Source of the DNA: an uncultured Granulosicoccaceae bacterium
Lineage (GTDB): Bacteria > Pseudomonadota > Gammaproteobacteria > CALCKW01
Length of the DNA: 64,000 bases
NCBI GenBank assembly: GCA_937965695.1
Contig: CALCKW010000059.1
Location: 351-64,350 of the forward strand
Direction: 5' to 3'
In this document: piece by piece, positions 1 to 64,000 of the stretch
Layout of the letters: every line of letters begins with the position of its first letter
Position numbering within the stretch: position 1 is the stretch's first letter
Program-made: the position numbers and the translations under genes
Notes under the pieces: model-generated
The model's database searches: none
What the model was told of the DNA's origin: nothing
Seen by the model: only the letters and a program-made list of their open reading frames with translations

Positions 1-28
1 AATAAACCAACCCCAGGAGCTTAGAGTT

Positions 29-775
29 TTGAAAGCTATTGTATTTTGTGATATTGACGGGTGCTTGAGCTACGGCAAAAATTGCGCCTTCGATTTGCCT
101 GTGCTTGCGCAGATCAGAGACAGGGTGCCGCGATTGGCAAAAATGGATATCGGTTTTACACTGTGTACCGGTCGGCCTCAACCCTATGCAGAGGCGATGT
201 CTCAGATGCTAGGGACAGACTTGCCTTTGGTCTGTGAAGGTGGCTCGCTGGTGTATGAGCCTATAGGTGATACCTATAGACCGATGGCGGACGTTGACAG
301 CATGCAGGGTATCGCCGAGTTGCAATCGGCCATTCAAAATTCCGACCTGTTGAACGGCGATCTCTACTTTGAAGTGGGCAATGCTTTTAGCATGTGTTTG
401 ACTGGGCCTGCGTTCGCGGGGTGCAGCCACACGGAAATTCGCGCTGAGATGGACCGCTTGATGGCCCTGTATTCTGACTATCCTGTCTCTTGGTCGCACT
501 CCACCAACGCCATCGACGTTACTGCCAAAGGCATAGACAAGGGCACTGGAGTGCGCGCTATTTGTGCTGACTACGATATCGCCTTGGCGCAGACAGCGGG
601 CATTGGTGACAGCAACGGGGATGTAGGTATGTTTAACGTGGTGGCGCGAGGGTATTGCCCCAGTAACGCCAGTGACGAGTTGAAGTCTCTATCTTCATAT
701 ATCTCCGAGAAAAGCTATATGGAGGGTACATTGGCCATTCTGCACGAGATTGAAAAGAATCCTGATTTTCTGTGA
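29..775 (+). CDS. HAD-superfamily hydrolase (Cof/HAD-IIB-like sugar-phosphate phosphatase)
   Basis: The N-terminal DIDGCL motif matches the HAD nucleophile loop DxDG[T/C]L. A GDSxND-type motif lies near the C-terminus (IGDSNGD). At 248 aa the ORF has the typical length for the family. The ORF is intact. Confidence 0.6.
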   Translation: MKAIVFCDIDGCLSYGKNCAFDLPVLAQIRDRVPRLAKMDIGFTLCTGRPQPYAEAMSQMLGTDLPLVCEGGSLVYEPIGDTYRPMADVDSMQGIAELQSAIQNSDLLNGDLYFEVGNAFSMCLTGPAFAGCSHTEIRAEMDRLMALYSDYPVSWSHSTNAIDVTAKGIDKGTGVRAICADYDIALAQTAGIGDSNGDVGMFNVVARGYCPSNASDELKSLSSYISEKSYMEGTLAILHEIEKNPDFL

Positions 776-907
776 GGCCAGAAGCTACTTTCCCAGTTTT
801 TACCGCGATAAAACACTTGCTGGAAACATAATACATGGGCATTCTGTATATTAGTTCTGGAAGAACGCCCATTTCTGGTGAACGATTTAACTCTGGGAGA
901 GATGTTA

Positions 908-1939
908 ATGAAAAAACTCACGCTCATAGCAACAGGCGTAATGGCTGTGCTGATGTCGACGACCTCTACGGTCGCCATGGCCAAAGATAAAATGACACTG
1001 TATTGCAGCGCGCAAGACGATTGGTGTCAGTTGATGGTCAACAGCTTCGAAGAAGCGACTGGTGTTGACGTGTCAATGACGCGCAAAAGCTCGGGTGAAA
1101 CCTTCGCGCAGATAAAGGCAGAGGCCGCTAATCCCAAGGGCGATGTCTGGTGGGGTGGCACCGGTGACCCGCATCTACAAGCCGCAGAAGAAGGGCTTAC
1201 TGCACCTTATGTCAGTGGTATGCGAGACCAGCTCAACGATTGGTCTATCTCGCAGGCGACATCAGCCGGTGACAAAACCATTGGCATCTATTCGGGTGCG
1301 CTCGGCTATGGCTATAACAGCGATTTACTCGCGGCTAACAACCTACCCGAGCCCGCTTGCTGGCAAGACCTTCTAAAGCCTGAGTACAAAGGCCACGTGC
1401 AGATGGCGAACCCCAATTCATCGGGTACTGCCTATACAACGCTTGCCACCATTGTGCAGTTGTTTGGTGAAGAAGAAGGCTTTGAATTCATGAAAGGCCT
1501 GCACAAGAACATCAACCAATACACTAAGTCAGGTTCTGCACCTATTAAAGCGGCAGCACGGGGTGAAAACACCATCGGTATCGTGTTTATGCATGACGCT
1601 GTAAAGCAGGCCGTTGCTGGTTTTCCGATCAAGGTCGTTGCACCTTGTGAAGGCACGGGTTATGAGATCGGGTCTATGTCGATCATCAAAGACGGCCGTA
1701 ACCCAGAAAGCGCGCAAAAGTTTTACGATTGGGCACTGTCTGCCGAAGCACAAACCTTGGCACTGCAGGTAAACGCTTTTCAGGTTCCGTCAAACATGGG
1801 GGCAGAAACTTCGCCCAGTGCACCTGATCTCGCGTCAATCAAACTGATTGACTATGACTTCAAAAAATACGGATCAAGTGCTGAGCGTAAGCGTTTATTG
1901 CAAAAATGGGATGACGAAGTCTCTGTGTTACCGCAATAG
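908..1939 (+). CDS. ABC transporter periplasmic substrate-binding protein (FbpA/AfuA/PotD-like cluster)
   Basis: It has a signal peptide (MKKLTLIATGVMAVLMSTTSTVAMA) and is about 340 aa. It lies directly upstream of a fused two-domain permease and a PotA/FbpC-like ATPase. A GGAG RBS sits before the ATG at 908; the in-frame ATG at 878 is the alternative start. Confidence 0.65.
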   Translation: MKKLTLIATGVMAVLMSTTSTVAMAKDKMTLYCSAQDDWCQLMVNSFEEATGVDVSMTRKSSGETFAQIKAEAANPKGDVWWGGTGDPHLQAAEEGLTAPYVSGMRDQLNDWSISQATSAGDKTIGIYSGALGYGYNSDLLAANNLPEPACWQDLLKPEYKGHVQMANPNSSGTAYTTLATIVQLFGEEEGFEFMKGLHKNINQYTKSGSAPIKAAARGENTIGIVFMHDAVKQAVAGFPIKVVAPCEGTGYEIGSMSIIKDGRNPESAQKFYDWALSAEAQTLALQVNAFQVPSNMGAETSPSAPDLASIKLIDYDFKKYGSSAERKRLLQKWDDEVSVLPQ

Positions 1940-1950
1940 AAAGCTGAGCA

Positions 1951-4167
1951 ATGCGAACAGACCATTCTGAGGCTGTATCCCAACCGGTTTTGATTTTCTG
2001 GATCATTATCGGTTGGGTCGGCTTTATGGTTCTTCCGTGGTATGCCCTAGAAGACGTTTTTTTTTCGTTTGAATGGCTGTTCGACGGGTATCCGTTTGAC
2101 TCGGATTACGCGCCCGCTGCGTTTCTCGTCACGCAAGGCGAGAAACTTTGGTTAGCGCCCCTGGTATTGCCGATAGTCGCCGTGTTGGCGGCTATTGGAC
2201 GAGTAAAGAGCGATCCGCTCTACGCAAAAATTCTCATTGCCTCCAGTGCCTTTGGTTTTGCTTGGCTTCTTTTCCAGGGCTTTGGCATTGGGTTGCGTGG
2301 CTGGCAGTTTGGCACCCTAGAAGCGTTGTTTGGCCCGCTGGGTGATCGCCAATTTGGCATGGGCTATGGCGCGATGTTTATGGCGCTGTCGTTTTTGTTT
2401 TTGTTTACGCAGGGTGTTGCGGCACGAGGCGCCATTAATGGCGACGTTTTTGTCGTCAGCGCCATTGGTGGTGTGATCGCGGTCATCACCATCTTTGTCT
2501 TTTTTCCTATCGCTAAAATGCTCACAGCGGCATTCATCACCGAAGACCAGACATATTCTGTCGTGGTGTTTTTATCCAAATTTCTCGACGACCGCCTTTG
2601 GGGTGTGTCTTGCCTGTCGGGTGGTGGTAAATGTGGTGTCGCTTGGAACTCGCTATTTTTAGCCGTATCCGTTGGCGCAATCACTACCGTCTTAGGGTTG
2701 GTGTTTGCCTTGGTGGTGACGCGCTCGGGCTTTAAACACAAGCGTGTCTTGCGCGCACTGACGGTATTGCCGATCATCACGCCGCCGTTTGTTATTGGCC
2801 TCGCTATTATTTTGCTCTTTGGTCTATCGGGTTCTGTCACCACCTTTGTGGCTGACGTGTTTGGTATACAGCCCACGCGCTGGGTTTATGGCTTGCCGGG
2901 TGTGATGATCGCGCAAGTGTTGGCTTTTACGCCCATCGCCTTTTTAGTGTTGATCGGTGTGGTTGAAGGGGTTAGCCCGTCGATGGAAGAGGCCGCGCAA
3001 ACGCTGCGTGCCAGTAAGTGGCAAGTGTTTCGCACGGTGTCTTTTCCGTTGATGCGGCCAGGGTTGGCTAATGCCTTTCTTTTAGGTTTTATTGAAAGCA
3101 TGGCCGATTTTGGCAACCCTTTGGTATTGGGTGGCAATTACGACGTGTTGTCCACCGAGATATTTTTTGCCATCGTTGGTGCACAGTATGACCAAGGGCA
3201 GGCGGCAGTACTGGCCATTGTGTTGTTGGCGTTTACGCTGGGTGCCTTTTACGCGCAGCGGTTTTGGTTGGGAAAAAAGTCTTACACAACGGTATCGGGC
3301 AAGGGCGACGCGGGTGTGCACCCGACCATGCCAAGCCGTTTGGCCATTCCTGTCTATGTTGTTGCAATTGTCTGGGCCCTGTTCACGGTTGTCATTTACT
3401 GCATGATCGTCTTTGGCAGCTTTGTCGAGTTGTGGGGCGTCAACAACACGCTCACGTTTAAACACTACGTCACTGCGTTTTCTTTTTCGTGGGGTGATGG
3501 GGATATCCGCTGGACCGGCGCTGCGTGGAATAGCTTTTGGACAACCATCCAGATTGCCGCGATTGCTGCGCCACTGACGGCTGCACTCGGTTTGTTAACC
3601 GCCTATTTACTGACGCGGCAAAACTTTGCAGGTAAATCCAGTTTTGAGTTTGGCACCATGCTGAGCTTTGCGATTCCGGGAACGGTGATTGGTGTCAGTT
3701 ATATTTTGGCGTTTAATGTGCCGCCGTTAGAGCTGACTGGGACAGGAATTATCTTGGTGATCAGCTTTGTTTTTAGAAACATGCCGGTGGGCGTGCGTGC
3801 CGGAATTGCTTCAATGTCGCAGCTGGATAAAAGCTTGGACGAGAGTTCGCTGACGTTGGGTGCCAACAGTTGGCAAACCTTCAGGCGGATAATTTTGCCG
3901 CTGCTTAAACCCGCCATTTTAGCGGCGTTAGTCTACAGTTTTGTGCGTGCGATGACGGCGGTATCAGCGGTGATATTTTTGGTCAGCGCTGAGTACGACA
4001 TGGCGACCAGCTACATTATTGGCCGCGTAGAAAACAACGATTACGGACTTGCCATTGCTTATTCAACGACGTTGATTATTGTCATGCTGGTGGCTGTTGG
4101 TGCAATGCAACTGGCGGTTGGCCGCACGGCCATCGGTCGGCGTATGTCCACTAAGCCCGAATCCTAG
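1951..4167 (+). CDS. ABC transporter permease with two fused transmembrane domains (FbpB/HitB-like)
   Basis: The ORF is 738 aa with two repeats of multi-helix hydrophobic segments, as expected for fused FbpB-type permeases. It sits between the SBP and the ATPase. A run of 9 T at about 2055 lies inside the ORF but does not break the frame. Confidence 0.7.
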   Translation: MRTDHSEAVSQPVLIFWIIIGWVGFMVLPWYALEDVFFSFEWLFDGYPFDSDYAPAAFLVTQGEKLWLAPLVLPIVAVLAAIGRVKSDPLYAKILIASSAFGFAWLLFQGFGIGLRGWQFGTLEALFGPLGDRQFGMGYGAMFMALSFLFLFTQGVAARGAINGDVFVVSAIGGVIAVITIFVFFPIAKMLTAAFITEDQTYSVVVFLSKFLDDRLWGVSCLSGGGKCGVAWNSLFLAVSVGAITTVLGLVFALVVTRSGFKHKRVLRALTVLPIITPPFVIGLAIILLFGLSGSVTTFVADVFGIQPTRWVYGLPGVMIAQVLAFTPIAFLVLIGVVEGVSPSMEEAAQTLRASKWQVFRTVSFPLMRPGLANAFLLGFIESMADFGNPLVLGGNYDVLSTEIFFAIVGAQYDQGQAAVLAIVLLAFTLGAFYAQRFWLGKKSYTTVSGKGDAGVHPTMPSRLAIPVYVVAIVWALFTVVIYCMIVFGSFVELWGVNNTLTFKHYVTAFSFSWGDGDIRWTGAAWNSFWTTIQIAAIAAPLTAALGLLTAYLLTRQNFAGKSSFEFGTMLSFAIPGTVIGVSYILAFNVPPLELTGTGIILVISFVFRNMPVGVRAGIASMSQLDKSLDESSLTLGANSWQTFRRIILPLLKPAILAALVYSFVRAMTAVSAVIFLVSAEYDMATSYIIGRVENNDYGLAIAYSTTLIIVMLVAVGAMQLAVGRTAIGRRMSTKPES

Positions 4168-4177
4168 GAGAGATGCA

Positions 4178-5257
4178 ATGGTAGATATAATAAATAGCAA
4201 GGCCGCATCTGTCCGGTTTGAAGGTGTGTCTAAAACTTACGGCACAGATGTTCTGGCCGTGGACGACATTTCGTTAACCATAGAACCCAGCACCCTAGTG
4301 ACGTTGTTAGGGCCCTCGGGCTGTGGCAAAACAACAACCTTGCGCATGATCGCCGGTTTAGAGATCGCGTCAAAAGGGCGTATTTTAATCGGCGACAAAG
4401 ACGTCACCAAATTGCCAGCCACCGATCGTGACGTGTCAATGGTGTTTCAGTCCTATGCGTTATTTCCGCACATGACGGTGATGGAAAACGTGGCTTATGG
4501 CCTCAACTACAGTGGGTTCAACAAAGCTGAATCGCGTGATCGCGCGATCGCGGGTCTGGAGATTGTTGGGCTGGCAGGTTTTGAGAAACGGTTGCCGAGT
4601 GAATTATCGGGTGGCCAACAACAGCGTGTTGCTGTGGCACGTGCGTTGGTGTTGGAACCGCAAGTTTTGTTGTTTGATGAACCCTTGTCTAACTTGGATG
4701 CCAAGCTACGTCGACAAGTACGTGAGGAAATCCGTGAGATTCAACAAAACCTTGGGCTGACGGTAGTTTATGTCACGCACGACCAAGAAGAAGCACTGGC
4801 GGTGTCCGATCGCATTATTGTGATGCGCAACGCCGCGATTGCGCAGGAGGGCACGCCCCGCGAATTGTTTGAAGCACCCGTGGATGCCTTTGTGGCTGAT
4901 TTTATCGGCGAGGCCAATTTAATTCCCTGCCAGATCGAAAAGGTTACTGGGGAGATGGCAGATATAAGCATTGGTGACTACCAATATTCTTTGCCTGCGC
5001 GTGGCATGTCTCCGGGTGCAGCGACAGTTGCAGTGCGACCAAGCCGTGTTCAGATCTTGGCCAGCGGTACTCCCGATATGATCTCCGCCAATATTGCAAA
5101 AGCCACCTACGTGGGCGGACACATGGAATACACCTTAGATACGCCATTTGGGGCACTGTTTGCCATGTCGGGTGACGTTGATCAGCCCTTTGCTGTTGAC
5201 CAAGAAGTGGCCATGAGTTTTTCAGGGTCTGGGCCTGTATTACTTCCCAAACGTTAG
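4178..5257 (+). CDS. ABC transporter ATP-binding protein (FbpC/PotA-like, with C-terminal TOBE-like domain)
   Basis: It carries Walker A (GPSGCGKTT), the LSGGQQQRVAVARAL signature, Walker B (LLFDEP) and an H-loop. The start is called at the ATG 4178, preceded by GGAGAG; the longer ORF from 4079 overlaps the permease in a different frame. Confidence 0.85.
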   Translation: MVDIINSKAASVRFEGVSKTYGTDVLAVDDISLTIEPSTLVTLLGPSGCGKTTTLRMIAGLEIASKGRILIGDKDVTKLPATDRDVSMVFQSYALFPHMTVMENVAYGLNYSGFNKAESRDRAIAGLEIVGLAGFEKRLPSELSGGQQQRVAVARALVLEPQVLLFDEPLSNLDAKLRRQVREEIREIQQNLGLTVVYVTHDQEEALAVSDRIIVMRNAAIAQEGTPRELFEAPVDAFVADFIGEANLIPCQIEKVTGEMADISIGDYQYSLPARGMSPGAATVAVRPSRVQILASGTPDMISANIAKATYVGGHMEYTLDTPFGALFAMSGDVDQPFAVDQEVAMSFSGSGPVLLPKR

Positions 5258-5377
5258 ATTTTCAACTGTGTCGAACCATCAGACTAAAACGACTGTAATT
5301 TTGGCATTATTTTAATTGCACCCTTGCGGTTAATCTGATGGTGCGTGGTCGGATCATCCGCGGGTAACCGCGCAAAA

Positions 5378-5412
5378 AAAAGCACCGTCTTGACGGTGCT
5401 TTTTCTTTGGCT
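5378..5412. terminator. Bidirectional rho-independent terminator between convergent genes
   Basis: The sequence is aaaaaaaaGCACCGTCttgaCGGTGCtttttc, a GC hairpin flanked by an A-run on one side and a T-run on the other. It sits between the + ATPase (end 5257) and the - YHYH gene (end 5416). Confidence 0.5.
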
Positions 5413-5415
5413 TTT

Positions 5416-6447
5416 TTAGTCTTGTGGAGGCGGTCGATTGCCATTGGCGTCACCATCCGGTGGTGGACCGCCCGGGCCGCGCTCAATTTTTACACTGTCG
5501 CCGCTGAAGCAACCGATAAACATGTTTTCGGCGGGGCTGGCTGCGTGGTAGTGGTAGCCTCTTACCGCATCGGTTGCGCCTCGACACTCATCGAGATCGG
5601 TGTGTTCTTCTCCGCTGCTGTTGGTCATTGCATAGATACCGTATCCGTCTCTCGCGTATGCGATTAATGGTGCGTGACCGTCGTCGGGGGCGGCTGTTTC
5701 CGTGCAACCAGTAGCAGCGTGGTAGTGGTATCCGTCATTGGGGTTGACGTGGCCGCCGCAGTCGTCAAAGGCCGCAATGGTGTAGGCACCGAGAATCGCG
5801 TGCACGGGGGCTGCTGCGGCGAGTACCACACCGTTGAGTGATACACCGACGTCTCCACTGATAGCTTCAGGGTTATCGAGTTTAACGGGGTTTACCGGAA
5901 TAAGCAGCGTATGGCTCACGGCCCCACCGGTGTAATCAAGGGAGCATTCTACGCAATGGTTTTGGTATTGCTCGTCCACGTCAGGTCTGGCAGCTGCTCT
6001 GCAGGCGGCCTCCGTGTCGGTAATATGCACAAGGCCTGTGTCTGCGTCGTACAGTTGCCAGTGCTCGTCGTTATAAAGGTCAGGCAGGTTTTTGATAAAC
6101 TCGCCGTCTGCGTCGTGCACCTCTCCTGATCCATCGAACCAGATACCGGCATCCTCCGCGCCGTCCGTGATACTGCGAGGGCAAAAGGGTCCAACGTTTG
6201 CGTTGACGGGCGCACCCGCGATGGTGATGCGGTAGCAAGTGGTTTCAAGACCACTGCTGAGTGTGCAGTTCTCAGTGGCGATGTCTTCGACGAGCGCATC
6301 GTGCAAAAATTGTGAAGGGTCGATTGCACCTACTACAGCACTCTGTGTGCTCACAGCTTCAACTACTTCGTTACTGTTATTGCAGGCAACAACAAGCGCA
6401 GGTAAAGCAATGCTAAGCCCTAAGGCCCGTACAGATTTTGTTTTCAT
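5416..6447 (-). CDS. YHYH-motif family secreted lipoprotein (unknown function), paralog A
   Basis: A lipoprotein signal (…LVVAC|NNS) is present. There are two GYHYHA motifs (DDCGGHVNPNDGYHYHAATGC and RGYHYHAASPAENMFIGCF) and many Cys residues. The tail is Gly/Pro-rich. It is about 65% identical to the ORF at 6847..7884. Confidence 0.6.
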   Translation of the reverse strand: MKTKSVRALGLSIALPALVVACNNSNEVVEAVSTQSAVVGAIDPSQFLHDALVEDIATENCTLSSGLETTCYRITIAGAPVNANVGPFCPRSITDGAEDAGIWFDGSGEVHDADGEFIKNLPDLYNDEHWQLYDADTGLVHITDTEAACRAAARPDVDEQYQNHCVECSLDYTGGAVSHTLLIPVNPVKLDNPEAISGDVGVSLNGVVLAAAAPVHAILGAYTIAAFDDCGGHVNPNDGYHYHAATGCTETAAPDDGHAPLIAYARDGYGIYAMTNSSGEEHTDLDECRGATDAVRGYHYHAASPAENMFIGCFSGDSVKIERGPGGPPPDGDANGNRPPPQD

Positions 6448-6535
6448 GAAAAGCTCACTTTGTTGCGCTGATGGCTGCGCTTAACAATAAGTTGGTTGAT
6501 AAATGGTCGGACAACTGTAGTGGTATCGGTCTGTC

Positions 6536-6790
6536 CTAATGATTGTGTTCAGCTTTACTTTGCTCCGTGAGAAATTCGATGGGCTTTTGCCGGACGCACA
6601 TCAACTGCCCGTTAAAGGATTGGCAACTGCCGGTGTAGCGCGCTTGCCTTAATGTATAGCTGCAGGGATCTTTTAATTGATTGACGTCGCAGGCTTGTCT
6701 GGCAACGTGTTTATTCGACAGCTCATGCGCCTGGCTGTTGCAGCACAGACTTGCAAAAATAACTGTTACAGCGATAGTTGGTTTTTTCAT
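6536..6790 (-). CDS. Small secreted Cys-containing protein (hypothetical), between the two YHYH paralogs
   Basis: The 84-aa ORF has a signal peptide (MKKPTIAVTVIFASLCCNSQA). The mature part is about 63 aa with 4 Cys and a His-rich C-terminus (EHNH). It is on the same strand as both YHYH genes. I have no homology-based assignment. Confidence 0.4.
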   Translation of the reverse strand: MKKPTIAVTVIFASLCCNSQAHELSNKHVARQACDVNQLKDPCSYTLRQARYTGSCQSFNGQLMCVRQKPIEFLTEQSKAEHNH

Positions 6791-6846
6791 CTGAATACCT
6801 AGGGTGCAGGCGGTGATTGGAGCCGCCTGACAGAGTCTAATTTAGA

Positions 6847-7884
6847 TTATTCGGGTGGTGGCCCACCACCGGGTCCGCCACCTTGTCCGGTAGCAACGGC
6901 AACAGTGTCTCCGTGAAAACAACCAATAAACATATTCTCAGCTGCACTCGCTGCGTGATAGTGGTAGCCACGAATGTCGTCGTTGGCCCCGCGGCATTGA
7001 TCTAGGTCTGTGTGTTCTTCACCTGCCGCGTTAGTCATTGCATAAATACCATAGCCATCGCGTGCATAGCCAATCATCGGTGCGTGTTCGTCCGGTTGAT
7101 CCACGACTTCGCTGCAGCCGGTGGCTGCATGGTAGTGATAGCCTTCGTTAGGGTTAACATGGCCGCCGCAGTCGTCGAATGCTGCGATTGTGTAGTTGCT
7201 CAATATGTCATCCACGGATGCAGACAGCGCCATGACAACACCATTGAGAGCAACACCTGTATCGCCACTTAATGCAGCTGGTTCTTCGAGCGGGACGGGG
7301 GTGACGGGTATCTGGAAGGTCAGTTCTATTCCGCCGTCGTAGTAGGCAATATCGCACACAACACACTTGTATTTGTACGCTTCTTCAACGTTTGGTTGGG
7401 CGGCACCTTCGCATGCTGCTTGTGTGTCGGTGACGTAAACGTCGCCTGTTGCTTGATCGTGTAGCACCCAGTTTGGGTCGTTGTAGGTTGTCGCTAAATT
7501 TTCGATGAACGAACCCGTCAGGTCGTACAGCGCGCCCGTGCCGTCAAACCAAATACCGACAGATTCAGCGGTGTCGGAAGTATTGCTTGGGCAGAAAGGA
7601 CCAATATCAGCGCCGTCGTTGACAGGGTTTCCCACAATGGTGATGCTGTAGCAGGTGGTTTCAACACCTGAGCTTAGCGTGCAGCGCTCGGTGCTAATGT
7701 CTCGGGAAAGGCCAGCATTGAGGAATAGGGATGGGTCAACGGGTATAGACGTCGTTGTTGTATCTGTAGTACCTGATGTGCTGTCGGAGTTGCTGTCGCA
7801 AGCAACAAGTATCACAGGTGCTATGACACTTAGCCCCAAGACCCATGAATATTTCACACGTATATATCCCTCTGTTCTTGACAC
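6847..7884 (-). CDS. YHYH-motif family secreted lipoprotein, paralog B
   Basis: A lipoprotein signal (…ILVAC|DSNS) is followed by a Thr/Ser-rich linker. The same two GYHYHA motifs and Cys pattern as paralog A are present, and there is a Gly/Pro tail. Confidence 0.6.
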   Translation of the reverse strand: MSRTEGYIRVKYSWVLGLSVIAPVILVACDSNSDSTSGTTDTTTTSIPVDPSLFLNAGLSRDISTERCTLSSGVETTCYSITIVGNPVNDGADIGPFCPSNTSDTAESVGIWFDGTGALYDLTGSFIENLATTYNDPNWVLHDQATGDVYVTDTQAACEGAAQPNVEEAYKYKCVVCDIAYYDGGIELTFQIPVTPVPLEEPAALSGDTGVALNGVVMALSASVDDILSNYTIAAFDDCGGHVNPNEGYHYHAATGCSEVVDQPDEHAPMIGYARDGYGIYAMTNAAGEEHTDLDQCRGANDDIRGYHYHAASAAENMFIGCFHGDTVAVATGQGGGPGGGPPPE

Positions 7885-8015
7885 ACTCGCTCTGCCATTA
7901 CTGCCGTTATTTTACGAGGGATACTAGAGACTAATTGTGGAGGAATTGTGGTGGTTAGAAATAATTGTTTTTAGTGGGGGAGCTGGGCTGCTTATACTCC
8001 AGTGTTTTCTACCAT

Positions 8016-8534
8016 TTAGGCGGATGAAAAACTGGCTAAAGCGAAGCAAATGGTTTGAGTATAGGTGCTTCGGCGGTTGTAGTTGTCTCGGGTAAGCAAG
8101 CCAATAGCGCCTCCTTTCTGTTTGGCATTTTGGGTGCCAAAAACACGGTCACAGGCGTGGCCTAGTTCCAGCCCTTGCTCGATCAATGCTGTGATGGCCT
8201 GCGGCAGTGGCAGGCTTGTGCTTCGAGATTGGCTTATGCGGCCATCTTTGTGCCTGACTACAATCCAGGCGAAAGTGCTTATTTGACCGTACAAGGTGTC
8301 GATGCCTCCCTCTATGCCCACGCAATAGTTGACCTCTGGGTGGTTCGTGGCCAAGGCCATCACTCGGTTGTGCGCCCCGTGCCATGTCTCCTTGTCGCTG
8401 AGTGGTTGATCTGCTACGCCCGAATCCACGCTTAATCCTTCAAAATGGCACTCTAACTGTGGCAGGCACATCGCAAAGGCGTCTTCGACCGCGCCTATTT
8501 TTACAGGGTTTAGTGAGGCGATAAGCACACGCAT
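8016..8534 (-). CDS. yjjX: Non-canonical purine NTP phosphatase (inosine/xanthosine triphosphatase, YjjX family)
   Basis: The N-terminus MRVLIASLNPVKIGAVEDAF is characteristic of the YjjX/Maf-Ham1-like family. The ORF is about 170 aa. The start is placed at the MRV Met. Confidence 0.65.
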   Translation of the reverse strand: MRVLIASLNPVKIGAVEDAFAMCLPQLECHFEGLSVDSGVADQPLSDKETWHGAHNRVMALATNHPEVNYCVGIEGGIDTLYGQISTFAWIVVRHKDGRISQSRSTSLPLPQAITALIEQGLELGHACDRVFGTQNAKQKGGAIGLLTRDNYNRRSTYTQTICFALASFSSA

Positions 8535-8658
8535 AGAGCACTCCAATTATCTGGTTTAAGGCTATTGTTAAGGGGCATCAGATGGAATGCAATAGTTGGA
8601 GTCTTGGCATCTCGTGCAATTTTTTGTGCCGTTATAACCGAGGGGGAGAGACAAAGCC

Positions 8659-9102
8659 GTGAGTGGGCTGTTTGACTGGGGGTTGACTGGGATGTTTGTC
8701 GCAGCCTTTTTGGCCGCGACAATCCTTCCCTTGGGTTCGGAGGTGGTTTTTGGGACTCTGCTGCAACAGGGCGTTACGCCGTTGTGGTTAATCCTGGTAG
8801 CAACGGTCGGCAATGTCTTGGGTTCACTTGTCAATTACGCTCTGGGCGTATGGGGCGGGACGGCTGTGGCCAAGCGTTGGCTCAAAATGTCCGATGATGA
8901 TTTGGCACTTGCCGAGTCTCGGTTTCAACGCTTTGGCTTGGCGTCACTGCTGTTTGCTTGGGTGCCCATTATCGGTGATCCACTGACGGTGATTGCTGGG
9001 TTTTTAAAAGTACCACTGTTGTGGTTTTTGATTTTAGTCACTTTAGGTAAGCTCTCGCGCTATTGCGTGTTGGCATATGTGTTGTTGGCGACTCTCGCTT
9101 AG
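8659..9102 (+). CDS. yqaA: DedA/YqaA-family inner-membrane protein
   Basis: The sequence MSGLFDWGLTGMFVAAFLAATILPLGSEVVF and the overall hydrophobic 147-aa profile match the YqaA subgroup of the DedA family. A GTG start is likely. Confidence 0.65.
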   Translation: MSGLFDWGLTGMFVAAFLAATILPLGSEVVFGTLLQQGVTPLWLILVATVGNVLGSLVNYALGVWGGTAVAKRWLKMSDDDLALAESRFQRFGLASLLFAWVPIIGDPLTVIAGFLKVPLLWFLILVTLGKLSRYCVLAYVLLATLA

Positions 9103-9280
9103 TTGCAAGAAATGGATTATCCCTATAACTTTCTACAAAGTTGGCATCACCATAAGCACGCGCTGAGTGGGGTGTTATGTGCCTACTTCTGTGTTAATCA
9201 TGGTACTTTATCTCTACTGTTTTCAGTTTGCTTTGATTCTTAGTCTGCTCCTAAACGCAGCTGGCTACGGAGTATCGTTT

Positions 9281-10294
9281 ATGTCAAAAATAAAATTATT
9301 ATTCATGATAACCGCTGTGATTGGGCTAATCAGTTGCAGCACAATCCAACCCTATCGCTCAGCAGATATCGTGGTACCTCAAGAGGCCGGTACCTGGTCG
9401 GGCTTATTGCGCTGTGACCGTTATAATCACTTCAACACCAGGCTCACCATCTGGGAGACCGCGCCAGACAAATTCACCGGTAAGATGCGTCTAGATCCGG
9501 TCAAAGGCGACAAAGTACTGAGTGAATATCCTATCAGTGGATCTCGGCATCAATACGGATCACTTATCCTTAGCCCTGACTTCAGCGATTACAAAAGACC
9601 GGAGTATGATCGGCAGAAACATATGATTGGCATTTCTGCGCGCATTGACCCGGAGTCGAGAAAAATAGTGGCGTCTATCCGTACAGGCTGCCATGCCACG
9701 TTGCGTCTTGACCCAGTGATGAGTGATGGACTTGTTGCTCTTGCGACAAAGTACGGAAAGTACACGGCCAAGGATCAGAAAAAACATGACACCGCCGCCA
9801 AGCGGAAAAACGCTTTGGCCGAATGTGCGGCACGATCAGGTCAAAGCACTGGGTCAATTGCTCGATACCGAGATCAAAACAATCCTTTGGCTGCACCAGC
9901 CTTTAAAGAGGGCTTGTTTGTCTATCAGCATAAATGCCTCGCTCCTGTTTTCGGTCGCGATGCATTGATTTACTCGAAAACTGCACCGGATGCCCAGGGG
10001 GATTTTATCGAAGTGCACTTTGGGCCATTGGATAAAGGCACGCGTGTCTCACGTCGAGAAGTATCTATTATGTCGCTCTCCCAAATGTGCCGAGTGTTCG
10101 ACTACAACGTGGTAGGTGGGCGCAAGATTTTTTGCGAGCCCTATGGTTGGCAATACACAAAATTCGTTAAAGAAAGGTGCCTGGGTTTCTCCGGGGCCGC
10201 TGCGGCACTTGGAGCTCTGCGCTGCCAACTCATGGTGATGGGGCAGGCAGTCAACGCCTTTGAGAGAGGCCCCAAACAGGTCTCCGATCGGTAG
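9281..10294 (+). CDS. Hypothetical Cys-rich lipoprotein
   Basis: The start is called at an ATG with a GGAG RBS, giving MSKIKLLFMITAVIGLISCS (a lipobox). The mature protein has multiple Cys. I recognise no family. Confidence 0.45.
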   Translation: MSKIKLLFMITAVIGLISCSTIQPYRSADIVVPQEAGTWSGLLRCDRYNHFNTRLTIWETAPDKFTGKMRLDPVKGDKVLSEYPISGSRHQYGSLILSPDFSDYKRPEYDRQKHMIGISARIDPESRKIVASIRTGCHATLRLDPVMSDGLVALATKYGKYTAKDQKKHDTAAKRKNALAECAARSGQSTGSIARYRDQNNPLAAPAFKEGLFVYQHKCLAPVFGRDALIYSKTAPDAQGDFIEVHFGPLDKGTRVSRREVSIMSLSQMCRVFDYNVVGGRKIFCEPYGWQYTKFVKERCLGFSGAAAALGALRCQLMVMGQAVNAFERGPKQVSDR

Positions 10295-10302
10295 GTTGTC
10301 AC

Positions 10303-10350
10303 GGGTCAAAAAAAATCCCGCCGTGTTCTAAAACACGGCGGGATTTTTTC
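10303..10350. terminator. Bidirectional rho-independent terminator (lipoprotein / ilvC convergent pair)
   Basis: The sequence is aaaaaaaATCCCGCCGTGTTctaaaacACGGCGGGATtttttc, a perfect 13-bp stem with flanking A and T runs. Confidence 0.6.
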
Positions 10351-10365
10351 GCGCAATTTTACAGA

Positions 10366-11844
10366 TCAGACGATTGCTTTCATCTCACCCATATAACCGC
10401 GAAGTTCTTCACCGATGATCTCAACGCTGTGATTGCGCAGCGAGCCATTGACGGCAATTAGCTGTGCATTGTCTACGCCGTTATCGGGTAAGTCTAAGCC
10501 GCCACCGATCACATCTTTCTTGATTTTAGGCATGAACTTCTCGGCCAGTAACGGGCGAGCCGCTTGGTCGAAGAGGTAGCAGCCGTACTCAGCCGTGTCG
10601 GAGATAACCACGTTCATCTCATACAATTTCTTGCGTGCGATGGTGTTGGCGATTAAGGGCGTTTCGTGCAGTGACTCGTAGTAGGCGGATTCTTCAACAA
10701 TGCCTGCTTCGACCATAGTCTCGTACGCTAGCTCAACACCGGCACGAATCATCGCGACCAGCAGAGTGCCTTTATCGAAGTACTCTTGTTCACTGATTTC
10801 GACAGAGGAGATCTCTTGCTTTTCGAAGTTGGTTTCGCCGGTTGCAGCGCGCCATTTCAGCAGGTTGACGTCGTCGTTGTTCCAGTCCGCCATCATGGTG
10901 TTGGAGAAGTGCCCTGACATGATGTCGTCCTGATGCTTTTGGAACAACGGGCGCATCAGGCCTTTCAGCTCTTCAGAGAGTTCAAAGGCTTTGATTTTGG
11001 CCGGATTGCTGAGGCGATCCATCATGTGGGTGATGCCGCCGTACTTCAGCGCTTCGGTGACAGTTTCCCAACCGTACTGCATGAACTTGGCAGCCCATGC
11101 TGGGTCGATGCCTTCTTCAACCATTTTATCAAAGCACAAGATCGCGCCAGTCTGTAGCATGCCGCAGAGAATGGTCTGCTCGCCCATCAGGTCTGATTTT
11201 ACTTCGGCAATTGGCGATGACTCGAGAACACCAGCACGGTGTCCGCCGGTCCCGCAAGCGAGTGCTTTGGCGATTTTCATGCCGTCGCCGTTCGGGTCGT
11301 TCTCGCGGTGAACCGCAATTAGAGTCGGGACACCAAAGCCACGAACGTACTCGTTACGGACTTCTGAGCCGGGACATTTGGGGCACATCATCACAACTGT
11401 AAGCTGAGGGCGAATCTGCATGCCTTCTTCAACTAAGTTGAAGCCGTGTGCGTAGTCCAGCGTTGCACCGTCTTTCATCAGGGGCTGTACCGCGTTGACA
11501 ACAGCGGTGTGCTGCTTGTCTGGCGTGAGGTTCATGACGATATCGGCCGTGGGCACGAGTGTTTCGTAAGTACCAACGGTGAAACCATTTTCGGTTGCGC
11601 TCTTCCAGCTTTGACGCTTTTCGTCAATGGCGGCTTGGCGCAGCGCGTAGCTGACGTCCAAACCTGAATCACGCAGGTTTAAACCTTGATTGAGGCCCTG
11701 TGCGCCACAACCAATGATGACGATTTTCTTACCGCGTATGTAGTCGACGCCTTCGGCGAATTCTTCCGGCTCCATAAAGCGGCATTTTGAGAGTTCTTCC
11801 AGCTGCACGCGCAGTGGGAGGGTGTTGAAGTAGTTCTGGCCCAT
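10366..11844 (-). CDS. ilvC: Ketol-acid reductoisomerase, class II (long form)
   Basis: From MGQNYFNTL…[32 protein letters not shown] onward it is near-collinear with E. coli IlvC. The true start is at the MGQNYF Met, giving 493 aa. The upstream extension in the ORF track is not coding. Confidence 0.95.
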
Positions 11845-11978
11845 GAGAGAGACACCATATAAGGGAATTGACGCCGCAAGGTTATCGTATAAATGGTGTT
11901 GCGTAAAATGAGATATAGTGGATATTGTGTTGCGTTGAGCGCAACAGCGAAATGGGTGCCTGCTTAAGGGGAAAGACG

Positions 11979-12878
11979 ATGGATTTACGCAGTGCAGAAG
12001 TATTTGTTGCGCTGGCTGAGACACTGCATTTTGGTCAGGCGGCGACGCGATGTAATCTCAGCTCTTCCGCAGTCAGCCGTCAACTTGTGCGACTAGAAGA
12101 AGAGCTGGGTGCTCCGCTAATGGTGCGCGATAAACGCCATGTGGCAATAACACCTGCGGGACGCGAAGTATTGCAACTCGCAAGGCGTTGGTTGGCTGAA
12201 TGGACGCAGTTGAGCACCGAACTGGCCAGTGGCAAAGGTGACTTACGCGGTCAGTTGCGTGTCTATGCCTCTGTGACAGCAAGCTACACGGTTCTAGCAA
12301 AGGTGCTGCCACCACTGCGTAAGCACTATCCCGGCATCGAGTTGTTGCTACACACGGGAGATCAGGCTGATGGGGTGGAGCGCGTTCTGGCTGGTCAGGA
12401 AGATTGTGCCGTTGTTGCCGAGCCAGACAAGCTGCACCCCACTTTAAAATTTGCGCCACTCCGACGTTCACCTCTGGTTTTGATTGGTCCTGCAGACAAC
12501 GGGCAGTTAGATAGAGAAGTGCGTCGGCAGCAAAAGCTAGGCGTTGAACCGGATTGGTCTGCGACACCTCTGGTACTTGCAGAGCGCGGGTTGGCCCGTG
12601 AACGGTTACTGGCGCATTTTACGCACCGGCTGATCAGCCCCCATGTTTATGCCGAAGTGGGTGGCCACGAGGCTGTGGTCAGTATGGTGAGTTTGGGGTT
12701 TGGTGTCGCGGTGGTGCCGGAGATTGTCATTAGTGCAAGTCCGCAAAAAAAGTCCATCAAGGTGTTGCCTTGGTTGTCAGACCTTGACGACTTTGTGATT
12801 GGACTTTGCAGTAAACGGGAATTGCTGCAAGACCCGTTGATGAACGCATTCTGGCAGAGTGCCGTTGCTGAGGTCTGA
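11979..12878 (+). CDS. ilvY: LysR-family transcriptional activator of ilvC
   Basis: The [22 protein letters not shown]… HTH region is similar to IlvY. It is divergent from ilvC, the classic arrangement. The start is at the MDLRS Met, not the upstream ATG. Confidence 0.8.
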
Positions 12879-12890
12879 CGGTAATTCGCG

Positions 12891-14039
12891 CTATTTACAT
12901 ATTCCATCTGGCTTGGCTAGTTGGTTCGAAAACAATGGACTTTCTAGCAAGCGGTCAACGCTAAACCTATAACCTCTCTCTTGGCTATGAGTTTTAGAAT
13001 ACTGACAGAAATTTAAATCCTTCCACAACTGAGGGTCCATTAATTTTTGAGCGGTACCCAGTGAATTCTTATCTATCCAGTTGAAGTAAGTGTGTTCATT
13101 CACAAATTTATTGGAGATACCGTTAATATGGTCGTAAATGACAACCAGCGCCCAAGCGCCATCAAAACTGTGACCACCCGCTGAACCGGCAATACTGTTG
13201 TCAGCGATATTCGAATAAATCTCTGGTAACCAATCGACACCTGCGATGTAAACATCCTCACCGGGAACCATATTGTTTAGCCTTGCTGCCTGAACTGCGC
13301 CTAAAGACAGTAGGTCCGCCGCTGTCCAAATAACTGATATGTCTTTAAAACGATTGAGCAATAAACCTGTTTTGTTGAGGGCGTCTTTTGACGACCATTC
13401 GGTGTATACGACCTGATGCAGCAGTACATCAGATTGTTCTGAAACGTATTGACGCAGACCTTTCTCGCGTTGTGTGCTGGCCGGAGACCGCAGGGAACCG
13501 TTTACACCAATCAACTGAATTTTGTTTTGCTCATCGAATGTACCTGAGGCACGAGCGGCTTCAACCAATTTTTGTGCGGTCAGTCGTCCTGCTTGTACAT
13601 CATCGGACAATACTTGACCAATCCAGTTATTGAGTGGTTGAAAACCGTAACGGAAGTTGCTGATAGAGCGATGAGAAAGGCCTGTGTTGAACAACAGGGT
13701 ATGGATGCCAAGATTGTCCGCTTTGCGCATTAATTCTTCTGTGACCCCCCTCAGGTGTGTCAAAACCAAATAGTCTGGGAGTTCTTTTCGATCCAGCACC
13801 GCACTTGCTTGGTTAGAAATAATCACTAAATCATTTCCGTAGACCACCTCTAGATCTAAGTCTAAGTCGACAGCCGCTGCCTTCATGATGGCAGCTGTTT
13901 TTGAAAAGAATGGACTGTCTTGGCTTGATGGGGCGATAAAAACTACTTTATTCGCCTTGTTTGTGGGGGAAGCAGAAAGTTCATTGCTAATAACCAAACA
14001 TGCAAGACAGAGCAGTATTGTTTTCATTGATTTGAGCAA
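12891..14039 (-). CDS. Periplasmic binding protein (PBP type-1, sugar-binding-like) with signal peptide, divergent from a sensor kinase
   Basis: A signal peptide (MLKSMKTILLCLACLVISNELSA) precedes a PBP1-like profile (VVFIAPSS… ). No ABC permease or ATPase is adjacent. It sits beside HK 14517..15941. Confidence 0.5.
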   Translation of the reverse strand: MLKSMKTILLCLACLVISNELSASPTNKANKVVFIAPSSQDSPFFSKTAAIMKAAAVDLDLDLEVVYGNDLVIISNQASAVLDRKELPDYLVLTHLRGVTEELMRKADNLGIHTLLFNTGLSHRSISNFRYGFQPLNNWIGQVLSDDVQAGRLTAQKLVEAARASGTFDEQNKIQLIGVNGSLRSPASTQREKGLRQYVSEQSDVLLHQVVYTEWSSKDALNKTGLLLNRFKDISVIWTAADLLSLGAVQAARLNNMVPGEDVYIAGVDWLPEIYSNIADNSIAGSAGGHSFDGAWALVVIYDHINGISNKFVNEHTYFNWIDKNSLGTAQKLMDPQLWKDLNFCQYSKTHSQERGYRFSVDRLLESPLFSNQLAKPDGICK

Positions 14040-14516
14040 AGTACTGTTCTTCCGAATAGTAGTGATTTATTTAGTGCAGAATAGTATGCCTAAAGCCACT
14101 AAGAAACCGCAACATATCATGATCATTGCAAGTCGAAATACAATAAATTAGTGCCTTTAAAAATTCGATTGTTCACTTTTGGTACACAATGGTGTTTTTT
14201 GAATGGCGCCAGCTGAGAATAACTGCTGGCATATTTTTGGAAAGTTGCACAGTTTTTCAGTTAGAGCTCTAGTTGTTTTTCTGCCGGTGTATTAGACTAC
14301 GGCAGTCTGTGTTTTTATTGCAACTACGGAATTTTACCTCAATTGCTGTTTATTGTTTTAGCAGTAATCAATACTGCTTTTGGCTTTGTGCTAATTCAGA
14401 ATTGAACTTCTAGCGAATCTTGTGGCTTTTGCTCTTGACGGTATAAAAAGGCGGTTTTTTTTATTAAATATAACCCCTCCATTGAGTTTCTAAAGTCTAC
14501 CTTAGGTCGCCGACTT

Positions 14517-15941
14517 GTGGTGGTTATGGTTAGTTGCAGTTCATTGCTAGCGCTGATTGTGACAGGCTTTGAGTTGAGCTCTTCTTATCGCCAAGGCGTC
14601 TCTCATATCGAGGCCATGCATGAAGAGATAACGCTAGTACATGGCGATTTGTTGGTGCATCAGATTTGGGCGTTGGATGAACGCTCTGCTCGTGCCTCTA
14701 TTGATGGTTTAGTGAGACTCAGGGTTGTAGATCGAGTCGAATTAAATTGGGAAGGCCATCAGCAACTGTCTGCGGGTTTAGCGATCGAAGATGCTGATAT
14801 CAAAACTGTATTGCCGTTGTACAAACTGCACGATGGCGAGAACTATTCATTGGGCGAGCTACATTTATTTTCTAATCTGGATCAGCTTCGATTTGAAATC
14901 ATGTCTTTGCTTGGCGCTAGACTTTTTTTTAATTTTCTCAAAACGTTGGTGGTTTGCGCGGTCGTTTTGTATTTTTTTCATCGTATAGCCACGGTCCATC
15001 TGCACAAAATATCCACCCATGCCGATTCACTTGCCTTAGGAGCTAGTTATAAGCCACTCGCTTTGAACCGCAGTGAAAAAACCTCTCATGATGAGCTCCA
15101 AACTTTAGTTGACGCGATCAATGGCATGGGTTGCCGATTGCAGCAAGAATATCTGCGCAGTGAAGATAATCAAAGTGACCTTGAACGCTTGGTGAGTGAA
15201 CGAACTCGACACCTGGAAAACGCCAACCAAAGATTGGTCGAGAAAAGCCGACTGGCAACGATCGGCTCCCTGGTTGCGATGGTGGCACACGAACTGCGCA
15301 ATCCGTTGGGGACCATCAAAGCGTCAGTGAGTTTATTGTCTGCTCGCTGCTCTGATGAAGTCGAACGCTCGGTCATTTACCGTATCGACCGAAATATTGA
15401 TCGCTGTGACTCAACGGTTGAGCAGTTGCGGCGCATGAGCAATAAGAGCGTTCAATACTGGGAAGTCGTTGATCTCCAGGCATGGTTGACGAACTACGTA
15501 GAAAGCAAACTGCGGTGTCGTGAGGGTTTTGATTTGCACTGTGACTTCACAGCCGGTTTACTGGTGTTTGTTGATGAGTTTCAGCTAGACATGATTGTGC
15601 GTAACCTTCTAGAAAATGCAAAACACGCGATAGTAGGCCGGGCAGAAGGGCCCAAAGGTCTTATATCGCTGCACTTGTACAGCGAACAAGGCCTAGCCGT
15701 ACTGAAAGTGACCGATAATGGCGTAGGCCTAAGTAGCGCAGTGCTTGAAAAGGCCTTTGATCCGCTGTTCTCGACCAAGCAATACGGCTTTGGTATGGGG
15801 CTAACACTTTCCCGAAACTTGATCGAGTTTCTAGGTGGTGATATTACGTTGTCATCGCGTGAAGGTATTCAAGGTACCATCGCCACATTGCGGCTGCCAC
15901 TGCATCAAGTCGATCAGCAGAGTACGCCCACTGATGGTTAG
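14517..15941 (+). CDS. Sensor histidine kinase (2 TM, periplasmic loop, HisKA + HATPase_c)
   Basis: An H-box (MVAHELRNPLGTIKAS) and N/G1/G2 ATP-lid motifs (NLLENAKHA, VTDNGVGL, GFGMGL) are present. Two hydrophobic segments bracket a loop of about 110 aa. No REC domain is present. Confidence 0.8.
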   Translation: MVVMVSCSSLLALIVTGFELSSSYRQGVSHIEAMHEEITLVHGDLLVHQIWALDERSARASIDGLVRLRVVDRVELNWEGHQQLSAGLAIEDADIKTVLPLYKLHDGENYSLGELHLFSNLDQLRFEIMSLLGARLFFNFLKTLVVCAVVLYFFHRIATVHLHKISTHADSLALGASYKPLALNRSEKTSHDELQTLVDAINGMGCRLQQEYLRSEDNQSDLERLVSERTRHLENANQRLVEKSRLATIGSLVAMVAHELRNPLGTIKASVSLLSARCSDEVERSVIYRIDRNIDRCDSTVEQLRRMSNKSVQYWEVVDLQAWLTNYVESKLRCREGFDLHCDFTAGLLVFVDEFQLDMIVRNLLENAKHAIVGRAEGPKGLISLHLYSEQGLAVLKVTDNGVGLSSAVLEKAFDPLFSTKQYGFGMGLTLSRNLIEFLGGDITLSSREGIQGTIATLRLPLHQVDQQSTPTDG

Positions 15942-16082
15942 TTATCGGTGCTAAGCGCTGGTTTGCGTCACGTTTACTTGAGGAATGACACCGGCATCGT
16001 GTAATACGTTGGGATTAACCCAACGAAGTAGCCGTGGTATTGTGTAAGAAATTCACACGCTTATCGCGGGATCGTTTTCATT

Positions 16083-17090
16083 ATGCACAATCGTCAGATA
16101 GGGCCCTTAACTGTCTCAGCCATCGGCCTGGGCTGCATGAATATGTCGATGGGATACGGACCTGCCGTTGAAAAAACGTCCAGGCGCCTGCTGCTTGAAT
16201 CCCTCGACATTGGATACCGTTTTTTAGACACCGCGACCATGTACGGCGGTGGTCACAATGAATCCTTGATTGGCAGTACGCTGAAAGACCGCCGCAGCGA
16301 ATATGTTTTGGCCAGCAAATGTTGCTTGGGCAAAGACGCAGACGGTAAACCGACGATAGACGGGCGCCCGGAAACACTGTTACGCCAATGTGAAGAAAGC
16401 CTTCAACGTCTGCAAACCGATGTCATCGACCTTTATTATTTGCATCGTTTAGACCCCAATGTGCCCATCGAAGAGAGTGTTGGTGCGCTGGGCGAGATGG
16501 TTAAGGCCGGGAAAGTGAGGGCAATAGGTCTGTCAGAAGTCGCCAGTGATACCTTGCGGCGAGCTCATGCGGAGCATCCAATCGCAGCGATGCAATCTGA
16601 GTACTCATTGTGGTCTCGCACACCCGAGCGGGGGATGTTGGCCACCTGTGAAGAACTGGGTGTGACCTTTGTGCCGTTTTCGCCTTTGGCACGAGGTTTT
16701 TTACCCGGCTCTGCACAAGACGTGACTCAACTCGGAGAAGAAGACATACGCGCCACTATCGCGCGTCCAAGGTTTGAGCCTGAAAATTTTCAAAAGAACG
16801 CGCAGTTGCTCACGCCTTTTAATGCCATCGCCGAACGCGAAGGCTGCACGCCTGCTCAGTTGTCATTAGCGTGGTTGTTGGCACAGAAGGACAGCCAGGG
16901 GAATAAAACGCTGGTACCCATTCCCGGCACAAAACATATCGAGTGGATGCAAGACAACAGCGGTGCAAGTGAATTGGTACTGGCTGATGAGGTGGTGGCT
17001 GAATTAGATCTTTTGATCAACGAAACAACGGTTTCTGGAAATCGTTACTCTGACGGAGTAATGGCGAAGACGGACTCTGAAAGGGACTGA
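16083..17090 (+). CDS. Aldo/keto reductase (Tas/YajO-like)
   Basis: The sequence GLGCMNMS…YGGGHNE…LDTATMYG… has the typical AKR architecture. The ORF is 335 aa. Confidence 0.85.
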   Translation: MHNRQIGPLTVSAIGLGCMNMSMGYGPAVEKTSRRLLLESLDIGYRFLDTATMYGGGHNESLIGSTLKDRRSEYVLASKCCLGKDADGKPTIDGRPETLLRQCEESLQRLQTDVIDLYYLHRLDPNVPIEESVGALGEMVKAGKVRAIGLSEVASDTLRRAHAEHPIAAMQSEYSLWSRTPERGMLATCEELGVTFVPFSPLARGFLPGSAQDVTQLGEEDIRATIARPRFEPENFQKNAQLLTPFNAIAEREGCTPAQLSLAWLLAQKDSQGNKTLVPIPGTKHIEWMQDNSGASELVLADEVVAELDLLINETTVSGNRYSDGVMAKTDSERD

Positions 17091-17189
17091 CACTTCAGCT
17101 CTGGTGTGCAAATCGATATTGACTGTGCACGCCTGTTTTTATTCAAGCTAACACTTTGACTTTTATAAAGGATTGTAGTCATCGCTGAT

Positions 17190-18576
17190 TTGCAAGTAGG
17201 GCGTATGAAGCCTTCTCGGTTAGGTAGCCGGTTGGTGGTAGTCATGATCATTTGTAGCTCAGCATTAGCACTGCTGATCACGTTGGTTGACGTGTTCATG
17301 TCCTACCGTGATGGCATCAGTCGTGTGCAGCACATTCATCGCCAGCTGGCACTTTTTCATAGTGATGTATTGGTGGAGCAAATTCGCACATCTAACGACG
17401 ATGGTACTGCTGCATCTCTAAGAGGTCTCGTCAAGCTAGACGCGATCGATCCCCCTGATAAGCAGTGAAGATGGAAATGACCGTGTGTTGGGCGAGCTAA
17501 AATTATATACAGCTCTGGACAGCCTTCGTCAGTACTTTGTTCCACAACTACTCTATAAGCTTTTACTAAACTTTATAAAAACATTTATTGTGGCCGGTGT
17601 TGCTCTTTATTTGGTCCATAAGATGGCAACCGCTCACCTTCTACGTATTGCCCGTCATGCACAGTCCATTCAGCCAGATAAGGAATACAAGCCGCTTGCT
17701 TTAAATCGCAAGTCGCCGGTACTAGATGACGAATTGTCTCTGCTCATCAGTGCCATTAATACGATGGGGGAGCGTCAGCAAGTTGCGCTATTGTCCTCCG
17801 AACAGCAAAACAAAGCGCTGGAAAAACTGGTCGACGAGCGCACTGAACATTTGGCGTTGGCCAATCAAAAGTTACTAGACGAAAGCCAGCTGGCGACTAT
17901 TGGCTCATTGGTCGCTATGGTCGCGCATGAGTTACGAAACCCGCTCGGCACAATAAAAGCGACGGCAGCATTATTACATGCTCATAGTGACAAAGAATTT
18001 GAACGCAATGCACTGAAACGCATCGATCGAAATGTGGAGCGCTGCGACAGCACCGTTGAGCAGCTGCGGCGCGCCGGTAGCAGATCAACGCATCACTGGT
18101 TGCATTTGGATTTCGGCGCATGGGTTGAATGCTACGTGGAAACGCAATTAGAACTTGAGCCGTCAACGATACTCGAGGATGATTTGCCATCCGGGATTGA
18201 CATTTTCGTCGACCAATTTCAACTTGACCTGGTGGTGAGAAATCTTTTCGAAAATGCCCAACAAGCCTTAAAAGAACTGCCTGAAGCGGCGCAAAAACGC
18301 ATTTCGGTCAAACTGTCAAAAGGCGACAAAGATGCAACACTGACAATCACTGATACAGGTGTTGGTTTGAGCGCTGAAGTGCTCGGCAGTGCATTTAACC
18401 CTCTTTTTACCACTAAACAATATGGGTTTGGGATGGGCTTATCTCTCTCTAGATACTTGATTCGCTCTTTGGGTGGTTCGCTAGATATCTATTCGGCCGG
18501 TAAGATGCAAGGTGCGACAGTAGAGCTGGTTCTACCTCTGGCGCATCAGGTTTCTCCGCAAAACGAAGCGCTATAG
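17190..18576 (+). pseudogene. Disrupted paralog of the 14517..15941 sensor kinase (frameshift plus ~30-aa deletion between the two ORF pieces)
   Basis: ORF 17190..17468 (frame 0) aligns to the HK1 N-terminal TM/periplasmic part. ORF 17485..18576 (frame +1) aligns to the HK1 TM2 through catalytic core, including MVAHELRNPLGTIKA. A stop plus frame change separates them at 17466–17485. Confidence 0.5.
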
Positions 18577-18660
18577 ATATAGTCGCCAATGTCGGTTTTT
18601 AGTTAGTCAACCTGAGCTGAGCTATGCTAGTTTAAAATCACACTCACCACGGAGAAATGT

Positions 18661-18951
18661 ATGAGCGCTTTTGTGATTGTCGATACCAATATCAAAAATC
18701 TTGAAGCCTATGAAGAGTATAAAAAACTCGCTAAACCCATAGCCGAAAAATTTGGCGGTGTCTATCGTGTGCGCGGTGGTGACATGAAGGTATTGGAGAG
18801 TGACCTATGGTCTCCAACGCGAATTGTCGTTGTTGAGTTTCCCGACATGGCCAGTGCAGAGGCTTTTGCGAACTCTGACGAATACGCGCCTGTGCAAAAA
18901 ATTCGCCATGAAAATGCCGACTGCACGTTGGTAATTGTTGACGGCGCATAG
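18661..18951 (+). CDS. DUF1330-domain protein
   Basis: The 96-aa ORF has a pattern (…VVVEFPDMASAEAFANSDEYAPVQKIRHENA…) consistent with DUF1330. Confidence 0.55.
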   Translation: MSAFVIVDTNIKNLEAYEEYKKLAKPIAEKFGGVYRVRGGDMKVLESDLWSPTRIVVVEFPDMASAEAFANSDEYAPVQKIRHENADCTLVIVDGA

Positions 18952-18990
18952 TCTGATAGTTACTTTCACTTAATTTATCTCGGACAAAAT

Positions 18991-20169
18991 ATGGTTCATA
19001 CGCTTAAAGCAGATTATTTGCAGTCGGAGATGACCGCTTGGCGTCATGCTTTTCATCAACACCCAGAGTTGGGATTTGAAGAAAAGCTCACGGCCAATAA
19101 AGTGTCAGAGTTGTTGCAGAGTTTTGGGGTGGAAGTGCATTCCGGTTTGGGTGGTACGGGGGTCGTTGGAATTTTGAAGCGCGGCAGTTCAAACCGCAGC
19201 ATTGGTATTAGGGCCGATATGGATGCTTTACCTATTCAAGAGACCAATACCTTTAGTTACGCTTCAAAAGTTGCCAGTACCATGCATGCCTGTGGCCATG
19301 ATGGCCACACCAGTATGTTACTCGGTGCCGCCAAAGTGCTTGCCGAACAGGGAGAATTTGACGGCACTGCCGTCTTTATTTTTCAGCCCAACGAGGAGAA
19401 TGGATTGGGAGCCCCAGCAATGCTTAGAGACGGGCTATTTGATCGTTTTGACGCCAATGAAGTATTTGGCATGCACAATATTCCTGGCATGCCAGTGGGG
19501 TCATTTGCTACCCGTGCTGGGCCAATAACTGCCAGCGAAAGTCTGTTTGAAATTGTTATCAATGCAAAGGGTGGTCATGCGGCTTTGCCTCACATGGGTG
19601 TTGATGCAATTACAGTCGGTGCAGAAATAATCAGTTCCCTCCAGACTATTGTCTCGCGCAAATTGGACCCTAGCCTCAACGGGGTTGTGTCAGTCACTGA
19701 ATTCAGCACTGACGGTAAGCGCAATGTGTTACCGGGTCGTGCTGTTTTGTCGGGCGATGCCAGAGCACTAACACCGGAGATAAACCAACAGATTGAAGCC
19801 ATGATGCGGCAAATCGTCGATGGCATTTGCATGGCACACGGTGTCAATGCAGAGGTCAGTTATGACACTATTTTCCCCGCGGTCATCAACGATCCAGAGG
19901 CGAGTAAAGCCGCTGTAGCAGCGGCATCTGCGATTGTGGATTCGAGCGTGGTTGATGGGGACTGTGTGCCTAAGCTGTTCTCAGAAGATTTTGCCCACTT
20001 TGCTAAAGCACGTTCAGGCTGCTTTGTTTTGATGGGTAACGGATTGCAGGGCTCACACGCGCGTCCACTGCACTCGGCAGACTATGACTTCAACGATGAG
20101 GGGTTGCGTTTTGGGGCTTCGCTGTGGGTGCAGTTGGTTGAGAGCCGGCTGGCGTTAAAAACGAAATAG
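18991..20169 (+). CDS. M20D-family amidohydrolase (hippurate hydrolase / N-acyl-L-amino-acid amidohydrolase-like)
   Basis: It has the HACGHDGH metal-binding motif and an M20 peptidase fold pattern. At 392 aa it has the typical size for the family. Confidence 0.8.
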   Translation: MVHTLKADYLQSEMTAWRHAFHQHPELGFEEKLTANKVSELLQSFGVEVHSGLGGTGVVGILKRGSSNRSIGIRADMDALPIQETNTFSYASKVASTMHACGHDGHTSMLLGAAKVLAEQGEFDGTAVFIFQPNEENGLGAPAMLRDGLFDRFDANEVFGMHNIPGMPVGSFATRAGPITASESLFEIVINAKGGHAALPHMGVDAITVGAEIISSLQTIVSRKLDPSLNGVVSVTEFSTDGKRNVLPGRAVLSGDARALTPEINQQIEAMMRQIVDGICMAHGVNAEVSYDTIFPAVINDPEASKAAVAAASAIVDSSVVDGDCVPKLFSEDFAHFAKARSGCFVLMGNGLQGSHARPLHSADYDFNDEGLRFGASLWVQLVESRLALKTK

Positions 20170-20237
20170 ATTGATGTGTTGTGTACGGCATAAAACAGCC
20201 TCTGCTTGAGCGCAGTGGCTGTTTGAGTATCTAAGTA

Positions 20238-20978
20238 CTAGATGGCTAGATATTCGTTACGAAGCTTTTCGTTGTTGAGGACTTCTTCAGCTGAGCCATC
20301 GAACACGACTTGTCCCGTATCTAAAATCACTGCGCGGTCTGCTAGACGCAACGCCGCCACTGCATTTTGCTCAACGATAATGGTGGTGATTCCGAGTTCG
20401 CGGATTGAGCTTACGATGCGTTCTATCTCTTGCACGATAACTGGTGCAAGACCTTCATAGGGTTCGTCAAGCAGTAGAATTTTTACGTCCCTTGCCATGG
20501 CTCTGGCGACAGCAAGCATTTGTTGCTCTCCACCAGACAATGTCGTTCCTTCCTGGGTACGACGTTCTGCAAGGCGAGGGAAGCTCTCGTAAATTCGCTC
20601 AAGTGACCAACCAATCGGCGGAGCAATTTGAGCTAATTTTAAGTTCTCTTCCACCGTCAAGCCGGGGATGATGCGTCGATCTTCTGGGACGAGGGCAACG
20701 CCTTCTTGTGCGGCCTCGTGTGCCTTCATTTCGTGCAGTGGTTTACCACCTAGCCAAATTTCGCCTTGGTGTACTGCAGGATCATCCACCCGCGCAATGG
20801 TGCGCAATGATGATGTTTTACCTGCGCCGTTTCGACCGAGGAGGGCGAGTACTTCGCCTTCTTTGATGCTGAAGCTTATGCCTTGGACGATGTAGCTTTC
20901 GCCATAGTAGGCGTGTACATCACGCACACTAAAAAAACTATCATCGGCTGACGGGTTGTTTGTTGTTTCACTGGTCAT
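20238..20978 (-). CDS. HAAT-family ABC ATPase (LivF-like)
   Basis: Walker A (GRNGAGKTS), the LSGGEQQMLAVARAM signature and Walker B (LLLDEP) are present. Confidence 0.85.
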   Translation of the reverse strand: MTSETTNNPSADDSFFSVRDVHAYYGESYIVQGISFSIKEGEVLALLGRNGAGKTSSLRTIARVDDPAVHQGEIWLGGKPLHEMKAHEAAQEGVALVPEDRRIIPGLTVEENLKLAQIAPPIGWSLERIYESFPRLAERRTQEGTTLSGGEQQMLAVARAMARDVKILLLDEPYEGLAPVIVQEIERIVSSIRELGITTIIVEQNAVAALRLADRAVILDTGQVVFDGSAEEVLNNEKLRNEYLAI

Positions 20979-21751
20979 ACTTCTACGCCTCCGAGATAGG
21001 CTTCCTGCACTTTAGGGTTGCCGCGGATTTCATCTGGAGTACCTTCGGCGATTATCTGGCCTTGGGCGAGGACACTGATGCGATCACAAAGGCTGAATAC
21101 CACATGCATGTCATGCTCGATGATGACTTTTGTCAGGCCGTGTGACTTCGACAGCCCTTTGAGTAGATCGATAGTCGCATTGGTGTCTGCGCGAGACATG
21201 CCAGCCGTCGGTTCGTCGAGCAACAATAGTTTGGGTGACTGACTGAGACACATCGCCATTTCCAAGCGGCGTTTGTCACCGCGGGACATAGCGCCTGCGT
21301 GGTTATGCATTTTGTCAGCGAGACCGATATCTTCAAGTGTAGAAATCGCATGATTTCGAATCTCGGAATCGGTATCCAAACGTGGCCACCAATTGACTTT
21401 GAATGCACCATCCCGATGAGCAAGGCTAGGGATCATTACGTTTTCAAGGATAGTTAAATCCGAGAAAATCTCCGGCGTTTGAAAAACACGGCTGACACCC
21501 GCTTGGTTTATCTCATGGGGTTTTAATCCAAGAACCGACTTGCCGTTAAAATTAACGGTGCCCGTATCAGGTATCAGCTTTCCAATCAGACAGTTGAGGA
21601 AAGTAGATTTCCCCGCACCGTTGGGCCCGATAATGCCGTGAACCGTTCCTTCGGTTACATCAAATTTTTTGACGTCCAGTGCTTGTAGCCCGCCGAAGCG
21701 TTTGGAGACGTCAGTGACTGATAATATAGTCGACATATTTTCCGTCCTCAC
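20975..21751 (-). CDS. HAAT-family ABC ATPase (LivG-like)
   Basis: Walker A (GPNGAGKST) and Walker B ([10 protein letters not shown]) are present. It overlaps the LivF-like gene by 4 nt. Confidence 0.85.
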
Positions 21752-22947
21752 TTAGACGCAGCAGAATCAGATTCCACTGTTTGGTTGCGTTTTTTACCGA
21801 TGCCGAAGAGTCTGGCGATCCGCTGACCACCTTCAACCAATCCACCGGGGAGGAAAATGACCACTAACATGAAGATAAGGCCAAGTGTCAAATGCCAACT
21901 TTTACCTGTGAACATGTTTAGGAACAAGACCACCCATTCTGAGGCTGCATCAGGCAGGAACTCAAACCAACCTTTAAGGACCGTCTCGTTGATCTTAGAT
22001 AGAATATTTTCCATGTACTTGATAGCACCGGCTCCGAGTACGGGACCGATCAAAGTGCCAGCACCGCCCAGAATGGTCATCAAAACCACCTCGCCTGATG
22101 CCGTCCAAAACATGCGTTCTGGTCCTACTTGAGAATCCATGGCGACCAATAGTCCGCCAGCTAATCCAGCGTACATGCCAGAGATAACGAAGGCCGCCAG
22201 TGTGTAAGGTTTAGTATTTAAACCGGTATAGCTCATGCGGTTTTGATTAGACTTTACAGCACGCAACATGGTGCCAAAGGGCGAACGAAAAATGCGAATC
22301 GACAAGTAAAAGGCGACAAGCAAAAACAAACCAGCGATATAGTAGCCCGCATTGAAGGTGAAGACCCAGTCCCCAAAATTGACAATGTAGGAATCACGCA
22401 TGCCTATGCCAAAAAGGTTTGCGGCTGGGGATTCTCCTGCTGATAACTCTGCATCGAGTATCCGGGGATCAGAGAGTTTTGGTTGCAGTCCCGTTTCTCC
22501 GCCCGTAATAGGGGTGAGTACGGAATAGGCGAGCGCGTAAGACATCTCCGCAAAAGCCAATGTCAATATCGAAAAGTAGATACCAGACCGACGCAGTGAG
22601 ATGTAACCGACCAACAGGCTAAATACACCCGCTACGATTACTGACAAGATGATCGCTGGAATGACGTTCATCGTCAGTAGTTTCATCATCCAGATCGCAG
22701 CGTAAGAGCCTATCCCTAAGAAGGCGGCATGCCCAAAGGATAGATAACCCGTTAGGCCAAACAGAATATTAAAACCGACAGCGAATACACCAAATATAAC
22801 AAATCGCTGCAATAAGTCAGGGTATCCTGCGTTGAATTGCGCTAGCTCTGAAGAAGCTGGAAAAGGGTTGAGCAATATGGGTGCAAGAGCAACACAAAGC
22901 ACAACCAGCATGAACAGGGCGAAGTCTGAAAATTTTAATCCAAGCAT
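21748..22947 (-). CDS. HAAT-family ABC permease (LivM-like)
   Basis: It is a polytopic membrane protein of 399 aa, positioned within the liv-type operon. Confidence 0.8.
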
Positions 22948-22951
22948 GGGT

Positions 22952-23983
22952 TCAATCCTCCATCACGCCGCGCCGACCCATCAGTCCTCGCGGACGGGTT
23001 AGCAGGACAATAATGGCTACAAGGTAAATGATAACTTGATTTATACCAGGGGCAATGTCGATGACTTCGGTCATTGAAGCAAGACTTTGTAGAATCCCCA
23101 ACAGAAACCCAGAGAGTACCGCTCCGCCCAAGCTGCCCATCCCGCCGACGACCACCACAACAAAAGACAAGACTAAAAAGTCCATTCCCATGTTGTAGTT
23201 GGGTGCGTTTATAGGAGCGTACATAGCACCAGCCACACCTGCGACGCAGGCGGCTATCGCGAACATGATGGTAAATTTGCGATCGATATTAATGCCTAGT
23301 AACCCGACGGTTTCTCTGTCTTGCATTCCCGCTCGAACCACCATACCAAAAGTTGTAAATTGCAAAAATGCAAACACTGCGGTGATGATGATGGCGGCGA
23401 AGCCGAAGTAGATGAGTCGCCAGTACGGGTAGACAACGGTGAAGGGGTCTAACCCGATTAAGACACCAACATCTAGAGAACCCACAAAAGCCGAAGGGGC
23501 AGGGGTGGGAACAGGGTTGGCGCCATAAAAGTATTTTATAACCTCACCCAGCACGATAGCGAGACCGAAGGTAACCAAGATTTGATCTGCGTGCGGGCGT
23601 TTGTAGAAGTGTTTTATCAGACCACGCTCCATCGTAATACCGATGATAATCATGATGGGAATAGTCACAAGTAGCGATATGGGTACTGACCAGTCGACGA
23701 TGAGCTGCCCCATCTCTGGCCCAAACCATTGATCGACGTAAGGCACTTTGACTTGCAGCGGTTTGCCGAGAAAGTCTGTGCGAGTTTCATCTAGAACAAT
23801 TTGCGAGATGCTCAATACTCTAGAGATGGTTACCGCACAAAAAGCACCGATCATGAACAAAGCACCGTGGGCGAAATTGACCACGCCAAGTGTGCCGAAA
23901 ATTAGCGTTAAACCCAGAGCTATAAGGGCGTATGCAGATCCCTTATTGAGGCCGTCTAGGATTTGCAGAATGATGGCTTCCAT
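22952..23983 (-). CDS. HAAT-family ABC permease (LivH-like)
   Basis: It is a polytopic membrane protein of 343 aa, adjacent to the LivM-like gene. Confidence 0.8.
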
Positions 23984-24081
23984 CGACCGCGTCCTGTCTT
24001 AAAAATTGTTGTGTAAAACCCAATGGAAACAGAGGGCGGAGAAGAGCAGGTGCCCCGTGTGGGCACCTGACCAGGCTTGAA

Positions 24082-25437
24082 TTAGCCTGCGTTGCAGCTA
24101 CCAAGAGTGGCTTCTGCACCACCCATCTGCGGGTGGTTTGGCTCGTACATGACTTGATCAACTGGTGTCACTTCAACAACTTCCAGAAGGTCAAACTCAT
24201 TGTCCGGATTCTCTTTACCCTTCACGACCAAGACATCTTTAAAGCACTGATGATCTTCTGCGCGGTAGAGAGTTTTACCGTTACCCATGCCGTCGAACTC
24301 AAACCCTTCCAGTGCTTCAACTACAGCACAAGGATCGAAGCTGCCAGCGCGTTCGCACGCATCAGCATAGAGCAGAGTCTGCACGTAGCAAGTATGAGCA
24401 GCCTGTGAAGGTGGGAAACCGTATTTCTCACCGAAGGACTTAACGAATGCTTTAGAACCTTCATCAGTCAAAGACCAATGCCAGTTTGTGGAACCGTAAA
24501 TACCTTTAACGTTTGCACCAGCACCCTTCGCCATTAGGCGAGAGTAGAGTGGTACAACGATTTCAAACTGCTTACCGTTAACCATCTTGTCTCGAAGACC
24601 GAACTGTACAGCGTTGGTCAAAGAGTTAACCATGTTGCCGCCGTAGTGGTTCAGAACCAGAACGTCAGCATCAGATTGCAACACTGGAGCAATGTAAGAA
24701 GAGAAGTCAGTCTCTTTCAGAGGGGTTTTGACTGTATTGACAGTTTCCCAACCCATCGCTTCAGTTGCCTGGGTTACGGCTTCTTCAGTGGTGTAGCCCC
24801 AGTTGTAATCTGCAGTTAGGTGATAAGCTTTACGGTCTTTACCGTAAGCATTGCCCAGTACTGGAGCAAGAGCAGCACCTGACATGTACGAGTTAAAGAA
24901 ATGGCGGAAACCATTTGCCTTGCGGTCTTTACCCGTTGTGTCGTTTGAGTGCGTCAAGCCAGCCATGAAGATGATACCAACTTCCTGACAAAGTGCCTGA
25001 ACAGCAACAGCAACTCCAGAAGAAGAGCCACCAGTGATCATAACAGCGCCGTCTTTCTCGATCATGGATCGAGCTGATGCGCGTGCGGCGTCAGATTTGG
25101 TCTGCGTGTCACCTGTCACATACTTGACTTCTTTGCCAAGAATACCAGCACCACTTAGTGCCTTTGATGAAAAGGTGTTGAGCATTCCGCCGTCACCGCC
25201 ACCGTTGAGGTGTTCTACAGCTAGTTCGTAAGCTCGCAGTTCGTCGGCACCCTCATCGGCATACGGTCCAGACTGAGGAACGTTAAACCCTAGAGTAACG
25301 CTGCTGGCACTGCCAGGATCGTTTGCATAGCCATAAGCTTTGCTGGTGAAGATAGTAGGGGCCCCAGTGACGAGTGCTCCCGCGGCAGTAGCCTTGATAA
25401 ATCCGCGACGATTTAACTCCGGCGTTTTTTTGGTCAT
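24082..25437 (-). CDS. HAAT-family (Leu/Ile/Val-, urea-, amide-binding type) periplasmic substrate-binding protein with Tat signal
   Basis: A twin-arginine signal (NRRGFIKATAAGALVTGAPTIFTSKAYG) is present. At 451 aa it is longer than LivJ/K and more like UrtA/FmdD-type binders. It is the first gene of the liv-like operon. Confidence 0.7.
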   Translation of the reverse strand: MTKKTPELNRRGFIKATAAGALVTGAPTIFTSKAYGYANDPGSASSVTLGFNVPQSGPYADEGADELRAYELAVEHLNGGGDGGMLNTFSSKALSGAGILGKEVKYVTGDTQTKSDAARASARSMIEKDGAVMITGGSSSGVAVAVQALCQEVGIIFMAGLTHSNDTTGKDRKANGFRHFFNSYMSGAALAPVLGNAYGKDRKAYHLTADYNWGYTTEEAVTQATEAMGWETVNTVKTPLKETDFSSYIAPVLQSDADVLVLNHYGGNMVNSLTNAVQFGLRDKMVNGKQFEIVVPLYSRLMAKGAGANVKGIYGSTNWHWSLTDEGSKAFVKSFGEKYGFPPSQAAHTCYVQTLLYADACERAGSFDPCAVVEALEGFEFDGMGNGKTLYRAEDHQCFKDVLVVKGKENPDNEFDLLEVVEVTPVDQVMYEPNHPQMGGAEATLGSCNAG

Positions 25438-25654
25438 TTATGAACTCCCTTTGGGCATTGCCCGTAGTGGTTTGCGGTTTCACCGCTCGTTCCTGCTTTC
25501 GACAGACATTGTCGAATTCGCACTGCGCGAGTACTCACAGTTCTGTGCTGCGTTCATCCGCGACAGGCGTTATTGTGCAGCTATCTGACAATATTTTGTA
25601 AGTTCTTATAAATCAATAGTATAGCTCCAAAAATATTAGATATCGTCAAAGTTT

Positions 25655-25692
25655 GTTACCTATCAACACAGTAAAACGGGTTGATAGGTAAC
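25655..25692. promoter_or_regulatory. Perfect 13-bp inverted repeat (GTTACCTATCAAC-N12-GTTGATAGGTAAC) in a 613-bp AT-rich intergenic region upstream of the Tat-SBP operon
   Basis: I read this directly from the sequence. It is a candidate operator or sRNA stem. No regulator is assigned. Confidence 0.35.
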
Positions 25693-26137
25693 ATTTAGTG
25701 CTTGTTGCGTACCCACTATGAATTGACTTGCTATTTTTAGCGCTGGAGGAGCACTTTGGTCTTTAATCATCAAGCATTAGAGCTTGGCACCCAGGATCAA
25801 CGGCATATGCTTGGGTGAAGCGAGCACATTTTTAGGACGCGATCTAAATCAGGTAGTGCGATTGATGCCTTGTCCACCTCCGAGGTATGGCCTTCATATA
25901 AAATTGACTTGGCTGTTAAAGGTGAATGGGTCTACGCCAGTGGTTAAGTCAGCAAGGTTTAATTCAATCATTCTTTCGATTCATCGGCTCAGCCACGCAA
26001 CACGAGCGCGCTGTTATTGATCAGAGCATTCATATTTAAGCTTTGCAAATGTGCGATATTGTGGTGCTTCGGCTATTTATGGGGCGCGCACTGCAAGTAT
26101 GTCGTGCTGTATTACTGATTTAAATGAGGATTTGCTT

Positions 26138-26902
26138 GTGGTACTTGGAATTCTGGGAACAGGACATTTGGCGAGTTATACAGTCGCGGGTCTACGCCAT
26201 GCTGGAGATCGTCGCCGCATCATACTGTCGCCACGAAATGCGAGCACTGCTGCTCAGTTAGCTGAAGAGCACGGTTGCGAGGTAGCGTCTAGTAATCAGG
26301 ACGTTATTGATAACAGCGAGGTGGTTTTGCTTTCGGTGCGACCTGGTAATCGCAAATCGCTATTAACAGGCTTGCAGTTTAAGTCAAATCAACTGGTTAT
26401 TTCAGTGATGGCAGGTGTTAGTGTTGAAGAATTATTGCAGTTTTCAAATCTTTCGGACGTGACATTGGTTCGTTCACTGCCCATCCAATGCTCGGCTGTC
26501 GGTGTAGGTCCAGTTCCTCTTTTCCCGGCCAACGAGGAAGCCCAGCAGATGCTTGCAGCTTTGGGGTCAGTCGTTGTGTTGGGCAGTGAACATCAGTTCG
26601 AAACGGCTTCCAGTATTGGTTGCATGCACGGGTGGGTGTATCCATGGTTGGCAGCGATGAGTCGCTGGGCCCAAGAGCAGGGAATGGAGAGCGAAGCTGC
26701 AGGAGAGCTAACGCTTGCTGCGGTTGCTGGTGCTGTTGCCTACAGTCAGGCACAAGGACCGAGTAGCATGGCTGGAATTGGCGATGGGATAGCTGACGAG
26801 GGAACTTACACTTTAGCTGGCTTGCAGCAAATGCAGAGTCAAAATGCTTTTGTAGCATGGACAGAAGCGATGGACATGGTGGCGGAAAAAGCTCGGCAAT
26901 GA
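26138..26902 (+). CDS. Pyrroline-5-carboxylate reductase-like NAD(P)-binding oxidoreductase (ProC/F420-dependent NADP reductase fold)
   Basis: The N-terminal VVLGILGTGHLASY Rossmann motif follows a GTG start with a GAGGA RBS 9 nt upstream. A P5CR-like pattern continues through the central region. The ATG at 26051 or 26099 are alternative starts. Confidence 0.5.
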   Translation: MVLGILGTGHLASYTVAGLRHAGDRRRIILSPRNASTAAQLAEEHGCEVASSNQDVIDNSEVVLLSVRPGNRKSLLTGLQFKSNQLVISVMAGVSVEELLQFSNLSDVTLVRSLPIQCSAVGVGPVPLFPANEEAQQMLAALGSVVVLGSEHQFETASSIGCMHGWVYPWLAAMSRWAQEQGMESEAAGELTLAAVAGAVAYSQAQGPSSMAGIGDGIADEGTYTLAGLQQMQSQNAFVAWTEAMDMVAEKARQ

Positions 26903-26989
26903 TTCGAAGTTCCCGAGTGAAGCCGAGGGTTAAATTTTTGACTTGAACAGTTATTACAAGCTTACTTCGAGATTTTTTTGGACATTGAA

Positions 26990-27910
26990 ATGTTATTTGG
27001 TGAGAACTTTAAAATAGAAAAGATAGGCTGTGGCGAGTTAAGTATTAACGTTCAACACGGTGGCAAAGGGCAGCCTTTATTGCTGCTGCATGGCTACCCT
27101 CAAAACCATAGTATGTGGCACACGGTTGCACCTGCGTTAGCCGAGCAATTCACCGTTATCTGTCCAGATCTGCGTGGGTATGGAGACAGCGATAAACCGC
27201 GGGGAAATGCTGATCATAGCAACTACAGCAAACGGGTGATGGCCGCAGACATTGCAGCTCTTATGCACAACTTAGGGCACGAGAGCTTCGTCATTGCCGC
27301 ACACGACCGTGGAGCACGTGTCGCACATAGAATGTTACTGGACTATCCAGAGCGCATCGATGGTGCTTGTATTATGGACATTACTCCGACGCATCATATG
27401 TTGGAAACAACTAACTTGGAATTTGCAAGCGCATATTATCATTGGTTTTTCTTATTGCAGCCAGATGGCTTACCCGAAAAAATGATTGGTGCTGATACAG
27501 ACTATTACCTGAGTGAGTGCCTGCGGCGCTGGAGCAAGTCCGGTGCGAAATTTGATTCGAAGGCGCTCGCTCAATATAAGCGTTGTTTTGCAGATTCAGC
27601 GACAGTGCATGCTAGCTGTGAGGACTATCGAGCCGCGGTTCATGTTGATCTCGTGCATGATAAGGCAGATCGTAGAAAACGAATCCAATGCCCTTTATTG
27701 CTACTCTGGGGTGATGCTGGCTTTGTTGGTCGAAGTTATGATGTGCTGAAAACATGGAGGGAATATGCCTCAGATGTTCGTGGGCATGCACTTGACGCAG
27801 GTCACTTTGTGGTCGAAGAGGCGCCCGCCGAAGTATTGCACGCGATGCTTGATTTTTTTGCGATGTTAAAAAATATTTCTTCTGCGGACGAATTGAATTC
27901 CGCTAAATAA
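26990..27910 (+). CDS. Haloacetate (fluoroacetate) dehalogenase-like alpha/beta hydrolase
   Basis: It is collinear with FAcD/DehH1-type enzymes. The matching elements are LLLLHGYPQN, HDRGARVAHRM (Asp nucleophile plus both carboxylate-binding Arg), YYHWFF (His-Trp halide-binding pair) and a C-terminal His. Confidence 0.6.
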   Translation: MLFGENFKIEKIGCGELSINVQHGGKGQPLLLLHGYPQNHSMWHTVAPALAEQFTVICPDLRGYGDSDKPRGNADHSNYSKRVMAADIAALMHNLGHESFVIAAHDRGARVAHRMLLDYPERIDGACIMDITPTHHMLETTNLEFASAYYHWFFLLQPDGLPEKMIGADTDYYLSECLRRWSKSGAKFDSKALAQYKRCFADSATVHASCEDYRAAVHVDLVHDKADRRKRIQCPLLLLWGDAGFVGRSYDVLKTWREYASDVRGHALDAGHFVVEEAPAEVLHAMLDFFAMLKNISSADELNSAK

Positions 27911-27952
27911 CTACCGATGACCAACTACGACTGAGTTTTACAGTGTAGATTT

Positions 27953-29131
27953 TTATAGGCTGAGTTGATTCGAGTGTGCCAGTAATCTCGGCAGCTGTAT
28001 TTCTGCAAGAGCGCCACCACCGGTATTGTTTTCGAGCACTAGCTGCCCGCCGTGGCGTTCGACAATTTGGCGGGCGATCAACAAGCCAAAGCCGGTGTTA
28101 TGATGGTCTATATTTTGTGTTTTTGGAGCCGATTCATCCTTGAGCCCAGCCGGGAATCCAGATCCTGTATCAGTGATCTGCAGGCACACTCTGTCTACCG
28201 CTTGCCAGCTTTTTATGCAAATTTCTCTGGGTTTACGCTCTGGCTGTTGCAAAAGCTCTCTAACAGCATTGTCTAGCAAGTTTGTCAGTGCGCGGCACAT
28301 GAGCTCACCGTCTAACGAGGCAGCGCTTGACCCTTGCGGTTGCCATTTCAACGCTATAGAACTGGGCACCCGAAAATCGCTAATAATACGAGATGCCCAA
28401 TCGTTCAAATCAAGGTGTTGCGGGTGCAGTGGAAAAGGCTTGCTGTAGTCAAGAAGTGAGGATATGGCGCTTTCACAGCGGTGCATGGCACGCTCACTCC
28501 GAGAAAGAATACGATTTACCTCAGGTGTGTCGGGTAAATGGTTTTGCAACAATTTCAAGCTAGCACCCAAAGTGCTTAGAGGGTTTCGTAGCTCGTGGTT
28601 TTGCATGGCCAAAGCTCTGCCCACAGAGGACAGCCGTTCGTCGTACTCGAGCTTTGCTTTTATGTCTTCCGTATCTAAGTAGGTTGATTCTTTAAGTACA
28701 GGCTTGCGGAAATAGGTGTTGTGCAGAGTATCACTAGAAATTTCTACGGGGCGGCAATCACTCGTCACATCTACACCGATATTTAACACAGACCACACTT
28801 CTTCGCTGCTATCAAAACATGGAATATAGCGAACAGAAAGGACACGATCTACATCGTCAATGGAGTGTTCAATTTGATAGGAGACAAATTCTCCATTTAG
28901 GCAGGCGCGCAATCTTGGGCCAATTTGACGTTCGTAGTGTTCGGCTGCCATGCAGTCTCTCACCGGCATACCGACCATTGCATCAGAACTTAAATCTAGC
29001 CTTTTCGCGTAGGCGCCACTGGCGTAGAGGTAACATTCTTCTGGGTCAATCAGCGCTATGCCAATGGGGGCAAAACGGAGAGCCCTCAGTAGGTGCCCAG
29101 AATCCATCCTTTTGCGTCCTGTTGATTTCAC
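27953..29131 (-). CDS. PAS-domain sensor histidine kinase (cytoplasmic)
   Basis: A PAS-like N-terminal region is followed by an H-box (NHELRNPLSTLGASLKLL) and an HATPase_c domain (LLDNAVRE…TDTGSGF…GFGLL). No REC domain or adjacent response regulator is present. Confidence 0.75.
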   Translation of the reverse strand: MKSTGRKRMDSGHLLRALRFAPIGIALIDPEECYLYASGAYAKRLDLSSDAMVGMPVRDCMAAEHYERQIGPRLRACLNGEFVSYQIEHSIDDVDRVLSVRYIPCFDSSEEVWSVLNIGVDVTSDCRPVEISSDTLHNTYFRKPVLKESTYLDTEDIKAKLEYDERLSSVGRALAMQNHELRNPLSTLGASLKLLQNHLPDTPEVNRILSRSERAMHRCESAISSLLDYSKPFPLHPQHLDLNDWASRIISDFRVPSSIALKWQPQGSSAASLDGELMCRALTNLLDNAVRELLQQPERKPREICIKSWQAVDRVCLQITDTGSGFPAGLKDESAPKTQNIDHHNTGFGLLIARQIVERHGGQLVLENNTGGGALAEIQLPRLLAHSNQLSL

Positions 29132-29576
29132 TAAGCGGTTTAGGGTATCGCATTACTGCGTGCTTGTAATATTTTTTTTATGCATAACCACTAAGCCGCG
29201 TGTTACTAGTCCACGCGATTTTTCTGGGAGCGTTAACAACAGAGACTTATACCGTTTTTTGTAAATTTGATAAAATTGACTAAGCAATGTGATGCAGTGA
29301 AAGTTCAAGTATCTAATTGTTCCTATGCGCTATATGAAAATTAAATTATATGTAAAAAGCTGCTTATTCTTTGGTCAATTCTTACTTAGGCTTTGTTGTC
29401 GAGAGCCTGTCTTTCTGGTTCACAGAAGGTTCATTGTCTCAATTCTTCTCAGGGCTTAAATTTGAATTGCCCTGCTGTGTCATTCATTTAGCGTGCAACA
29501 CGGCGAATGAAAGTATTCCTTCTAAGGGGTTAATATTTTATGATGGTCTCGATCTTCAAAAAATGGACGTAGAAAA

Positions 29577-29801
29577 TTGACGCAAAAATCTGATAGAGAT
29601 ATCGAAAAAGAATACCCCACCGCTGAATTTGTCGCCAAGTTGCGACGTCTTGCCGATGCCTTAGAGACCGGTGAACAATTTGAGATTCAGATTGCGGGCG
29701 AGAGAATTTACGTGCCTGTTCGAGCCATCTATAACATTGAACACGAGCGTGGCGACTCAGAAGAAGAGATTGAATTTCAAATCAAATGGTCACGCGACTA
29801 A
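29577..29801 (+). CDS. Small hypothetical protein (74 aa, possibly amphi-Trp-like)
   Basis: It is an intact small ORF in an AT-rich intergenic region. The assignment is weak. Confidence 0.3.
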   Translation: MTQKSDRDIEKEYPTAEFVAKLRRLADALETGEQFEIQIAGERIYVPVRAIYNIEHERGDSEEEIEFQIKWSRD

Positions 29802-29917
29802 CAATCGACACGCGAGAACGGTTGACCGAAGGCTAATCGACCTGTGCTCAAAGGTGTTAGCCCTCGTTTTATTGGCTGCATACTCGCCCGAGAATTGTGC
29901 GAGTAAAGCGACTGTGG

Positions 29918-31021
29918 CTAGGCCGGAGCCTGTAAGCGTTTAAAAGCCTGACCTTCGGCATTAAACAGATGCAAATCTTGACTAGCAAAATATAATGTCA
30001 TGGATTCGCCTCCCACTTTTTCGATGGAGCCCTTGGTTTCGACAACAAAGTTATCCATGCCGTGTGCAGCGCCGTACAGGTAGCTTCGGCCACCGAGATT
30101 TTCACTCACATCTACTTTGAGACCTAAGCTATTTTGATTCTCTTCCGGTGAAATATCCTCCGGACGGAGGCCCACTGTAAGCGAATCCCCAGTCGTCGCA
30201 CCAGACGTGTCGATCGGTGCTTTGATTTCGCTGCCGTCTGCAAGCTTTAAGATACTCTCTTGGCTATCAGCGTGTTGTAAGGTGGCGCTGAAGAAGTTCA
30301 TGCGTGGGGAGCCAATAAAGCCAGCAACAAACTGATTTTTAGGATGATGGTAAAGCTGCATTGGGGTGCCAAACTGTTCAACTTTTCCGGCGCGAAGCAG
30401 GGCGATGCGGTCAGCCATGGTCATGGCTTCCACTTGATCGTGGGTAACGTAAATCATGGTCGCGTCGCCCAGTTGTTTGTGTAGGCGACTTAGCTGGAGA
30501 CGCATCTCTACACGCAGTTCGGCGTCTAAGTTGGATAGCGGTTCGTCGAAAAGGAAAATCTTGGGGTTGCGAACAATGGCTCGGCCTATGGCTACTCGTT
30601 GGCGCTGTCCACCGGAAAGCTCCTTGGGTTTACGCTTAAGGTACGTGCCTAGCTGTAGTATATCCGCCGCCCGTTGCACTGCCGCATTTCGGTCTTCGAC
30701 TGATACACCGTTCATTTTTAGGCCAAATTCCATGTTCTCTTCGACTGTCATGTGAGGGTAGAGCGCGTAGGATTGGAAAACCATGGCGATACCACGGTCA
30801 GCTGGGGCCACCTCAGTCACATCATTGCCGTCTATGCTGATTTGCCCATTGGTGGCTGTCTCTAAGCCCGCGATTAAACGCAAGAGGGTTGACTTGCCGC
30901 AGCCAGAAGGGCCGACAAAGGCAATGAATTCACCCGCTTTCACTTCCAGATCGACGCTAGGTATAACTGTCACATCGCCGAAAGACTTATTTAGCTTGTC
31001 TAGTTGCAGTCGCGTACTCAT
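29918..31021 (-). CDS. Sugar ABC transporter ATP-binding protein (MalK/UgpC/MsmK-like)
   Basis: Walker A (GPSGCGKST), LSGGQRQRVAIGRA and Walker B (FLFDEPLSNLD) are present, with a C-terminal TOBE domain. The ORF is 367 aa. Confidence 0.85.
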   Translation of the reverse strand: MSTRLQLDKLNKSFGDVTVIPSVDLEVKAGEFIAFVGPSGCGKSTLLRLIAGLETATNGQISIDGNDVTEVAPADRGIAMVFQSYALYPHMTVEENMEFGLKMNGVSVEDRNAAVQRAADILQLGTYLKRKPKELSGGQRQRVAIGRAIVRNPKIFLFDEPLSNLDAELRVEMRLQLSRLHKQLGDATMIYVTHDQVEAMTMADRIALLRAGKVEQFGTPMQLYHHPKNQFVAGFIGSPRMNFFSATLQHADSQESILKLADGSEIKAPIDTSGATTGDSLTVGLRPEDISPEENQNSLGLKVDVSENLGGRSYLYGAAHGMDNFVVETKGSIEKVGGESMTLYFASQDLHLFNAEGQAFKRLQAPA

Positions 31022-31075
31022 TTGTTCTCCATTCTCGCGGCCCTAAAAATGGCGCGCGCCAAGTTATTTTTTAAT

Positions 31076-31861
31076 TTAGCCCCAAGGTGGTAGGCGGGAG
31101 CTGACGATGTCCGCGGCGGTCTTGACCAACTCGGACCACTGAACAAGTGTTTCTTGTTCAGCTCTGAAGCTAGGTGCGGCCACGCTGAAAGCAGCAATTG
31201 GCTCTCCTTTGCTATTTAGAATAGGGCTGGCGACACAACACACACCGACGTAGTGTTCTTCTCGGTCAATGGCGTAGCCTTGCTGGCGCACCTGATTAAT
31301 CTCAGTGGCTAATGCCTCGGGAGAGGTAATTGTCGCTTGCGTGGTTGCGGCAAAACGCATGCGGCCTATAAGCTGTGCAGATTCCTCTTGGCACATATTG
31401 GCGAGAAAAGCTTTACCCGTGCTGCTGCAGTACATGGGGATGCGATCGCCAACTCGCACCGACATTCGAACACTCTGCGTACATTCAATGCTGTCAATGT
31501 AAACCATTTCTGTTTCTGCGCGCATCGCGAGCTGGACTGACTCATTTGTATGCTGCGCCAGCCACTCAAGCTGATCAAAGGCGAGCCGGCGTACATCCAT
31601 GTTTTGCCAGCTTCTTCGCGCGAGAGCCATCAATTTAAAGCCGAGACTGTACCGTTGAGTAGATTCGTCAAACAGGATTAGCTCTTCTTCCTGTAGTTGA
31701 CCGAGTAATCGGTTGAGCGTCGCCTTGGGAAAGCCCAGTAGTTTCTCCAACTCAGCAAAGCGCGGGTTGTCTCCGCTCTCGGCGACCGCTTCCAACACGC
31801 GTATGCTGCGATGAAAGTTTCCGTCGGTTGGCTTTATTGGTTTTTTCATACGCTCTGGCAA
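31076..31861 (-). CDS. IclR-family transcriptional regulator
   Basis: An N-terminal HTH and a C-terminal IclR effector-binding domain pattern are present. The ORF is 261 aa. Confidence 0.8.
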   Translation of the reverse strand: MPERMKKPIKPTDGNFHRSIRVLEAVAESGDNPRFAELEKLLGFPKATLNRLLGQLQEEELILFDESTQRYSLGFKLMALARRSWQNMDVRRLAFDQLEWLAQHTNESVQLAMRAETEMVYIDSIECTQSVRMSVRVGDRIPMYCSSTGKAFLANMCQEESAQLIGRMRFAATTQATITSPEALATEINQVRQQGYAIDREEHYVGVCCVASPILNSKGEPIAAFSVAAPSFRAEQETLVQWSELVKTAADIVSSRLPPWG

Positions 31862-32001
31862 AAAAGTGCTTTTTATCTTTCGGTGTTAGGCATTATACTT
31901 AATTCGGAACAATGTTCCATTTTTGATTTAAGGATGACATGAGAATTTCAAATCATGCGTGCTGCCGTTTGACTCGGCCACAGCAGAGAGCGCTCTAATA
32001 C

Positions 32002-34140
32002 GTGACTAACCGTCTCAAAATTCTGCGTGATTCGGGTTATGCAGCCGTGTTTAACTGGAGTCAAGAACTTGGTCCAGCGCTGGTCTATTGGGGTGATGAT
32101 AGCGCGGACCTTGAGGTGCTAGACCAGTGGCAAGTGCTACAGGCCGCGACGACTCGTGCGCACATGGATCACCAGCTAGGGGTTTTATTAGCACCAGACT
32201 TATCTCGAGGTTCACTGCAACCTTCGATACTACTGGCGCATTCTCATAGCAAACAATTTGCGCAACAATTTCGCTGTGAACATGCTCGGTCAGAAGGCCG
32301 TGGAATAGTATTTGGCTTATTTGACCGCACTGCGGGTCTGCAGTTGGATTTGGACATACGGCTTGATGGAGCAAACCGCTGCTTAAAGCTGCGCACCCAA
32401 TTGCGCAATATTGGCGATTTAGACTGGACTATTGACCATCTAGGCTGCCCTTGCTTGCCACTGCCGAGCGCCTTTCGCGAGTGCATAACTTTTCCGGGGC
32501 GTTGGGGTGGTGAGTTTCGCCAGCAACGCAGCACACTGGGCGAACATGCACTCTTGATAGAGCATCGTGAAGGTCGCACTGGCCCGCAACATCAACCCTC
32601 CGTTGTCGTGGGCAATGCGGGTTTTGATAATGATCAGGGGCAATTGATTGGTGCACACCTAGGCTGGAGCGGAAATTACCAGTTGCGTGTTGAACGTTTT
32701 GCCAACGGTACAGCCGCATTGCAAGCAGGCGTTTGGTTTTTTCCTGGCGAGCAGCAACTTGCACCTCAGCAGCAGTTAACAACACCTTGGCTTTACGCCG
32801 TACAAAGTGATGCCGGTACGAATGCAATGAGTCAGAGCTTTCACCAGCATCTGAGGCAGCACATTTTACCGAGTTGGACACGTGATTCTCGGCCAATCCA
32901 TGCCAACTCGTGGGAGGCGGTCTACTTTGACCACCGGCAACAAACACTATTCGATTTGATCGATGCGGCGAGTGCCGCAGGGGCTGAGCGTTTTGTCTTG
33001 GACGACGGCTGGTTTACAGGCCGTCGTGATGACACCTCTGCGCTGGGGGATTGGACCGTCTGTGCGGATGTTTACCCCGATGGATTACACCCGATCGTTC
33101 AGCGTGTACATGAGCGGGGCTTGCAATTTGGCCTCTGGGTTGAGCCTGAAATGATCAACCCAAACAGCGATCTCGCACGCGCCCACCCAGAGTGGATCTT
33201 GCAGACGGGCGATCGCGATAACCCCACTGCACGGAATCAGTGGGTTCTGGACATTAGTCGTAATGACGCATACCAATACATCAAACAATGTCTGATAGCA
33301 CTGTTAGATGAGTATCCAATAGTCTATTTGAAATGGGATATGAATCGCCCCTTGGTGCAGCCCGGTGGGTGTACGGGTACCGCTGTCGCTGCTGCACAGG
33401 TTTATGCGATGTACCAACTGATGGATGAGCTGATTGAGCACCAACCTGGTTTGGAGATTGAAAGCTGTTCCTCGGGCGGTGGTCGAATTGACGCTGGCGT
33501 GTTTGAGCGCACCGGTCGCGCTTGGGCATCGGATAACAACGATCCGGTTGAACGGGTGGCGATTCAATCTGGCTTTTCTATGTTCTTCCCGCCCGAACTT
33601 ATGGGTGCCCATGTCGGGCCGCACAGTGCCCACCTAACAGGCCGAGAGACGTCGCTTGATTTCAGATTGTTGCTCGCTTTACAGGGACAGTTTGGCTTAG
33701 AGGTTGATGCGCGGCATTTAAACCATGAAGAATTATTAAAAGTACAACAGGCAGCTACGCTGTATCAGCGCCACAGAAACTGGATCGGCGAAGCGAAGGT
33801 CTGGCGTTGGCAGCGTGAAGGGGTTGATTTTTGCGCCTATGTCAGCGCAGATCAATCGCAGGTTTTATTGTGGGCACTCGCTGGTGGAGCGCTCGCGGGT
33901 TCGATTCCACCGCCGGCGTTGGTGCCTGGTTTAAAAAAATCCGGTCGTTATAGAGCGCAGATTATGTTGCCAACCAATACCAGCACATGGTTGCGTTTCG
34001 CCAATGATTTCCCACCTTGGCTCGCTCAGGATGGTGGTGTTGTCTGTGGTGCGAGCCTTTTGCAGAAAGTGGGCTTGGCGCTTCCAGTGCTTGCAGCGCA
34101 GACCGGCTTGTTAGTGTATCTCTCAAGAGAAAGTGAATGA
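32002..34140 (+). CDS. Alpha-galactosidase, GH36 (melibiase/raffinose-type)
   Basis: The FVLDDGWF motif, the YLKWDMN nucleophile motif and the CSSGGGR acid/base motif are present. The ORF is 712 aa. Confidence 0.85.
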   Translation: MTNRLKILRDSGYAAVFNWSQELGPALVYWGDDSADLEVLDQWQVLQAATTRAHMDHQLGVLLAPDLSRGSLQPSILLAHSHSKQFAQQFRCEHARSEGRGIVFGLFDRTAGLQLDLDIRLDGANRCLKLRTQLRNIGDLDWTIDHLGCPCLPLPSAFRECITFPGRWGGEFRQQRSTLGEHALLIEHREGRTGPQHQPSVVVGNAGFDNDQGQLIGAHLGWSGNYQLRVERFANGTAALQAGVWFFPGEQQLAPQQQLTTPWLYAVQSDAGTNAMSQSFHQHLRQHILPSWTRDSRPIHANSWEAVYFDHRQQTLFDLIDAASAAGAERFVLDDGWFTGRRDDTSALGDWTVCADVYPDGLHPIVQRVHERGLQFGLWVEPEMINPNSDLARAHPEWILQTGDRDNPTARNQWVLDISRNDAYQYIKQCLIALLDEYPIVYLKWDMNRPLVQPGGCTGTAVAAAQVYAMYQLMDELIEHQPGLEIESCSSGGGRIDAGVFERTGRAWASDNNDPVERVAIQSGFSMFFPPELMGAHVGPHSAHLTGRETSLDFRLLLALQGQFGLEVDARHLNHEELLKVQQAATLYQRHRNWIGEAKVWRWQREGVDFCAYVSADQSQVLLWALAGGALAGSIPPPALVPGLKKSGRYRAQIMLPTNTSTWLRFANDFPPWLAQDGGVVCGASLLQKVGLALPVLAAQTGLLVYLSRESE

Positions 34141-35300
34141 ATATCCAAGAATTAAACGAGCACTTCCAGCATCACTACGGTGACAGCGCGGAGGCATTGC
34201 GCGCGTTTTATGCGCCTGGCCGTGTCAATTTGCTCGGTGACCATACCGACTACAACGGTGGGTTGGTTTTGCCCAGTGCGATTGATTACGGCACGACATT
34301 GTTAGTGCGTAGACGTAGCGACAAAGTCGTTAAGCTTGCTTCGCGAAACTTTAATTTGGTGGCTTTCTTGTCCGCTGGGGAGTTGCAGCAAAAGTATGCC
34401 GATCACTGGATTAATTACCCGCTCGGTGTGATTGATCAGTTTCGACAGCGCGGGATTGATATCGCAGGTCTAGACCTTCTTTACAGTGGCGATATTCCCA
34501 ACGGGGCGGGCTTGTCATCATCTGCCTCCGTTGAAGTTGTCACGGCTTTTGCCATAAACAGTCTGTTTGAGCTGGGGTTGGATGCTTTAACTTTGGTGCA
34601 AATGGCTCAGGCTGCTGAAAACGATTTTGTTGGTGTCAATTGCGGCATCATGGATCAATACGCCTCGGCAATGGGGCAGGTTGGCCACGTGATGAAACTC
34701 GACTGCGGAAGCCTAGCGTGCGAGCAGGTTCCTGTTGAGCTTGGCGATTTTAGTTTTCTAATCGTCAACTCTAATCAACGTCGGGAGTTAACGGAATCCA
34801 AATACAACGAGCGATTCTCCGAGAGTAGGGCAGCGCTGGATGTATTGCAGCAAAGTGAATCCGTCGAGACACTCGCGCAAGCCACACTGGAACAGTTACA
34901 GACACACCAAGAGGCCTTGGGTGACATGCTTTATCGGCGTGCCAGACATGTGGTTAGCGAGCACAACGCCGTAAAAAAAGCAGCAGAGCTTTTACGCAAT
35001 AACGATTTGGTCCAATTTGGCGCACTGATGGATCAATCGCATGTTTCTATGCGTGATGACTATGAAACGTCTACTTCCGTGTTGGATGCATTGGTGGATA
35101 TTTCGCGCCGACAGATGGGGGTCTTAGGGGCGAGATTAACGGGGGCTGGATTTGGTGGTTGTGTAGTTGTATTGATCGAATCAGCTGAACTGCCAGAGTT
35201 TCAAAAATTTGTTGCACAAGAATACAAAGACAGCACAGGTTTGAGTGCGGATTTTTATCCGGTCAGTTTGGCAGACGGTGCGCGGGAGCTGAGTGCGTGA
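34137..35300 (+). CDS. galK: Galactokinase
   Basis: The galactokinase signature GRVNLLGDHTDYNGG is present, with GHMP kinase motifs. The ORF is 387 aa. Confidence 0.9.
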   Translation: MNIQELNEHFQHHYGDSAEALRAFYAPGRVNLLGDHTDYNGGLVLPSAIDYGTTLLVRRRSDKVVKLASRNFNLVAFLSAGELQQKYADHWINYPLGVIDQFRQRGIDIAGLDLLYSGDIPNGAGLSSSASVEVVTAFAINSLFELGLDALTLVQMAQAAENDFVGVNCGIMDQYASAMGQVGHVMKLDCGSLACEQVPVELGDFSFLIVNSNQRRELTESKYNERFSESRAALDVLQQSESVETLAQATLEQLQTHQEALGDMLYRRARHVVSEHNAVKKAAELLRNNDLVQFGALMDQSHVSMRDDYETSTSVLDALVDISRRQMGVLGARLTGAGFGGCVVVLIESAELPEFQKFVAQEYKDSTGLSADFYPVSLADGARELSA

Positions 35301-36343
35301 GTGACAACCTAGACCAAGGTGTGTGGCAGCGGCGTTGGAACCCCGTCTTCGGTGAATGGGTGATAATGGCGTCCCGCACCGGCAATCGACCGTGGCAGGG
35401 GAAAAAAAGCGCCGCAGCCGATCGAGAAATTCCACCACATGATAAAAACTGCTATTTGTGCCCAGAATCCACCCGCGCCAATGGCCAGCAGAACCCTAAC
35501 TACGGATCGGTGTTTGCTTTCGACAACGACTTTGCCAGCTTTTCGAGCGAGGCGCCTGAGCCAACGTTGCAAAACGATCCTTGCGTGGAGCAAGCAAGTA
35601 ATCAGGGCTCGTGTCGAGTGCATTGCTGGTCGCCGCGGCACGATCTGACGTTAGCCAGACTCGGTGCGGAAAAATTGGGCGATGTGGTTTCTCTTTGGGC
35701 CCGAGAATACACCGAGTTATCGGCTCTAGAGCGCGTGCAATATGTTCTGATGTTTGAAAACAAAGGTGAAGAAGTCGGTGCCTCCAATCCTCACCCGCAT
35801 GGTCAAGCTTATGCAATGGGTTACTTGCCGGGTAAGGTTGCCCGAGTGCAGGCGAGCATGCAGCAGTGGCACACGCAGAACAAGATTTCGGTGTTGCAAT
35901 CGCTTTTGGCTCACCCAGATTGGCAAAGTTTGTTTATTGAAGAAAACGAACATTTCGTCCATTTGACCCCTTGGGCCGCGCGCTTCCCCTACGAAACATG
36001 GATCGTCCCCAAACGGGCATTGCCGCATCTCGCTGATCTGAGCGTTGAAGAGAGTCGAGCCTTGGCAGATATTTTCTCTCATGCGTCGATACGTTACGAC
36101 AATTTATTCCAGCGTGATTGTCCGAACATGACGATGCACTACAACGCGCCATCGGTGCCTGATTTACAGCAAGGCTGGCATTACTTTTGTTGTATGCAGC
36201 CGCCGTTGCGCGATGCCAACACGCTCAAATACCTAGCAGGGTTTGAAACTGGGGCGGGAGATATCGTGAACCCCGTGTCTCCAGCTCAGGCCGCAAGCCA
36301 GTTGCGTGAGCAAACGACCGTGCATTTCTCGGAGCTCAGCTAA
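35297..36343 (+). CDS. galT: Galactose-1-phosphate uridylyltransferase
   Basis: The Zn-site CxxC (CYLCPE), the HxH-type active-site region (HPHGQ) and the overall length fit GalT. It is translationally coupled to galK. Confidence 0.8.
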   Translation: MSDNLDQGVWQRRWNPVFGEWVIMASRTGNRPWQGKKSAAADREIPPHDKNCYLCPESTRANGQQNPNYGSVFAFDNDFASFSSEAPEPTLQNDPCVEQASNQGSCRVHCWSPRHDLTLARLGAEKLGDVVSLWAREYTELSALERVQYVLMFENKGEEVGASNPHPHGQAYAMGYLPGKVARVQASMQQWHTQNKISVLQSLLAHPDWQSLFIEENEHFVHLTPWAARFPYETWIVPKRALPHLADLSVEESRALADIFSHASIRYDNLFQRDCPNMTMHYNAPSVPDLQQGWHYFCCMQPPLRDANTLKYLAGFETGAGDIVNPVSPAQAASQLREQTTVHFSELS

Positions 36344-38262
36344 TGCAATTGGGCGTTTGTTATTACCCCGAGCATTGGCCAGAGACCGAGTGGTCGAGCG
36401 ACGCTGCGCGAATGCGTGAAGTGGGTATTAGCAAAGTTCGCCTTGGGGAGTTTGCTTGGAGTCGTTACGAGCCAAACCCTGGAGACTATCACTGGAATTG
36501 GCTGCACCGTGCTATTGATATTTTGCACGCCGAAGGACTAGAAGTCATATTGGGCACACCCACTGCCTGTCCTCCTAAGTGGTTGGTGGATCAGCACCCA
36601 GATATTCTTGCCACTGATGAGCAAGGCATGACACGAGGCTTCGGGTCGCGCCGTCACTATTGCTTTTCTTCGGAAATATACCGGCAGCACAGTAAGCGCA
36701 TTGTCCGTGAGATGGCGCAACAATTTGGTGATCACCCGGCGGTTGTCGCTTGGCAAACGGACAACGAGTATGGTTGTCACAGCACGATTGTCAGCTATAG
36801 CGCTGAAGCACAACGCGCTTTTAGGCTTTGGTGCTCAGAACAATTTGACTCTATAGAAGCGCTCAACAGTGCATGGAATAATATTTTTTGGTCAATGGAG
36901 TATTCGAACTTTGACGCTATCGACGTTCCAAATCTTGCTGTCACAGAGCTCAATCCTGCTCACCGTTTAGCCTTTTGGCGCTTCAGCTCAGCACAAGTCG
37001 CGAGCTTTAATGCAGAGCAGGTTTCAATATTACGGAAGCATTCGCCGGGTCGAGATCTCATGCACAATTACATGGGTAATTTTTGCGAGTTTGACCATTA
37101 CCCTGTAGCTGATACGCTCGACGTCGCAGGGTGGGACAGCTATCCGCTTGGTTTTTTAGATCGCGACAACGAAAACGCGCAGTCAAGAATAGACTGGCTG
37201 CGCACGGGGCATCCTGATTGCGCGCCTTTTCATCACGACCTCTACCGCGGTGTGGGACAGGGTCGTTGGTGGGTTATTGAACAGCAACCTGGGGCTGTGA
37301 ATTGGGCGCCACACAATCCAGCACCACTCGCTGGGATGGTTAAATATTGGGCGATGGAGGCACTAGCGCACGGCGCGGAGCTGTGCAGTTTTTTTCGTTG
37401 GCGACAACACCCAGCGGCACAAGAGCGGCACCACACGGGGTTGTTACTGCCCAATGGTGAGCCAGGTCCTGCCTTCCAAGAAGTAAAAGAAGTTGCTGCT
37501 GAAATTGCGTCGCTGGGCGGGGTTGCCAGCGTTCCCAAAACACCTGCGCCCGTCGCACTGCTGTTTGATTATGTCGGGAATGCCGCTTTAGAAACTCAGC
37601 CACAAGGTGTCAACTATGACCCACAGGGTTGGACGCAAGCGCTGTATCGCGCTTTGCGCCGCTGTGGTGTAGACGTAGATGTATTGCCCATTGGTCGTGC
37701 ATTGGAGGGGTATCAGATGGTTATATTAGCTAATGCAACCGTGGATTCGCCTGAACTGACTCAGCAACTAATAAACTTTGAGGGCACAGTTTTAATCGGC
37801 CCTCGCAGCTTTTCTCAAAATGTTCACTGTTGCACACCTGACACCTTGGCACCTGGTTCGCTGCAATCGCTTATTTCATTGCGCGTTATCGGTGCAGAGT
37901 CATTGCCTGATGCTGTTCCGATGGCGGCAGCAGAATATACGGCATGGCGCTGGCGTGAACGCGTGCAAAGTGCGATTAAACCAGAGGCACTCTTTGAAGA
38001 TGGTTGGGGTTTTCACTACCGACAGGGGAAAGTTCACTATCTCAATGCTCAATTGCAAGATGACAGTTTGCGTAGATTTGTTGCGCATCGTTTAAAAGAG
38101 GCAGAGATTGTTGTCAGACCCTGTAGTCCCGGATTGCGTTATACCCAGCGTGGATCGCTTCAGTATGTGTTTAATGCGGGTCCTGCATCGGTCTCAATAG
38201 AAAGTCCTAGCGGCGAGCAGGATTTGGCGCCGGGCGAATATTGCCATTGGCAAGTTGTTTAG
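36343..38262 (+). CDS. Beta-galactosidase, GH42
   Basis: The N-terminus LGVCYYPEHWPE is typical of GH42 BgaB-type enzymes. The ORF is 639 aa. Confidence 0.85.
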   Translation: MQLGVCYYPEHWPETEWSSDAARMREVGISKVRLGEFAWSRYEPNPGDYHWNWLHRAIDILHAEGLEVILGTPTACPPKWLVDQHPDILATDEQGMTRGFGSRRHYCFSSEIYRQHSKRIVREMAQQFGDHPAVVAWQTDNEYGCHSTIVSYSAEAQRAFRLWCSEQFDSIEALNSAWNNIFWSMEYSNFDAIDVPNLAVTELNPAHRLAFWRFSSAQVASFNAEQVSILRKHSPGRDLMHNYMGNFCEFDHYPVADTLDVAGWDSYPLGFLDRDNENAQSRIDWLRTGHPDCAPFHHDLYRGVGQGRWWVIEQQPGAVNWAPHNPAPLAGMVKYWAMEALAHGAELCSFFRWRQHPAAQERHHTGLLLPNGEPGPAFQEVKEVAAEIASLGGVASVPKTPAPVALLFDYVGNAALETQPQGVNYDPQGWTQALYRALRRCGVDVDVLPIGRALEGYQMVILANATVDSPELTQQLINFEGTVLIGPRSFSQNVHCCTPDTLAPGSLQSLISLRVIGAESLPDAVPMAAAEYTAWRWRERVQSAIKPEALFEDGWGFHYRQGKVHYLNAQLQDDSLRRFVAHRLKEAEIVVRPCSPGLRYTQRGSLQYVFNAGPASVSIESPSGEQDLAPGEYCHWQVV

Positions 38263-38356
38263 TTGTAAGAAGTATCGTTTTTTATCCGGACAACAGGTGT
38301 TGTCCAAGAACCGACGGGCAGGACTATGCCCGCATAATGACTCACTTAGGAGAGTA

Positions 38357-39607
38357 ATGATGTTGCATAAACTTCGTAACCGTATGCCAATGGCTGCACT
38401 GGCACTAGCTGTCGCCGGTCTGGTCAGCAATGTGGCTGTAGCCGGCGATCTTGTCATCAACTTTGATGATCCAAATGCAGGTCCAAAAGCAGGATTTGAG
38501 GCAGCAGTTGAAGCCTTTAAAGTTGCCAACCCTGATATCAACGTCACTGTTAACATTAATGACCGGGAAGCGCACAAAACGGCTATTCGCAATTTCTTGT
38601 CCGCCGACGCACCAGATATTACATCTTGGTACCCAGGCAACCGCATGGCACCTTTTGTAGAAGCGGGTTTGTTTGAAGACGTGTCTGACCTTTGGGAACA
38701 AGAGGGCTTCAACGATACTCTGGCGGCAATTCGCCCAACCATGACTATCGATGACAAGCAGTGGGGCGTTCCGTACACTTACTACCAGTGGGGCGTTTAC
38801 TACCGCAAAGACATCTTTGACAAACTGGGTCTTGAAGAGCCAAAGAACTGGGAAGAGTTTAACGCTGTTGCTAGCTCACTAAAAGAAGCAGGCGTAACGC
38901 CAATCACGATCGGCACCAAGTACCTTTGGACTGCTGCTGGTGTCTTCGATTACCTTAACTTGCGTATCAACGGCTATGAGGTTCACAACGACCTAACAGC
39001 GGGTAAGGTCAAGTACACTGATGAGCGAATTCGCAATGTATTCGTCGCGTGGAAAGAAATGGTTGATGCTGGTTATTTCGTCGACAACCACGCCACCATG
39101 TCTTGGCAAGATGCGATTGCACCTTTTGCCAATGGTGATGCAGCAATGTACGTGATGGGTAACTTCTCTGTCGACGGCTACAAAGAAGCTGGTTTGACGG
39201 AAGACCAGATCGACTACTTTCAATTCCCTGAAATAACACCTGGTCTACCTCGTGCAGAAGAAGCACCTGCAGATGCTTTTTTCATTCCATCAAAAGCGAA
39301 AAACAAAGAAGATGCGCGTAAGTTCCTCGCCTTTGTTGCTCAGCCTGACGTGCAGACTCAATGGAACATCACCATCGGTCAGTTGCCCGTTAACAAGAAC
39401 AGCCAAGTTGGCGACAGCAAGTTCTTGACCGAAGGTTTTGAAACACTGTCTACAGCTACTGGACTGGCGCAGTTTTACGACCGTGATGCACCGGCACAAA
39501 TGGCTAAAGCCGGCATGGAAGGCTTTCAGGAGTTTATGCTTGACACATCTAAGCTAGACGCCATTTTAGAGCGTTTGGACAAAGTACAGCTTGAAGTATA
39601 CAAGTAG
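38357..39607 (+). CDS. Sugar ABC transporter periplasmic substrate-binding protein (CUT1 family)
   Basis: The start is called at ATGATG after AGGAGAG. The signal peptide is MAALALAVAGLVSNVAVA. The ORF has a CUT1-family SBP profile. Confidence 0.75.
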   Translation: MMLHKLRNRMPMAALALAVAGLVSNVAVAGDLVINFDDPNAGPKAGFEAAVEAFKVANPDINVTVNINDREAHKTAIRNFLSADAPDITSWYPGNRMAPFVEAGLFEDVSDLWEQEGFNDTLAAIRPTMTIDDKQWGVPYTYYQWGVYYRKDIFDKLGLEEPKNWEEFNAVASSLKEAGVTPITIGTKYLWTAAGVFDYLNLRINGYEVHNDLTAGKVKYTDERIRNVFVAWKEMVDAGYFVDNHATMSWQDAIAPFANGDAAMYVMGNFSVDGYKEAGLTEDQIDYFQFPEITPGLPRAEEAPADAFFIPSKAKNKEDARKFLAFVAQPDVQTQWNITIGQLPVNKNSQVGDSKFLTEGFETLSTATGLAQFYDRDAPAQMAKAGMEGFQEFMLDTSKLDAILERLDKVQLEVYK

Positions 39608-39619
39608 GGCTTAGCCCGA

Positions 39620-39648
39620 GATGGGTCGCTCTGACCCATCTTTTTTAA
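39620..39648 (+). terminator. Rho-independent terminator after the sugar SBP gene
   Basis: The sequence GATGGGTCgctctGACCCATC is followed by TTTTTTAA. Confidence 0.5.
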
Positions 39649-39649
39649 C

Positions 39650-40633
39650 GTGGATAAAACGATGAGCCAATTCCAGAACAGTCAAAGTTGGTACAAGAGA
39701 AATCAGTTGCAGATAGCACCTTGGTTGTTCGTGGCACCAGCTCTATTTTTCTTCAGTATTTACGTCATCATTCCCATCTTTCAATCAATATCTATTTCTT
39801 TTTACGAATGGAATGGGCTCTATAACGCAGCGGGTGAATCCACAGCGAAGTGGGTCGGCTTTGATAACTACGTCAAGCTGATGGATGATGATAATTTTTA
39901 CACCTCTCTGAAAAACAATTTGATCTGGTTGCTGCTGTTTATGGCTGCAGTGCCCATCGGCCTCGCATTGGCGCTGTTTCTCAATCAAACAGTGACCGGT
40001 ATGCGTTTTTACAAGTCAATGTTCTTTTTCCCTTTTGTTATTTCCCAAGTAGTCGTTGGTTTGATATTTGGCTGGTTTTACAACCCTGAATTTGGTGTGG
40101 TCGGCTCCATCTGGAAAGCGTTGTATTGCGAGGAAGTCACCAACATCATGGGTAACCTAACCAGTAAATGCAGTGTTCAACCACCCAATATCCTTGGCGA
40201 TGAAAACTGGGCAACCTATGGCATTATTTTCGCGGGCCTTTGGCCACAAGTTGCCTATTGCATGATCTTATACCTGACAGGACTAAATAACGTGTCGCCG
40301 GATCAAATTGAAGCGGCACGCCTAGACGGCGCACGCGGCTTTAAGATGTTGCGTTACGTGATTCTACCGCAGCTAGCACCAGCTACTTTTCTCGCTGTTG
40401 TAGTGACGGTTATTGGTGCGCTGCGTTCCTTTGACATGATTGCTATCATGACTCGCGGCGGTCCTTATGGTTCCAGTAACGTGCTGGCTTACTATATGTA
40501 TGAAACCGCAATCTCTGAGTACGGAGATCGATACGGTTACGGCTCCGCCATTGCGACCGTACTGTTTTTGATCATGTTGGTATACATCTCTTACTTCTTA
40601 TTTAAGATGTATAGAGACGAGCGAGGTCAATAA
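39650..40633 (+). CDS. Sugar ABC permease (MalF/UgpA-like)
   Basis: It is polytopic with an EAA-loop region (EAARLDGARGFKMLRYVILP). Confidence 0.8.
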   Translation: MDKTMSQFQNSQSWYKRNQLQIAPWLFVAPALFFFSIYVIIPIFQSISISFYEWNGLYNAAGESTAKWVGFDNYVKLMDDDNFYTSLKNNLIWLLLFMAAVPIGLALALFLNQTVTGMRFYKSMFFFPFVISQVVVGLIFGWFYNPEFGVVGSIWKALYCEEVTNIMGNLTSKCSVQPPNILGDENWATYGIIFAGLWPQVAYCMILYLTGLNNVSPDQIEAARLDGARGFKMLRYVILPQLAPATFLAVVVTVIGALRSFDMIAIMTRGGPYGSSNVLAYYMYETAISEYGDRYGYGSAIATVLFLIMLVYISYFLFKMYRDERGQ

Positions 40634-40634
40634 C

Positions 40635-41486
40635 ATGTATCCGAGTCCTATAGAGAAAGCCTCACCGTTCAAGCGAATTGCTTACAAAATGGTGTTGCCG
40701 GTAGCGTTGTTTGTTTGGCTGCTGCCTTTGCTGGCGATTTTCATGACATCGATTCGCCCTGCTGCCGATATCAACACGGGCAATATGTTTGGCTGGCCCA
40801 GCGCATTTAATTTGGTGGAGAACTACACCGCGGTATTTACCGAGTCTCAGGCTGCTAGTTATTTTTGGAATTCAATTAAAGTCACCGTGCCAACAGTTGT
40901 CATGGCGCTGGTGCTTTCTTGTTTGGCAGGCTATGGACTAGCCATTTATCGATTTAAGTTTGCGCTGCCGTTGTTTTTCTTGTTCATCGCAGGCAATTTT
41001 GTCCCTTTTCAAATTCTGATGGTGCCTGTTCGTGATCTATCAGTACGCACTGGTCTCTACGACACAGTTACTGGGCTTGTGCTATTCCATGCGGCATTCC
41101 AGACGGGTTTTTGTACCTTGTTTATGCGAAACTTTATTAGAGGCCTACCGCACGAGCTCATCGAAAGCGCGCGCATAGAGGGTGTAGGGGAGTTACGTAT
41201 TTTTTGGTATGTGGTACTTCCATTAGTACGCCCAGCCATCGCAGCGCTTGCTGTTTTGATCTTTACGTTTATCTGGAATGATTTTTTCTGGGCTACTGTA
41301 TTGACTCAAGGGGAGGCATCTAAACCAATTACTGCGGGTATACGCGCGCTAAACGGACAGTTTGTCTCTCAATGGCACCTTGTGTCGGCAGCATCTCTGA
41401 TGGCGGCATTACCACCTGTTCTTATGTTCTTCGCGATGCAAAAGCACTTTATCGCCGGATTGACACTAGGCGCGACCAAGGGCTGA
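40635..41486 (+). CDS. Sugar ABC permease (MalG/UgpE-like)
   Basis: It is polytopic with an EAA-loop (ESARIEGVGELRIFWYVVLP). Confidence 0.8.
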   Translation: MYPSPIEKASPFKRIAYKMVLPVALFVWLLPLLAIFMTSIRPAADINTGNMFGWPSAFNLVENYTAVFTESQAASYFWNSIKVTVPTVVMALVLSCLAGYGLAIYRFKFALPLFFLFIAGNFVPFQILMVPVRDLSVRTGLYDTVTGLVLFHAAFQTGFCTLFMRNFIRGLPHELIESARIEGVGELRIFWYVVLPLVRPAIAALAVLIFTFIWNDFFWATVLTQGEASKPITAGIRALNGQFVSQWHLVSAASLMAALPPVLMFFAMQKHFIAGLTLGATKG

Positions 41487-41589
41487 CGCCAAAATAAGCA
41501 AGTCAAATTACATGGCCTGTGTCCTTGAGCAAAATGTTTTTGGATTACAGGCCTAGTGATTTATTATCAGGCGATGTCTGATTCGACTT

Positions 41590-42729
41590 TTACCTGCCTG
41601 ACGGACTCTCACTCGGTGAAAGTTTTTTACGCTTTCCCAGCTTAAAGCGATCGGCTGTTGCGTATTCGCCTGCGGCGACACCGGCAGCAAAATCGCCAAA
41701 CACTGGGCCATGCTTGAACAGGTGGCCTGAACAACCACCGACCATCAACACCTTGTCGTGGGCAGGATGCCAGTCAACGATAAAATGCGTGTCAGGTGTA
41801 AGGATGATCTGATTGAACTTGCTGTCGACCACGCGCTCTCCCTCAAGACCAGGAAGGCGCTTACGGATGTATTGGCGTGTGCGGTCAATGGTGGAGCGGC
41901 GAATGAGTCGCTCGTCGTTATCTAGGTCAATTTTGTCCGGGATAACGACCGCTGCTTTAACACCGTGACCCTCCACTGAAGGCATACCAAAGCTGCCCTG
42001 ACCGTGGTCAATCCAGCAAGGCATATTGCTGTGGTCGTAACGCTCATTTCCAGCAGGCGTAGCGGTATAGAGTACATTGACACCTACCACCGTACTGATT
42101 GGTTTGATGGTGCGTGGAAACATATCAGCCATCCATGGCCCCGTAGCGATGATAATGCGATCCGCTTGCATGCGCTTGCCATCCAGCAGCGGGTATTCGT
42201 CGGCGTCTGTGCTGACAGCACCACGTTTGACGACACCCCCCAATTTCTGAAACAACTGCACCGCGGAAATAACCGCGCGGTGAGCCATTAGCAAGCCTGC
42301 CTCTGGTTCGTATATACCGTAAGCGATGTCATCGCTCTTGAACTGCGGAAATCTCACCGCCAGTTCACGTTGATCAAAGCGGTGGTGAGGGACACCCAGC
42401 TTGGAGAACGTTTCGCAGGTAGCGTCCTCCCAGTCGCAGTGCCCAGCGGTTGCCAAAATGAGGGCCCCGCATTCGTAGTAAAGGCGCTGTCCTGTTTCCT
42501 CTTGCAATTCAAGCCACTGCAGGCGTGCTTCTCGAGCCCAACGCGTGTAGAACTCGTCGCGGCCGTGAATGGCACGGATGACCCGGTTGTAATCGGTTGA
42601 CGACGCGCGCGGATGGCCTGGCTCCCATTTGTCGATCAACGTAACAGAGTGTCCTCGTCGCTGCAGAGATAGGGCGGTCATGGTGCCTGCGATACCGGCA
42701 CCCACCACAATAATGTCGTTGAAATTCAT
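41590..42729 (-). CDS. FAD-dependent oxidoreductase, DAO family (sarcosine-oxidase-beta / gamma-glutamyl-amine oxidase PuuB / opine-oxidase-like)
   Basis: The start is at MNFNDIIVVGAGIAGTMTALSL, a dinucleotide-binding motif, and the ORF is about 380 aa. It is divergent from the GS-like gene and shares the palindrome-bearing intergenic region. Confidence 0.75.
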   Translation of the reverse strand: MNFNDIIVVGAGIAGTMTALSLQRRGHSVTLIDKWEPGHPRASSTDYNRVIRAIHGRDEFYTRWAREARLQWLELQEETGQRLYYECGALILATAGHCDWEDATCETFSKLGVPHHRFDQRELAVRFPQFKSDDIAYGIYEPEAGLLMAHRAVISAVQLFQKLGGVVKRGAVSTDADEYPLLDGKRMQADRIIIATGPWMADMFPRTIKPISTVVGVNVLYTATPAGNERYDHSNMPCWIDHGQGSFGMPSVEGHGVKAAVVIPDKIDLDNDERLIRRSTIDRTRQYIRKRLPGLEGERVVDSKFNQIILTPDTHFIVDWHPAHDKVLMVGGCSGHLFKHGPVFGDFAAGVAAGEYATADRFKLGKRKKLSPSESPSGR

Positions 42730-42763
42730 TAATGTTCCAAAAAAACGTTGCAATTCGCGTTGA

Positions 42764-42780
42764 TTGAATACAGTATACAA
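42764..42780. promoter_or_regulatory. 17-bp near-palindrome TTGAATAC-A-GTATACAA, a candidate GntR-type operator in the divergent promoter region of the DAO gene and the BMC operon
   Basis: I read this directly from the sequence. A nearly identical element, cTGTATAC-A-GTATACAA, lies at 55538..55554. Confidence 0.45.
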
Positions 42781-42853
42781 AAACGCGAAAATGAGCAAGA
42801 TAAAGCATCGGATAGATGTATAGTAACGGTAAATCAACTCGGAGAGGTCGCAT

Positions 42854-44149
42854 ATGAATCAGCTGGATCCCACACTGCCTGAGGGTATTCACACTGTCGC
42901 CATGGGCATTGGAGACGCCAACGGCATCATGCGTGGCAAACGGATTCCCGCCAGTCATTGGAAATCGATCTGTGACGGGGGATGCACTATGTCACTCGCG
43001 ACCTTCGCTATTGATATGACGTGTGATGTTTGGGACACGCCCTATGTCAATTTCGACAACGGTTATCCGGATATGCATATTTTTCCGATCTCTCAGCCCA
43101 AAGAATGCCCGTGGGAGCCAGGGGTGGCCGTGTGTATGGCACAGGCCGTTGGCACAGACCATAAACCTGTGCCAATAGATCCTCGAAATGCGCTTGTTCG
43201 ACAGGTAGAGCGCGCACGAGAGATGGGTTTTGAAGTGAGTGTGGGGACAGAGCTGGAGTTTTATTTGCTTGACCCAGAAACTAAGATGCCTAAAGACGCA
43301 GGCATTGGTGTCTACAGCTTGGTGCGGGCTGCTGAGCTTGAACATGTGCTCGGGCCGATTCGCAATGGCTTGGTCGAAGTGGGTATTCCTATAGAACAAT
43401 CCAATCCCGAGTATGCCGCTGGTCAGGTGGAAGTGAATATTCGCTTTGACGAGGCACTGTTAGCCGCCGATCGTGTCGTGATGTTTCGCAATCTGGTGAA
43501 AGAACTTTCAATGCATCACGGCTACTTGGCAACGTTCATGTCCAAGCCCTTTTTGGAAGAGTCGGGTAGTGGCTTTCACACCCATTACTCGCTGTGGCGA
43601 GACGGTAAAAATCAGTTCAGTGATGATGGCAAGTTTAACCAACTCGGTCGTCATTTTGTGGCGGGCTTGCAAAAAAGAATGGCGGAGATGGCGCTTGCTT
43701 CAGCGTCTAACCCCAATGCCTATCGCCGACGTCAGCCATATACTTTTTGCCCGACCAATACCAGTTGGGGCCCCGACAATCGCACGGTGGGTTTGCGCGT
43801 GATCGAAGGCTCTGAAAGTGCTGCTCGTATCGAAAAACGTGATGGATCTGCAGATTGCAATCCTTATTACTTGCTCGCTTGCGAGTTGGCGGCGGGCCTG
43901 GATGGTATCGAGGCTGGCGAGGAGCCGTCTGAAATGACCACGGGCAATGCCTATGAATCCGAGACTGAAGGTCTTATCCCCGCTGACATGGCCACTGCAA
44001 TAGCCTTGGCGAAAGAGTCAACGTTTATGCGTGACGTTATGGGTGAAAGCGGGCTTCAGATCATGATTCAACAAGCAGAGCGAGAACTCGAATTCATCGC
44101 GACACCAATATCACCGGTAGAGATTGAGCGCTACCTTGGAAACTTTTAA
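42854..44149 (+). CDS. Glutamine-synthetase-family ligase (gamma-glutamyl-amine synthetase; GmaS/PuuA/IpuC-like)
   Basis: The ORF is 431 aa with a GS catalytic-domain pattern (…EVNIRFDEAL…GSGFHTHYSLW…NPYY…). Its stop overlaps the start of the BMC vertex gene (TAATG). Confidence 0.75.
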   Translation: MNQLDPTLPEGIHTVAMGIGDANGIMRGKRIPASHWKSICDGGCTMSLATFAIDMTCDVWDTPYVNFDNGYPDMHIFPISQPKECPWEPGVAVCMAQAVGTDHKPVPIDPRNALVRQVERAREMGFEVSVGTELEFYLLDPETKMPKDAGIGVYSLVRAAELEHVLGPIRNGLVEVGIPIEQSNPEYAAGQVEVNIRFDEALLAADRVVMFRNLVKELSMHHGYLATFMSKPFLEESGSGFHTHYSLWRDGKNQFSDDGKFNQLGRHFVAGLQKRMAEMALASASNPNAYRRRQPYTFCPTNTSWGPDNRTVGLRVIEGSESAARIEKRDGSADCNPYYLLACELAAGLDGIEAGEEPSEMTTGNAYESETEGLIPADMATAIALAKESTFMRDVMGESGLQIMIQQAERELEFIATPISPVEIERYLGNF

Positions 44150-44442
44150 TGCGCTTGGCTAATGTCACAGGCACTGTCACAGCGACAGTCAAATCTCAGT
44201 CGCTAACTGGGTTGAAGTTTTTGCTGGTGGACTATACAGACGCCGGCGGCAAAGTTATCGATGCGGCACGTGTTGTTGCGGACGATGTTGGTGCCGGCGT
44301 AGGTGACCAAGTCATTGTCAGCGAAGGATCAGCCGCACGATTACCCAATGGCATGGCAGGCTTAGCGGTGGACGCGACGGTTTTGGCCATTGTGGACGAG
44401 GTTAAAACAAAGGCAAGAAGGGCGGCAGCCAAGTCCGGCTGA
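44149..44442 (+). CDS. Bacterial microcompartment vertex protein (BMC-P; EutN/CcmL/PduN family)
   Basis: The sequence MRLANVTGTVTATVKSQSLTGLKFLLVDY…VGAGVGDQVIVSEGSAARL… has the typical EutN/CcmL pattern. The ORF is 97 aa. Confidence 0.85.
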   Translation: MRLANVTGTVTATVKSQSLTGLKFLLVDYTDAGGKVIDAARVVADDVGAGVGDQVIVSEGSAARLPNGMAGLAVDATVLAIVDEVKTKARRAAAKSG

Positions 44443-44557
44443 GATCCTATTAAATCTAGAACAGCTAAAAGGGCATAAGGCTCTTTTTACGAGCAGATTG
44501 GTTTTTACTTAAAGATCAATTGGTGCTTTTGAATATCACTTATAAAGGAAAAAAGTC

Positions 44558-44866
44558 ATGGCGACAAAACAAGCACCCGGGCAGTCAGCACTGGGCATGA
44601 TCGAGACACGGGGTTTGGTAGCAGCGGTTGAAGCGGCCGACGCAATGGTAAAAGCAGCTAACGTCACTATCGTAGGGCAAACCAAGGCTGGTGGTGGACT
44701 GATCACAATCCTAATCCGCGGCGAAGTCGGTGCTGTTAAAGCTGCAGCTGATGCTGGTGCCAATGCTGCAAATAAAGTGGGTGATGTTGTGGCCGTCCAC
44801 GTCATTCCGCGACCACACGATGAAGTCGAAGGAATTTTGAGCGCACTCGGCGGTGGCGGCGAGTAG
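44558..44866 (+). CDS. Bacterial microcompartment hexamer shell protein (BMC-H; PduA/EutM/CcmK family)
   Basis: The canonical Pfam00936 pattern is present: [58 protein letters not shown]…VHVIPRPH. The ORF is 102 aa. Confidence 0.9.
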
Positions 44867-45035
44867 TGCTCTGACAACGCGGCAAATTAGGATGCAGCGT
44901 GCCGTCGTATTTTTAGATATTCGAGCTAGTTATGAATCGCATTTTATTGACAATCATAGGTAATGCTAAGCGGGTGTCCTTTAGGAACGCTTTTGCTTCA
45001 TTTGTGCCGCGCTTTCAGAGCACGGAGGCTAACTG

Positions 45036-46244
45036 ATGAGCGACGTGGACTTCGAGCGCTTCACCCAGTCTCTGGGTGTTCAAACGTCAGGAGCAAGCGC
45101 TGCTACTTCGGCGAAACGTTTTGAGCGCGCATGCGTATTGGGTGGAGACAGCGATGCCTGGTTGTTGGCGGCAATTTGTGTGGCCAATGACACTCCGGTG
45201 AAATTGTTTTCTGCCTACGCTGCTGAGCTTGACCCACTGCGCTCAGCCGGTGGTGTGACACTGCGAGGCGCTGGACCCATAGGAACTGTCGCACTAGATC
45301 AAAGTAAGTCTGCAAGCATTGAGACAACCACGGTGCTTGATTCAGCTGTCAATGACAGCGATATCATCTTTTTAACTGGGCCAGTGCACAAACTGCGCAC
45401 CTGGGCGATGGTGTTGGCAGGTCATCTGCGTGATGGTCAGGTCGTTGTCGTTTTGAATGCTCGTACATTTGGCGCTTTAGAGACTCGAAGTTTGTTGAGG
45501 CTAGGTGGTAGTACGGCAGATTGCACTATCGTCGAGTTGCAAGGTGCACCTTGGTGGTTAGCTGCTTCAGGCACCCAACTGCAACTTTCAAAACGGACGG
45601 CCCCATTGGCGGCCACGCTTCCAGCTCGGCGCGAGCATGTGCTTCAGGGTTTGCAGGCTTTGATTGGTAAAATACAACCATGTACCTCAACACTCTACAG
45701 CAGTTTTGGAGATTGCAGTGGTGTTGTGGAATTACCTGCATTGGTGCTAGGCGGTCCGTTCAATCCCAACGGGGGACCAGCTGTTCCGGATGGTGCAAAC
45801 GCACTGCCTGTACATCAGAATTTTCATAACCTATTTGGTGAAAGCCATCGGCTTGTAGCCTCGCAATTGCTCGACGAACGTCGTTTGGTGGCCTCCAAGT
45901 TTGGTGTGCGAGATCTACCAAATCTTGAGTTGGCATTGAGCGACTATGCAGGCGGGGTTGAAGCAGATGATTCACGCGCAATTCCCAACTTGCAGCAAAG
46001 CAGAGAGATGCTCCGCTGTGCAGTAATTGCGTCGCTATTGCCATTGCAAAGTGCTGCGCAGTTGGCGGGTGTTGCAGTTCCTGTAACGCAGGCGATGACG
46101 ACACTGGGTAGCAGTTTGCTCGACGCTGATTTAACGGCGGCTGGACGATGGCTCGAAAGTTTGGGTGTGGCCAGTACGAGTTTCGATGATTGCAAGCGAT
46201 CTTTAGCTGAACTAATAGACGGAGAATCTAGCGGTGGACGCTGA
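45036..46244 (+). CDS. Opine-dehydrogenase-like (octopine/nopaline DH family) protein with N-terminal amphipathic-helix-plus-linker extension
   Basis: It is collinear with Arthrobacter-type opine dehydrogenase. The matching pairs are DSDIIFLTGPVHKLRTWAMVLAGHLRDGQVVVVLNARTFGALETRSLL versus DADVILIVVPAIHHASIAANIASYISEGQLIILNPGATGGALEFRKIL, and LLDERRLVASKFGV versus VDAERIAIAKAFDL. The GxGxxG motif is replaced by GGDSDAW. The first ~30 aa (VDFERFTQSL plus a GASAATSA linker) are extra. This assignment is by recalled homology and is not searched. Confidence 0.5.
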   Translation: MSDVDFERFTQSLGVQTSGASAATSAKRFERACVLGGDSDAWLLAAICVANDTPVKLFSAYAAELDPLRSAGGVTLRGAGPIGTVALDQSKSASIETTTVLDSAVNDSDIIFLTGPVHKLRTWAMVLAGHLRDGQVVVVLNARTFGALETRSLLRLGGSTADCTIVELQGAPWWLAASGTQLQLSKRTAPLAATLPARREHVLQGLQALIGKIQPCTSTLYSSFGDCSGVVELPALVLGGPFNPNGGPAVPDGANALPVHQNFHNLFGESHRLVASQLLDERRLVASKFGVRDLPNLELALSDYAGGVEADDSRAIPNLQQSREMLRCAVIASLLPLQSAAQLAGVAVPVTQAMTTLGSSLLDADLTAAGRWLESLGVASTSFDDCKRSLAELIDGESSGGR

Positions 46245-47613
46245 TTTAAGATCAATACAAGCAGCACGTGAGGCGGCCGATAAGGCTTTCACCGCATGGC
46301 AGACTTTTAAAAACACGGACCCAGCACAGATTGATGAAATAGTGCAGGCGATGGCGCGTGCCATTGAGCCTGAGGCCCTACGCTTGGCTGAGCTAGCGGT
46401 CGAAGAAACGGGTTACGGGAATGTGCCGGATAAACGCATAAAAAATCTGTTTAATTCTCTTTCAGTGGCTGAATGGCTGCGCGACATTAAGACGCTGGGC
46501 TTGTTGTGGCAGGATGAGCGAACCAAAATTGCCGCAATCGGTGAACCGATGGGTTTGGTGGCAGCGTTGATCCCGGTGACAAATCCCACATCGACCATTA
46601 TTTATAAGGTTTTGTCGGCTGTTAAGGCTGGCAACGCTATTGTTTGCGCGCCGCATCCACGTGGGGTCAAAAGCGGTGTTGCAACCGTAGAAATCATGGC
46701 GCGTGTTGCCGAGCAAATGGGTGCGCCTAAGGGACTCATTCAGTGTTTGGATCAAGTGACAAACCAAGGCACTGCTGAACTCATGAAACATCGACGTACG
46801 TCGGTGGTTATGGCTACCGGTGGACCGGCCATGGTGCAGGCCGCTTATTCATCTGGTAAGCCAACTCTGGCTGTTGGAGCAGGTAATGTGCCTTGTTATG
46901 TCCATGCCTCAAAAAAATCGGAACTAGCCGAGGTCGCTGAACAAATATTGACCTCTAAGAGCTTTGACTACGGCACCGCTTGTGTCTCGGAGCAGGCGAT
47001 TGTTGTCGATCGTGAAATTGCCGGGCAGTTGCGGCATGAGATGCGTATGCGTGGTGGTTATTTTTGCACCGCTTCCGAAGCTGAGCGTTTGGCAAAAGTG
47101 ATCTTTACGCCAAATAACAGCATGAACCCAAACAATGTAGGTCAATCACCTGAGAGTTTGGCTTCGCAGGCGGATATCCAAATTCCACCCAATTGCCGCG
47201 CTCTTATTGCCGATCAAAGTGAAATAGGCTGGCATGCTCCCTTGTCCGCAGAGAAATTAAACCCGGTGTTGGCTTGGTACGAAAGCAAAGACAGCGACGA
47301 GGGCATCGACATCTCTGAGCGGATCGCTAAGTTTGGCGGTTGGGGCCACAGTGCGGTGGTGCATTCAAATGATCCCGGCATTGTGAGTCAGTACAGCCGC
47401 CTGCCCGTTGGGCGTGTGCTGGCCAACACACCCGGTATTTTGGGTGGTATGGGATTCTCGACGGATCTAGAACCGAGTTTCATGCTGGGAACAGGCACCT
47501 CTTCTGGCTCCATTGTTTCTGACAATGTGACAGCCTTGCATTTGATTAATATAAAACGTGTCGCTTGGCAAAATAGGCCATGGCGAGACATCTATGATAT
47601 CTACGGAGAATAA
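46234..47613 (+). CDS. CoA-acylating aldehyde dehydrogenase (EutE/PduP-type metabolosome signature enzyme)
   Basis: The ORF is 459 aa in the ALDH superfamily. It has the BMC-AldDH-style N-terminal region (…FKNTDPAQIDEIVQAMARAIE…) and a catalytic Cys context (GTACVSEQ). It overlaps the upstream gene by 11 nt and sits between shell genes. Confidence 0.75.
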   Translation: MDADLRSIQAAREAADKAFTAWQTFKNTDPAQIDEIVQAMARAIEPEALRLAELAVEETGYGNVPDKRIKNLFNSLSVAEWLRDIKTLGLLWQDERTKIAAIGEPMGLVAALIPVTNPTSTIIYKVLSAVKAGNAIVCAPHPRGVKSGVATVEIMARVAEQMGAPKGLIQCLDQVTNQGTAELMKHRRTSVVMATGGPAMVQAAYSSGKPTLAVGAGNVPCYVHASKKSELAEVAEQILTSKSFDYGTACVSEQAIVVDREIAGQLRHEMRMRGGYFCTASEAERLAKVIFTPNNSMNPNNVGQSPESLASQADIQIPPNCRALIADQSEIGWHAPLSAEKLNPVLAWYESKDSDEGIDISERIAKFGGWGHSAVVHSNDPGIVSQYSRLPVGRVLANTPGILGGMGFSTDLEPSFMLGTGTSSGSIVSDNVTALHLINIKRVAWQNRPWRDIYDIYGE

Positions 47614-47615
47614 GC

Positions 47616-48242
47616 GTGGCGAGTAAAATTACTATACGAGCGTTGATGCAGATCGACCGCTTGCAGCCAAAATTTGCTGCCTACAACGGTGCAACGGTAC
47701 AAGGTTCTGTGCCGCTCGCGGGCGATACCGTGCTTATTGGTGAGTTTGCACCTGGGAATGGGGTGTTTACCTTAATTGATAAGGCGCTGAAAGCGAGCGC
47801 TGTTGAGGCTACTTCGCAGTTGGTCGAGCGCGAGTTTGGTTTTTTTATTCTTCGTTCTACGTCTAACGCGGAAGTGAGTGCGGCGAGAGATGCCATTCTC
47901 TCGGAGTTAGGCGCAAGCATGGAATCGCGTATCAAGCCTCAGCTTGAGTCTACTCAAATCATAACCTCCGTTGAGCCCTATCAAGCCCAATTGATTAATA
48001 AGTGGCGTAAAGGCGCATTGCTGGTTCCTGGCCAGACACTGGGTATTGTTGAGTGCTCGCCAGCGGCTTATATCTCTGTTGCGGCCAACGAAGCTGAAAA
48101 GGCAGCTCACATAGATATTGTAGAAGTGAGGGCGGTAGGACGTTTTGGTCGTTTGTTTATTTCTGGTGGTGAAGACGATGTGAAGACCGCCATCGCAGCC
48201 GCGAGCAAAGCCATTGAAGCAATGGATGGGCAGTCGGCCTAA
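47616..48242 (+). CDS. Tandem-BMC-domain shell protein (BMC-T, PduT-like)
   Basis: The ORF is 208 aa. The second half (TLGIVECSPAAYISVAANEAEKAAHIDIVEVRAVGRFGRLFISGGEDDVKTAIAAASKAIE) is a clear BMC domain. The first half is a more divergent BMC-like domain. Confidence 0.6.
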   Translation: MASKITIRALMQIDRLQPKFAAYNGATVQGSVPLAGDTVLIGEFAPGNGVFTLIDKALKASAVEATSQLVEREFGFFILRSTSNAEVSAARDAILSELGASMESRIKPQLESTQIITSVEPYQAQLINKWRKGALLVPGQTLGIVECSPAAYISVAANEAEKAAHIDIVEVRAVGRFGRLFISGGEDDVKTAIAAASKAIEAMDGQSA

Positions 48243-49423
48243 TGGCGGATTTGGTCAGCGATGCGGATGTCATTGCCGCTCATCGTCGAGGGCGGATGGT
48301 GATAGAAATCGTACCGGGAACGATTGTTACACAGCAAGCTCGTGATACTGCAGCGCGGCTGGGCGTCTCGCTACACGAGGGTTTGCTGGAGCGTCCTCAA
48401 GCGCCTCGCACTGATGGCAATGTGAGTTTGAGGCGTAACTTATGGCGTCGTAACCCTGGCTGGATTTCACCGCTAAATAAACCGACACCACGTGCACGCC
48501 GTATAAAAAAGTTAGCACTGATAGGTGCTGGCGGGGTAGGTGCCAATATTGCGCATTTGGTGTGCAATGCTCACTCAGCTGATCTAGTGTGCTTAATAGA
48601 TGTGGTGCCGGGCTTGGCAGAATCTGTCGCTTTGGACCTTGAGCATGCCACCGGTGTCAATCGATCTGCAACACGCGTCAGTGGTGGAGAATCGCTGCAA
48701 GCGGTTGCGGGTGCTGAAGTGGTTGTTGTTACAGCAGGGCGACCGCGTACACCGGGTATGGGTCGCAGTGATCTGCTGGATATTAACCGACGTGTTATCC
48801 GAACGGCAGCTCAGGCGATCAGTGAGCATGCACCAGAGGCGATTGTTATTGTTGTCACCAATCCCCTCGACGAGATGACCGTTGAAATGCTTCGCGCAAC
48901 AGGATTTCCGAGACAGCGAGTGCTTGGCATGGCCGGCACACTTGACAGCAGCCGGTTCCGCCGTGCACTAGCAAAAGAAGCGGGTGTTGCGGTGGCTGAT
49001 GTAGAAGCCATAACACTCGGCAGCCATGGCGATGAAATGACGCCAATCACTTCTCGCGCCCGTATTCGCGGTCGTACGTTAGAGACTGTGTTGTCGCAAG
49101 AGCAAATAGACGCCTGCGCAAAAGATGCCGTCACCGGTGGAGGGCAGGTAGTAGCACTGCGCAAGACGGGTTCAGCGACTGTTGCGCCTGCACACTCAAC
49201 CGTAGAACTCATTGACCACATCCGAGGTGCACTGAATGGCGCTGTGCCAGTCTCGGTAATGCTAGAAGGCGAATACGGAATAACTGGCGTAGTTCTAGGG
49301 GTCCCTTGCTTGATTGGTGCTAGCGGTGTGTTGGAGGTAGAAGAGCTGGCCTTAAATGAATCTGAAAGTCAGATGCTTCACGCGGCGGCGCAAGCGATTA
49401 CAGAGCGATTGAACGATGCCTGA
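48242..49423 (+). CDS. Lactate/malate dehydrogenase-family NAD-dependent 2-hydroxyacid dehydrogenase with ~90-aa N-terminal extension
   Basis: The LDH/MDH core begins at about aa 95: LALIGAGGVGANIAHL, VVVTAGRPRTPGMGRSDLL and GSHGDEMTPI (catalytic His). The preceding 90 aa (MADLVSDADVIAAHRRGRMVIEIVPGTIVTQQARDTAARLGVSL…) are not part of the LDH fold. The start overlaps the BMC-T stop (TAATG). Confidence 0.75.
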   Translation: MADLVSDADVIAAHRRGRMVIEIVPGTIVTQQARDTAARLGVSLHEGLLERPQAPRTDGNVSLRRNLWRRNPGWISPLNKPTPRARRIKKLALIGAGGVGANIAHLVCNAHSADLVCLIDVVPGLAESVALDLEHATGVNRSATRVSGGESLQAVAGAEVVVVTAGRPRTPGMGRSDLLDINRRVIRTAAQAISEHAPEAIVIVVTNPLDEMTVEMLRATGFPRQRVLGMAGTLDSSRFRRALAKEAGVAVADVEAITLGSHGDEMTPITSRARIRGRTLETVLSQEQIDACAKDAVTGGGQVVALRKTGSATVAPAHSTVELIDHIRGALNGAVPVSVMLEGEYGITGVVLGVPCLIGASGVLEVEELALNESESQMLHAAAQAITERLNDA

Positions 49424-49832
49424 TCCTGTTTTGTTGAAAGCGGCAGGCGGTGGTCGATTTGAAAAAATTGGCGCCTACGCGCGAGCGCGTCGCGTGGGCC
49501 CTTTTGTGTATGTGGCAGGCACGACTGCGATAGCGTCAAACGGGCTACTGCACGCACCCGGTGACACTTACGCACAAACGCTTTTTATCTTTGAACGCAT
49601 AGAGCAAGCATTGGCCGATGTACAAGCTGAGATGCGACATGTGGTCCGCACCCGAGCATTTTTTAGCGAAATCGCCAACGGTGGCGATTTCGTTCGTGCG
49701 CATGGTGAGGTTTTTACGGGTATCGAACCCGTCACCAGTGGCGTCGCCGCTGGATTGACAACCCCGGGCATGATGATTGAAATCGAAGTGGATGCTTTAG
49801 TCCACGACACCCAAGGAAATATACAGTGGTGA
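49416..49832 (+). CDS. RidA/YjgF/TdcF-family reactive enamine/imine deaminase
   Basis: The ORF is 138 aa with a RidA family pattern (…FVYVAGTTA… …TRAFFSEI… …GIEPVTSGV… …IEIEVDALV). It overlaps both neighbours. Confidence 0.75.
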   Translation: MPDPVLLKAAGGGRFEKIGAYARARRVGPFVYVAGTTAIASNGLLHAPGDTYAQTLFIFERIEQALADVQAEMRHVVRTRAFFSEIANGGDFVRAHGEVFTGIEPVTSGVAAGLTTPGMMIEIEVDALVHDTQGNIQW

Positions 49833-51706
49833 GCGGCGTTCATAACACCCCATCTGGCGGATGGGCCTCATGGTTCGATCTGCGCAGCCGCGAGTCCCTG
49901 TTGTCTGCGTTTCTACTTTTTGCGATCGTGTGTGTTTTGCTGGCGGCAGCCGCCTACTTTGAACTCGCTAGTCCTCGCTTACTCAAGATTGGCTGCGTCA
50001 ACTTAATCGCTGCATTAGCGCTGGGTCTTTTCAGCGGTTCAACGGGTGTTCTATCTCTCGGACATGTCGCGTTTTTTGGTATTGGCGCCTACGTTAGCGC
50101 GTGGTTCACTTTAATTCCCGCAATCAAAGGCATGCTCTTGCCTGACATGCCAGTTTTTATTCAGCAATCGCAGTGGAGTCTCTGGTTCGCCGTTATTCCA
50201 GCCATCATCGCTGGTCTATTGGCCGGTGTTTTGACTGGTTTCGTGATGCGGCGCTTGCGTGATACTTCCGCCGTTATCGCGAGTTTTGGTTTTTTAGTCA
50301 TTTTTTACCTTTTGTTTATAGGGTTGAAAATTTTTACGAATGGAAAACAATCCCTTTATGCCTTACCCATCGACCAATTGAGTTGGCCGTTAACCATGAC
50401 AGCGATCGCAACGGCTCTGCTTGTCACATTTGCCATACGCGCCAGTGCATTGGGAAGGGCGGCGGAGTCCTTGCGAGATAATGAAGCAGCTGCTCGTTCT
50501 GTTGGCGTAGACGCTGACCGTACCTTCTTTTGGGTGTGGGTCGCCAGTGCTGCACTGATGGCTATGGCTGGCGCCTTGTTTGCGCACTCCATTGGCATCG
50601 CGTCTCCTAGCAGTTTCTATTTAGATAAAACATTCGCTCTTATTGTGATGATAATCGTTGGGGGTTATCGGTCATTGACGGGTTGCGCTCTGGGTGCGGT
50701 GTTAATAACAATCGTTGAAGAATTACTAAAGCACGCAGAAGAATCTTTGGGTGCCCTTGCAGGCCAACAAGTACTGGGCGGTCTTATTGAAATGCCCCGT
50801 GTTTTTGGCCTAACGGCCTTGTGCTTCTCAGCGATTATTTTGTTGGTGTTGTATTTACGCCCAGAGGGCGTGATTGGCTATCGCGAATTGGCGCAAGCAG
50901 GTCTTATAAGACGACTGTTTGGGCGATGGCTCGAACCTGCCAGCAAGGGTGAAGAACAAGTCATCTACTCTGTGCCCAAGGAGTCGGAACTGTCCGCGCA
51001 GTCTTTGGGTAAAAATTATGGCTATTTTAGCGCCATGAGTGACGTGAGCTTTGAAGTAGGACCAGGGGAAATTGTTGGACTGATCGGGCCTAATGGTGCA
51101 GGTAAGAGCACCTTTATCAATGTAATGACCGGGAACCTTTTTGCGAGCTCTGGCGCTATTTTCCTAAACGGAGAAAATGCGACTCAGTGGAGTGCGCATG
51201 ACTTGGCGCGTCGTGGCATGGGCCGTACTTTTCAAAATATTCGGTTATTTGCCTCGCTTAGCACGTTGGACAATGTGCTGACGTCTGTCAACGTTGCCTC
51301 TCCCAAACTATCTCGTGTTGATGCTGAAGTGCTGGCGATGAATTGGCTACGCGAGCTTAATCTAGATCAGCACGCCCTGGAAGCAGGAGGCTCACTAGCC
51401 TATGGCGATCAGAGACGATTAGAAATAGCCCGTGCTTTGGCTTTGGAACCGCATTTCTTGCTGTTAGACGAACCCGCAGCGGGCATGAACGATTCCGAGA
51501 CCCATCAGTTGCAGCAATTGCTTAAAGATATCGTTCAGCGAATAGGTTGCGGTGTCATTTTGATCGAGCACGATATGCCAATGGTCATGGCGCTCTGCGA
51601 CCGACTGGTTGTGCTCAATAAGGGAGAGCAAATTGCCTCTGGCCCAGTGGCCGATGTGCGTAAAGATCCACAAGTTATAGAGGCTTACATCGGGGAATCA
51701 CCTTAA
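49826..51706 (+). CDS. Fused HAAT-family ABC transporter: LivM-like permease domain + LivG-like ATPase domain in one polypeptide
   Basis: The N-terminal ~370 aa are polytopic. The C-terminal ~250 aa carry Walker A ([10 protein letters not shown]), the signature (YGDQRRLEIARALA) and Walker B (LLLDEPAAGM). A GTG start overlaps the RidA stop. Confidence 0.75.
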   Translation: MVSGVHNTPSGGWASWFDLRSRESLLSAFLLFAIVCVLLAAAAYFELASPRLLKIGCVNLIAALALGLFSGSTGVLSLGHVAFFGIGAYVSAWFTLIPAIKGMLLPDMPVFIQQSQWSLWFAVIPAIIAGLLAGVLTGFVMRRLRDTSAVIASFGFLVIFYLLFIGLKIFTNGKQSLYALPIDQLSWPLTMTAIATALLVTFAIRASALGRAAESLRDNEAAARSVGVDADRTFFWVWVASAALMAMAGALFAHSIGIASPSSFYLDKTFALIVMIIVGGYRSLTGCALGAVLITIVEELLKHAEESLGALAGQQVLGGLIEMPRVFGLTALCFSAIILLVLYLRPEGVIGYRELAQAGLIRRLFGRWLEPASKGEEQVIYSVPKESELSAQSLGKNYGYFSAMSDVSFEVGPGEIVGLIGPNGAGKSTFINVMTGNLFASSGAIFLNGENATQWSAHDLARRGMGRTFQNIRLFASLSTLDNVLTSVNVASPKLSRVDAEVLAMNWLRELNLDQHALEAGGSLAYGDQRRLEIARALALEPHFLLLDEPAAGMNDSETHQLQQLLKDIVQRIGCGVILIEHDMPMVMALCDRLVVLNKGEQIASGPVADVRKDPQVIEAYIGESP

Positions 51707-51807
51707 CAGTGGGTTTCTCGTGTTCGGGTAATCTTTTAAATTATTCGAACTAAGTTAGAGCGTTACTTTTTTGCAGTTAATGTAATAAACACCTCGAAGC
51801 AACAGGA

Positions 51808-52989
51808 GTGAGAACGATGATCAAAAACCTACTAGCAGCAGCCGTGGTCGCCAGTGTTGGCATGACCACAGCACACGCAGATGGTCACGCAAAAGATTTC
51901 GTGATTGGCGCTGTCAACGCAAAAACAGGCTTCATGGCCGCATATGACGCACCTTTTATGCAGGGCGTGCAGATGTATATGGACGGTGCCAATGCTGATG
52001 GCGGCTTTATGGGTAAATACCCCATCAAGTTGATCGAACGCGATGATGGCTCAGACGTGCAAAAGTCTACGGTATCTACAGCCGAGTTGCTGCAGTCCGA
52101 AGAGCTGAATCTATTCATTACCTCTGCACTGGCTCCGTATGCCATTTCCGCAGGCAGCCAGGCATTGGCCAAAGACTTGTTAACTGTCCACACCATTGCA
52201 TCACAGCCCACGATTCCGGCGCGTTTGGGTGAAGGCAGTTACTTGGTCATGATGTCCGATGCCCATATGGGCGGTGTTTATGCCAAGTACGCTACTGACA
52301 CGCTCGAGGCTAAAACTGCTTATATCGTGACGAGTGACTTTGACCCCTACACTGAGTTTCTCCCATTGTATTTTAAAGAGAAATTTGAAGCAGCTGGCGG
52401 TAAAGTCATCGGTCAATCTGACTTTGCCTACGATCAGCAAGAGTTCTCATCAGTCGTCTCTGCGATCAAAGCGCTACCCGAACAACCCGATGTCATTATG
52501 GGAATGCCGTTCGATAACGATTTCCCTATCTTTATTAACCAGCTTCGTGCTGCTGGGGTGAAGTCGGTCTACCTGGGTCCAGACACCCTCGATTTGCCTT
52601 CTGTTAAAGGGTTAGGTGATGTCGTTGAAGGGGTGCATTACGTGACCATGGCTGCTCCTTCTAGCAGCGAGGCCGCGGGTGACTTTGTCAAGGCATATGG
52701 CGAGCGGTATGGCAGCGAAGACAGTGCGTATCCAGCGATGGTGGGTTATTCGTTCATGCGTATGGTTGAAGCGGCAGTCAATGCGGCGGGTGGCACGGAT
52801 GCAGCGGCAGTTCGTGCAGCATTTGCTCAGCTAGAAAATGTCGAAACTGAAATTGGTTCCGTCACTTTTAAAGGCTTTGGTGCGTTACCTAATCTTCCGG
52901 TGCATGTGATGCGCATAGAAGGCGGTAAAGGTGTTCATGTCGAGTCTATTTTGTTAGAGGCAGACGAAATACCAACACCACGTTCTTGA
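51808..52989 (+). CDS. HAAT-family periplasmic substrate-binding protein (LivK/UrtA/FmdD-like)
   Basis: A signal peptide (MIKNLLAAAVVASVGMTTAHA) and a PBP1 HAAT-type profile are present. The ORF is about 390 aa. Confidence 0.7.
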   Translation: MRTMIKNLLAAAVVASVGMTTAHADGHAKDFVIGAVNAKTGFMAAYDAPFMQGVQMYMDGANADGGFMGKYPIKLIERDDGSDVQKSTVSTAELLQSEELNLFITSALAPYAISAGSQALAKDLLTVHTIASQPTIPARLGEGSYLVMMSDAHMGGVYAKYATDTLEAKTAYIVTSDFDPYTEFLPLYFKEKFEAAGGKVIGQSDFAYDQQEFSSVVSAIKALPEQPDVIMGMPFDNDFPIFINQLRAAGVKSVYLGPDTLDLPSVKGLGDVVEGVHYVTMAAPSSSEAAGDFVKAYGERYGSEDSAYPAMVGYSFMRMVEAAVNAAGGTDAAAVRAAFAQLENVETEIGSVTFKGFGALPNLPVHVMRIEGGKGVHVESILLEADEIPTPRS

Positions 52990-53078
52990 GGGCGTGATTA
53001 GCGATGGTGTCGGGAATAGGGCCTGGCACCATTGGCTATCCATGCAAGCATGTTTGATAAATTGACAGAGCTTCGATT

Positions 53079-53795
53079 GTGAAAAAAGCAGTGTTAGAGG
53101 TCGAAAATCTGGTTGTTCAATACGGCCAAATTTCTGCGGTGCAAGGGGTCAACCTAACCGTCAATGAAAATGAGTTGGTCACCGTTATCGGGGCTAATGG
53201 TGCCGGGAAGACTTCTACTTTAAATGCCATGATGGGGTTAGTTCCTGCGGCTAGCGGAGAAATTCGCTACAAGGGTGAATCCCTTTTGCACATGCCGGTT
53301 GAAAAGCGCCCAAGTATGGGTATTGCATTTTCACCTGAGGGACGAAGAGTCTTTGGGCCTTTGTCTGTGCGCGACAATTTGCGGGTCGGTGGGAATAGCC
53401 TGCCGGCCTCTCAGGTTGACGGTCGCATTGACGAAATGGTTGAGCGATTTCCTATTTTGGGAGAGCGCCTACAGCAAGCAGCGGGGACGCTTTCTGGTGG
53501 AGAACAGCAGATGTTAGCCATTGCGCGTGCGCTGATGATTTCCCCCGATTTTTTAATTCTCGATGAACCCTCGTTGGGGTTGGCTCCTATTGTCGTCGCA
53601 CAAGTGTTTGAGTTGATCGCTGAGCTTCATGCGGAAGGTGTGGCAATACTATTGGTTGAACAAAACGTTAGAAAAAGCTTGGCTATTGCTGATCGAGCTT
53701 ACGTTATGGAACTGGGACGCTTTGTGCGTGAAGGTGCAGCCGATGAATTGGCTGCAGACCCATCCATAGAAAATAGCTATCTCGGCGCGGCTTAA
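53079..53795 (+). CDS. HAAT-family ABC ATPase (LivF-like)
   Basis: Walker A (GANGAGKTST), the LSGGEQQMLAIARAL signature and Walker B (LILDEPSLGL) are present. A GTG start is likely. Confidence 0.8.
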   Translation: MKKAVLEVENLVVQYGQISAVQGVNLTVNENELVTVIGANGAGKTSTLNAMMGLVPAASGEIRYKGESLLHMPVEKRPSMGIAFSPEGRRVFGPLSVRDNLRVGGNSLPASQVDGRIDEMVERFPILGERLQQAAGTLSGGEQQMLAIARALMISPDFLILDEPSLGLAPIVVAQVFELIAELHAEGVAILLVEQNVRKSLAIADRAYVMELGRFVREGAADELAADPSIENSYLGAA

Positions 53796-53833
53796 AGGCC
53801 GCCTGAATAATTTAGGTTTCTTGGGAGATAGAC

Positions 53834-54721
53834 TTGGACCTCTTTTTACAATTTCTAGTCTCAGTGCTGAGTCTTGGCGGCGTGTATGCGCTACTAGCTT
53901 TGGGGCTGTCTACCGTTTTTGGATTGTTGGGATTTCTCAACTTTGCACACGGTGATCTGATGACAATCTGTGGCTATGGCTTGTACTTTATGCTGGCTGC
54001 GGGATTTGGTTTTGTTCCTGCGGCTACGCTCGCTCTCGCGCTGGCTGCATTGGCAGCAGTTTTAATGGAGCGCTTGGCATTTCGACCGTTGCGTGGTCGC
54101 AACCCGATGACGCTGCTTATTACTTCTTTTGCCCTGTCGTTGGCCTTACATGTTAGCTTTCAGATTTTTATAAGCCCAAAACCTAAGCCCATTCCCGTAC
54201 CAGAGTTTTTGTCAGGTTATTTTACTATTGGTGAAATTTTTATAAGCCGCGCGCAAGTAATCGCTATTGTCGTCTCTGTGTTGTCATTAGTGCTGCTTAA
54301 TCTTTTCGTCAATCGCACGCGCCTCGGCGTAGCACTGCGTGCCGCTGCGGCAGATTTTGATGTAGCGAGAGCTTTTGGCGTAAAGGCTAATCAAGTTATT
54401 GCAATCGCTTTCGCGTTGAGTGGCTTGCTCGCGGGATTGGCAGCATTGGTGTGGATATCACAGCGAGGTGCAGTGTTTCCCACCATGGGATTGACCCCAA
54501 TGGTGAAGGCGCTGATAGCCGTCATTATCGGAGGGCTGTCGAATCCGCGCGGCGCGCTCTTGGGTGGTTTTATGTTGGGCTTATTGGAAGCGGGCTTTCT
54601 ATTTACTCTTCCAGATAGCCTTGTGTTGTACCGGGACGCCTTGGTGTTGCTGGTGTTGATTCTGTTTTTGATGTTTAGGCCTAACGGATTGATTGCGACC
54701 AATCCAGAGCCGATGCGGTAG
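53834..54721 (+). CDS. HAAT-family ABC permease (LivH-like)
   Basis: It is a polytopic protein of 295 aa. Confidence 0.75.
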   Translation: MDLFLQFLVSVLSLGGVYALLALGLSTVFGLLGFLNFAHGDLMTICGYGLYFMLAAGFGFVPAATLALALAALAAVLMERLAFRPLRGRNPMTLLITSFALSLALHVSFQIFISPKPKPIPVPEFLSGYFTIGEIFISRAQVIAIVVSVLSLVLLNLFVNRTRLGVALRAAAADFDVARAFGVKANQVIAIAFALSGLLAGLAALVWISQRGAVFPTMGLTPMVKALIAVIIGGLSNPRGALLGGFMLGLLEAGFLFTLPDSLVLYRDALVLLVLILFLMFRPNGLIATNPEPMR

Positions 54722-54743
54722 AGCGATATATCTCAAAGGCAAT

Positions 54744-55409
54744 TTAGCTGTTTAGGATGGCATCCATTTGCAAAGTAAGACCGCCTTCGATGTGATCACG
54801 CATTGCTTCGAAAGCATCGTGACCGTTACCGCTAGCCATCGCATCGATGAGCGGTATGTGATCGCCTAGGGATTTGTCCAGATCAACGTCGTCAATTTTG
54901 GCGAACATACGAAATGAATTGCTGCGGTTCCAGATGGAATCAAACTGTTCTAGCAGAAAACGATTATTAGCTTTTTCAACAATCGCGCGGTGGATGGTGC
55001 GGTTAGCTTCAAAGTAGGCGGAGATGTCGACGCGCTTTATGGACTCTTGCTGCAGCACTAAATTGCGCAGTTGCTCATAGACTGCTTTGTCGTTCCGCTC
55101 GGTGACTAGGCGTGCAGCGAAGCCTTCAATGGCGATTCTCGCCTGATAGATTTCGCGCACTTCAGCGTTGCTGATTTGCCTGATAACAAATCCTGAACGA
55201 CCGGAGGTCTCTAGTACGCCTTCTTGTTCTAGGCGAAGCAACGCCTCGCGTACTGGGGTTCGGCTGACTTGTAACTCGTTTGCAAGCCGCTCTTGCACAA
55301 GGCGCTCGTTGGGAGCGATATCACCGGCGCCTATTGCTATAAGCAATTGCTCGTAGATCTCGTCTGCAAGGCGGGTTTTCTGTACAGAGATGCGTTTGAG
55401 TGTAGCCAT
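54744..55409 (-). CDS. GntR-family transcriptional regulator (FadR/FCD-type C-terminal domain)
   Basis: An N-terminal wHTH (…ERLANELQVSRTPVREALLRLEQEGVL) is followed by a C-terminal all-helical effector domain with His residues. It is divergent from the mgsA-like gene. Confidence 0.8.
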   Translation of the reverse strand: MATLKRISVQKTRLADEIYEQLLIAIGAGDIAPNERLVQERLANELQVSRTPVREALLRLEQEGVLETSGRSGFVIRQISNAEVREIYQARIAIEGFAARLVTERNDKAVYEQLRNLVLQQESIKRVDISAYFEANRTIHRAIVEKANNRFLLEQFDSIWNRSNSFRMFAKIDDVDLDKSLGDHIPLIDAMASGNGHDAFEAMRDHIEGGLTLQMDAILNS

Positions 55410-55537
55410 ATAGAGGTGAGAGTGTTCCTGACAATGGAGCGTGAAATTTAGCTGAACGAGCCGCCTGAGCGGCTTTTAGAGCCAAAAACTGGGTGTTTAA
55501 AAAAACATCATAGCAATGATTGATTGATTCAGGAATA

Positions 55538-55554
55538 CTGTATACAGTATACAA
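55538..55554. promoter_or_regulatory. 17-bp palindrome cTGTATAC-A-GTATACAA, a candidate GntR-type operator between the GntR gene and the mgsA-like gene
   Basis: I read this directly from the sequence. It shares 16/17 positions with the site at 42764..42780, and the 13-mer ATACAGTATACAA is identical in both. Confidence 0.45.
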
Positions 55555-55576
55555 CGTACATTATGAGGGGAATAAC

Positions 55577-56521
55577 ATGTGTGGGATAGCTGGGAGAATT
55601 TTAAATAGCCCTGGCCGTGTCGGTGATGACTTAGTCGATCTGATGGCGGCCCAGTCTCACCGGGGGGCCGACTCGACAGGTTTTGCTGTATACGGGCCGC
55701 CAAGAACCGATGGTTATATCGTTCGCGCGATGGGTTTTGATCGAAGTGCAATGGACTCGGATCTGGCAGACTTTGAGAAGATCTTGCGTCAACACGGCTC
55801 AGACTGGTTGGAAGAGCCAACGTGGAACGGTGGCACTGATAGCCATTACTCAGTACGTGCTGTTATTAAAGACCCTTCAGACATCGCGCAGTGGATAAAA
55901 GAAGCCGATGCTATATGTGAACGTCTCGAGGTGCAATCGCTCGGTCGCTCACTGGAGATTGTCAAGGACACGGGTGATGCGAATGCCGTTGCGGAAAAAC
56001 ATGGTGTTCGTGAAATGGTGGGCACTCATGGATTAGGTCATGCACGTTTGGCCACTGAAAGCTCGGTACTGCCTAATGCCAGCCACCCTTTTTGGGCGCG
56101 ACCGTTCCCCGATGTAGCCATTGTGCACAACGGACAGATTACTGACTACTACACGCAGCGCGATCGCCTAGAGCGCAAGGGTTATCGATTTATGACCCAG
56201 AACGACAGTGAGTTGATTGCCGTATGGGTCTCCGACCAGATGTCGCAGGGGCTCGATAAACACGAAGCGCTGCGCAAGTCGATCGATTCTATTGATGGGG
56301 TATTTACCTTCCTCATTACTGACCCAACCAGCATGGGGTTCGCCAAAGATCGTTTTGCCATGAAACCGCTTGTGACGGTGGAATCTGTAGGTCAATTGTC
56401 CGCTGCAACGGAAGAGCAAGCCGTTCGACGTATCGAGCCTGAAGAATCAGATGTGATCAACTACGACGGTCCTTCAATGACTCGTCTATGGCCGGTTGAT
56501 TCGACGGAGGCTGCAGCATGA
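55577..56521 (+). CDS. Class-II (Ntn) glutamine amidotransferase domain protein (GltB1 / N-methylglutamate-synthase subunit A-like)
   Basis: The start is called at the ATG preceded by GAGGGG, giving MCGIAGRIL… with the nucleophilic Cys at position 2 after Met removal. The ORF is about 314 aa. Confidence 0.7.
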   Translation: MCGIAGRILNSPGRVGDDLVDLMAAQSHRGADSTGFAVYGPPRTDGYIVRAMGFDRSAMDSDLADFEKILRQHGSDWLEEPTWNGGTDSHYSVRAVIKDPSDIAQWIKEADAICERLEVQSLGRSLEIVKDTGDANAVAEKHGVREMVGTHGLGHARLATESSVLPNASHPFWARPFPDVAIVHNGQITDYYTQRDRLERKGYRFMTQNDSELIAVWVSDQMSQGLDKHEALRKSIDSIDGVFTFLITDPTSMGFAKDRFAMKPLVTVESVGQLSAATEEQAVRRIEPEESDVINYDGPSMTRLWPVDSTEAAA

Positions 56522-57210
56522 GCGAAGTTGAAGTCAAAGTAGGCGAGCGGTCTATTCGTGAGATCAACGAAGAAATCCAGGAGCACGCCGCAAACGGTTT
56601 GCCGATGCACATTACCGATACACTCTCTAGACATAACTTAGGTATTGGTTTGCCAAAAGGGGCAAAGTTGCGCTTTGATGGCAGCGTTGGTTATTACTGC
56701 GGTGGTTTGAATAACGGCGCGACGATTACCGTGGAGCGTAATTCAGGCTGGGGCACTGGTGAAGCACAGGCAGCAGGGGATATCACCGTCGGCGGTTATG
56801 CGGGGATGTCTGTGGGTGCGGCGATGCTCGGCGGTGTAATCCATGTCAAAGGTGACTGCGGCCCTCGTTGCGGTGTGGCGATGAAAGGTGGCGATATTAT
56901 TGTCGAAGGCAAACTCGGTTATCAAGCTGGGTTTATGTCGCACGGCGGGCGCATAATAGCGCTCGGCGGTGCGGGTGAGTCTTGTGCTGATGCGCTTTGG
57001 GAAGGCGAGGTCTGGGTTGCCGGGCCGGTCGAGTCACTGGGTGTGGACGCCAAAATTGTCGAGCCTGAGGCAGCAGAAATTGCCTCGGTAGAAGAACTGC
57101 TAGCCACACGTGGTTTGGCAGACAACAACAGAGAGTGGCGCAAAATCGTATCCGGTCAGCGCCTGTGGTACTTCGAGAGTCGGGAAGCAAACGCATGGCT
57201 AATGATATGA
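56518..57210 (+). CDS. GXGXG-motif glutamate-synthase C-terminal-domain-like protein (GltB3 / MgsB-like)
   Basis: Repeated GxGxG beta-helix motifs are present (GGVIHVKGDCGPRCGVAMKGGDIIVEGKLGYQAGFMSHGGRIIALGGAGE). The ORF is 230 aa. It overlaps the previous gene by 4 nt. Confidence 0.7.
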   Translation: MSEVEVKVGERSIREINEEIQEHAANGLPMHITDTLSRHNLGIGLPKGAKLRFDGSVGYYCGGLNNGATITVERNSGWGTGEAQAAGDITVGGYAGMSVGAAMLGGVIHVKGDCGPRCGVAMKGGDIIVEGKLGYQAGFMSHGGRIIALGGAGESCADALWEGEVWVAGPVESLGVDAKIVEPEAAEIASVEELLATRGLADNNREWRKIVSGQRLWYFESREANAWLMI

Positions 57211-58625
57211 ATAATTCAGATGAAGAACGGTACAGTTACCCCTTTGAAATGCCTAGCGAAGAAGCGGTCGCGTTTAGTGACGGTGCTATAGATGGACGTC
57301 CTGCGGGTGTCCCATCATCATATGACAAGGGTGGTTCATTGCGTTGGACACCCGATGCCATTTCCGAAGTGCATGCCCTGGCACAGTTGGGCCGCTATCA
57401 GGTGCGCGGTTATAACTGTTTTAACCAGCGCTTGCCCACTTTTGACGATCTGACCTTTGTACCGGCGACGATGACGCGTTTGCCGCTTGAGGGTTACAGA
57501 GAAAAGTGTGACACCACAACAATTTTGGGTAACAGCGGCAACGTTGAAAACCCGCTGGAATTGAAAATCCCGATTTATATCGCCAGCATGAGTTTTGGTG
57601 CGCTGTCGGCAAGTGCCAAAGCTGCGCTTGGATACGGTGCGTCGAAAGTAGGCACAATGACCTGCACCGGCGAAGGCGGCATGCTCGAAGAAGAGCGCGC
57701 TGCCAGTGAGCGTTTGGTCTATCAAATGAGCCCAGCTCGCTACGGCTTGGATTTAGATCACTTGCGACGTGCAGATGGTCTTGAGCTGGTTGTAGGCCAA
57801 GGCGCTAAACCTGGCACGGGTGGCCTGCTACTCGGTATGAAGGTGTCAGAACGCGTTTCCAAAATGCGCACTTTGCCGCCAGGCGTAGATCAACGCTCGA
57901 CGATTCGTCACCCAGACTTTTTAGGTGCAGATGACTTGGCCGTGAAGATCGAGGAGCTGCGTATCGCGACTAACTACAAAGTGCCAATCAGCATCAAGAT
58001 GGGTGCAACGAGACCGCGTTATGATGTTGCCATTGCGGCTAAAGCAGGCGCTGATATCATTGTTGTAGATGGCGCAGAAGGAGGCACCGGTGCCTCTCCA
58101 GAAATGCTGCTCAACCACACGGGTATTCCCAATATCTCTGCAATTCGCGCAGCGCGCGAGGCGTTGGATGAATGCGGTATGTCGGGTAAGGTATCCTTGG
58201 TTGCAGCCGGTGGTATTCGCAGTGGTGTGGATGCGGCTAAATGCTTGGCGTTGGGTGCTGATGCCGTCATGATCGGCAATGCTTCAATGATAGCAATGGG
58301 TTGTAACTCGCCGCGATACGAAGAAGATTACGCCAAGTTAGGTACTTCACCAGGTGCCTGCCATCATTGTCATACAGGCTTGTGTCCTGTGGGTATCGCC
58401 ACACAAGATCCCGATCTAGAAGCACGCATGGACGTGGCTGTGGGTGCAGAACGTGTTGCACGCTACTTGACCGCCATGACCATGGAGATCACCGCACTTG
58501 CTAAAGCTTGTGGTAAATCTTCAGTTCACAACCTAGAGCCAGAAGATCTTCGAGCACTGAGCTTTGAAGCTTCAGCATTTACTGGTGTAAAAATGGCGGG
58601 TATCGATCGCGCTTTTGGTTGGTAA
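57207..58625 (+). CDS. FMN-binding glutamate-synthase-domain protein (GltB2 / MgsC-like)
   Basis: An ATGA start–stop overlap couples it to the previous gene. A TIM-barrel FMN domain pattern is present (…IYIASMSFGALS…GEGG…VVGQGAKPGTGG…IIVVDGAEGGTGASP…), and there is a Cys cluster (CHHCHTGLCPVGIATQDP) for an Fe-S centre. Confidence 0.7.
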   Translation: MNNSDEERYSYPFEMPSEEAVAFSDGAIDGRPAGVPSSYDKGGSLRWTPDAISEVHALAQLGRYQVRGYNCFNQRLPTFDDLTFVPATMTRLPLEGYREKCDTTTILGNSGNVENPLELKIPIYIASMSFGALSASAKAALGYGASKVGTMTCTGEGGMLEEERAASERLVYQMSPARYGLDLDHLRRADGLELVVGQGAKPGTGGLLLGMKVSERVSKMRTLPPGVDQRSTIRHPDFLGADDLAVKIEELRIATNYKVPISIKMGATRPRYDVAIAAKAGADIIVVDGAEGGTGASPEMLLNHTGIPNISAIRAAREALDECGMSGKVSLVAAGGIRSGVDAAKCLALGADAVMIGNASMIAMGCNSPRYEEDYAKLGTSPGACHHCHTGLCPVGIATQDPDLEARMDVAVGAERVARYLTAMTMEITALAKACGKSSVHNLEPEDLRALSFEASAFTGVKMAGIDRAFGW

Positions 58626-58726
58626 TATTGTCCTACGCGAAAGTGCGGTCAATCTGAACGCACTTCGCATTTTTAGCGAAGAAAAAAATGTAGTGCTTCA
58701 CCATGTAGATTATAGTGAAGCTTTTC

Positions 58727-60703
58727 TTACTGCTCCCATTCGCTGTCGTATCCTTGTTCGAACCCTACTTGCCTCCCGCCGCTGAAAATTTGTTCAATCC
58801 TGCTAGGTGCCCCATTTTCATCAAAGACAACTCGACCAATGCCGCACGCGTTGACCAATCGCTGGTTGGGATAGCGCCCGGGGTATTGTGTGGGCCGACG
58901 GGGTCGAATTCGCATATGGCGCCTTCTGGTTAGCCAGTTAAGTGGCGACCGACTAGCAAATAGCCAGCGATTAAATAAATCAAAAACCTTTAAAAGACGG
59001 GCAGGGAAGCGATTGAGAATTCCTGAACTGGTGATTTGCCAGATTCTAGGAGCATCGTTGTGGTGCCGTAGGCGGACGTCGTACACAAAAGAGTAATGCA
59101 CATCTCCCGAAAGGATGGTGAAGTAGTCTGGTGTTCTCTTATGGCGAAAGATATTGAGAATGACATTGGCAGAACCCGGATGTGCCATCCAGTTCTCTGC
59201 ATCTACCATTAGCGATAAACCGGCCCAGCTGAATAGTCGCTGGATTACCTCGATCAGTTTGACTCCAAAGATAGGTGCAGGGGACACCAAAATAACAGCT
59301 GGTTCATTGATTAAATGCTGCTGTGTTTCACTAAGAGCTTCCCAGTCCATCAGGCCCGAAGGGTTGCTGCCGTTGCTTTCCGCTCGCCATCGTCGCGTTC
59401 GTGTATCTAGTACCACCACTTTGGGTTTGGTATCTAATACAAACGACCAACCCTCGAAGGTTAGCAATTGAGTAATTAGCTGATCATGGTGTACGTTCTC
59501 ACCTTTTGGATCTTGCACCATTTCGCGGATGTCATTTATCAAATCCGGCGGTAACGAATCTAAGCGATTACCCCAAGCTTGGCACAGCGCATAGGCCACC
59601 AACGCGTTGCCAATGATTCGCCGTGAAAAAGGGTGTTCGTAAGCAGATTCTTCCCAGCTGCGACTGAGGTTCCAGTCGTCAGTGATATCGTGATCATCAA
59701 AGATCATGTAGACCGGTATATTCGCCATTGCACGGCGAACTTGCGGCAGGCCTACAACAAATGCTTCGATAGCCTGTTTCTCAAGTTGGTAGCGTTGCTT
59801 ATTAGTGTCGATCTGCTTGGGCATTTCCAACGATAAATATCGCCACAGCACGGGTGACCAGACCAAAAAGTACATAGCGAGTACTTCGCTAAGTGAAATC
59901 AAATGGTTGTCGGCATTTTGCGTGGTGAAAATAGGCTTGCGGGCACCACCAAAAAATCTTTCGCGCAGAGTATTATTCGCAGTGTTGTCTGGCAGCAGCT
60001 GGGATCTCTTGTAGTAGGCTGATGGATGATTGTCCAGCTGGGCCGCATGGCTGATATCGGCACCCTCGAGAGGCTCCTGGTAGAGACCGAGTAACTCGAT
60101 CACTTGTCGCACAGCAAACAACATCGGGCCTGCAACGTCGTCGACATACACCTGATCGCCACTCATCATCAACAAGGCTGGTTGGAGTTCTGGTTGCTCC
60201 AGTCCGTTCGCTCGCAATTTTGCAAGCTGCTCGTCAACTGTGCAAAGACCGTCTTCTCCAAGGTGATGCGGTTTGCGACAAGAGCCATGCAATAGTTCTC
60301 GTATTTGACTAGGTACAACAAATTGAGGGCGATTAGCACCAGGGTAACAAATGTCAATCAGCTCTTCCGACATTAAAGCTTCGCGCGTGTGTTCAGGGTT
60401 ACTGAACTCACAATTTATGTCGTAGCCAAGCCATGTATCCGTGGGCAAGGGCGAACTAGCTTTAACCACCAGACGATGTATCCAAGCGTATTGCCCAACC
60501 CGCATTACGTGGTCACCAGTGGGTGCAAATTTAGCGTGTTGTAGACACTTTTCACCAGACCAAATCGAAACCTCGAAGCTGGCCTCAACAGAGCTGACTA
60601 ACCACAGCACCACATAATCCGGAGTGACGTCACGCAGAATGGGCCCTGCCAGAATTCTTGGTAGCGTGGGTGGTATTGCTGAACTACTGCTTTGGTTGTG
60701 CAA
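58727..60703 (-). CDS. PhoD-like metallophosphatase (alkaline phosphatase D family), putative
   Basis: The ORF is 658 aa. A MIFDDHDITDDWN motif resembles the PhoD/calcineurin-like metal-binding DDH motif. The family assignment is tentative. Confidence 0.45.
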   Translation of the reverse strand: MHNQSSSSAIPPTLPRILAGPILRDVTPDYVVLWLVSSVEASFEVSIWSGEKCLQHAKFAPTGDHVMRVGQYAWIHRLVVKASSPLPTDTWLGYDINCEFSNPEHTREALMSEELIDICYPGANRPQFVVPSQIRELLHGSCRKPHHLGEDGLCTVDEQLAKLRANGLEQPELQPALLMMSGDQVYVDDVAGPMLFAVRQVIELLGLYQEPLEGADISHAAQLDNHPSAYYKRSQLLPDNTANNTLRERFFGGARKPIFTTQNADNHLISLSEVLAMYFLVWSPVLWRYLSLEMPKQIDTNKQRYQLEKQAIEAFVVGLPQVRRAMANIPVYMIFDDHDITDDWNLSRSWEESAYEHPFSRRIIGNALVAYALCQAWGNRLDSLPPDLINDIREMVQDPKGENVHHDQLITQLLTFEGWSFVLDTKPKVVVLDTRTRRWRAESNGSNPSGLMDWEALSETQQHLINEPAVILVSPAPIFGVKLIEVIQRLFSWAGLSLMVDAENWMAHPGSANVILNIFRHKRTPDYFTILSGDVHYSFVYDVRLRHHNDAPRIWQITSSGILNRFPARLLKVFDLFNRWLFASRSPLNWLTRRRHMRIRPRRPTQYPGRYPNQRLVNACGIGRVVFDENGAPSRIEQIFSGGRQVGFEQGYDSEWEQ

Positions 60704-60920
60704 ACGGGGCTCCGCAGAAAGGAGTTATATTCATCCGGTCGATCAGTGTCATTGTGCCAGTGCGCGTTACGCAGGTTTAGAACAATCTACTGTACCAAGG
60801 TTCAGTTTCATTGGGCAGCGAGATTGCCTGATTTTTAGTAAAGCTATGCAAATATTTGTCGTGAAAAGTAGAAATTAGACTTGATTTTCAAGTTTATTCT
60901 TAGCAAGTTTTTCATGCACA

Positions 60921-62054
60921 TTATTTCTCATCTGGAACCTTTAAATCAAAAGACTCTAATGCAAAGTCTTGCCCGTTAATTCGCAGAGATAATTGTTGTT
61001 GACCAGAGTAATAGCGGCGTGTGGTCACCGCACGTAACGCATGTTTCTTTTGCAGTTTGATAGTCTCACTATCTGCAAGCTCGAATTTTTTCCATTTAAA
61101 TACTTTTGCACTTAAGCTGCCATTGGCTTTTTTGAAATGCAATAAGTAGTCGATGACCAGCGACTGCGCAGTATTTGATGTAGAGCTAATACTTGCTTCA
61201 AATTGCAAGCTGTCACCAAGCTCTATGGATGGCGAATCTATTCGCAGGAAATTTAACTCTAGCAAAGGTGGCCCCAAGCCAAAGGCTTTTAAAGTTGCTG
61301 GGTGGCCTTGTTTGATCAAGCTTCGGCAGGCATGGCGCACTAGTCTTTCGCGGTTTTTATCTGCACCTTGTAGCCAGTCGGCCGCAATATCAGCAACCAA
61401 GTCCGGGTGGTCTTTGGCAATGTCGTTTAAATGATTGGCAACGGATCTTCGTACATATTCTGATGGATCATCACGCAGAGCAGTCAAGTAGGGAATCATC
61501 GGTGACGGATCAACGACTAGAGCTTGTAGCCGCTGGCCCCAAGGCAGTCGCGGACGAGTGCCTTCGCTAAAAAGACGGCGCACATGTTCATCAGGGTCTT
61601 CAACCCAAGGTGCCATTATCTGCAGAGCCTTATTTTGGTCTGCGATAAGAAATGGGCGCACATCAAACTCGGCGGTGAAGCGCGAGGTCATTTCGCGTAA
61701 CAAAGCTAGAGATGCCTCGAACTCAGAGAGGCCATGTTGCCCGACTACCATGCACAGCGGCATCATGCCCCAGCCGCAAATGCCATGCTCATCGCTTTCT
61801 TGCTCACTTAACGCCGCGGTTTTGGGATGCATCATCGCAGCTAAGATTTTATTCCTGCGCTTAAAGTTACTCGGTAGCACTGCGTGTAATTGATCGGAGA
61901 TGAGCTGGGCACGTTGCTTGAGCTCTAGCTGGTCCAGTTCACTGAGTATCCGATTTTCAAAAGCGGTGGCATCGACGCTGGGCAAGTGCCGTGATAAATG
62001 GTTTGCGATACAGCTCACTAAGGCTGGAGACAATTTGTTTTTAAAGGGTTCCAA
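60921..62054 (-). CDS. HEAT-repeat DNA-alkylation-repair-enzyme-like protein (AlkD/COG4335-like), putative
   Basis: The ORF is 377 aa with an all-helical repeat pattern. The assignment is weak. Confidence 0.35.
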   Translation of the reverse strand: MEPFKNKLSPALVSCIANHLSRHLPSVDATAFENRILSELDQLELKQRAQLISDQLHAVLPSNFKRRNKILAAMMHPKTAALSEQESDEHGICGWGMMPLCMVVGQHGLSEFEASLALLREMTSRFTAEFDVRPFLIADQNKALQIMAPWVEDPDEHVRRLFSEGTRPRLPWGQRLQALVVDPSPMIPYLTALRDDPSEYVRRSVANHLNDIAKDHPDLVADIAADWLQGADKNRERLVRHACRSLIKQGHPATLKAFGLGPPLLELNFLRIDSPSIELGDSLQFEASISSTSNTAQSLVIDYLLHFKKANGSLSAKVFKWKKFELADSETIKLQKKHALRAVTTRRYYSGQQQLSLRINGQDFALESFDLKVPDEK

Positions 62055-62399
62055 TTCACGATACCTGGTGATTGTTGTAAGGGTTTCGCTGCACGTGCAA
62101 ATTTACTTTGGCCATTGACCGGCCGTTCATTGTATCTGTTTGTTCTAGGGAGCCTCAGATTAAGTCCGGTCAGTGACGTTTGCTTGAAAATCTTGGACCC
62201 AGCAAGGCGCGAATTGACGGCAAGTGTGGTGGTGTTGGCTAGATCTGCAACGCGACTGGGCCGAATTTAGCGCTTTGACGGTGCGAACGTGACTTGATCT
62301 GAGTTTCCCTAGCTAAGCGCGTATCACTGGTTTAGGCTGTTGCTAACTGCGTTCTGCAGACAATCAAACTCCAGTTAAACGAAAAAGGCATAAATCATC

Positions 62400-63017
62400 A
62401 TGGCAAACTACAAACTGACGTATTTCGATTTTAACGGCGGCCGAGGTGAACCTATTCGAATCGCATTACATGCCGCTGGACTCGAATTTGACGACGTTAG
62501 ATGGTCCTTTCCCGAGTTCGCGGAAAAGCGAGAGAGCTTGCGGTTCTCTGCTGTACCCGCATTAGAGATAGATGGCGCGATGATCACTCAATCCAATGCC
62601 ATCAGTCGCTATGTTGGCAAGCTGGCTGGGATGTACCCAGAAGATGCACTACAGGCACTTTACTGTGATGAAGCGCTCGGCGCACTGGAGGATGTCACGC
62701 ACTACCTCGTGCAGACCTTTCCTCTGGAAGGTGAAGAGCTAAAACAAGCGCGAGAGGCCTTGATGGAAGGCCGACTGGCGGTCTTTTTTAAGGGGCTTGA
62801 GGAGTTGTTGGTACGCGGCGGCGGCAAATACCTCGCCGGTCAAATGCTCACTGTTGCCGACTTAAAAATGTTTGGACTCTTGCAGAATTTTCGCTCGGGC
62901 AACATCGATCATATTCCGGCTAAATTCGTTGACCGGATTGCGCCGCTGTTTGCTGACTATCAGGCAGCCATAGCGCAAGAACCGCAGGTTCAAGCGTATT
63001 ACGCTTCTTTAACGTGA
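62400..63017 (+). CDS. Glutathione S-transferase
   Basis: The N-terminal thioredoxin-like GST domain (KLTYFDFNGGRGEPIRIAL) and C-terminal helical domain are present. The ORF is 205 aa. Confidence 0.75.
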   Translation: MANYKLTYFDFNGGRGEPIRIALHAAGLEFDDVRWSFPEFAEKRESLRFSAVPALEIDGAMITQSNAISRYVGKLAGMYPEDALQALYCDEALGALEDVTHYLVQTFPLEGEELKQAREALMEGRLAVFFKGLEELLVRGGGKYLAGQMLTVADLKMFGLLQNFRSGNIDHIPAKFVDRIAPLFADYQAAIAQEPQVQAYYASLT

Positions 63018-63175
63018 TCTGACAGGCGCTGGCAATGCAATTATCAGCGCTACTTCACTGTCGATGGCTTGCCGCGGGACATGGCAGTGAGCCTGCAATA
63101 GACAGCAAAACAAGTATTGAGATTAAAACAGATCGCAGAAACAGGTGTTCTTGGAATCTTTAGAGGGGGGATGTA

Positions 63176-63260
63176 TGGTGGCTCAGGTGGGACTCGAACC
63201 CACATGTCTTGCGACGCGTGATTTTGAATCACGTGCGTATACCAATTCCGCCACTGAGCC
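63176..63260 (-). tRNA. tRNA-Leu (anticodon CAA), class II with long variable arm
   Basis: The reverse complement reads GGCTCAGTGGCGGAATTGGTATACGCACGTGATTCAAAATCACGCGTCGCAAGACATGTGGGTTCGAGTCCCACCTGAGCCACCA. It has a 7-bp acceptor stem and an anticodon loop TTCAAAA (CAA). The GGTTCGAGTCC T-loop, a long variable arm and an encoded CCA are present. Confidence 0.85.
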
Positions 63261-63510
63261 TGACAATCAAACTTGCACCGTCCACTGAAGGGTCTTGAAG
63301 GGGTGTGACATCGAACCCGCTGTGACAGCCGATTACGAATCCTCGCCAAGAATGCAAGAGCGCAATTATAGCGATTTCTGAGCCGGACGCAAGTGCGGTG
63401 TGTGGAGTCGGGTGGTTGGATGAAAGTGAAGACTCTCGGGATGGGGCAATGAAGTGTCTGGGACGTTTATCCATCGCGATTCGGGCGGCAATCTGTTAGA
63501 TTTGCGCCCC

Positions 63511-64000
63511 ATGAACGTATCTGATTTTTCCTTTGAACTGCCGCCTGAGCTGATTGCCCAGCGCCCGACTGATGTGAGAGGCGATTCGCGCCTGTTGGAG
63601 TTTGGTGGCGCGATAGCACCCACCGATCACCAGTTTAGGGGCCTGCCTAGTTTGCTGCGTCCCGAAGACTTGATCGTCTTCAACGATACCCAAGTGTTGC
63701 GAGCAAGGCTGCACGGCGTGAAGGCGGATAGCGGCGGCAAAATAGAATTGCTGGTGGAACGCTTGCTGGACGAGCGAACCGTGCTGTGCCAGATACGCGC
63801 CAGCAAATCACCCAAGGCGGGTACGGGCCTATTGCTTGAGCAACAGGTGGCTGCCGAAGTAACAGGCCGTGACGGCAACTTCTTTGTGGTCCGATTTGAG
63901 CAAGATGTGCTGCCGCAGCTGGAGACACACGGGCACTTGCCATTGCCGCCTTACATTGAGCGGCCAGACGATGTTCAGGATGAGCAGCGCTACCAGACGG
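63511..64000 (+). CDS. queA: S-adenosylmethionine:tRNA ribosyltransferase-isomerase (5' part; runs off window end)
   Basis: The sequence MNVSDFSFELPPELIAQRPTDVRGDSRLLEF… …LPLPPYIERPDD aligns with the E. coli QueA N-terminus (MRVTDFSFELPESLIAHYP… …MPLPPYIDRPDE). Confidence 0.85.
   Translation, partial: MNVSDFSFELPPELIAQRPTDVRGDSRLLEFGGAIAPTDHQFRGLPSLLRPEDLIVFNDTQVLRARLHGVKADSGGKIELLVERLLDERTVLCQIRASKSPKAGTGLLLEQQVAAEVTGRDGNFFVVRFEQDVLPQLETHGHLPLPPYIERPDDVQDEQRYQT

Follow-up and report, generated by a model that had tools for sequence, protein, structure and literature searches.

A 64,000-nucleotide stretch of DNA from an uncultured Granulosicoccaceae bacterium (hereafter, the window) carries a flavin-dependent oxidase gene and a glutamine synthetase (GS)-like ligase gene that diverge from each other, and the ligase gene leads directly into genes for a bacterial microcompartment (BMC) shell. 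What do these two enzymes do, and do they serve the organelle? We computed gene identities, folds, active-site residues, co-occurrence and the sharing of an operator, and we infer every chemical step, the substrate and the location of the oxidase. Our reading, to which we give slightly less than an even chance, is that the ligase and the flavin oxidase act on an organic primary amine in a conserved pathway under GntR control, and that this pathway feeds a microcompartment of the MIC2 type.

The divergent gene pair and the microcompartment locus

As stated in the original prediction, a DAO-family oxidase is divergent from a GS-like ligase, and both genes are intact. The oxidase gene (41590..42729, minus strand) encodes a 379-aa FAD-dependent protein of the monomeric sarcosine oxidase/N-methyltryptophan oxidase (MSOX/MTOX) family with a PF01266 domain (E 1.6e-44), and the ligase gene (42854..44149, plus strand) encodes a 431-aa ATP-dependent protein with a PF00120 domain (E 1.1e-83), a predicted gamma-glutamyl-amine (amide) synthetase. 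The start of the oxidase gene had to be corrected. The ORF was first called as 41590-42837 on the minus strand, starting at TTG 42837; we rejected this start as an ORF-caller artefact, and the conserved ATG at 42729 (MNFNDIIVVGAG...) agrees with 62 orthologues. Thus, the intergenic promoter region from which the oxidase gene and the ligase/shell operon diverge (42730..42853) is 124 bp long, not 16 bp, and the median length of this region in 62 related loci is about 101 bp.

At the ligase/shell junction, the ligase TAA and the ATG of the vertex gene have one base in common (TAATG; 44147..44151, plus strand). The gene entered in this way encodes the BMC-P vertex (pentamer) shell protein (44149..44442, plus strand; PF03319, E 4.8e-23), followed by the gene of the major hexamer shell protein BMC-H (44558..44866, plus strand; PF00936, E 9.5e-28). 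Ligase and BMC-P genes overlap in 32 of the 62 related loci with a placeable start and lie 0 to 4 nt apart in 24 more, so that 56/62 loci have a junction no wider than 4 nt. The BMC-P gene lacks a good Shine-Dalgarno sequence, and the BMC-H gene has a strong ribosome-binding site of its own (AAGGA). The description of the ligase as translationally fused into the shell operon therefore holds for the conserved one-base stop/start overlap and the translational coupling, but there is no protein fusion. Nor is the ligase expected to be made one-to-one with the shell, because the coupled gene encodes a minor vertex protein and the major shell gene has its own strong Shine-Dalgarno sequence. By the predicted coupling, the low-copy vertex protein would be translated along with the ligase; it does not follow that the ligase is located in the shell. 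Scans for sigma-70 promoters and terminators in the divergent and BMC-P/BMC-H regions gave no useful signal.

Further downstream, the plus strand encodes an opine-dehydrogenase-fold protein (45036..46244; recognized by AF2 and Foldseek, with no Pfam match), a CoA-acylating aldehyde dehydrogenase (AldDH; 46234..47613; PF00171, NCBIfam EutH_ACDH 492 bits and AdhE N-terminal part 459 bits), a tandem-domain, CcmP-like BMC-T shell protein (47616..48242; PF00936, NCBIfam CcmP 204 bits) and an LDH-like malate dehydrogenase extended at its N-terminus by about 88 aa (48242..49423; PF00056 and PF02866, PRK06223 317 bits, above cut-off). The PF00056/PF02866 domains of the latter begin at residue 90, and Arg occupies the MDH/LDH-discriminating position of its GRPRTPG motif. 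A RidA-family imine/enamine deaminase (49416..49832; PF01042) comes next, followed by a Liv/HAAT-type ABC importer comprising a fused permease-ATPase, a substrate-binding protein, an ATPase and a permease (49826..54721; Pfam). For neither type of importer substrate-binding protein did PDB searches yield an informative ligand-bound homologue.

This gene content matches the MIC2 type, which was catalogued without a function by Sutter et al. (2021, Nat Commun 12:3809, Supplementary Data 2; PMC8217296). The enzymes listed there are an AldDH that lacks an encapsulation peptide, an N-terminally extended LDH/MDH (pfam02866), a member of the 6PGDH-like superfamily with a short helix at the N-terminus and a GS of pfam00120 (PMC8217296). 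The window encodes both the MIC2 shell set (PF03319 BMC-P, PF00936 BMC-H and tandem CcmP-like BMC-T) and the MIC2 enzyme set, as its AldDH, LDH/MDH, opine-dehydrogenase-fold protein and GS-like ligase. Besides, it has its gene order in common with L019 (Ca. Rhodobacter oscarellae) and L028 (Chromatiales AB1), at 42-83% identity per gene and 70-74% for the ligase and the oxidase, and both hosts are listed as MIC2 in the published tree files (PMC8217296). Judged by sequence, the locus is a MIC2-type microcompartment, and the ligase and the oxidase are a conserved, co-regulated pair at its head. It had been proposed as the first metabolosome with such a front end; the MIC2 description, which already lists the GS, anticipates that claim, and it is silent on the divergent flavin oxidase, the MgsABC-like triad, RidA, the importer and the shared operator (PMC8217296).

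Ligase, oxidase and opine-dehydrogenase-fold protein

In a MAFFT alignment with E. coli GlnA, all metal, ATP and glutamate residues (E129, E131, E212, E220, H269, E357, R321, R339 and R359) are kept in the ligase. The ammonium-site residues are replaced (Tyr179 by Val, flap Glu327 by Phe and Ser53 by Tyr), as in every ligase orthologue examined, and hydrophobic residues stand in place of polar ones in the amine pocket. The Asp50 column holds Asp in the ligase, at a point where the N-terminal alignment is less certain. E. coli PuuA aligned over the full length (31.5% identity, E 6e-54), whereas the match to GlnA was only partial. The ligase scored under every NCBIfam cut-off for GlnA, type III GS/GmaS and GGputSyn, reaching 196 bits against 429 for TIGR00653 (GlnA), 213 against 469.6 for TIGR03105 (GmaS) and, beside the full-length PuuA similarity, 184 against 650 for NF045547 (GGputSyn). 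PDB 8wwu was among the weaker matches, and the comparison below with the isopropylamine and arylamine pathways draws on it in part. No BMC-specific terminal extension was found on the ligase, which has 431 aa in shell-bearing and shell-less loci alike. The replaced ammonium site and the PuuA-like full length bear out the suggestion that the protein is of the gamma-glutamyl-amine ligase type; it does not look like a true glutamine synthetase, and a gamma-glutamyl-amine ligase is predicted.

The oxidase had been regarded as a PuuB analogue, but its blastp match to E. coli PuuB was not significant (E 0.18) and its family is that of monomeric sarcosine oxidase. Its NCBIfam top matches were SolA and soxA_mon, each below cut-off, and it matched PDB 1zov with an E value of 7e-32. 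The AF2 model (pLDDT 94.8) has its fold in common with monomeric sarcosine oxidase and N-methyltryptophan oxidase (Foldseek TM 0.86-0.88 to MSOX), and every close structural neighbour acts on N-substituted amino acids. Indeed, the substrates of the MSOX family are secondary amines of N-substituted amino acids. The counterparts of the carboxylate-binding Arg52 and Lys348 of MSOX, and of Arg49, Lys265 and His345, are kept in the window oxidase and invariant among the 62 orthologues. On the strength of the MSOX fold and the carboxylate-binding Arg/Lys, the substrate of the oxidase is probably an N-substituted amino acid.

The oxidase nonetheless differs from characterised MSOX and MTOX. Its identity to that family is about 23-26%, with scores under the curated family cut-offs, MSOX His269 and Tyr317 are not conserved in its group, and a conserved C-terminal tail ending ESPSGR is specific to the group. 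The covalent-FAD position of MSOX (Cys315) is Asn306 in the window oxidase, and most orthologues have lost the Cys (Asn in 49, Cys in 11 and other residues in 2 of 62), which is retained in the closest relatives outside the group. The nearest non-MIC2 relatives are at most 39% identical, and in the Protein Atlas we found only generic clusters of FAD oxidoreductases and of the sarcosine oxidase family. We found no BMC encapsulation peptide on the oxidase: its length equals that of MSOX, and the model shows its conserved C-terminal tail as an ordered coil rather than a tethered helix.

Among the cargo, an encapsulation-peptide-like helix was found on the opine-dehydrogenase-fold protein only. 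In its AF2 model (pLDDT 90.9), a helix of residues 3-14 precedes a low-confidence linker of residues 16-22, and this short N-terminal helix on a disordered linker is predicted to be an encapsulation peptide. The best Foldseek match was 1bg6 (CENDH; E 6e-23), followed by octopine, pseudopaline and staphylopine dehydrogenases.

The regulon and its shell-less relatives

Ligase relatives numbered 340 in all, and 80 loci, with ligase orthologues 66-74% identical, were kept. An oxidase orthologue (61-78% identity) divergently adjoins the ligase in 62 of the 64 shell-bearing loci; in the remaining two, it lies 5 kb away in one and the upstream flank is absent in the other. The oxidase thus accompanies the ligase in 63/63 shell-bearing loci with an upstream flank, whereas it does so in 0/15 shell-less loci. 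This pairing is far beyond chance, and no oxidase orthologue was found in five shell-less genomes. The opine-dehydrogenase-like gene, like the oxidase gene, occurs only with the shell; its seeming loss in L032 is a 100-N scaffold gap. BMC domains detected in two of the "shell-less" genomes are of a different BMC type and lie at another site.

Under the common operator, the shell-less loci encode an oxidase similar to PuuB (31-32% identity to the E. coli protein, E about 1e-45), a PuuC-like ALDH and acyl-CoA synthetases, one of them MbcS-like. Shell-bearing and shell-less loci are intermixed in the ligase tree, with at least six switches, so the ligase goes with the pathway and not with the shell. 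The RidA gene is conserved in both kinds of locus, and the Liv/HAAT-type importer also occurs in shell-less loci L051, L066 and L071. Cultured Ruegeria, Hoeflea, Phaeobacter and Microbaculum strains are among the hosts, as are many MAGs with record titles pointing to sponges, corals or bryozoans.

The predicted operator, a 17-bp palindrome, was identified by a genome site scan and in related loci. One copy, TTGAATACAGTATACAA (consensus YTGWATACWGTATWCAR), lies in the oxidase/ligase intergenic region (42764..42780), and a second, CTGTATACAGTATACAA, lies in the divergent region between the genes of a GntR/FCD-family regulator (54744..55409, minus strand; PF00392 and PF07729) and MgsA (55538..55554). 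Only three perfect sites occur in the 4.78-Mb genome. In nearly all related loci the operator is present upstream of the ligase gene, and it also precedes MgsA, the importer genes and the oxidase/ALDH genes of the shell-less type. Of the sites in five other genomes, only one fell outside these loci, and a reversed-pattern control gave 0. The regulator gene adjoining MgsA is conserved in related loci, and its product presumably binds the operator. A single GntR operator thus appears to connect the oxidase, the ligase/shell operon, the MgsABC-like genes and the importer. As a separate observation, a perfect operator lies upstream of the isovaleryl-CoA catabolic (liu) operon in the source genome; it is a substrate lead only, the site is also compatible with a divergent M50 peptidase gene, and in nine other genomes the IVD gene had no operator within 1.5 kb.

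The MgsABC-like split glutamate-synthase triad (55520..58625, plus strand) comprises a class II GATase, a GXGXG domain and an FMN synthase domain (Pfam). Its first ORF was called from a TTG upstream of the second operator copy, so the true MgsA-like start is probably further downstream. Orthologues of the triad (63-88% identity) were present in or near all loci tested; MgsC lies within 32/64 shell-bearing loci and elsewhere in the genome in 5/5 genomes tested that lack a nearby copy. A class-I amidotransferase-like (PuuD-like) gene follows MgsC in at least 15 loci. No MgdABCD genes were found in the window or the 80 related loci, which have monomeric DAO-family oxidases only.

The proposed pathway, its alternatives and known systems

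In the proposed pathway, an amine would be taken up by the Liv-type ABC importer, and the GS-like enzyme would use ATP to couple it, through the gamma-carboxyl of glutamate, into a gamma-glutamyl amide. Flavin amine oxidases act poorly on an amide nitrogen, so a monoamine would first be converted to a secondary amine; the MgsABC-like enzyme would do so by shifting the amine nitrogen to the glutamate skeleton, yielding N-alkyl-L-glutamate. The sarcosine-oxidase-family flavoenzyme would then oxidise the alkyl C-N bond, and hydrolysis of the imine, possibly helped by RidA, would release free glutamate and an aldehyde. The acylating AldDH of the shell operon would convert the aldehyde to acyl-CoA, and the malate-dehydrogenase-like cargo would probably regenerate NAD+. 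In shell-less versions of the regulon, the PuuB-like oxidase, PuuC-like ALDH and acyl-CoA synthetases would carry out the oxidation and the acyl-CoA formation in the cytosol.

If the oxidase is cytosolic, the aldehyde would form outside the shell, contrary to the usual metabolosome logic, and the opine-dehydrogenase-fold protein, also acting on secondary amines, could be the real aldehyde generator. The proposed pathway assigns no role to this protein or to the class-I amidotransferase-like gene after MgsC. The alternative in which this protein makes the aldehyde is doubtful, though by no means idle. The encapsulated protein would be the signature enzyme, converting N-alkylglutamate and NAD+ to the aldehyde inside the shell; the role of the ligase would be the same, and the oxidase would be a cytosolic accessory that, for example, re-oxidises an opine-type secondary amine carrying reducing equivalents out or salvages escaped N-alkylglutamate. 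The sole encapsulation-peptide-like helix, also noted in the supplement of PMC8217296, is indeed on this protein and not on the oxidase. Besides, both genes are confined to shell-bearing loci, and opines, as N-substituted amino acids, are of the MSOX-family substrate class. Glutamate-forming saccharopine dehydrogenase provides a precedent, in that it cleaves an N-alkylglutamate with NAD to glutamate and an aldehyde. However, hydride transfer in opine dehydrogenases occurs at the carboxylate-bearing carbon, which would turn N-alkylglutamate into 2-oxoglutarate and amine, not aldehyde. Furthermore, a flavin oxidase is the sole oxidation candidate in shell-less loci, which makes a like-for-like swap by the MSOX-type oxidase the simpler reading.

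Very unlikely, in our view, is the Puu-like scheme put forward originally, in which a polyamine is glutamylated, the oxidase forms a gamma-glutamyl-aminoaldehyde from the free amino end and the shell AldDH oxidises it. PuuA does align with the whole ligase, PuuB-like and PuuC-like genes occur in the shell-less relatives and a PuuD-like gene follows MgsC in some loci. Yet the window oxidase has no significant similarity to PuuB and comes from a family that oxidises secondary amines, the polar residues of the ligase amine pocket are replaced by hydrophobic ones and the AldDH is of the small-aldehyde, CoA-acylating type. Besides, the genome has a separate Puu-like cluster with a PuuB orthologue (43% identical) and without the operator, and the scheme leaves the MgsABC-like triad and the shell-less acyl-CoA synthetases without a role. 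With that triad in the regulon and genuine Puu-like and GmaS/MgsABC clusters elsewhere, a gamma-glutamyl-aminoaldehyde is an unlikely AldDH substrate.

It is highly improbable that a working glutamine synthetase recaptures ammonia beside a general amino-acid oxidase, with neighbours that have no gamma-glutamyl intermediate in common. The intact GS metal, ATP and glutamate residues would fit, and the published catalogue names the protein glutamine synthetase (PMC8217296), but the ammonium-site replacements extend to all orthologues examined, the score is far from the GlnA cut-off, a canonical GlnA is encoded elsewhere in the genome and the ligase is tightly linked to MgsABC-like genes even without a shell. 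Scarcely credible is a second GmaS/NMG-type system for C1 amines with a formaldehyde-handling shell: the GS-like ligase and MgsABC-like triad do copy the N-methylglutamate pathway architecture, but the genome already has a canonical Amt-MgsABC-DmmDABC-GmaS cluster, to which the window ligase (28.5% identity to GmaS) and the MgsA-like and MgsB-like proteins (30% and 31%) are only distantly related, with 54% identity for MgsC, the regulon lacks MgdABCD genes and folate-linked enzymes, and the acyl-CoA synthetases of the shell-less loci, including an MbcS-like one, would be senseless for C1 units.

Many catalogued microcompartment types, MIC2 among them, have an aldehyde dehydrogenase for which no aldehyde source is known. 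The ligase-oxidase pair, with the MgsABC-like triad and the operator, offers a concrete and cheaply testable pathway for MIC2 as an orphan organelle, and the shell-less versions of the regulon provide a natural contrast that shows the enzymes replaced by the shell. Since many of the host records point to sponges, corals or bryozoans, the substrate may be an amine that is abundant in the sea or supplied by a host. The amine pathway, if confirmed, would extend N-methylglutamate-type chemistry beyond C1 amines and widen the range of metabolosome front ends. We consider it unlikely, albeit of interest, that MIC2 is the first metabolosome for glutamate-carrier amine catabolism, with a strictly shell-linked pair, the cytosolic flavoenzyme and the encapsulated opine dehydrogenase, forming an "opine shuttle". 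In such a shuttle, a secondary-amine dicarboxylate would cross the protein shell as the carrier of substrate or reducing equivalents, in place of the recycling by alcohol dehydrogenase and phosphotransacylase on which all characterised metabolosomes rely. Literature searches returned no paper linking microcompartments with N-methylglutamate-type or gamma-glutamyl chemistry.

Three known systems resemble the proposed pathway in part. In the isopropylamine (IpuC) and arylamine (AtdA1/NpaA1) pathways, a GS-like ligase makes the gamma-glutamyl amide of a monoamine before the carbon skeleton is oxidised; oxygenases act on the amide, a hydrolase follows and no microcompartment is involved, whereas an oxygenase is absent from the window locus. 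The E. coli Puu pathway (PuuA ligase, PuuB oxidase, PuuC ALDH and PuuD hydrolase) proceeds by gamma-glutamylation, flavin oxidation and aldehyde oxidation, as proposed here, but the window oxidase is unrelated to PuuB beyond the DAO superfamily, the window ALDH is CoA-acylating and lies in the shell operon, and an MgsABC-like triad is part of the system. The N-methylglutamate pathway (GmaS, MgsABC and MgdABCD) likewise unites a GS-like ligase and a split glutamate-synthase triad in one regulon, and the two would have in common the logic of amine to gamma-glutamyl amide to N-alkylglutamate to aldehyde and glutamate. The place of MgdABCD would be taken here by an MSOX-type flavoenzyme, and in shell-less loci by a PuuB-type one; and whereas the N-methylglutamate pathway handles a C1 unit, the downstream enzymes of the window would handle an acyl chain.

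The gene pair and its junction with the shell operon

ORF calling and Pfam searches revealed two intact, divergently transcribed genes: a DAO-family FAD oxidoreductase ORF called at 41590 to 42837 on the minus strand (PF01266; E, 1.6e-44) and a glutamine synthetase (GS) catalytic domain ORF at 42854 to 44149 on the plus strand (PF00120; E, 1.1e-83), hereafter the oxidase and the ligase. The TTG at 42837 was rejected as the oxidase start, since the Rossmann motif lies five residues past the ATG at 42729 (MNFNDIIVVGAG), and orthologue alignment showed that 62 oxidase orthologues start at the position matching this ATG. The oxidase thus has 379 aa, and 124 bp separate the two divergent genes.

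The gene right after the ligase encodes a BMC vertex protein (BMC-P; PF03319), followed by BMC-H, a 402-aa protein without a Pfam match, a CoA-acylating aldehyde dehydrogenase (AldDH), a tandem BMC-T, an LDH-like malate dehydrogenase (MDH-like; 48242 to 49423) with an N-terminal extension of ~88 aa, RidA, and a Liv-type ABC importer. The region past the importer genes encodes a GntR/FCD regulator, in divergent orientation, and an MgsABC-like split glutamate-synthase triad, consisting of a class II amidotransferase, a GXGXG domain, and an FMN synthase domain. On the other side, upstream of the oxidase gene in window coordinates, an ordinary galactoside-utilization cluster (29918 to 41486), which appears unrelated to the ligase/oxidase finding, encodes a MalK-type ATPase, an IclR regulator, GH36 alpha-galactosidase, galactokinase, GalT, GH42 beta-galactosidase, and a sugar ABC substrate-binding protein with two permeases.

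The ligase stop and the BMC-P start have a single base in common (TAATG at 44147 to 44151). Among the 62 loci with a placeable start, this junction is an overlap in 32 and a spacing of 0 to 4 nt in 24 more. The BMC-P start sits on the ligase stop codon with no usable Shine-Dalgarno sequence before it, and the BMC-H gene is preceded by a 115-nt spacer with a strong AAGGA. In the simplest reading, the overlap would link translation of the low-copy vertex protein to ribosomes ending the ligase. The ligase had been described as translationally fused into the shell operon and co-expressed one-to-one with the shell; the coupling across one base stands, but there is no protein fusion, and an overlap with BMC-P does not give one-to-one expression. 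Nor does the overlap carry information on ligase packaging. The ligase is 431 aa long with or without adjoining shell genes and has no shell-specific extension.

Residue-level characterization of the ligase and the oxidase

We aligned the ligase with E. coli GlnA, E. coli PuuA, and six further PF00120 paralogues of its own genome. The residues for metal, glutamate, ATP, and phosphate are kept (E129, E131, E212, E220, H269, E357, R321, R339, R344, R359, and H271), and the ammonium site is altered: Tyr179 is replaced by Val, as in PuuA, flap Glu327 by Phe, Ser53 by Tyr, and Asn264 by Ser. The flap position is Tyr in PuuA in our alignment and Trp in GmaS (PMC7948447). The full canonical GS residue set was found in one paralogue, on contig C51 of the same genome, which is likely its GlnA. 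The match of the ligase to PuuA is full length (31.5% identity; E, 6e-54), whereas that to GlnA spans only 198 residues; its score falls under all curated NCBIfam cut-offs. It is therefore unlikely, judging from the replaced ammonium-site residues and the full-length PuuA match, that the ligase is a bona fide GS active with NH4+ only, the condition under which the original prediction would fail.

The oxidase had been paired with the ligase as a PuuB counterpart, but its comparison with E. coli PuuB gave nothing significant (E, 0.18), and its best matches were instead monomeric sarcosine oxidase (MSOX) and N-methyltryptophan oxidase (MTOX). Its best NCBIfam matches were SolA (186 bits) and soxA_mon (173 bits), both under the cut-off, and its best PDB match was 1zov (E, 7e-32). 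The AlphaFold model (pLDDT, 94.8) superposed on MSOX with a TM score of 0.86 to 0.88, followed by MTOX, NikD, fructosyl-peptide oxidases, and iminodiacetate oxidase as the next structural neighbors. The substrates of all these enzymes are secondary amines of N-substituted amino acids. Five residues (Arg49, Arg52, Lys265, His345, and Lys348 in MSOX numbering) are invariant in the 62 orthologues; in MSOX, oxygen is activated at Lys265, and the carboxylate of the substrate is bound by Arg52 and Lys348. The covalent-FAD Cys is replaced by Asn in the oxidase and in 49 of 62 orthologues, and is retained in the nearest relatives outside the group (at most 39% identity). The oxidase has no N- or C-terminal extension relative to MSOX. 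Its C terminus (41590 to 41650) belongs to a tail conserved in shell-linked oxidases (consensus DRFKxxxRxKLSxxESPSGR) and lacking in the nearest outside relatives. In the model, this tail, ending in ESPSGR, is an ordered coil without a helix, and it could be either a docking motif or a mere part of the fold.

Shell-bearing and shell-less loci and their common operator

Ligase relatives were found in 340 species in a scan with one genome per species, and 80 loci (66 to 74% identity) were kept. Mapping of the window proteins onto them gave two architectures, 64 shell-bearing loci (plus the window) and 15 shell-less ones. The former have the order oxidase (minus strand), ligase, BMC-P, BMC-H, opine-dehydrogenase-like gene (the 402-aa protein), AldDH, BMC-T, MDH-like gene, and RidA. 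The oxidase adjoins the ligase divergently in 62 of 64; in one it is 5 kb off, and one has no upstream flank. The shell-less loci have no shell genes, MSOX-type oxidase, opine-dehydrogenase-like gene, or MDH-like gene, and MgsABC-like genes are directly followed by the ligase. Their typical flanks encode a PuuB-like oxidase (31 to 32% identity to E. coli PuuB; E, ~1e-45), a PuuC-like ALDH (32 to 34%; E, ~1e-81), and one or two acyl-CoA synthetases, one of them MbcS-like. No MSOX-type oxidase orthologue was found in any of the five shell-less genomes searched, of which three have no BMC domains and two have a different BMC type elsewhere. MgsC has an orthologue inside 32 of 64 shell-bearing loci, and all five tested genomes lacking a nearby copy have it elsewhere at 83 to 88% identity. 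Besides, a PuuD-like class-I glutamine-amidotransferase gene lies directly 3' of MgsC in at least 15 shell-bearing loci (e.g., L050:7675-8367).

In the ligase tree, the architectures are mixed, with at least six switches forced by well-supported branches, and taxonomy is not followed. The mixing indicates that the ligase is a pathway enzyme and that the shell module was repeatedly gained or lost. Many hosts of the related loci (L008 to L087) are sponge-, coral-, or bryozoan-linked by their record titles (Poriferihabitaceae, "Ca. Rhodobacter oscarellae," Hoeflea poritis, and a Bugula neritina symbiont) or are Granulosicoccaceae MAGs. The mismatch between tree and taxonomy suggests that the locus spread horizontally within such habitats.

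The oxidase/ligase intergenic region contains the 17-mer TTGAATACAGTATACAA (42764 to 42780), and a second copy lies at 55538, before the MgsABC-like genes; the 4.78-Mb genome has three perfect sites in total. Nearly all related loci carry the same palindrome, which precedes the ligase, MgsA, and the importer; shell-less loci have it between the genes for the PuuB-like and PuuC-like enzymes. A search of five other genomes, allowing one mismatch at most, placed every site but one inside these loci, and the reversed-pattern control gave none. The exception immediately precedes a DAO-family gene (427 aa) in a shell-less genome that has no oxidase in its locus. Thus, the common palindrome joins the oxidase and the ligase/shell operon with the MgsABC-like genes and the importer into one compact regulon, and a flavin oxidase is an obligatory part of it.

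The third perfect copy (C78:1078-1094; L095), on another contig of this genome, lies in a 500-bp stretch from which an M50 peptidase gene and a liu-type operon diverge, so that its orientation is ambiguous. The operon encodes an isovaleryl-CoA dehydrogenase-like protein, the beta and alpha chains of methylcrotonyl-CoA carboxylase, HMG-CoA lyase, and enoyl-CoA hydratase. Just 5' of the isovaleryl-CoA dehydrogenase gene (L095:1300-1370) are two TTTACGTTACGTAAA-like palindromes, which we take to resemble operators of the MerR-type regulator LiuR. The PuuD-like homologue of this genome (C18:155007-155570, minus strand) has an operator-like site with two mismatches ~40 nt upstream.

Proposed route and comparison with known systems

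The best-supported reading is a glutamate-carrier route. The ligase would convert an organic monoamine into a gamma-glutamyl amide, from which the MgsABC-like enzyme would form an N-alkyl-L-glutamate; the flavoenzyme would then oxidize the alkyl C-N bond. Hydrolysis of the imine, in which RidA, conserved in both architectures, may help, would release glutamate and an aldehyde, the latter being converted to an acyl-CoA. The second step is chemically required: flavin amine oxidases do not act on the amide nitrogen of a gamma-glutamyl monoamine, whereas secondary amines bearing an alpha-carboxylate are the very substrate type of the MSOX family. The architectures would differ only in the last steps: in the cytosolic, shell-less version a PuuB-like oxidase, then ALDH, then acyl-CoA synthetase, and in the shell-bearing one an MSOX-type oxidase followed by the acylating AldDH in the shell. 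There, the MDH-like cargo would be the likely NAD+ recycler. It has Arg in the GRPRTPG motif (Arg102 type), at the residue discriminating MDH from LDH. Its probable substrate for reduction is therefore oxaloacetate or a different dicarboxylic 2-oxo acid, which would permit a malate/oxaloacetate shuttle to replace an alcohol dehydrogenase in NAD+ recycling.

The route has a weak point: no encapsulation signal was found in the oxidase sequence or its AlphaFold model. The 402-aa cargo has an encapsulation-peptide-like helix and an opine-dehydrogenase fold (AF2 pLDDT, 90.9; best Foldseek match 1bg6, E 6e-23, then octopine, pseudopaline, and staphylopine dehydrogenases). Opine dehydrogenases likewise interconvert secondary amines and imines. 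Either the oxidase or this cargo could make the aldehyde for AldDH, and the two may form a shuttle across the shell.

A canonical methylated-amine cluster is on contig C10 (L090:266-13172), with an Amt-type transporter, MgsABC, the dimethylamine monooxygenase DmmDABC, GmaS, and formate-THF ligase. Its GmaS carries the flap Trp and is 28.5% identical to the ligase; the MgsA, MgsB, and MgsC proteins of the window are 30%, 31%, and 54% identical to their C10 counterparts. A Puu-like polyamine cluster on contig C24 (L093:5573-16169) has a PuuB orthologue (43% identity), a PuuE-like aminotransferase, and two PuuA-like ligases, with no operator match within two mismatches. With the shell-linked system, the genome thus has a third amine system, which argues against both methylamine and putrescine as the substrate of the shell-linked one. 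A small hydrophobic amine, perhaps a branched-chain one like isoamylamine, is weakly indicated by the hydrophobic replacements in the aligned amine pocket of the ligase, the Liv-type importer, the acyl-CoA synthetases of shell-less loci (MbcS-like and PRK12583-type), and, in this genome only, the operator upstream of the liu operon. The C78 operator hints at isovaleryl-CoA as the acyl-CoA product, as a lead only; no operator was found near the IVD gene in nine other genomes.

MIC2 is a catalogued microcompartment type of 22 loci (Sutter et al. 2021, PMC8217296). Its defining proteins are an AldDH that has no encapsulation peptide, an N-terminally extended LDH/MDH (pfam02866), a 6PGDH-like superfamily protein bearing a short helix at its N terminus, and a pfam00120 glutamine synthetase; the main text places MIC2 among types with "no obvious signature enzyme" (PMC8217296). 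The window locus matches all of these items and is a further member of MIC2; "Ca. Rhodobacter oscarellae/lobularis" and Chromatiales AB1, MIC2 in the tree files of that study, occur among the related loci. A metabolosome carrying a GS-like gene was therefore already catalogued, and the locus is not the first with a gamma-glutamylation front end, as had been proposed. Our literature search found no paper linking microcompartments to gamma-glutamyl or N-alkylglutamate chemistry or proposing a function for MIC2. This analysis excludes, at residue level, both a true GS and a PuuB-type oxidase. It also adds the strict co-occurrence of oxidase and shell, the genome-wide operator specificity, the encapsulation paradox, and a like-for-like contrast with the shell-less PuuB/PuuC/acyl-CoA-synthetase module.

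Follow-up and report, generated by a model that had tools for sequence, protein, structure and literature searches.

The operator of the Bacillus subtilis GntR protein is TTGTATACAA, the NanR repeats in the Escherichia coli nanA operator are direct and spaced 8-9 bp, and some GntR-family proteins act as transcription activators. Sites of the FadR subfamily follow the consensus NyGTM-N0-1-KACNy, with NagQ as an exception that recognizes TGGTATT direct repeats (Suvorova et al. 2015, PMC4494728). Atu1419 from Agrobacterium fabrum, a VanR-group member of the FCD/FadR subfamily with available structures (PDB 6Z74 and 6ZA0-6ZAB), binds as a dimer to ATGTATACAT; these palindromes overlap -10 boxes, and both its own gene and catabolic genes are repressed (PMC7797058). 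NanR from E. coli, a FadR-subfamily repressor, uses the operator (GGTATA)3, on which one dimer occupies each hexamer in close proximity (PMC8012715). In bidirectional promoters that share a symmetric -10 element, -7T and -11A coincide on both strands (Warman et al. 2021, as relayed in PMC10268837). On the side of the target genes, the closest described system is the bacterial microcompartment (BMC) type MIC2, for which the supplementary table of the catalogue lists an aldehyde dehydrogenase, an N-terminally extended PF02866 dehydrogenase, a 6-phosphogluconate-dehydrogenase-like protein and a PF00120 glutamine synthetase (PMC8217296, Supplementary Data 2). The same catalogue describes MIC2, with 22 loci, as a type whose core is incomplete and to which it assigns no function (PMC8217296).

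Here, we describe a MIC2-like locus in a 64-kb stretch of DNA, referred to as the window in its full length (GC content about 50%, best protein matches Pseudomonadota-like), and the regulatory motif that it carries (Table 1). The central operon encodes, in this order, a glutamine-synthetase-like (GS-like) protein, EutN, BMC-H, an opine-dehydrogenase-like protein (402 aa) and an acylating aldehyde dehydrogenase, followed by a second BMC-domain shell protein (CsoS1D_N + BMC), an LDH/MDH-like protein (LDH domain from residue 90), RidA, a LivM-G fusion, a substrate-binding protein (SBP), LivF and LivH. In the window, RidA overlaps the next gene, so that the transporter genes seem to have merged into the operon. 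Pfam searches confirm the DAO, Gln-synt_C, EutN, BMC, Aldedh, second BMC shell, Ldh, RidA and Liv-type ABC assignments, as well as GntR+FCD for the regulator and GATase/GXGXG/Glu_synthase for the mgsABC-like genes. The enzyme set of the operon is that of MIC2 (Sutter et al. 2021, PMC8217296), the 6-phosphogluconate-dehydrogenase-like member corresponding to the opine-dehydrogenase-like protein. In its available sections, the MIC2 catalogue names no regulator for this type, nor does it include DAO, mgsABC or the transporter in the unit; the shared operator described below would add these three. No later paper on MIC2 was found; neither did our literature searches find one that joins a microcompartment with an opine dehydrogenase, one that joins a bacterial microcompartment with glutamine synthetase, GntR and aldehyde dehydrogenase, or, among the papers listed, one that treats both a microcompartment and N-methylglutamate.

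Table 1. Coordinates of the genes, predicted operators and predicted promoter elements in the window
Feature	Position	Strand	Details
DAO, FAD-dependent oxidoreductase	41590..42729	-	PF01266, 1e-44; divergent from site 1
Candidate GS/microcompartment promoter	42748..42774	+	-10 TACAGT 42769-42774; nearest -35-like box TTGCAA 42748-42753, 15-nt spacer
Outer 8-bp inverted repeat	42754..42789	.	TTCGCGTT (42754-42761) / AACGCGAA (42782-42789)
Operator site 1 (predicted)	42764..42780	.	Core 15-mer 42765-42779, TGAATAC-A-GTATACA; hexamers GAATAC 42766-42771 and GTATAC 42773-42778, junction A at 42772
Predicted DAO promoter	42770..42798	-	-35 TTGCTC 42798..42793, 17-nt spacer, -10 TACTGT 42775..42770
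GS-like / microcompartment / transporter operon	42854..54721	+	Pfam; opine dehydrogenase from homologue annotations, CsoS1D_N from a gene table
gntR, predicted cognate repressor, 221 aa	54744..55409	-	Pfam
Predicted mgsA promoter	55520..55548	+	-35 TTGATT 55520-55525, 17-nt spacer, -10 TACAGT 55543-55548
Operator site 2 (predicted), three-unit form	55532..55553	.	G-GAATAC-T-GTATAC-A-GTATAC-A; hexamers 55533-55538, 55540-55545 and 55547-55552
mgsABC-like operon (class-II amidotransferase, GXGXG subunit, glutamate-synthase FMN subunit)	55577..58625	+	Pfam; downstream of site 2

A first-pass annotation of the window had drawn attention to two 17-mers with a common 13-mer, ATACAGTATACAA. Both are present where it placed them: site 1, TTGAATACAGTATACAA, at 42764-42780 between the DAO gene (minus strand, ATG 42729) and the GS-like gene (ATG 42854), and site 2, CTGTATACAGTATACAA, at 55538-55554 in the gap that separates gntR (minus strand, ATG 55409) from the mgsA-like gene (ATG 55577). 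The 13-mer is indeed common to both, but the 17-mers are identical at 15/17 positions (mismatches at positions 1 and 4) and not at 16/17. Within the 64-kb window, the exact 13-mer occurs at these two sites only; with up to two mismatches, it has 5 matches where 0.89 are expected, a number reached in 0 of 100 shuffles. When a matrix trained on orthologous loci only was run over the window, sites 1 and 2 alone were found, with 26.7 bits for site 1 and with 28.5 bits (55539-55553) and 18.9 bits (55532-55546) for site 2, while no score in the rest of the window reached 8 bits. A third site was sought before the transporter genes and in the internal gaps of the operon, where nothing scored above -11 bits. 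An Rfam search of the window returned a tRNA only. As a side observation from this window alone, an 8-bp inverted repeat (TTCGCGTT/AACGCGAA) is nearly concentric with site 1 and brackets it.

Conservation was assessed over 1.45 Mb (about 21 kb for each relative) from 80 orthologous loci of marine Alpha- and Gammaproteobacteria, which have a common gene order and 44-50% identity at the protein level. In these relatives, the intergenic region between DAO and GS contains a site of at least 16 bits in 71 of 71 cases, and the divergent one between GntR and MgsA does so in 30 of 30; the ABC transporter usually has the motif upstream as well. As consensus matches served to train the matrix, the scores are partly circular, but the locations of the matches are not. 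All 245 matches of at least 20 bits in the 1.45 Mb fall in promoter regions of locus genes (0 in shuffles), and all 258 matches with at most two mismatches fall in promoter regions of the DAO–GS, GntR–MgsA or RidA–transporter type or in their equivalents (likewise 0 in shuffles). An unbiased k-mer count returned ATACAGTA as the top 8-mer in both the DAO–GS and the GntR–MgsA classes. The first-pass annotation had named a generic repeat, and a lack of conservation at orthologous loci, among the outcomes that would undo its proposal; the sites are conserved, and across the 64 kb of this genome and the about 21 kb per relative, strong matches are confined to promoters of the locus. Since about 80 other species have the motif in the corresponding promoters, we regard sites 1 and 2 as very probable operators of the local GntR/FCD regulator, which most likely represses a small regulon (a probability of roughly 0.8 for this reading). 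As judged from this conservation, a predicted regulon of the DAO gene, the GS-like/microcompartment/transporter operon and the mgsABC-like operon is strongly supported, in line with the single regulon of microcompartment, FAD oxidase and glutamate-synthase-like genes proposed at first pass. In many relatives, gntR itself and an ABC transporter with a transcription unit of its own are most likely further members.

The comparison with relatives revises the form of the operator. The canonical operator spans 22 bp, T-GNATAC-T-GTATAC-A-GNATAC-A, with three GNATNC units in 7-bp phase in 60/70 DAO–GS and 24/27 GntR–MgsA regions and with T, then A, as the junction bases; a two-unit form is the minority at DAO–GS (10/70 relatives). 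In place of the two-arm 17-bp palindrome originally proposed, the apparent recognition unit is the hexamer G-N-A-T-A-C (at its best T-GTATAC-A), of which two or three copies follow one another with a strict phase of 7 bp. Site 1 has two units, whereas site 2 has one further 7-bp unit to the left of the 17-mer. The description of each arm as a GntR/FadR-type half-site holds for its form, as each T-GTATAC-A unit fits the FadR-type consensus with N0, but its being a half is questionable, as the arm by itself equals the full dimer site of Atu1419. Further FadR-type traits are the A/T-rich flanks and the position in a divergent promoter beside the regulator gene.

How many dimers bind this array can be approached through Atu1419, which is among the best PDB sequence matches of the GntR protein (E = 4e-14) and its nearest homologue solved with DNA. 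The two proteins share the domain pair, the contact residues (Arg45/Thr46/Arg49 and Arg31 of Atu1419 align to Arg50/Thr51/Arg54 and Arg36) and an identical recognition helix, SRTPVREAL, which is widely conserved in the family. The Atu1419 operator ATGTATACAT has a TGTATACA core in common with the operators here, its uncontacted T4 corresponds to the variable hexamer position, and it has two sites per divergent region, like many of the relatives. By this comparison, we lean slightly towards one dimer per hexamer, as in Atu1419, with two or three dimers packed on the array. The alternative, which corresponds to the geometry of the first-pass annotation and which we consider doubtful, is that each inverted repeat of 15-17 bp takes up a single dimer whose two monomers recognize one GTATAC arm each, with a choice between two overlapping registers at three-unit sites. 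Such binding would explain why the junction ATAC-W-GTA is the most conserved element and why two-unit sites can stand alone (for example, site 1 in the window and many transporter sites), and its 7-bp half-site spacing is the same as in FadR TGGT-N3-ACCA (PMC9728974; PMC4494728). Against it, the Atu1419 dimer, with the same recognition helix, covers a single TGTATACA, and its two contacted guanines lie 5 bp apart, which is the spacing within a hexamer and not across the junction. Moreover, a single hexamer already satisfies the FadR-subfamily consensus GTM-KAC, and, with the strong preference for three units and for T-then-A junctions, the middle unit becomes a perfect TGTATACA.

This operator differs from the described ones in several respects. 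The sites of Atu1419 are single 10-bp palindromes, 109-190 bp apart, that are bridged by a tetramer through DNA looping (PMC7797058), whereas two to three units abut here with a 7-bp spacing; its effector (methylene-tetrahydrofolate) and its pathway (hydroxycinnamates) are unrelated to this locus, and the overall sequence similarity is modest. The NanR operator resembles the one described here in its three tandem hexamers and in the likeness of GGTATA to GGATAC/GTATAC, but the unit spacing is 7 bp here as opposed to 8-9 bp. In addition, cooperativity of NanR needs an N-terminal extension of 32 residues (PMC8012715), while this GntR has 13 residues before its winged helix. NagQ illustrates that 7-bp repeat units occur in the GntR family, yet most FadR-type sites are single palindromes with 3 nt between GT and AC (PMC4494728), unlike the arrays here. 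The accessible part of the literature on GntR/FadR operators contained no description of a triple array with a fixed phase of 7 bp.

The operators coincide with probable promoter elements, the core TAC[A/T]GTA probably being a -10 element located 17 nt from a conserved TTG. On the mgsA side, a conserved TTG precedes the palindrome centre by 26 nt in 30 relatives, so that TACAGT, and with it the operator core, would fall at the mgsA -10 position. The predicted DAO -10, TACTGT, lies inside the operator, with cTTG conserved at the same distance in 65 relatives. The candidate GS -10 overlaps the DAO -10 on the opposite strand, resulting in the symmetric TACAGTA; its nearest -35-like box in the window is 2 nt out of register, and relatives have a CTTgcc box 17 nt from TACTGT on this side. 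Altogether, TACWGTA with a TTG 17 nt away on both strands is found in 65 relatives, while in the window the minus strand is exact and the plus strand 2 nt off. Apart from this register of the plus-strand -35, the DAO–GS core matches the A(-11)/T(-7) pairing of bidirectional promoters, as these are described in the paper cited above. A generic sigma-70 promoter/terminator scan called no promoter in either intergenic region, so the promoter model rests on conservation. The distances to the genes are similar in relatives: the centre of site 1 lies 43 nt from the DAO ATG (relatives mostly 36-42 nt), and that of site 2 lies 31 nt before the mgsA ATG (relatives 24-33 nt).

The location of the core at the predicted -10 elements points to repression by promoter occlusion, and to a shared bidirectional DAO/GS promoter. 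The bound regulator would exclude RNA polymerase from the -10 of the mgsA, DAO and GS promoters. The -10 elements of DAO and GS would share bases on the two strands (TACWGTA), so that a single operator array could control the divergent units on either side. Binding of a pathway metabolite to the FCD domain would release the protein from the DNA, the likeliest effectors being the amine substrate or a gamma-glutamyl or N-alkyl-glutamate intermediate. It is improbable, in our estimate, that GntR binds these sites as an activator or a dual regulator instead. Activation does occur in the GntR family, but the sites overlap the predicted -10/start region and do not lie upstream of the -35, and the nearest characterized relatives with such overlaps, Atu1419 and NanR, repress.

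The regulator itself has a GntR winged helix at residues 14-76 (PF00392, E = 1e-16, 60.8 bits vs a cutoff of 27) and an FCD domain at residues 86-208 (PF07729, E = 5e-26, 92 bits vs a cutoff of 24.3). All of its best PDB matches are FCD regulators, and its orthologues are 53-63% identical. It had been called the only regulator of the locus, and Pfam finds no other protein with a DNA-binding domain between 41590 and 58625. Another rival, slightly less probable than activation, is that a factor encoded elsewhere (a global nitrogen/carbon regulator or a paralogous FCD protein) binds the motif, the local GntR being irrelevant. In 23 long relatives, no gntR lies within 10 kb of the microcompartment, and unrelated FCD regulators use the same motif class (see below), so cross-talk with a paralogue is conceivable. 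In three genomes of those 23 relatives, a gntR-mgsABC module unlinked from the microcompartment was examined, and the motif was again found in the gntR–mgsA region (3/3), with no match reaching 12 bits elsewhere in the 12.6 kb. Without exception, gntR and mgsABC diverge from a region that contains the motif, unlinked copies included, and this adjacency in 30/30 divergent regions and 3/3 unlinked modules argues for the local GntR as the binding protein. The same holds for the GntR/FadR consensus form of the motif, its match to the DNA solved with a homologue, the lack of a second DNA-binding protein in the locus, and a separate gntR-proximal site 30-50 bp from the gntR start in about half of the relatives (15 of about 30).

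The window is without such a gntR-proximal site. Site 2, its sole site on the gntR side, and the gntR ATG are 123 bp apart, and positions 55410 to 55531 score no higher than -12 bits. In two-site gntR–mgsA regions of relatives, the copies are mostly 53-87 bp apart, while the window has one site there. Autoregulation of gntR through site 2, which the first-pass annotation had expected, is uncertain in this genome.

The motif class extends beyond this regulon. A reverse search with the 22-mer in metagenomes found 26 matches that adjoin other GntR-family genes, and all 10 of the neighbours tested by Pfam were GntR+FCD proteins; this recurrence beside unrelated GntR/FCD genes spans DNA of 34-73% GC. 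The reverse search yielded no new member of this regulon, and about 8 of the 80 metagenome matches were 7-bp microsatellites, (GTATACW)n, in low-GC DNA. That the motif is a conserved promoter only (a symmetric -10 with flanks) and not a regulator site is very unlikely: TACWGT does lie exactly 17 nt from the conserved TTG in three promoter classes, but 22 near-invariant bp in 7-bp phase far exceed the needs of a -10 element, the motif recurs beside the unrelated GntR/FCD genes, and most two-site gntR–mgsA regions have their second copy 53-87 bp away. A generic repeat, dispersed or simple, that stands at two promoters by coincidence is next to impossible as an explanation, since, despite the microsatellites among the metagenome matches, the window has two matching places only, the 1.45 Mb of relatives have none outside promoters of locus genes, and the copy number is fixed at two to three units. 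Three further candidates do not fit. The spacing is not that of an NtcA/CRP-type site (GTA-N8-TAC), for which the inner bases here are also too conserved; a sigma-54 promoter would have TTGCA at 42748 but no GG element at the -24 position; and an RNA hairpin would have a loop of 1 nt, with the motif used on both strands.

A more far-reaching generalization, which we put forward tentatively and judge unlikely as a whole, is that (GNATAC)3 in 7-bp phase represents a distinct and widespread FCD-type operator architecture, in which two to three dimers would sit on abutting palindromes without a NanR-like N-terminal extension, on a symmetric shared -10, switching both promoter arms and coupling MIC2 to amine breakdown through gamma-glutamyl or N-alkyl-glutamate compounds. 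For the field of regulation, the motif represents a clean and well-sampled case of a predicted phased multi-hexamer GntR operator on a probable bidirectional promoter.

For the biology of the organisms, the shared motif ties a microcompartment of cryptic function to an amine-degradation pathway. Through one conserved operator, five parts may be switched together, even when unlinked in the genome: the compartment genes, the glutamine-synthetase-like ligase, the FAD oxidase, the N-methylglutamate-synthase-like complex and the amino-acid-type ABC transporter. On this regulon-level evidence, the compartment would serve amine breakdown via gamma-glutamyl and N-alkyl-glutamate intermediates, with an aldehyde being processed within the shell. 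The system is present in several cultured marine strains, and cultured carriers include Hoeflea poritis E7-10, Hoeflea alexandrii, Nitratireductor sp. XY-223, Microbaculum marinum KCTC 52363 and Aliishimia ponticola MYP11. The regulator and its 22-bp site could serve, in vitro or in a reporter assay, to search for the inducer and through it for the substrate. If the array reading is true, the effector of the regulator could identify the substrate of the compartment.

The best-supported reading of the locus, predicted from its sequence, is that its GntR protein is an FCD-type repressor acting locally through operators on three promoters. Pfam agrees with the gene calls of the first-pass annotation. 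A minus-strand FAD oxidase gene (DAO) is followed on the plus strand by genes for a glutamine-synthetase-like protein (GS), EutN, BMC-H, a 402-aa protein, an aldehyde dehydrogenase, a second BMC-domain shell protein, an LDH/MDH-like protein (dehydrogenase domain from residue 90 onward) and RidA, and then by four ABC transporter genes of the Liv type; next come GntR+FCD (minus) and the N-methylglutamate-synthase-like (mgsABC-like) genes GATase/GXGXG/Glu_synthase (plus). The genes upstream form an unrelated galactoside utilization cluster, and therefore the locus runs from 41590 to 58625, with GntR as its sole DNA-binding protein. The 402-aa protein gave no match in a Pfam search; its homologs are annotated as members of the opine (octopine/nopaline) dehydrogenase family (PF02317), and it is a candidate for the signature enzyme, in which role it would split N-alkyl-glutamate and set the aldehyde free. 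For the glutamate-synthase-like subunit, the open reading frame has a GTG start 75 bp within the GXGXG gene before it and encodes 496 aa, versus 473 aa in the ortholog at relative locus L002, so that its true start probably lies further downstream. The enzyme set of the locus is that of microcompartment type MIC2 of Sutter et al. 2021, in whose passages on these types MIC denotes metabolosomes with an incomplete core, MIC2-7 are counted among the types of unknown function, the supplement holds 22 MIC2 loci, and no regulator is named for MIC2 (PMC8217296). No later literature on MIC2 was found.

The two 17-bp palindromes proposed as shared GntR operators (sites 1 and 2) lie exactly where they had been placed; they are identical at 15 of 17 positions instead of the 16 claimed, because two positions differ. 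The 13-mer ATACAGTATACAA has two exact copies in the 64-kb window, one in each site, and the count obtained with up to two mismatches was matched by none of 100 shuffles. Site 2 has one extra 7-bp unit to its left (GGAATAC-TGTATAC-AGTATAC-A). Site 1 is bracketed by a perfect 8-bp inverted repeat centered at most 0.5 bp from the center of the site, resulting in a near-palindrome of ~36 bp; the outer repeat, with an estimated chance expectation of ~0.06 in this gap, might represent either another protein site or some structural element. A GC-rich hairpin with TTTT after it (GAGCCGC-CTGA-GCGGCTTTT) is located between gntR and the promoter of mgsA; a terminator scan made no call there. The hairpin might shield the mgsA promoter against upstream-operon read-through.

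Features of the locus and its surroundings in the window
Feature	Position	Strand	Remark
Galactoside cluster	35297-41486	+	GalT, GH42 beta-galactosidase, sugar ABC transporter
DAO-family FAD oxidoreductase gene	ATG 42729	−	flanks site 1
P_GS (predicted)	nearest TTG box 42748-53		spacer only 15 nt, poorer fit
Outer inverted repeat	42754-42761 / 42782-42789		TTCGCGTT / AACGCGAA
Site 1	42764-42780		TTGAATACAGTATACAA; DAO/GS gap of 124 bp
P_DAO (predicted)	TTGCTC 42798..42793, TACTGT 42775..42770		spacer 17 nt
Glutamine-synthetase-like gene	ATG 42854	+	other flank of site 1 gap
402-aa protein	45036-46244	+	inside microcompartment operon
RidA	49416-49832	+	
LivM-LivG fusion	49826-51706	+	
GntR/FCD regulator gene	ATG 55409	−	flanks site 2
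Hairpin, then TTTT	55459-55481	+	
P_mgsA (predicted)	TTGATT 55520-25, TACAGT 55543-48		spacer 17 nt
Site 2	55538-55554		CTGTATACAGTATACAA; gap of 167 bp
Site 2 with extra unit	55532-55553		
Class-II amidotransferase gene	ATG 55577	+	other flank of site 2 gap
GXGXG/Glu_synthase overlap	57135-57210	+	
tRNA gene	63179-63260	−	near right end of window

Relative loci were fetched via alignment of homologs of the opine-dehydrogenase-like protein (n = 80, one per species), and one more was added by exact-protein look-up. The 80 loci come from marine Alpha- and Gammaproteobacteria, including Hoeflea, Nitratireductor, Microbaculum, Aliishimia, many Paracoccaceae, Granulosicoccaceae, Arenicellales and Geminicoccaceae, with 44-50% protein identity to the window and a conserved gene order: [gntR(−) mgsABC(+)] DAO(−) GS(+) EutN BMC-H ODH AldDH BMC-T MDH RidA, then the transporter. 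Scanning 1.45 Mb of relative loci for TGTATACNGTATACA with up to two mismatches gave 258 matches, all of them intergenic (DAO/GS, GntR/MgsA, or between RidA and the transporter). A position weight matrix trained on the relatives' matches, with the window left out, scored at least 20 bits at 245 positions in the relatives versus 0 in shuffled sequence. Sites of at least 16 bits occur in all 71 DAO/GS regions and all 30 divergent GntR/MgsA regions of the relatives, and in the 64-kb window nothing besides the two reported sites and site 2's extra unit reaches 8 bits. The 8-mer shared by the largest number of regions in an unbiased k-mer count, ATACAGTA, is present in 66/71 DAO/GS and 30/30 GntR/MgsA regions. 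The proposed operator is thus conserved upstream of orthologous loci and, as far as local sequence allows, is no generic repeat.

Some loci depart from the common layout. In a Thiolinea MAG (L033), ~1.3 kb of inserted DNA splits the DAO/GS region, with a perfect operator motif at both ends (5606-5620 and 6918-6932), one by DAO and one by GS. In four Arenicellales-type loci (L049, L064, L065 and L073; L064 has only Gammaproteobacteria in its title), gntR and mgsA point the same way, with no strong site in the gap between them; a weak site, TGAGTACTGAATTCR (13-17 bits), between BMC-H and the opine-dehydrogenase-like gene (~9996 in L049, L065 and L073; 5558 in L064) hints at an internal promoter. 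The window and two relatives (L036 and L076) have a transporter consisting of a LivM-LivG fusion, which directly overlaps RidA, then SBP, LivF and LivH, without the separate transporter operator that most relatives have.

The repeat unit of the operator is the hexamer G-N-A-T-A-C in strict 7-bp phase, with ATAC-to-ATAC distances in the relatives of mostly 7 (85 cases) and 14 (48 cases). Three phased hexamers are found in 60/70 DAO/GS and 24/27 GntR/MgsA regions, and four in none of them. At the junctions the first base is T (60/60) and the second A (54/60), which makes the middle unit T-GTATAC-A; the outer units vary chiefly at hexamer position 2. Site 2 is of the canonical three-unit form, site 1 of the two-unit form seen in a minority. 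In about half of the relatives the gntR/mgsA region contains another, separate site, located 30-50 bp away from the gntR start and in most cases at a distance of 53-87 bp from the site proximal to mgsA. The window has no such gntR-proximal site in this region (best score −12 bits), leaving autoregulation in its genome unsupported.

Promoter alignments of the relatives, anchored on the palindrome core, contain a conserved (c)TTG 26 nt upstream of the core on the strand of mgsA, GS and DAO, which places TAC[A/T]GT at −10 with a 17-nt spacer. In the DAO/GS region, the two predicted −10 elements lie on opposite strands and overlap in TACWGTA, sharing the geometry of bacterial bidirectional promoters, in which, according to the summary of Warman et al. 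2021 in PMC10268837, −11A on either strand falls on −7T of the other, with 18 bp between start sites. The median DAO/GS gap of only 92 bp in the relatives is in keeping with one shared module of promoter and operator. An operator on the −10 element would imply repression by RNA polymerase exclusion, a step that we infer, since a generic promoter scan made no call in either site region of the window.

Among the long relative loci, 23 lack gntR within 10 kb. In all three of these that were examined (Hoeflea poritis, a Limibaculum MAG and a Granulosicoccaceae MAG), an unlinked gntR ortholog, in the Limibaculum MAG 1.1 Mb away on the same contig, is divergent from mgsABC with the motif in between (25.7-26.7 bits). 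One of these modules also has the motif before an adjacent transporter, and no other site of at least 12 bits was found in 12.6 kb. In the reverse test, the 22-mer TGNATACTGTATACAGNATACA was searched in a metagenome collection, returning 80 loci: ~22 represent the same regulon (18 DAO/GS, 3-4 MgsA/GntR, 1 by RidA), 26 directly adjoin other GntR-family genes (e.g. L089 2474-2495, L131 1223-1244 and L146 11433-11454), ~8 are microsatellites with a 7-bp repeat, located in low-GC DNA, and the remainder lie at contig ends or are unclear. The 26 other proteins, from unrelated bacteria with DNA of 34-73% GC, are only 25-45% identical to the window GntR. The motif is not unique to the window-type regulon, and the triple-hexamer 22-mer appears to represent an operator class of wide distribution. 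All 10 of these regulators run against Pfam are GntR+FCD; the motif class is therefore associated with GntR proteins of the FCD type across independent lineages, which supports its assignment to the local GntR. Long (GTATACW)n microsatellites on low-GC contigs (L143, L162, L163, L134, L094 and L132) match the operator pattern exactly and are a source of false positives in pattern searches with the motif.

Among the best-matching solved structures for the window GntR is Atu1419 of Agrobacterium fabrum (FCD, VanR group). Atu1419 binds as a dimer to the 10-bp palindrome ATGTATACAT, where Arg45 contacts G3, Thr46 contacts A5 of the other strand, and T4 is contacted via phosphate only; its palindromes overlap −10 boxes, and its own gene is repressed (PMC7797058). 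Both proteins have the recognition helix SRTPVREAL (corresponding residues of the window GntR: Arg50/Thr51/Arg54 and Arg36), and the variable hexamer position of the window-type operator is the base unread by Atu1419. SRTP[VIL]REAL is found in 119/120 orthologs and 19/24 unrelated motif-adjacent regulators; a helix this common in the family fits the assignment without being diagnostic of it. The half-site of the first-pass annotation does contain a GTATAC unit, which alone satisfies the FadR-subfamily consensus GTM-N0-1-KAC (PMC4494728); by this match and the Atu1419 precedent, it would be a full dimer site. The closest architectural precedent for the array is NanR, three dimers of which occupy (GGTATA)3 with a cooperativity that needs a 32-residue N-terminal extension (PMC8012715). 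The window GntR has only 13 residues before its winged helix and is thus not a NanR-type protein. One dimer per 15-bp inverted repeat is rather unlikely; we give one dimer per hexamer slightly better than even odds, in which case the array would hold two or three GntR dimers, 7 bp apart.

The predicted regulon would comprise the DAO/GS-microcompartment(-transporter) genes and mgsABC, and in relatives also the transporter and gntR itself. The N-methylglutamate pathway (GmaS, MgsABC) is established; by analogy with it, and from the enzyme families present, the GS-like enzyme would carry out ATP-dependent gamma-glutamylation of an amine, the mgsABC-like complex would convert the product to an N-alkyl-glutamate, and the opine-dehydrogenase-like enzyme and/or DAO would release the aldehyde oxidatively. 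RidA may quench imines, and inside the shell the aldehyde would be oxidized to acyl-CoA; NAD would be recycled by the MDH-like enzyme.

It is textbook for a local GntR repressor to act through a palindromic operator in divergent promoters. What this locus adds is a deep footprint (~80 species, without off-target matches in the relative loci scanned), a phased triple-hexamer architecture that sits on a probable bidirectional −10 element, and a functional link for a microcompartment type of no known function, whose regulator and site offer an experimental handle for finding its substrate.

Follow-up and report, generated by a model that had tools for sequence, protein, structure and literature searches.

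A MIC2-type microcompartment locus and a possible γ-glutamyl-amide/N-alkylglutamate route for a small primary amine

A 64,000-nucleotide stretch of DNA from an uncultured Granulosicoccaceae bacterium (the window) carries a metabolosome-type BMC operon, and the locus raises two questions: to which BMC type does it belong, and what does the compartment break down? The original prediction placed the operon at 42854-51706, found no described BMC type to match its cargo and read it as amine catabolism beginning with γ-glutamylation. ORF and domain searches of the window (Pfam and NCBIfam) confirm the claimed ORFs, which are present, intact, tightly coupled and at the expected coordinates, together with their domain calls. 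Direct reading of the junctions confirms TAATG coupling at GS/BMC-P and at BMC-T/MDH, and with the ORF starts used the overlaps hold at 11 nt (opine-DH-like/AldDH), 8 nt (MDH/Rid) and 7 nt (Rid/ABC). The genes of the operon stand, whereas its proposed end at 51706 does not: the functional unit reaches 58625 and covers ~41590-58625, or ~17 kb. It additionally holds an MSOX-like flavoenzyme gene (DAO) transcribed away from the BMC operon, a HAAT ABC importer of four genes, a GntR/FCD regulator and a three-gene split glutamate-synthase-like set (the trio). The features of the unit, in window coordinates, are as follows.

41590-42729, minus strand: FAD oxidoreductase of the monomeric sarcosine oxidase/N-methyl-Trp oxidase family, 379 aa (Pfam DAO 153 bits; NF008425 186 bits)
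42768-42780, no strand: operator-like site ATACAGTATACAA in the DAO/GS divergent promoter region (42730-42853)
42854-44149, plus strand: GS-family ligase, predicted γ-glutamyl-amine ligase (Gln-synt_C 282 bits)
44149-44442, plus strand: BMC-P vertex protein (PF03319, EutN_CcmL, 82 bits; its start and the GS stop share TAATG)
44558-44866, plus strand: BMC-H hexamer protein (PF00936 96 bits; EutM and CsoS1 models ~110 bits)
45036-46244, plus strand: opine-DH-fold oxidoreductase, 402 aa, with an EP-like N-terminal helix (family profile against CENDH 1bg6, E=1e-23)
46234-47613, plus strand: CoA-acylating AldDH of EutE/PduP/AdhE-N type (TIGR02518 492 bits; AdhE N-terminal model 459 bits)
47616-48242, plus strand: tandem-domain BMC-T of CcmP/CsoS1D (double-stacking) type (NF053796 204 bits)
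48242-49423, plus strand: MDH-type enzyme of the LDH/MDH family (Ldh_1_N and Ldh_1_C), extended at the N-terminus by a conserved 88 aa (48242-48505)
49416-49832, plus strand: Rid (YjgF/YER057c/UK114) family protein without the RidA catalytic Arg (PF01042 67 bits)
49826-54721, plus strand: HAAT ABC importer, four genes (Pfam and NCBIfam)
49826-51706, plus strand: fused LivM-like permease and LivG-like ATPase of the importer
51808-52989, plus strand: SBP of the importer
53079-53795, plus strand: LivF-like ATPase of the importer
53834-54721, plus strand: LivH-like permease of the importer
54744-55409, minus strand: GntR/FCD transcription regulator (FCD and GntR domains)
55535-55554, no strand: operator-like palindromes ATACTGTATACAG / ATACAGTATACAA upstream of the trio
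55578-56521, plus strand: class-II (Ntn) glutamine-amidotransferase-like subunit, MgsA-like (GATase_6 and GATase_7)
56518-57210, plus strand: GXGXG-domain subunit, MgsB/GlxC-like (PF01493; 35% identity to canonical MgsB)
57195-58625, plus strand: FMN-binding glutamate-synthase-domain subunit, MgsC-like (PF01645 329 bits)

The three predicted shell classes (BMC-P, BMC-H and tandem BMC-T) are upheld by the PF03319, PF00936 and NF053796 matches. A PRPH motif is visible in the BMC-H translation (44558-44866), and BMC-T orthologues have precomputed PF27545 and PF00936 matches. As for the cargo, MIC2 ("metabolosome with incomplete core 2") is a BMC type in the catalogue of Sutter et al. (2021), with 22 loci and no function assigned (PMC8217296). 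Supplementary Data 2 of the catalogue assigns it an AldDH, a GS (pfam00120), an LDH/MDH (pfam02866) whose N-terminus is extended by ~70 aa, and a protein of the 6PGDH-like superfamily that bears a short EP at its N-terminus (PMC8217296). The component list and shell set described here agree with that account, and the 402-aa opine-DH-fold protein is the MIC2 signature "6PGDH-like" protein. In the catalogue trees, AIOL_004305 of Rhodobacter lobularis and AB833_29385 are labelled MIC2 (PMC8217296). The former is an 81-aa BMC-P matching the syntenic R. lobularis locus, and two locus tags from the latter lies AB833_29375, an opine-DH-like homologue (P0044); both catalogued loci are syntenic orthologues of the window locus.

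By sequence, the locus is a member of MIC2, and the claim that its cargo matches no described type falls to the identical gene set and order. The novelty claim fails with it, though of the two things that the original prediction asked for its refutation, a named type and a known substrate, MIC2 supplies the name alone; the literature searched yielded no later characterisation of MIC2 after Sutter et al. (2021). An uncatalogued new type, with cargo unlike any described locus type, might be suggested by the main text of the catalogue, which makes no mention of GS, opine DH, MDH or RidA, and by the naming of MIC2 solely in a supplementary PDF. However, exactly these enzymes and shell proteins are listed under MIC2 in the supplement, and the MIC2-labelled BMC-P proteins share organisms with syntenic or homologous loci found here. 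The supplementary description and the tree labels rule this reading out, and it is left with next to no probability.

Relatives of the MIC2 locus were found in 158 species genomes. The 80 that were fetched (L004-L083) all come from marine Alpha- or Gammaproteobacteria and conserve the gene order; several of the host bacteria have sponge, coral, bryozoan or kelp associations. Across 83 loci (these 80 and three more), the 402-aa protein co-occurs with GS and with AldDH (78/83 each), with BMC-T and with the MDH-like gene (75/83 each), and with DAO and Rid (74/83 each). Most related loci have a HAAT transporter 3' of Rid; its SBP is not orthologous across loci, the usual one being different (439 aa, 55 loci), and PDB matches to the SBP offer no clue to its ligand. 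Alkylamines are less familiar ligands of HAAT binding proteins than amino acids, urea and amides, which counts against amine import here.

The first enzyme encoded in the operon bears on the substrate. The GS-like protein scores under the cut-offs of the GS-III/GmaS, GlnA and PuuA models and is 30% identical to canonical GmaS. It keeps the metal, ATP and glutamate residues (E129, E131, E212, E220, H269, H271, R321, R339, R344, E357 and R359), and its ammonium-site residues are altered in the window copy (D50 to S, S53 to T, Y179 to V and E327 to F). Position S53 is T or L in the GS-like sequences, the NH4+ site is lost in 25 of 25 of them, and canonical GmaS is changed at the same four positions. 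This pattern of retained catalytic residues and a GmaS-like loss of the NH4+ site strengthens the case for an amine-catabolic BMC that begins with γ-glutamylation. Further support comes from the trio, which did not figure in the original prediction.

The trio has the architecture of N-methylglutamate synthase MgsABC, a split glutamate synthase. Its MgsA-like protein begins MCGIAG with Cys1 intact (called as 314 aa in L001) and shares 32% identity with a canonical MgsA, and its MgsC-like protein has a clade-specific acidic N-terminal extension of ~35 aa. Of 49 full-length loci, at least 31 have the trio within 10 kb of MIC2, where it sits upstream of DAO or else follows the ABC genes; about a third do not, and in one genome it is 1.4 Mb away. 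A reverse search from five MIC2-type MgsC-like proteins placed four at a MIC2 locus or close to it (three immediately next to it, one ~6.5 kb off), and the genome of the fifth carries MIC2 at another place. The GntR/FCD gene is divergent from the trio and found with it in 40/83 loci. The palindrome ATACTGTATACAGAAT is common to the trio upstream region and the BMC promoter region. Across the 64 kb window the 13-mer ATACAGTATACAA has just two copies, at 42768 and 55542, and all its matches there with two or fewer mismatches are within the DAO/GS and trio promoter regions. Among related loci, the GTATAC core is enriched ~34-fold in DAO-GS intergenic regions (56/71 loci) and ~45-fold in GntR-trio intergenic regions (24/29 loci). 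The trio and the BMC operon are apparently co-regulated, and the GntR/FCD regulator may control both transcription units through the common ATACTGTATACAGAAT palindrome.

The substrate of MIC2 is probably a small amine. The route proposed has about an even chance of being right: a MIC2 metabolosome, within a conserved ~17 kb regulon, would serve a γ-glutamyl-amide/N-alkylglutamate route for a primary amine of C2 or larger, with acyl-CoA formed in the shell. The HAAT ABC importer would take up a small primary amine R-CH2-NH2 (R being at least one carbon), from which the GS-like ligase would make a γ-glutamyl-alkylamide with ATP. The trio would turn this into N-alkyl-L-glutamate, as MgsABC does with methylamine. 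The next enzyme, which would oxidise the N-alkylglutamate to glutamate and an aldehyde R-CHO, could be the MSOX-like flavoenzyme or, inside the shell, the EP-tagged opine-DH-fold protein. Within the shell, R-CHO would become acyl-CoA, and the MDH-type enzyme would regenerate NAD+ by reducing oxaloacetate to malate, a role that is plausible for it.

For the last step, the assignment of the 459-aa protein as a CoA-acylating AldDH is borne out by its TIGR02518 and AdhE N-terminal scores, which lie under the equivalog cut-offs, and by the catalytic Cys context TACVSEQ. The protein has no N-terminal extension and no EP, and its short C-terminal tail RPWRDIY(E/D)EYGE is conserved. No phosphotransacylase is found in the locus, so CoA recycling is not explained by the model. 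The predicted LDH/MDH-family dehydrogenase keeps its family, and the label "LDH-like" gives way to MDH type: it scores 317 bits on NF004863 (cut-off 283) and 241 bits against the true MDHs 4plh and 4ros, and equivalents of R102, R109, R171 and H195 are all present. Its 88-aa extension is conserved over the whole length, has no Pfam match and is carried by only 32 representatives in 1.84 billion, with Ldh_1_N directly after it in 9/10 representatives scanned; this private extension makes the enzyme a luminal candidate. The protein called RidA belongs to the Rid family (PF01042) and is not RidA proper. It reaches only 39 bits on TIGR00004 (cut-off 106), its best PDB match is Rv2704 (3i7t), and the window copy has Thr where 2csl, RutC and YabJ have the aligned Arg. 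Absence of the catalytic Arg from 50 of 50 orthologues weakens the suggestion that RidA quenches imines. The Arg-less protein falls outside the five steps and is counted against the model.

Two enzymes are candidates for the oxidation step. The 402-aa protein has no Pfam or NCBIfam match of its own; its AF2 model (pLDDT 91) has 1bg6 (TM 0.83) and octopine DH as top Foldseek folds, so that, with the family profile, "opine-dehydrogenase-like" is right at the fold level. The canonical opine-DH reaction is weakened, since CENDH His202 is aligned to Glu232, which is invariant in the family. An amphipathic helix at the N-terminus (residues 3-14, F6 and F9 being invariant), with a disordered linker after it, makes the protein a luminal candidate. 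The Glu in place of the catalytic His argues against it as the oxidising enzyme, as does G38D in the GxGxxA dinucleotide-binding motif of the window copy. The fold has also to be weighed as a sign that an imported marine-invertebrate opine (an N-carboxyalkyl amino acid) is split by this protein and/or the MSOX-like enzyme, with the GS-like protein and the trio acting as a GS/GOGAT pair for the released nitrogen. An amino-acid-type HAAT importer, a trio that is a split GltB and the sponge, coral, bryozoan or kelp association of several hosts would fit. However, opine cleavage yields a 2-oxo acid and not an aldehyde, so the AldDH and the shell would be left unexplained, and the exchange of the catalytic His, the missing ammonium site in all 25 GS-like sequences and the lack of a GltD-like small subunit in the locus make opine catabolism distinctly unlikely.

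The MSOX-like protein is indeed a FAD enzyme, with its start corrected to ATG 42729 from an over-extended TTG start. Its best PDB match is MSOX 1zov (114 bits), and it keeps the equivalents of R49, R52, K265 and K348, of which R52 and K348 bind the amino-acid carboxylate; its FAD would not be covalent because C315 is replaced by N. The C-terminal tail ...KLSPSESPSGR is invariant (PSGR end in 60/60 orthologues, SPSGR in 59/60), and no EP is recognisable. The locus follows the logic of Puu (PuuABCD) in combining a GS-like ligase with an oxidase of the DAO family and an aldehyde dehydrogenase. A Puu/Pau/Ipu-like γ-glutamylation could run without N-alkylglutamate: a monoamine, diamine or amino alcohol would be γ-glutamylated and then oxidised by DAO (the PuuB role) or the opine-DH-fold protein, the γ-glutamyl-aldehyde would be the BMC substrate, a class-I GATase (the PuuD role) would later remove the glutamyl group, and the trio would only regenerate glutamate. 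The ligase does score 184 bits on the PuuA model, and in at least 19 loci the trio and DAO have a class-I GATase/Peptidase_C26 gene between them. Yet the window's own locus has no class-I GATase, its AldDH is acylating, unlike PuuC, and its DAO, from the MSOX/MTOX family, retains R52 and K348, which bind the α-carboxylate and are typical of oxidases that act on N-alkyl amino acids. The trio, moreover, is a conserved clade of its own with an operator in common with the BMC promoter, and a Puu-like scheme is considered unlikely.

If the substrate were methylamine itself, the N-methylglutamate pathway would yield formaldehyde, which would be sequestered in the BMC and oxidised via formyl-CoA. Formaldehyde is a product of MSOX-family enzymes acting on N-methyl amino acids, and a member of the family is present. 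JGI names several close MgsC-like homologues methylamine-glutamate N-methyltransferase subunit C, and FolD adjoins the trio in one species. Conversely, the MIC2-linked trio and GS form a clade separate from the canonical methylamine enzymes. The MgsC-like proteins are 53-57% identical to canonical MgsC versus 84-94% inside the MIC2-linked clade, and MIC2-linked MgsA (26-32%) and GS (28-32%) are likewise distant from canonical sequences; canonical sequences of different classes share 69-70% (MgsC), 45% (MgsA) and 39-40% (GS). None of the 89 related loci has MgdABCD or PurU, and FolD is confined to that one species. Acetaldehyde-type acylating models give the AldDH its highest scores, and in the catalogue tree the characterised enzyme nearest to it is that of RMM1 (PMC8217296). 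Methylamine is thus a highly unlikely substrate.

The proposed route for a larger amine has a parallel in the N-methylglutamate pathway for methylamine (PMC6237917). Consistent linkage and apparent co-regulation with diverged copies of methylamine enzymes make the substrate of MIC2 testable. The canonical cluster is laid out as mgsABC-gmaS-mgdABCD-folD-purU with a regulator, and the MIC2 locus has a parallel layout in which an acylating AldDH takes the place of MgdABCD/PurU.

The original prediction placed an amine-catabolic BMC operon of an uncatalogued type at 42854-51706, and its open reading frames lie where it had put them. Profile searches agree with its domain calls for every product except the 402-aa protein, and the TAATG junctions and short overlaps that it described are present in the sequence. 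The genes of the locus, including a divergent flavoenzyme gene and a more distant three-gene set, are as follows.

Genes of the BMC locus and its linked genes
41590-42729, minus strand: DAO, an MSOX-like flavoenzyme
42854-44149, plus strand: GS-like ligase, Gln-synt_C (profile search)
44149-44442, plus strand: BMC-P (PF03319, 82 bits)
44558-44866, plus strand: BMC-H (PF00936, 96 bits)
45036-46244, plus strand: 402-aa opine-DH-fold oxidoreductase
46234-47613, plus strand: AldDH (acetylating acetaldehyde dehydrogenase model TIGR02518, 492 bits; AdhE N-domain, 459 bits)
47616-48242, plus strand: tandem BMC-T, CcmP/CsoS1D-like (profile search)
48242-49423, plus strand: LDH/MDH-family protein (profile search)
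49416-49832, plus strand: Rid-family protein (profile search)
49826-51706, plus strand: fused HAAT permease-ATPase (profile search)
55578-58625, plus strand: three-gene split glutamate-synthase-like set (the trio)

The shell calls are upheld by the profiles, which place BMC-H (PF00936) and BMC-P (PF03319) in one locus, and the AldDH encoded among the shell genes is of the CoA-acylating kind, as had been proposed. It contains the Cys motif TACVSEQ and scores at most 54 bits against non-acylating ALDH models. With both shell families and an acylating AldDH, the locus is predicted to be of the metabolosome type. Profile searches found no further shell-family proteins among the scanned window ORFs of at least 150 aa, Rfam returned no riboswitch or RNA element in the locus, and a scan for promoter and terminator consensus sequences gave nothing above chance. 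Long antisense ORFs lie opposite the BMC-H, GS and AldDH genes (e.g., 44536-44877, minus strand, 113 aa, opposite BMC-H); these mirror the sense frames, encode Ala/Pro/Ser-rich sequences and are not credible genes.

Directly upstream of the locus lies an apparently unrelated galactoside utilisation cluster (32002-41486, plus strand) encoding a GH36 α-galactosidase, galactokinase, GalT, a GH42 β-galactosidase and, for sugar ABC transport, an SBP and two permeases. Genes for an IclR regulator and a MalK-like ATPase occupy 29918-31861 (minus strand), an M20 peptidase gene lies at 18991-20169, and two adjacent paralogous YHYH-domain proteins are encoded at 5416-6447 and 6847-7884 (minus strand).

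The original prediction also held that the cargo maps to no described BMC type, and here the published catalogue (Sutter, Melnicki, Schulz, Woyke & Kerfeld 2021, Nat Commun 12:3809; PMC8217296) says otherwise, as its supplement describes this gene set under the name MIC2. The type comprises 22 loci from Acidithiobacillia, Alpha- and Gammaproteobacteria and two Actinobacteria (PMC8217296, Supplementary Data 2). Its enzymes are an EP-less AldDh, a pfam02866 LDH/MDH extended at the N terminus by ~70 aa, a pfam00120 GS, and a protein of the 6PGDH-like superfamily that bears a short helical N-terminal EP (PMC8217296). All four are encoded in the window, and both extensions are present: 88 aa precede Ldh_1_N in the LDH/MDH protein, and a helix at residues 3-14 followed by a linker opens the 402-aa protein. 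The window AldDH has no extension, only a short, conserved acidic-aromatic C-terminal tail. This tail, RPWRDIY(E/D)EYGE (47575-47610, plus strand), is conserved in the orthologues of an enzyme that the catalogue lists without an EP. Two BMC-Ps labelled MIC2 in the published shell-protein trees, AIOL_004305 of Rhodobacter lobularis (81 aa) and AB833_29385 (PMC8217296), connect the type to the loci collected here. The R. lobularis locus (L002; L numbers denote related loci from other genomes) is syntenic and its 81-aa BMC-P matches AIOL_004305; synteny with the window is complete in the R. lobularis / Ca. R. oscarellae locus (L002/L034). AB833_29375, which is the opine-DH-like homologue P0044 of a Bugula symbiont, lies two locus tags away from AB833_29385. 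Identities across the locus run from 45 to 86%. The locus therefore almost certainly belongs to the MIC2 type, and the idea of a truly uncatalogued BMC type is refuted. The catalogue lists the function of MIC2 as unknown and counts it among the "functionally cryptic" metabolosomes (PMC8217296). Its main text makes no mention of GS, opine, MDH or RidA, the description being in the supplement. Our literature search found no functional study of MIC2, and no link between a BMC and gmaS, NMG, opine DH or alkylamines.

The gene order is constant in every genomic context opened: divergent DAO, GS-like ligase, BMC-P, BMC-H, 402-aa protein, AldDH, BMC-T, LDH/MDH, Rid and HAAT ABC. A scan of one genome per species found relatives of the 402-aa protein, the most specific marker of the locus, in 158 genomes. 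The 80 loci fetched from these are all from marine Alpha- or Gammaproteobacteria, some of them host-associated (Hoeflea, Nitratireductor, Paracoccaceae, Granulosicoccaceae, Arenicellales and others). Cultured carriers include Hoeflea alexandrii, Hoeflea poritis, Nitratireductor sp. XY-223, Microbaculum marinum KCTC 52363 and Aliishimia ponticola MYP11. In the closest loci, those of Hoeflea and Nitratireductor, the core proteins share ~70-85% identity with their window counterparts. When the window proteins were searched against 83 loci, each was matched in most of them, and many of the misses fall at contig ends.

Window proteins matched among 83 related loci
BMC-H: 81 of 83
GS-like ligase: 78 of 83
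AldDH: 78 of 83
BMC-T: 75 of 83
MDH-like protein: 75 of 83
DAO: 74 of 83
Rid: 74 of 83

The conserved unit extends beyond 51706 to a HAAT SBP, a second ATPase, a second permease, a divergent GntR/FCD regulator and the trio. The trio encodes a class-II (Ntn) amidotransferase starting MCGIAG, in which Cys1 is present, a GXGXG protein and an FMN-binding glutamate-synthase-domain protein, a predicted architecture that is that of the N-methylglutamate synthase MgsABC, a three-gene split of GltB. An MgsA-like gene was matched in 39 of the 83 loci, and of the 49 full-length loci at least 31 have the trio within 10 kb. The position of the trio varies: most Alphaproteobacteria have it upstream of DAO; in Arenicellales, as in this window, it lies downstream of the transporter genes. 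The association also holds in reverse: of five close MgsC-like homologues taken as the starting point (85-87% identity), three are encoded directly beside MIC2, a fourth ~6.5 kb away, and the fifth in a genome that has MIC2 1.4 Mb away. In about 19 loci, the window's not among them, the trio and DAO are separated by a class-I GATase/Peptidase_C26 gene. The MIC2-linked MgsC-like proteins have an acidic N-terminal extension of ~35 aa (57195-57300, plus strand; MADDL..YEYPFE.PSEE..F.DGAIEGRPAGVPSSYD.GGS) that canonical MgsC lacks, and the MgsB-like proteins end in an invariant AWLMI.

The two parts of this unit share an operator-like site. Within the 64-kb window, the 13-mer ATACAGTATACAA has exactly two occurrences, at 42768 in the DAO/GS divergent region and at 55542 in the regulator-trio region, and all matches with up to two mismatches are confined to these two regions. 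Its palindrome core GTATAC (consensus ATACTGTATACAGAAT) recurs across the other loci.

Frequency of the GTATAC core across loci
DAO-GS intergenic region: 6.2 per kb; core in 56 of 71 loci
Regulator-trio intergenic region: 8.3 per kb; core in 24 of 29 loci
Background: 0.18 per kb

Because the site is common to both regions, the BMC operon and the trio presumably form a single regulon under the GntR/FCD protein. The transporter module seems to be exchangeable. The window transporter (49826-54721), with its fused permease-ATPase and 393-aa SBP, belongs to a rarer orthologue set limited to four loci, including L035 and L076; most MIC2 loci (L004-L083) have a different 439-aa SBP and unfused transporter genes. 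Neither SBP type had more than distant Liv-like matches in the PDB, and these gave no clue to the ligand. The window encodes a second complete HAAT-family ABC transporter, UrtABCDE-like, at 20238-25437 (minus strand; a 451-aa SBP, two permeases and two ATPases), one permease of which clusters with the permease accompanying MIC2 in other genomes.

The GS-like ligase was aligned with canonical GmaS and E. coli GlnA (469 aa, used as a numbering guide). It keeps all metal, ATP and glutamate ligands, and the ammonium-site residues D50, S53, Y179 and E327 are replaced by S, T/L, V and F in all 25 MIC2 sequences; the corresponding GmaS residues are A, A, C and W. As the ammonium site is lost and the catalytic ligands are kept, the alignment favours a ligase for organic amines over a glutamine synthetase. 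Because of the same loss, the reading of the trio and the GS-like protein as a plain GS/GOGAT pair is rejected. The protein is also distant from GmaS, with 213 bits against the equivalog TIGR03105 (cut-off 470); among solved structures, GmaS scores 123-128 bits, no closer than ordinary GSs. The MgsC- and MgsA-like proteins are likewise separated from their canonical counterparts, by more than the canonical proteins of Alphaproteobacteria and Acidithiobacillia are from each other. Conversely, the MIC2-linked MgsC-like proteins are 84-94% identical among themselves, and MgsB-like is 35% identical to canonical MgsB.

Identity of MIC2-linked proteins to canonical methylamine-pathway proteins
MgsC-like: MIC2-linked versus canonical, 53-57%; canonical Alphaproteobacteria versus Acidithiobacillia, 69-70%
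MgsA-like: MIC2-linked versus canonical, 26-32%; canonical Alphaproteobacteria versus Acidithiobacillia, 45%
GS-like versus GmaS: MIC2-linked versus canonical, 28-32%; canonical Alphaproteobacteria versus Acidithiobacillia, 39-40%

In the canonical clusters fetched, mgsABC adjoins glnT/gmaS, and in two of three also sarcosine-oxidase-like mgd genes, folD and purU. MgdABCD and PurU were found in none of the 89 MIC2-related loci and not in the window, and FolD in one species only. That folD, the sole C1-type gene observed in the vicinity of a MIC2-type trio, lies directly upstream of the regulator in L088/L089 (a Paracoccaceae MAG, 6455-7357), the one genome whose regulator-trio-GATase module is unlinked from MIC2, 1.4 Mb away. 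Because of the clade separation and the missing MgdABCD and PurU, the locus set appears to be paralogous to the methylamine genes, following the same logic without tetrahydrofolate-linked C1 handling. As the primary reading, the canonical methylamine pathway is rejected on account of this separation and because Mgd, FolD and PurU are absent. A BMC that oxidises methylamine and sequesters the formaldehyde is highly improbable, given the same clade separation and absence of C1 genes. A match on the Acidithiobacillus caldus megaplasmid, from a class known to host MIC2, proved to be no MIC2 locus but a canonical NMG cluster.

Two enzymes are candidates for releasing the aldehyde. DAO belongs to the monomeric sarcosine oxidase / N-methyl-Trp oxidase family and keeps R49, R52, K265 and K348, without the flavinylation cysteine, a pattern that fits an oxidase of N-substituted α-amino acids. 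Its family is the one expected for N-alkyl amino acid substrates, and no classical EP is present. It does have a conserved C-terminal tail of ~25 aa (41590-41665, minus strand) that MSOX lacks; all 60 MSOX-like orthologues (L002-L083) end in PSGR, and 59 of them in SPSGR, which may be a non-classical docking or encapsulation signal. A Puu/Pau-like route, in which the γ-glutamyl-amine is processed without N-alkylglutamate, would account for the class-I GATase in many loci; with DAO of the MSOX type and the trio co-regulated, such a route is unlikely.

The second candidate, the 402-aa protein, combines an EP-like helix and translational coupling to AldDH with the wrong residue at the catalytic position. 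Alone it has no Pfam or NCBIfam match. Its family profile matches CENDH (1bg6) at E=1e-23 over nearly the full length. The AF2 model (pLDDT 91) finds CENDH, octopine dehydrogenase and metallophore opine dehydrogenases as best folds in Foldseek (1bg6: E=2e-23, TM 0.83), with a Rossmann domain and a 6PGDH-like C-domain. The name "opine-DH-like" is thus justified by the 1bg6 match at the level of fold and over-read as a role, since the catalytic His (His202 in CENDH, His212 in OcDH) is replaced by an invariant Glu232, as judged by sequence alignment only, without superposition. Catabolism of opines alongside a dedicated GS/GOGAT pair is accordingly hard to credit: the catalytic His is missing, opine cleavage gives no aldehyde, and the ammonium site of the supposed GS is lost.

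The family keeps the GxGxxA dinucleotide-binding motif and many invariant arginines. Its N terminus forms an amphipathic helix (residues 3-14) with an invariant Phe, followed by a disordered linker; the predicted layout is that of a classical encapsulation peptide. Homologues are numerous at ~45-50% identity, the best genome match being 50% or less, and the protein is the fastest-evolving component of the locus (median pairwise identity 57.5%). The window copy is more divergent (46% versus 57.5% among orthologues). It carries G38D in the GxGxxA motif (codon 38, 45147-45149), where 23 of 24 relatives have the second Gly of the motif, and five other changes at 99 strongly conserved positions. 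The protein ends in Arg in 50 of 76 sequences and in G-x-R in 37 of 76.

The LDH/MDH protein scores 317 bits against the curated model NF004863 (cut-off 283), has equivalents of Arg102, Arg109, Arg171 and His195, and aligns to the MDHs 4plh and 4ros at the motifs TAGRPRTPGMGRSDL, DSSRFR and GSHGD. It is predicted to be of the MDH type (LDH-like, type 3). Its 88-aa N-terminal extension is conserved along its whole length and has no Pfam match even at E<=10; a word-indexed protein search with it returned nothing. Exhaustive phmmer found it in 32 of 1.84 billion representatives, always N-terminal, with Ldh_1_N directly after it in nine of ten matches scanned, and it appears to be private to this MDH family. 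For the Rid protein, the proposed role as a RidA deaminase was an over-reading. In the window, Thr occupies the position of the RidA-defining arginine (Arg105 of Salmonella RidA), none of the 50 orthologues has Arg there, the score against TIGR00004 is 39 bits (cut-off 106), and the nearest solved relative is Rv2704. The Arg-less protein has no place in the model that follows.

In the proposed mechanism, the HAAT system would import a small primary amine, which the GS-like ligase would γ-glutamylate at the expense of ATP. The trio would turn the γ-glutamyl product into an N-alkylglutamate, whose oxidation would give glutamate and an aldehyde. The acylating AldDH would trap this aldehyde as acyl-CoA within the shell, and the MDH-type enzyme would regenerate NAD+. 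The earlier idea of amine use by γ-glutamylation gains from the ligase without an ammonium site and from the linked trio; the roles given to RidA and the opine DH are weakened. A γ-glutamyl/N-alkylglutamate front end has about an even chance of being correct, and the assignment of enzymes to the lumen is doubtful. The substrate would be larger than methylamine, because AldDH and the shell take the place of MgdABCD, FolD and PurU, the ligase and trio form a separate clade, and the AldDH is of the acetaldehyde type.

As a tentative proposal, somewhat short of an even chance, MIC2 could be an alkylamine-utilisation microcompartment, a paralogue of the NMG pathway for substrates of C2 or larger and the first BMC with a γ-glutamylation/N-alkylglutamate front end. 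The opine-DH-fold protein would then be a new aldehyde-releasing signature enzyme, NAD+ would be recycled by a malate/oxaloacetate couple and not by an alcohol dehydrogenase, and the 88-aa MDH extension and the SPSGR C terminus might be new targeting signals. That MIC2 is catalogued was already known; the enlarged regulon, the NMG-like trio, the operator-like site and the residue evidence are added here. Trio linkage, the common operator-like site and the loss of the ammonium site provide a short list of testable reactions and inducers for MIC2. If the proposal is true, amine scavenging via N-alkylglutamate would join BMC biochemistry, the NMG pathway would extend beyond C1 compounds, and a minimal three-protein shell with candidate new targeting signals would become available for engineering.

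Compared with known systems, the window locus shows no difference from MIC2 at the level of type, having the same enzymes, a minimal shell (one H, one P, one Tdp) and a proteobacterial host. The published description lacks the MSOX-like DAO, Rid, the HAAT transporter, the GntR regulator and the MgsABC-like trio, all of which are conserved here. The types nearest to MIC2 are MIC1 and, second, RMM1 (PMC8217296). The AldDh of MIC1, an actinobacterial type (Axen 2014; Sutter 2021), is the closest and likewise lacks an EP; MIC1 also shares the BMC-Tdp and has an LDH/MDH-family protein with a similar N-terminal domain, but as described lacks the GS-like ligase and the opine-DH-fold protein. RMM1 (aminopropanol/aminoacetone) is likewise a BMC for an amine-derived aldehyde, with an incomplete core and a GntR regulator, and its AldDh is the next closest characterised relative; its aldehyde, however, comes from a kinase and a class-III aminotransferase/phospholyase, without γ-glutamylation, trio or opine-DH-fold protein. 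The Puu, Pau and Ipu pathways (polyamines, monoamines and isopropylamine) also begin with ATP-dependent γ-glutamylation of the amine by a GS-like enzyme, followed by oxidation, and use a class-I GATase-type hydrolase of the kind found in many MIC2 loci, but they employ non-acylating ALDHs, lack the split-GltS trio and are not compartmentalised. The NMG pathway (PMC6237917) resembles the locus in logic and architecture, with a GS-family ligase whose ammonium site is replaced, a glutamate-synthase-like set split over three genes (Ntn-GATase, GXGXG, FMN), a flavoenzyme related to sarcosine oxidase and a regulator of the GntR/FCD kind, although the proteins are paralogous and not orthologous (30%, 30%, 35% and 55% identity). 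Where the NMG pathway has the heterotetrameric MgdABCD, the MIC2 locus has a monomeric MSOX-like enzyme, and where it has FolD and PurU for the C1 unit, the MIC2 locus has an acylating AldDH and a BMC shell.
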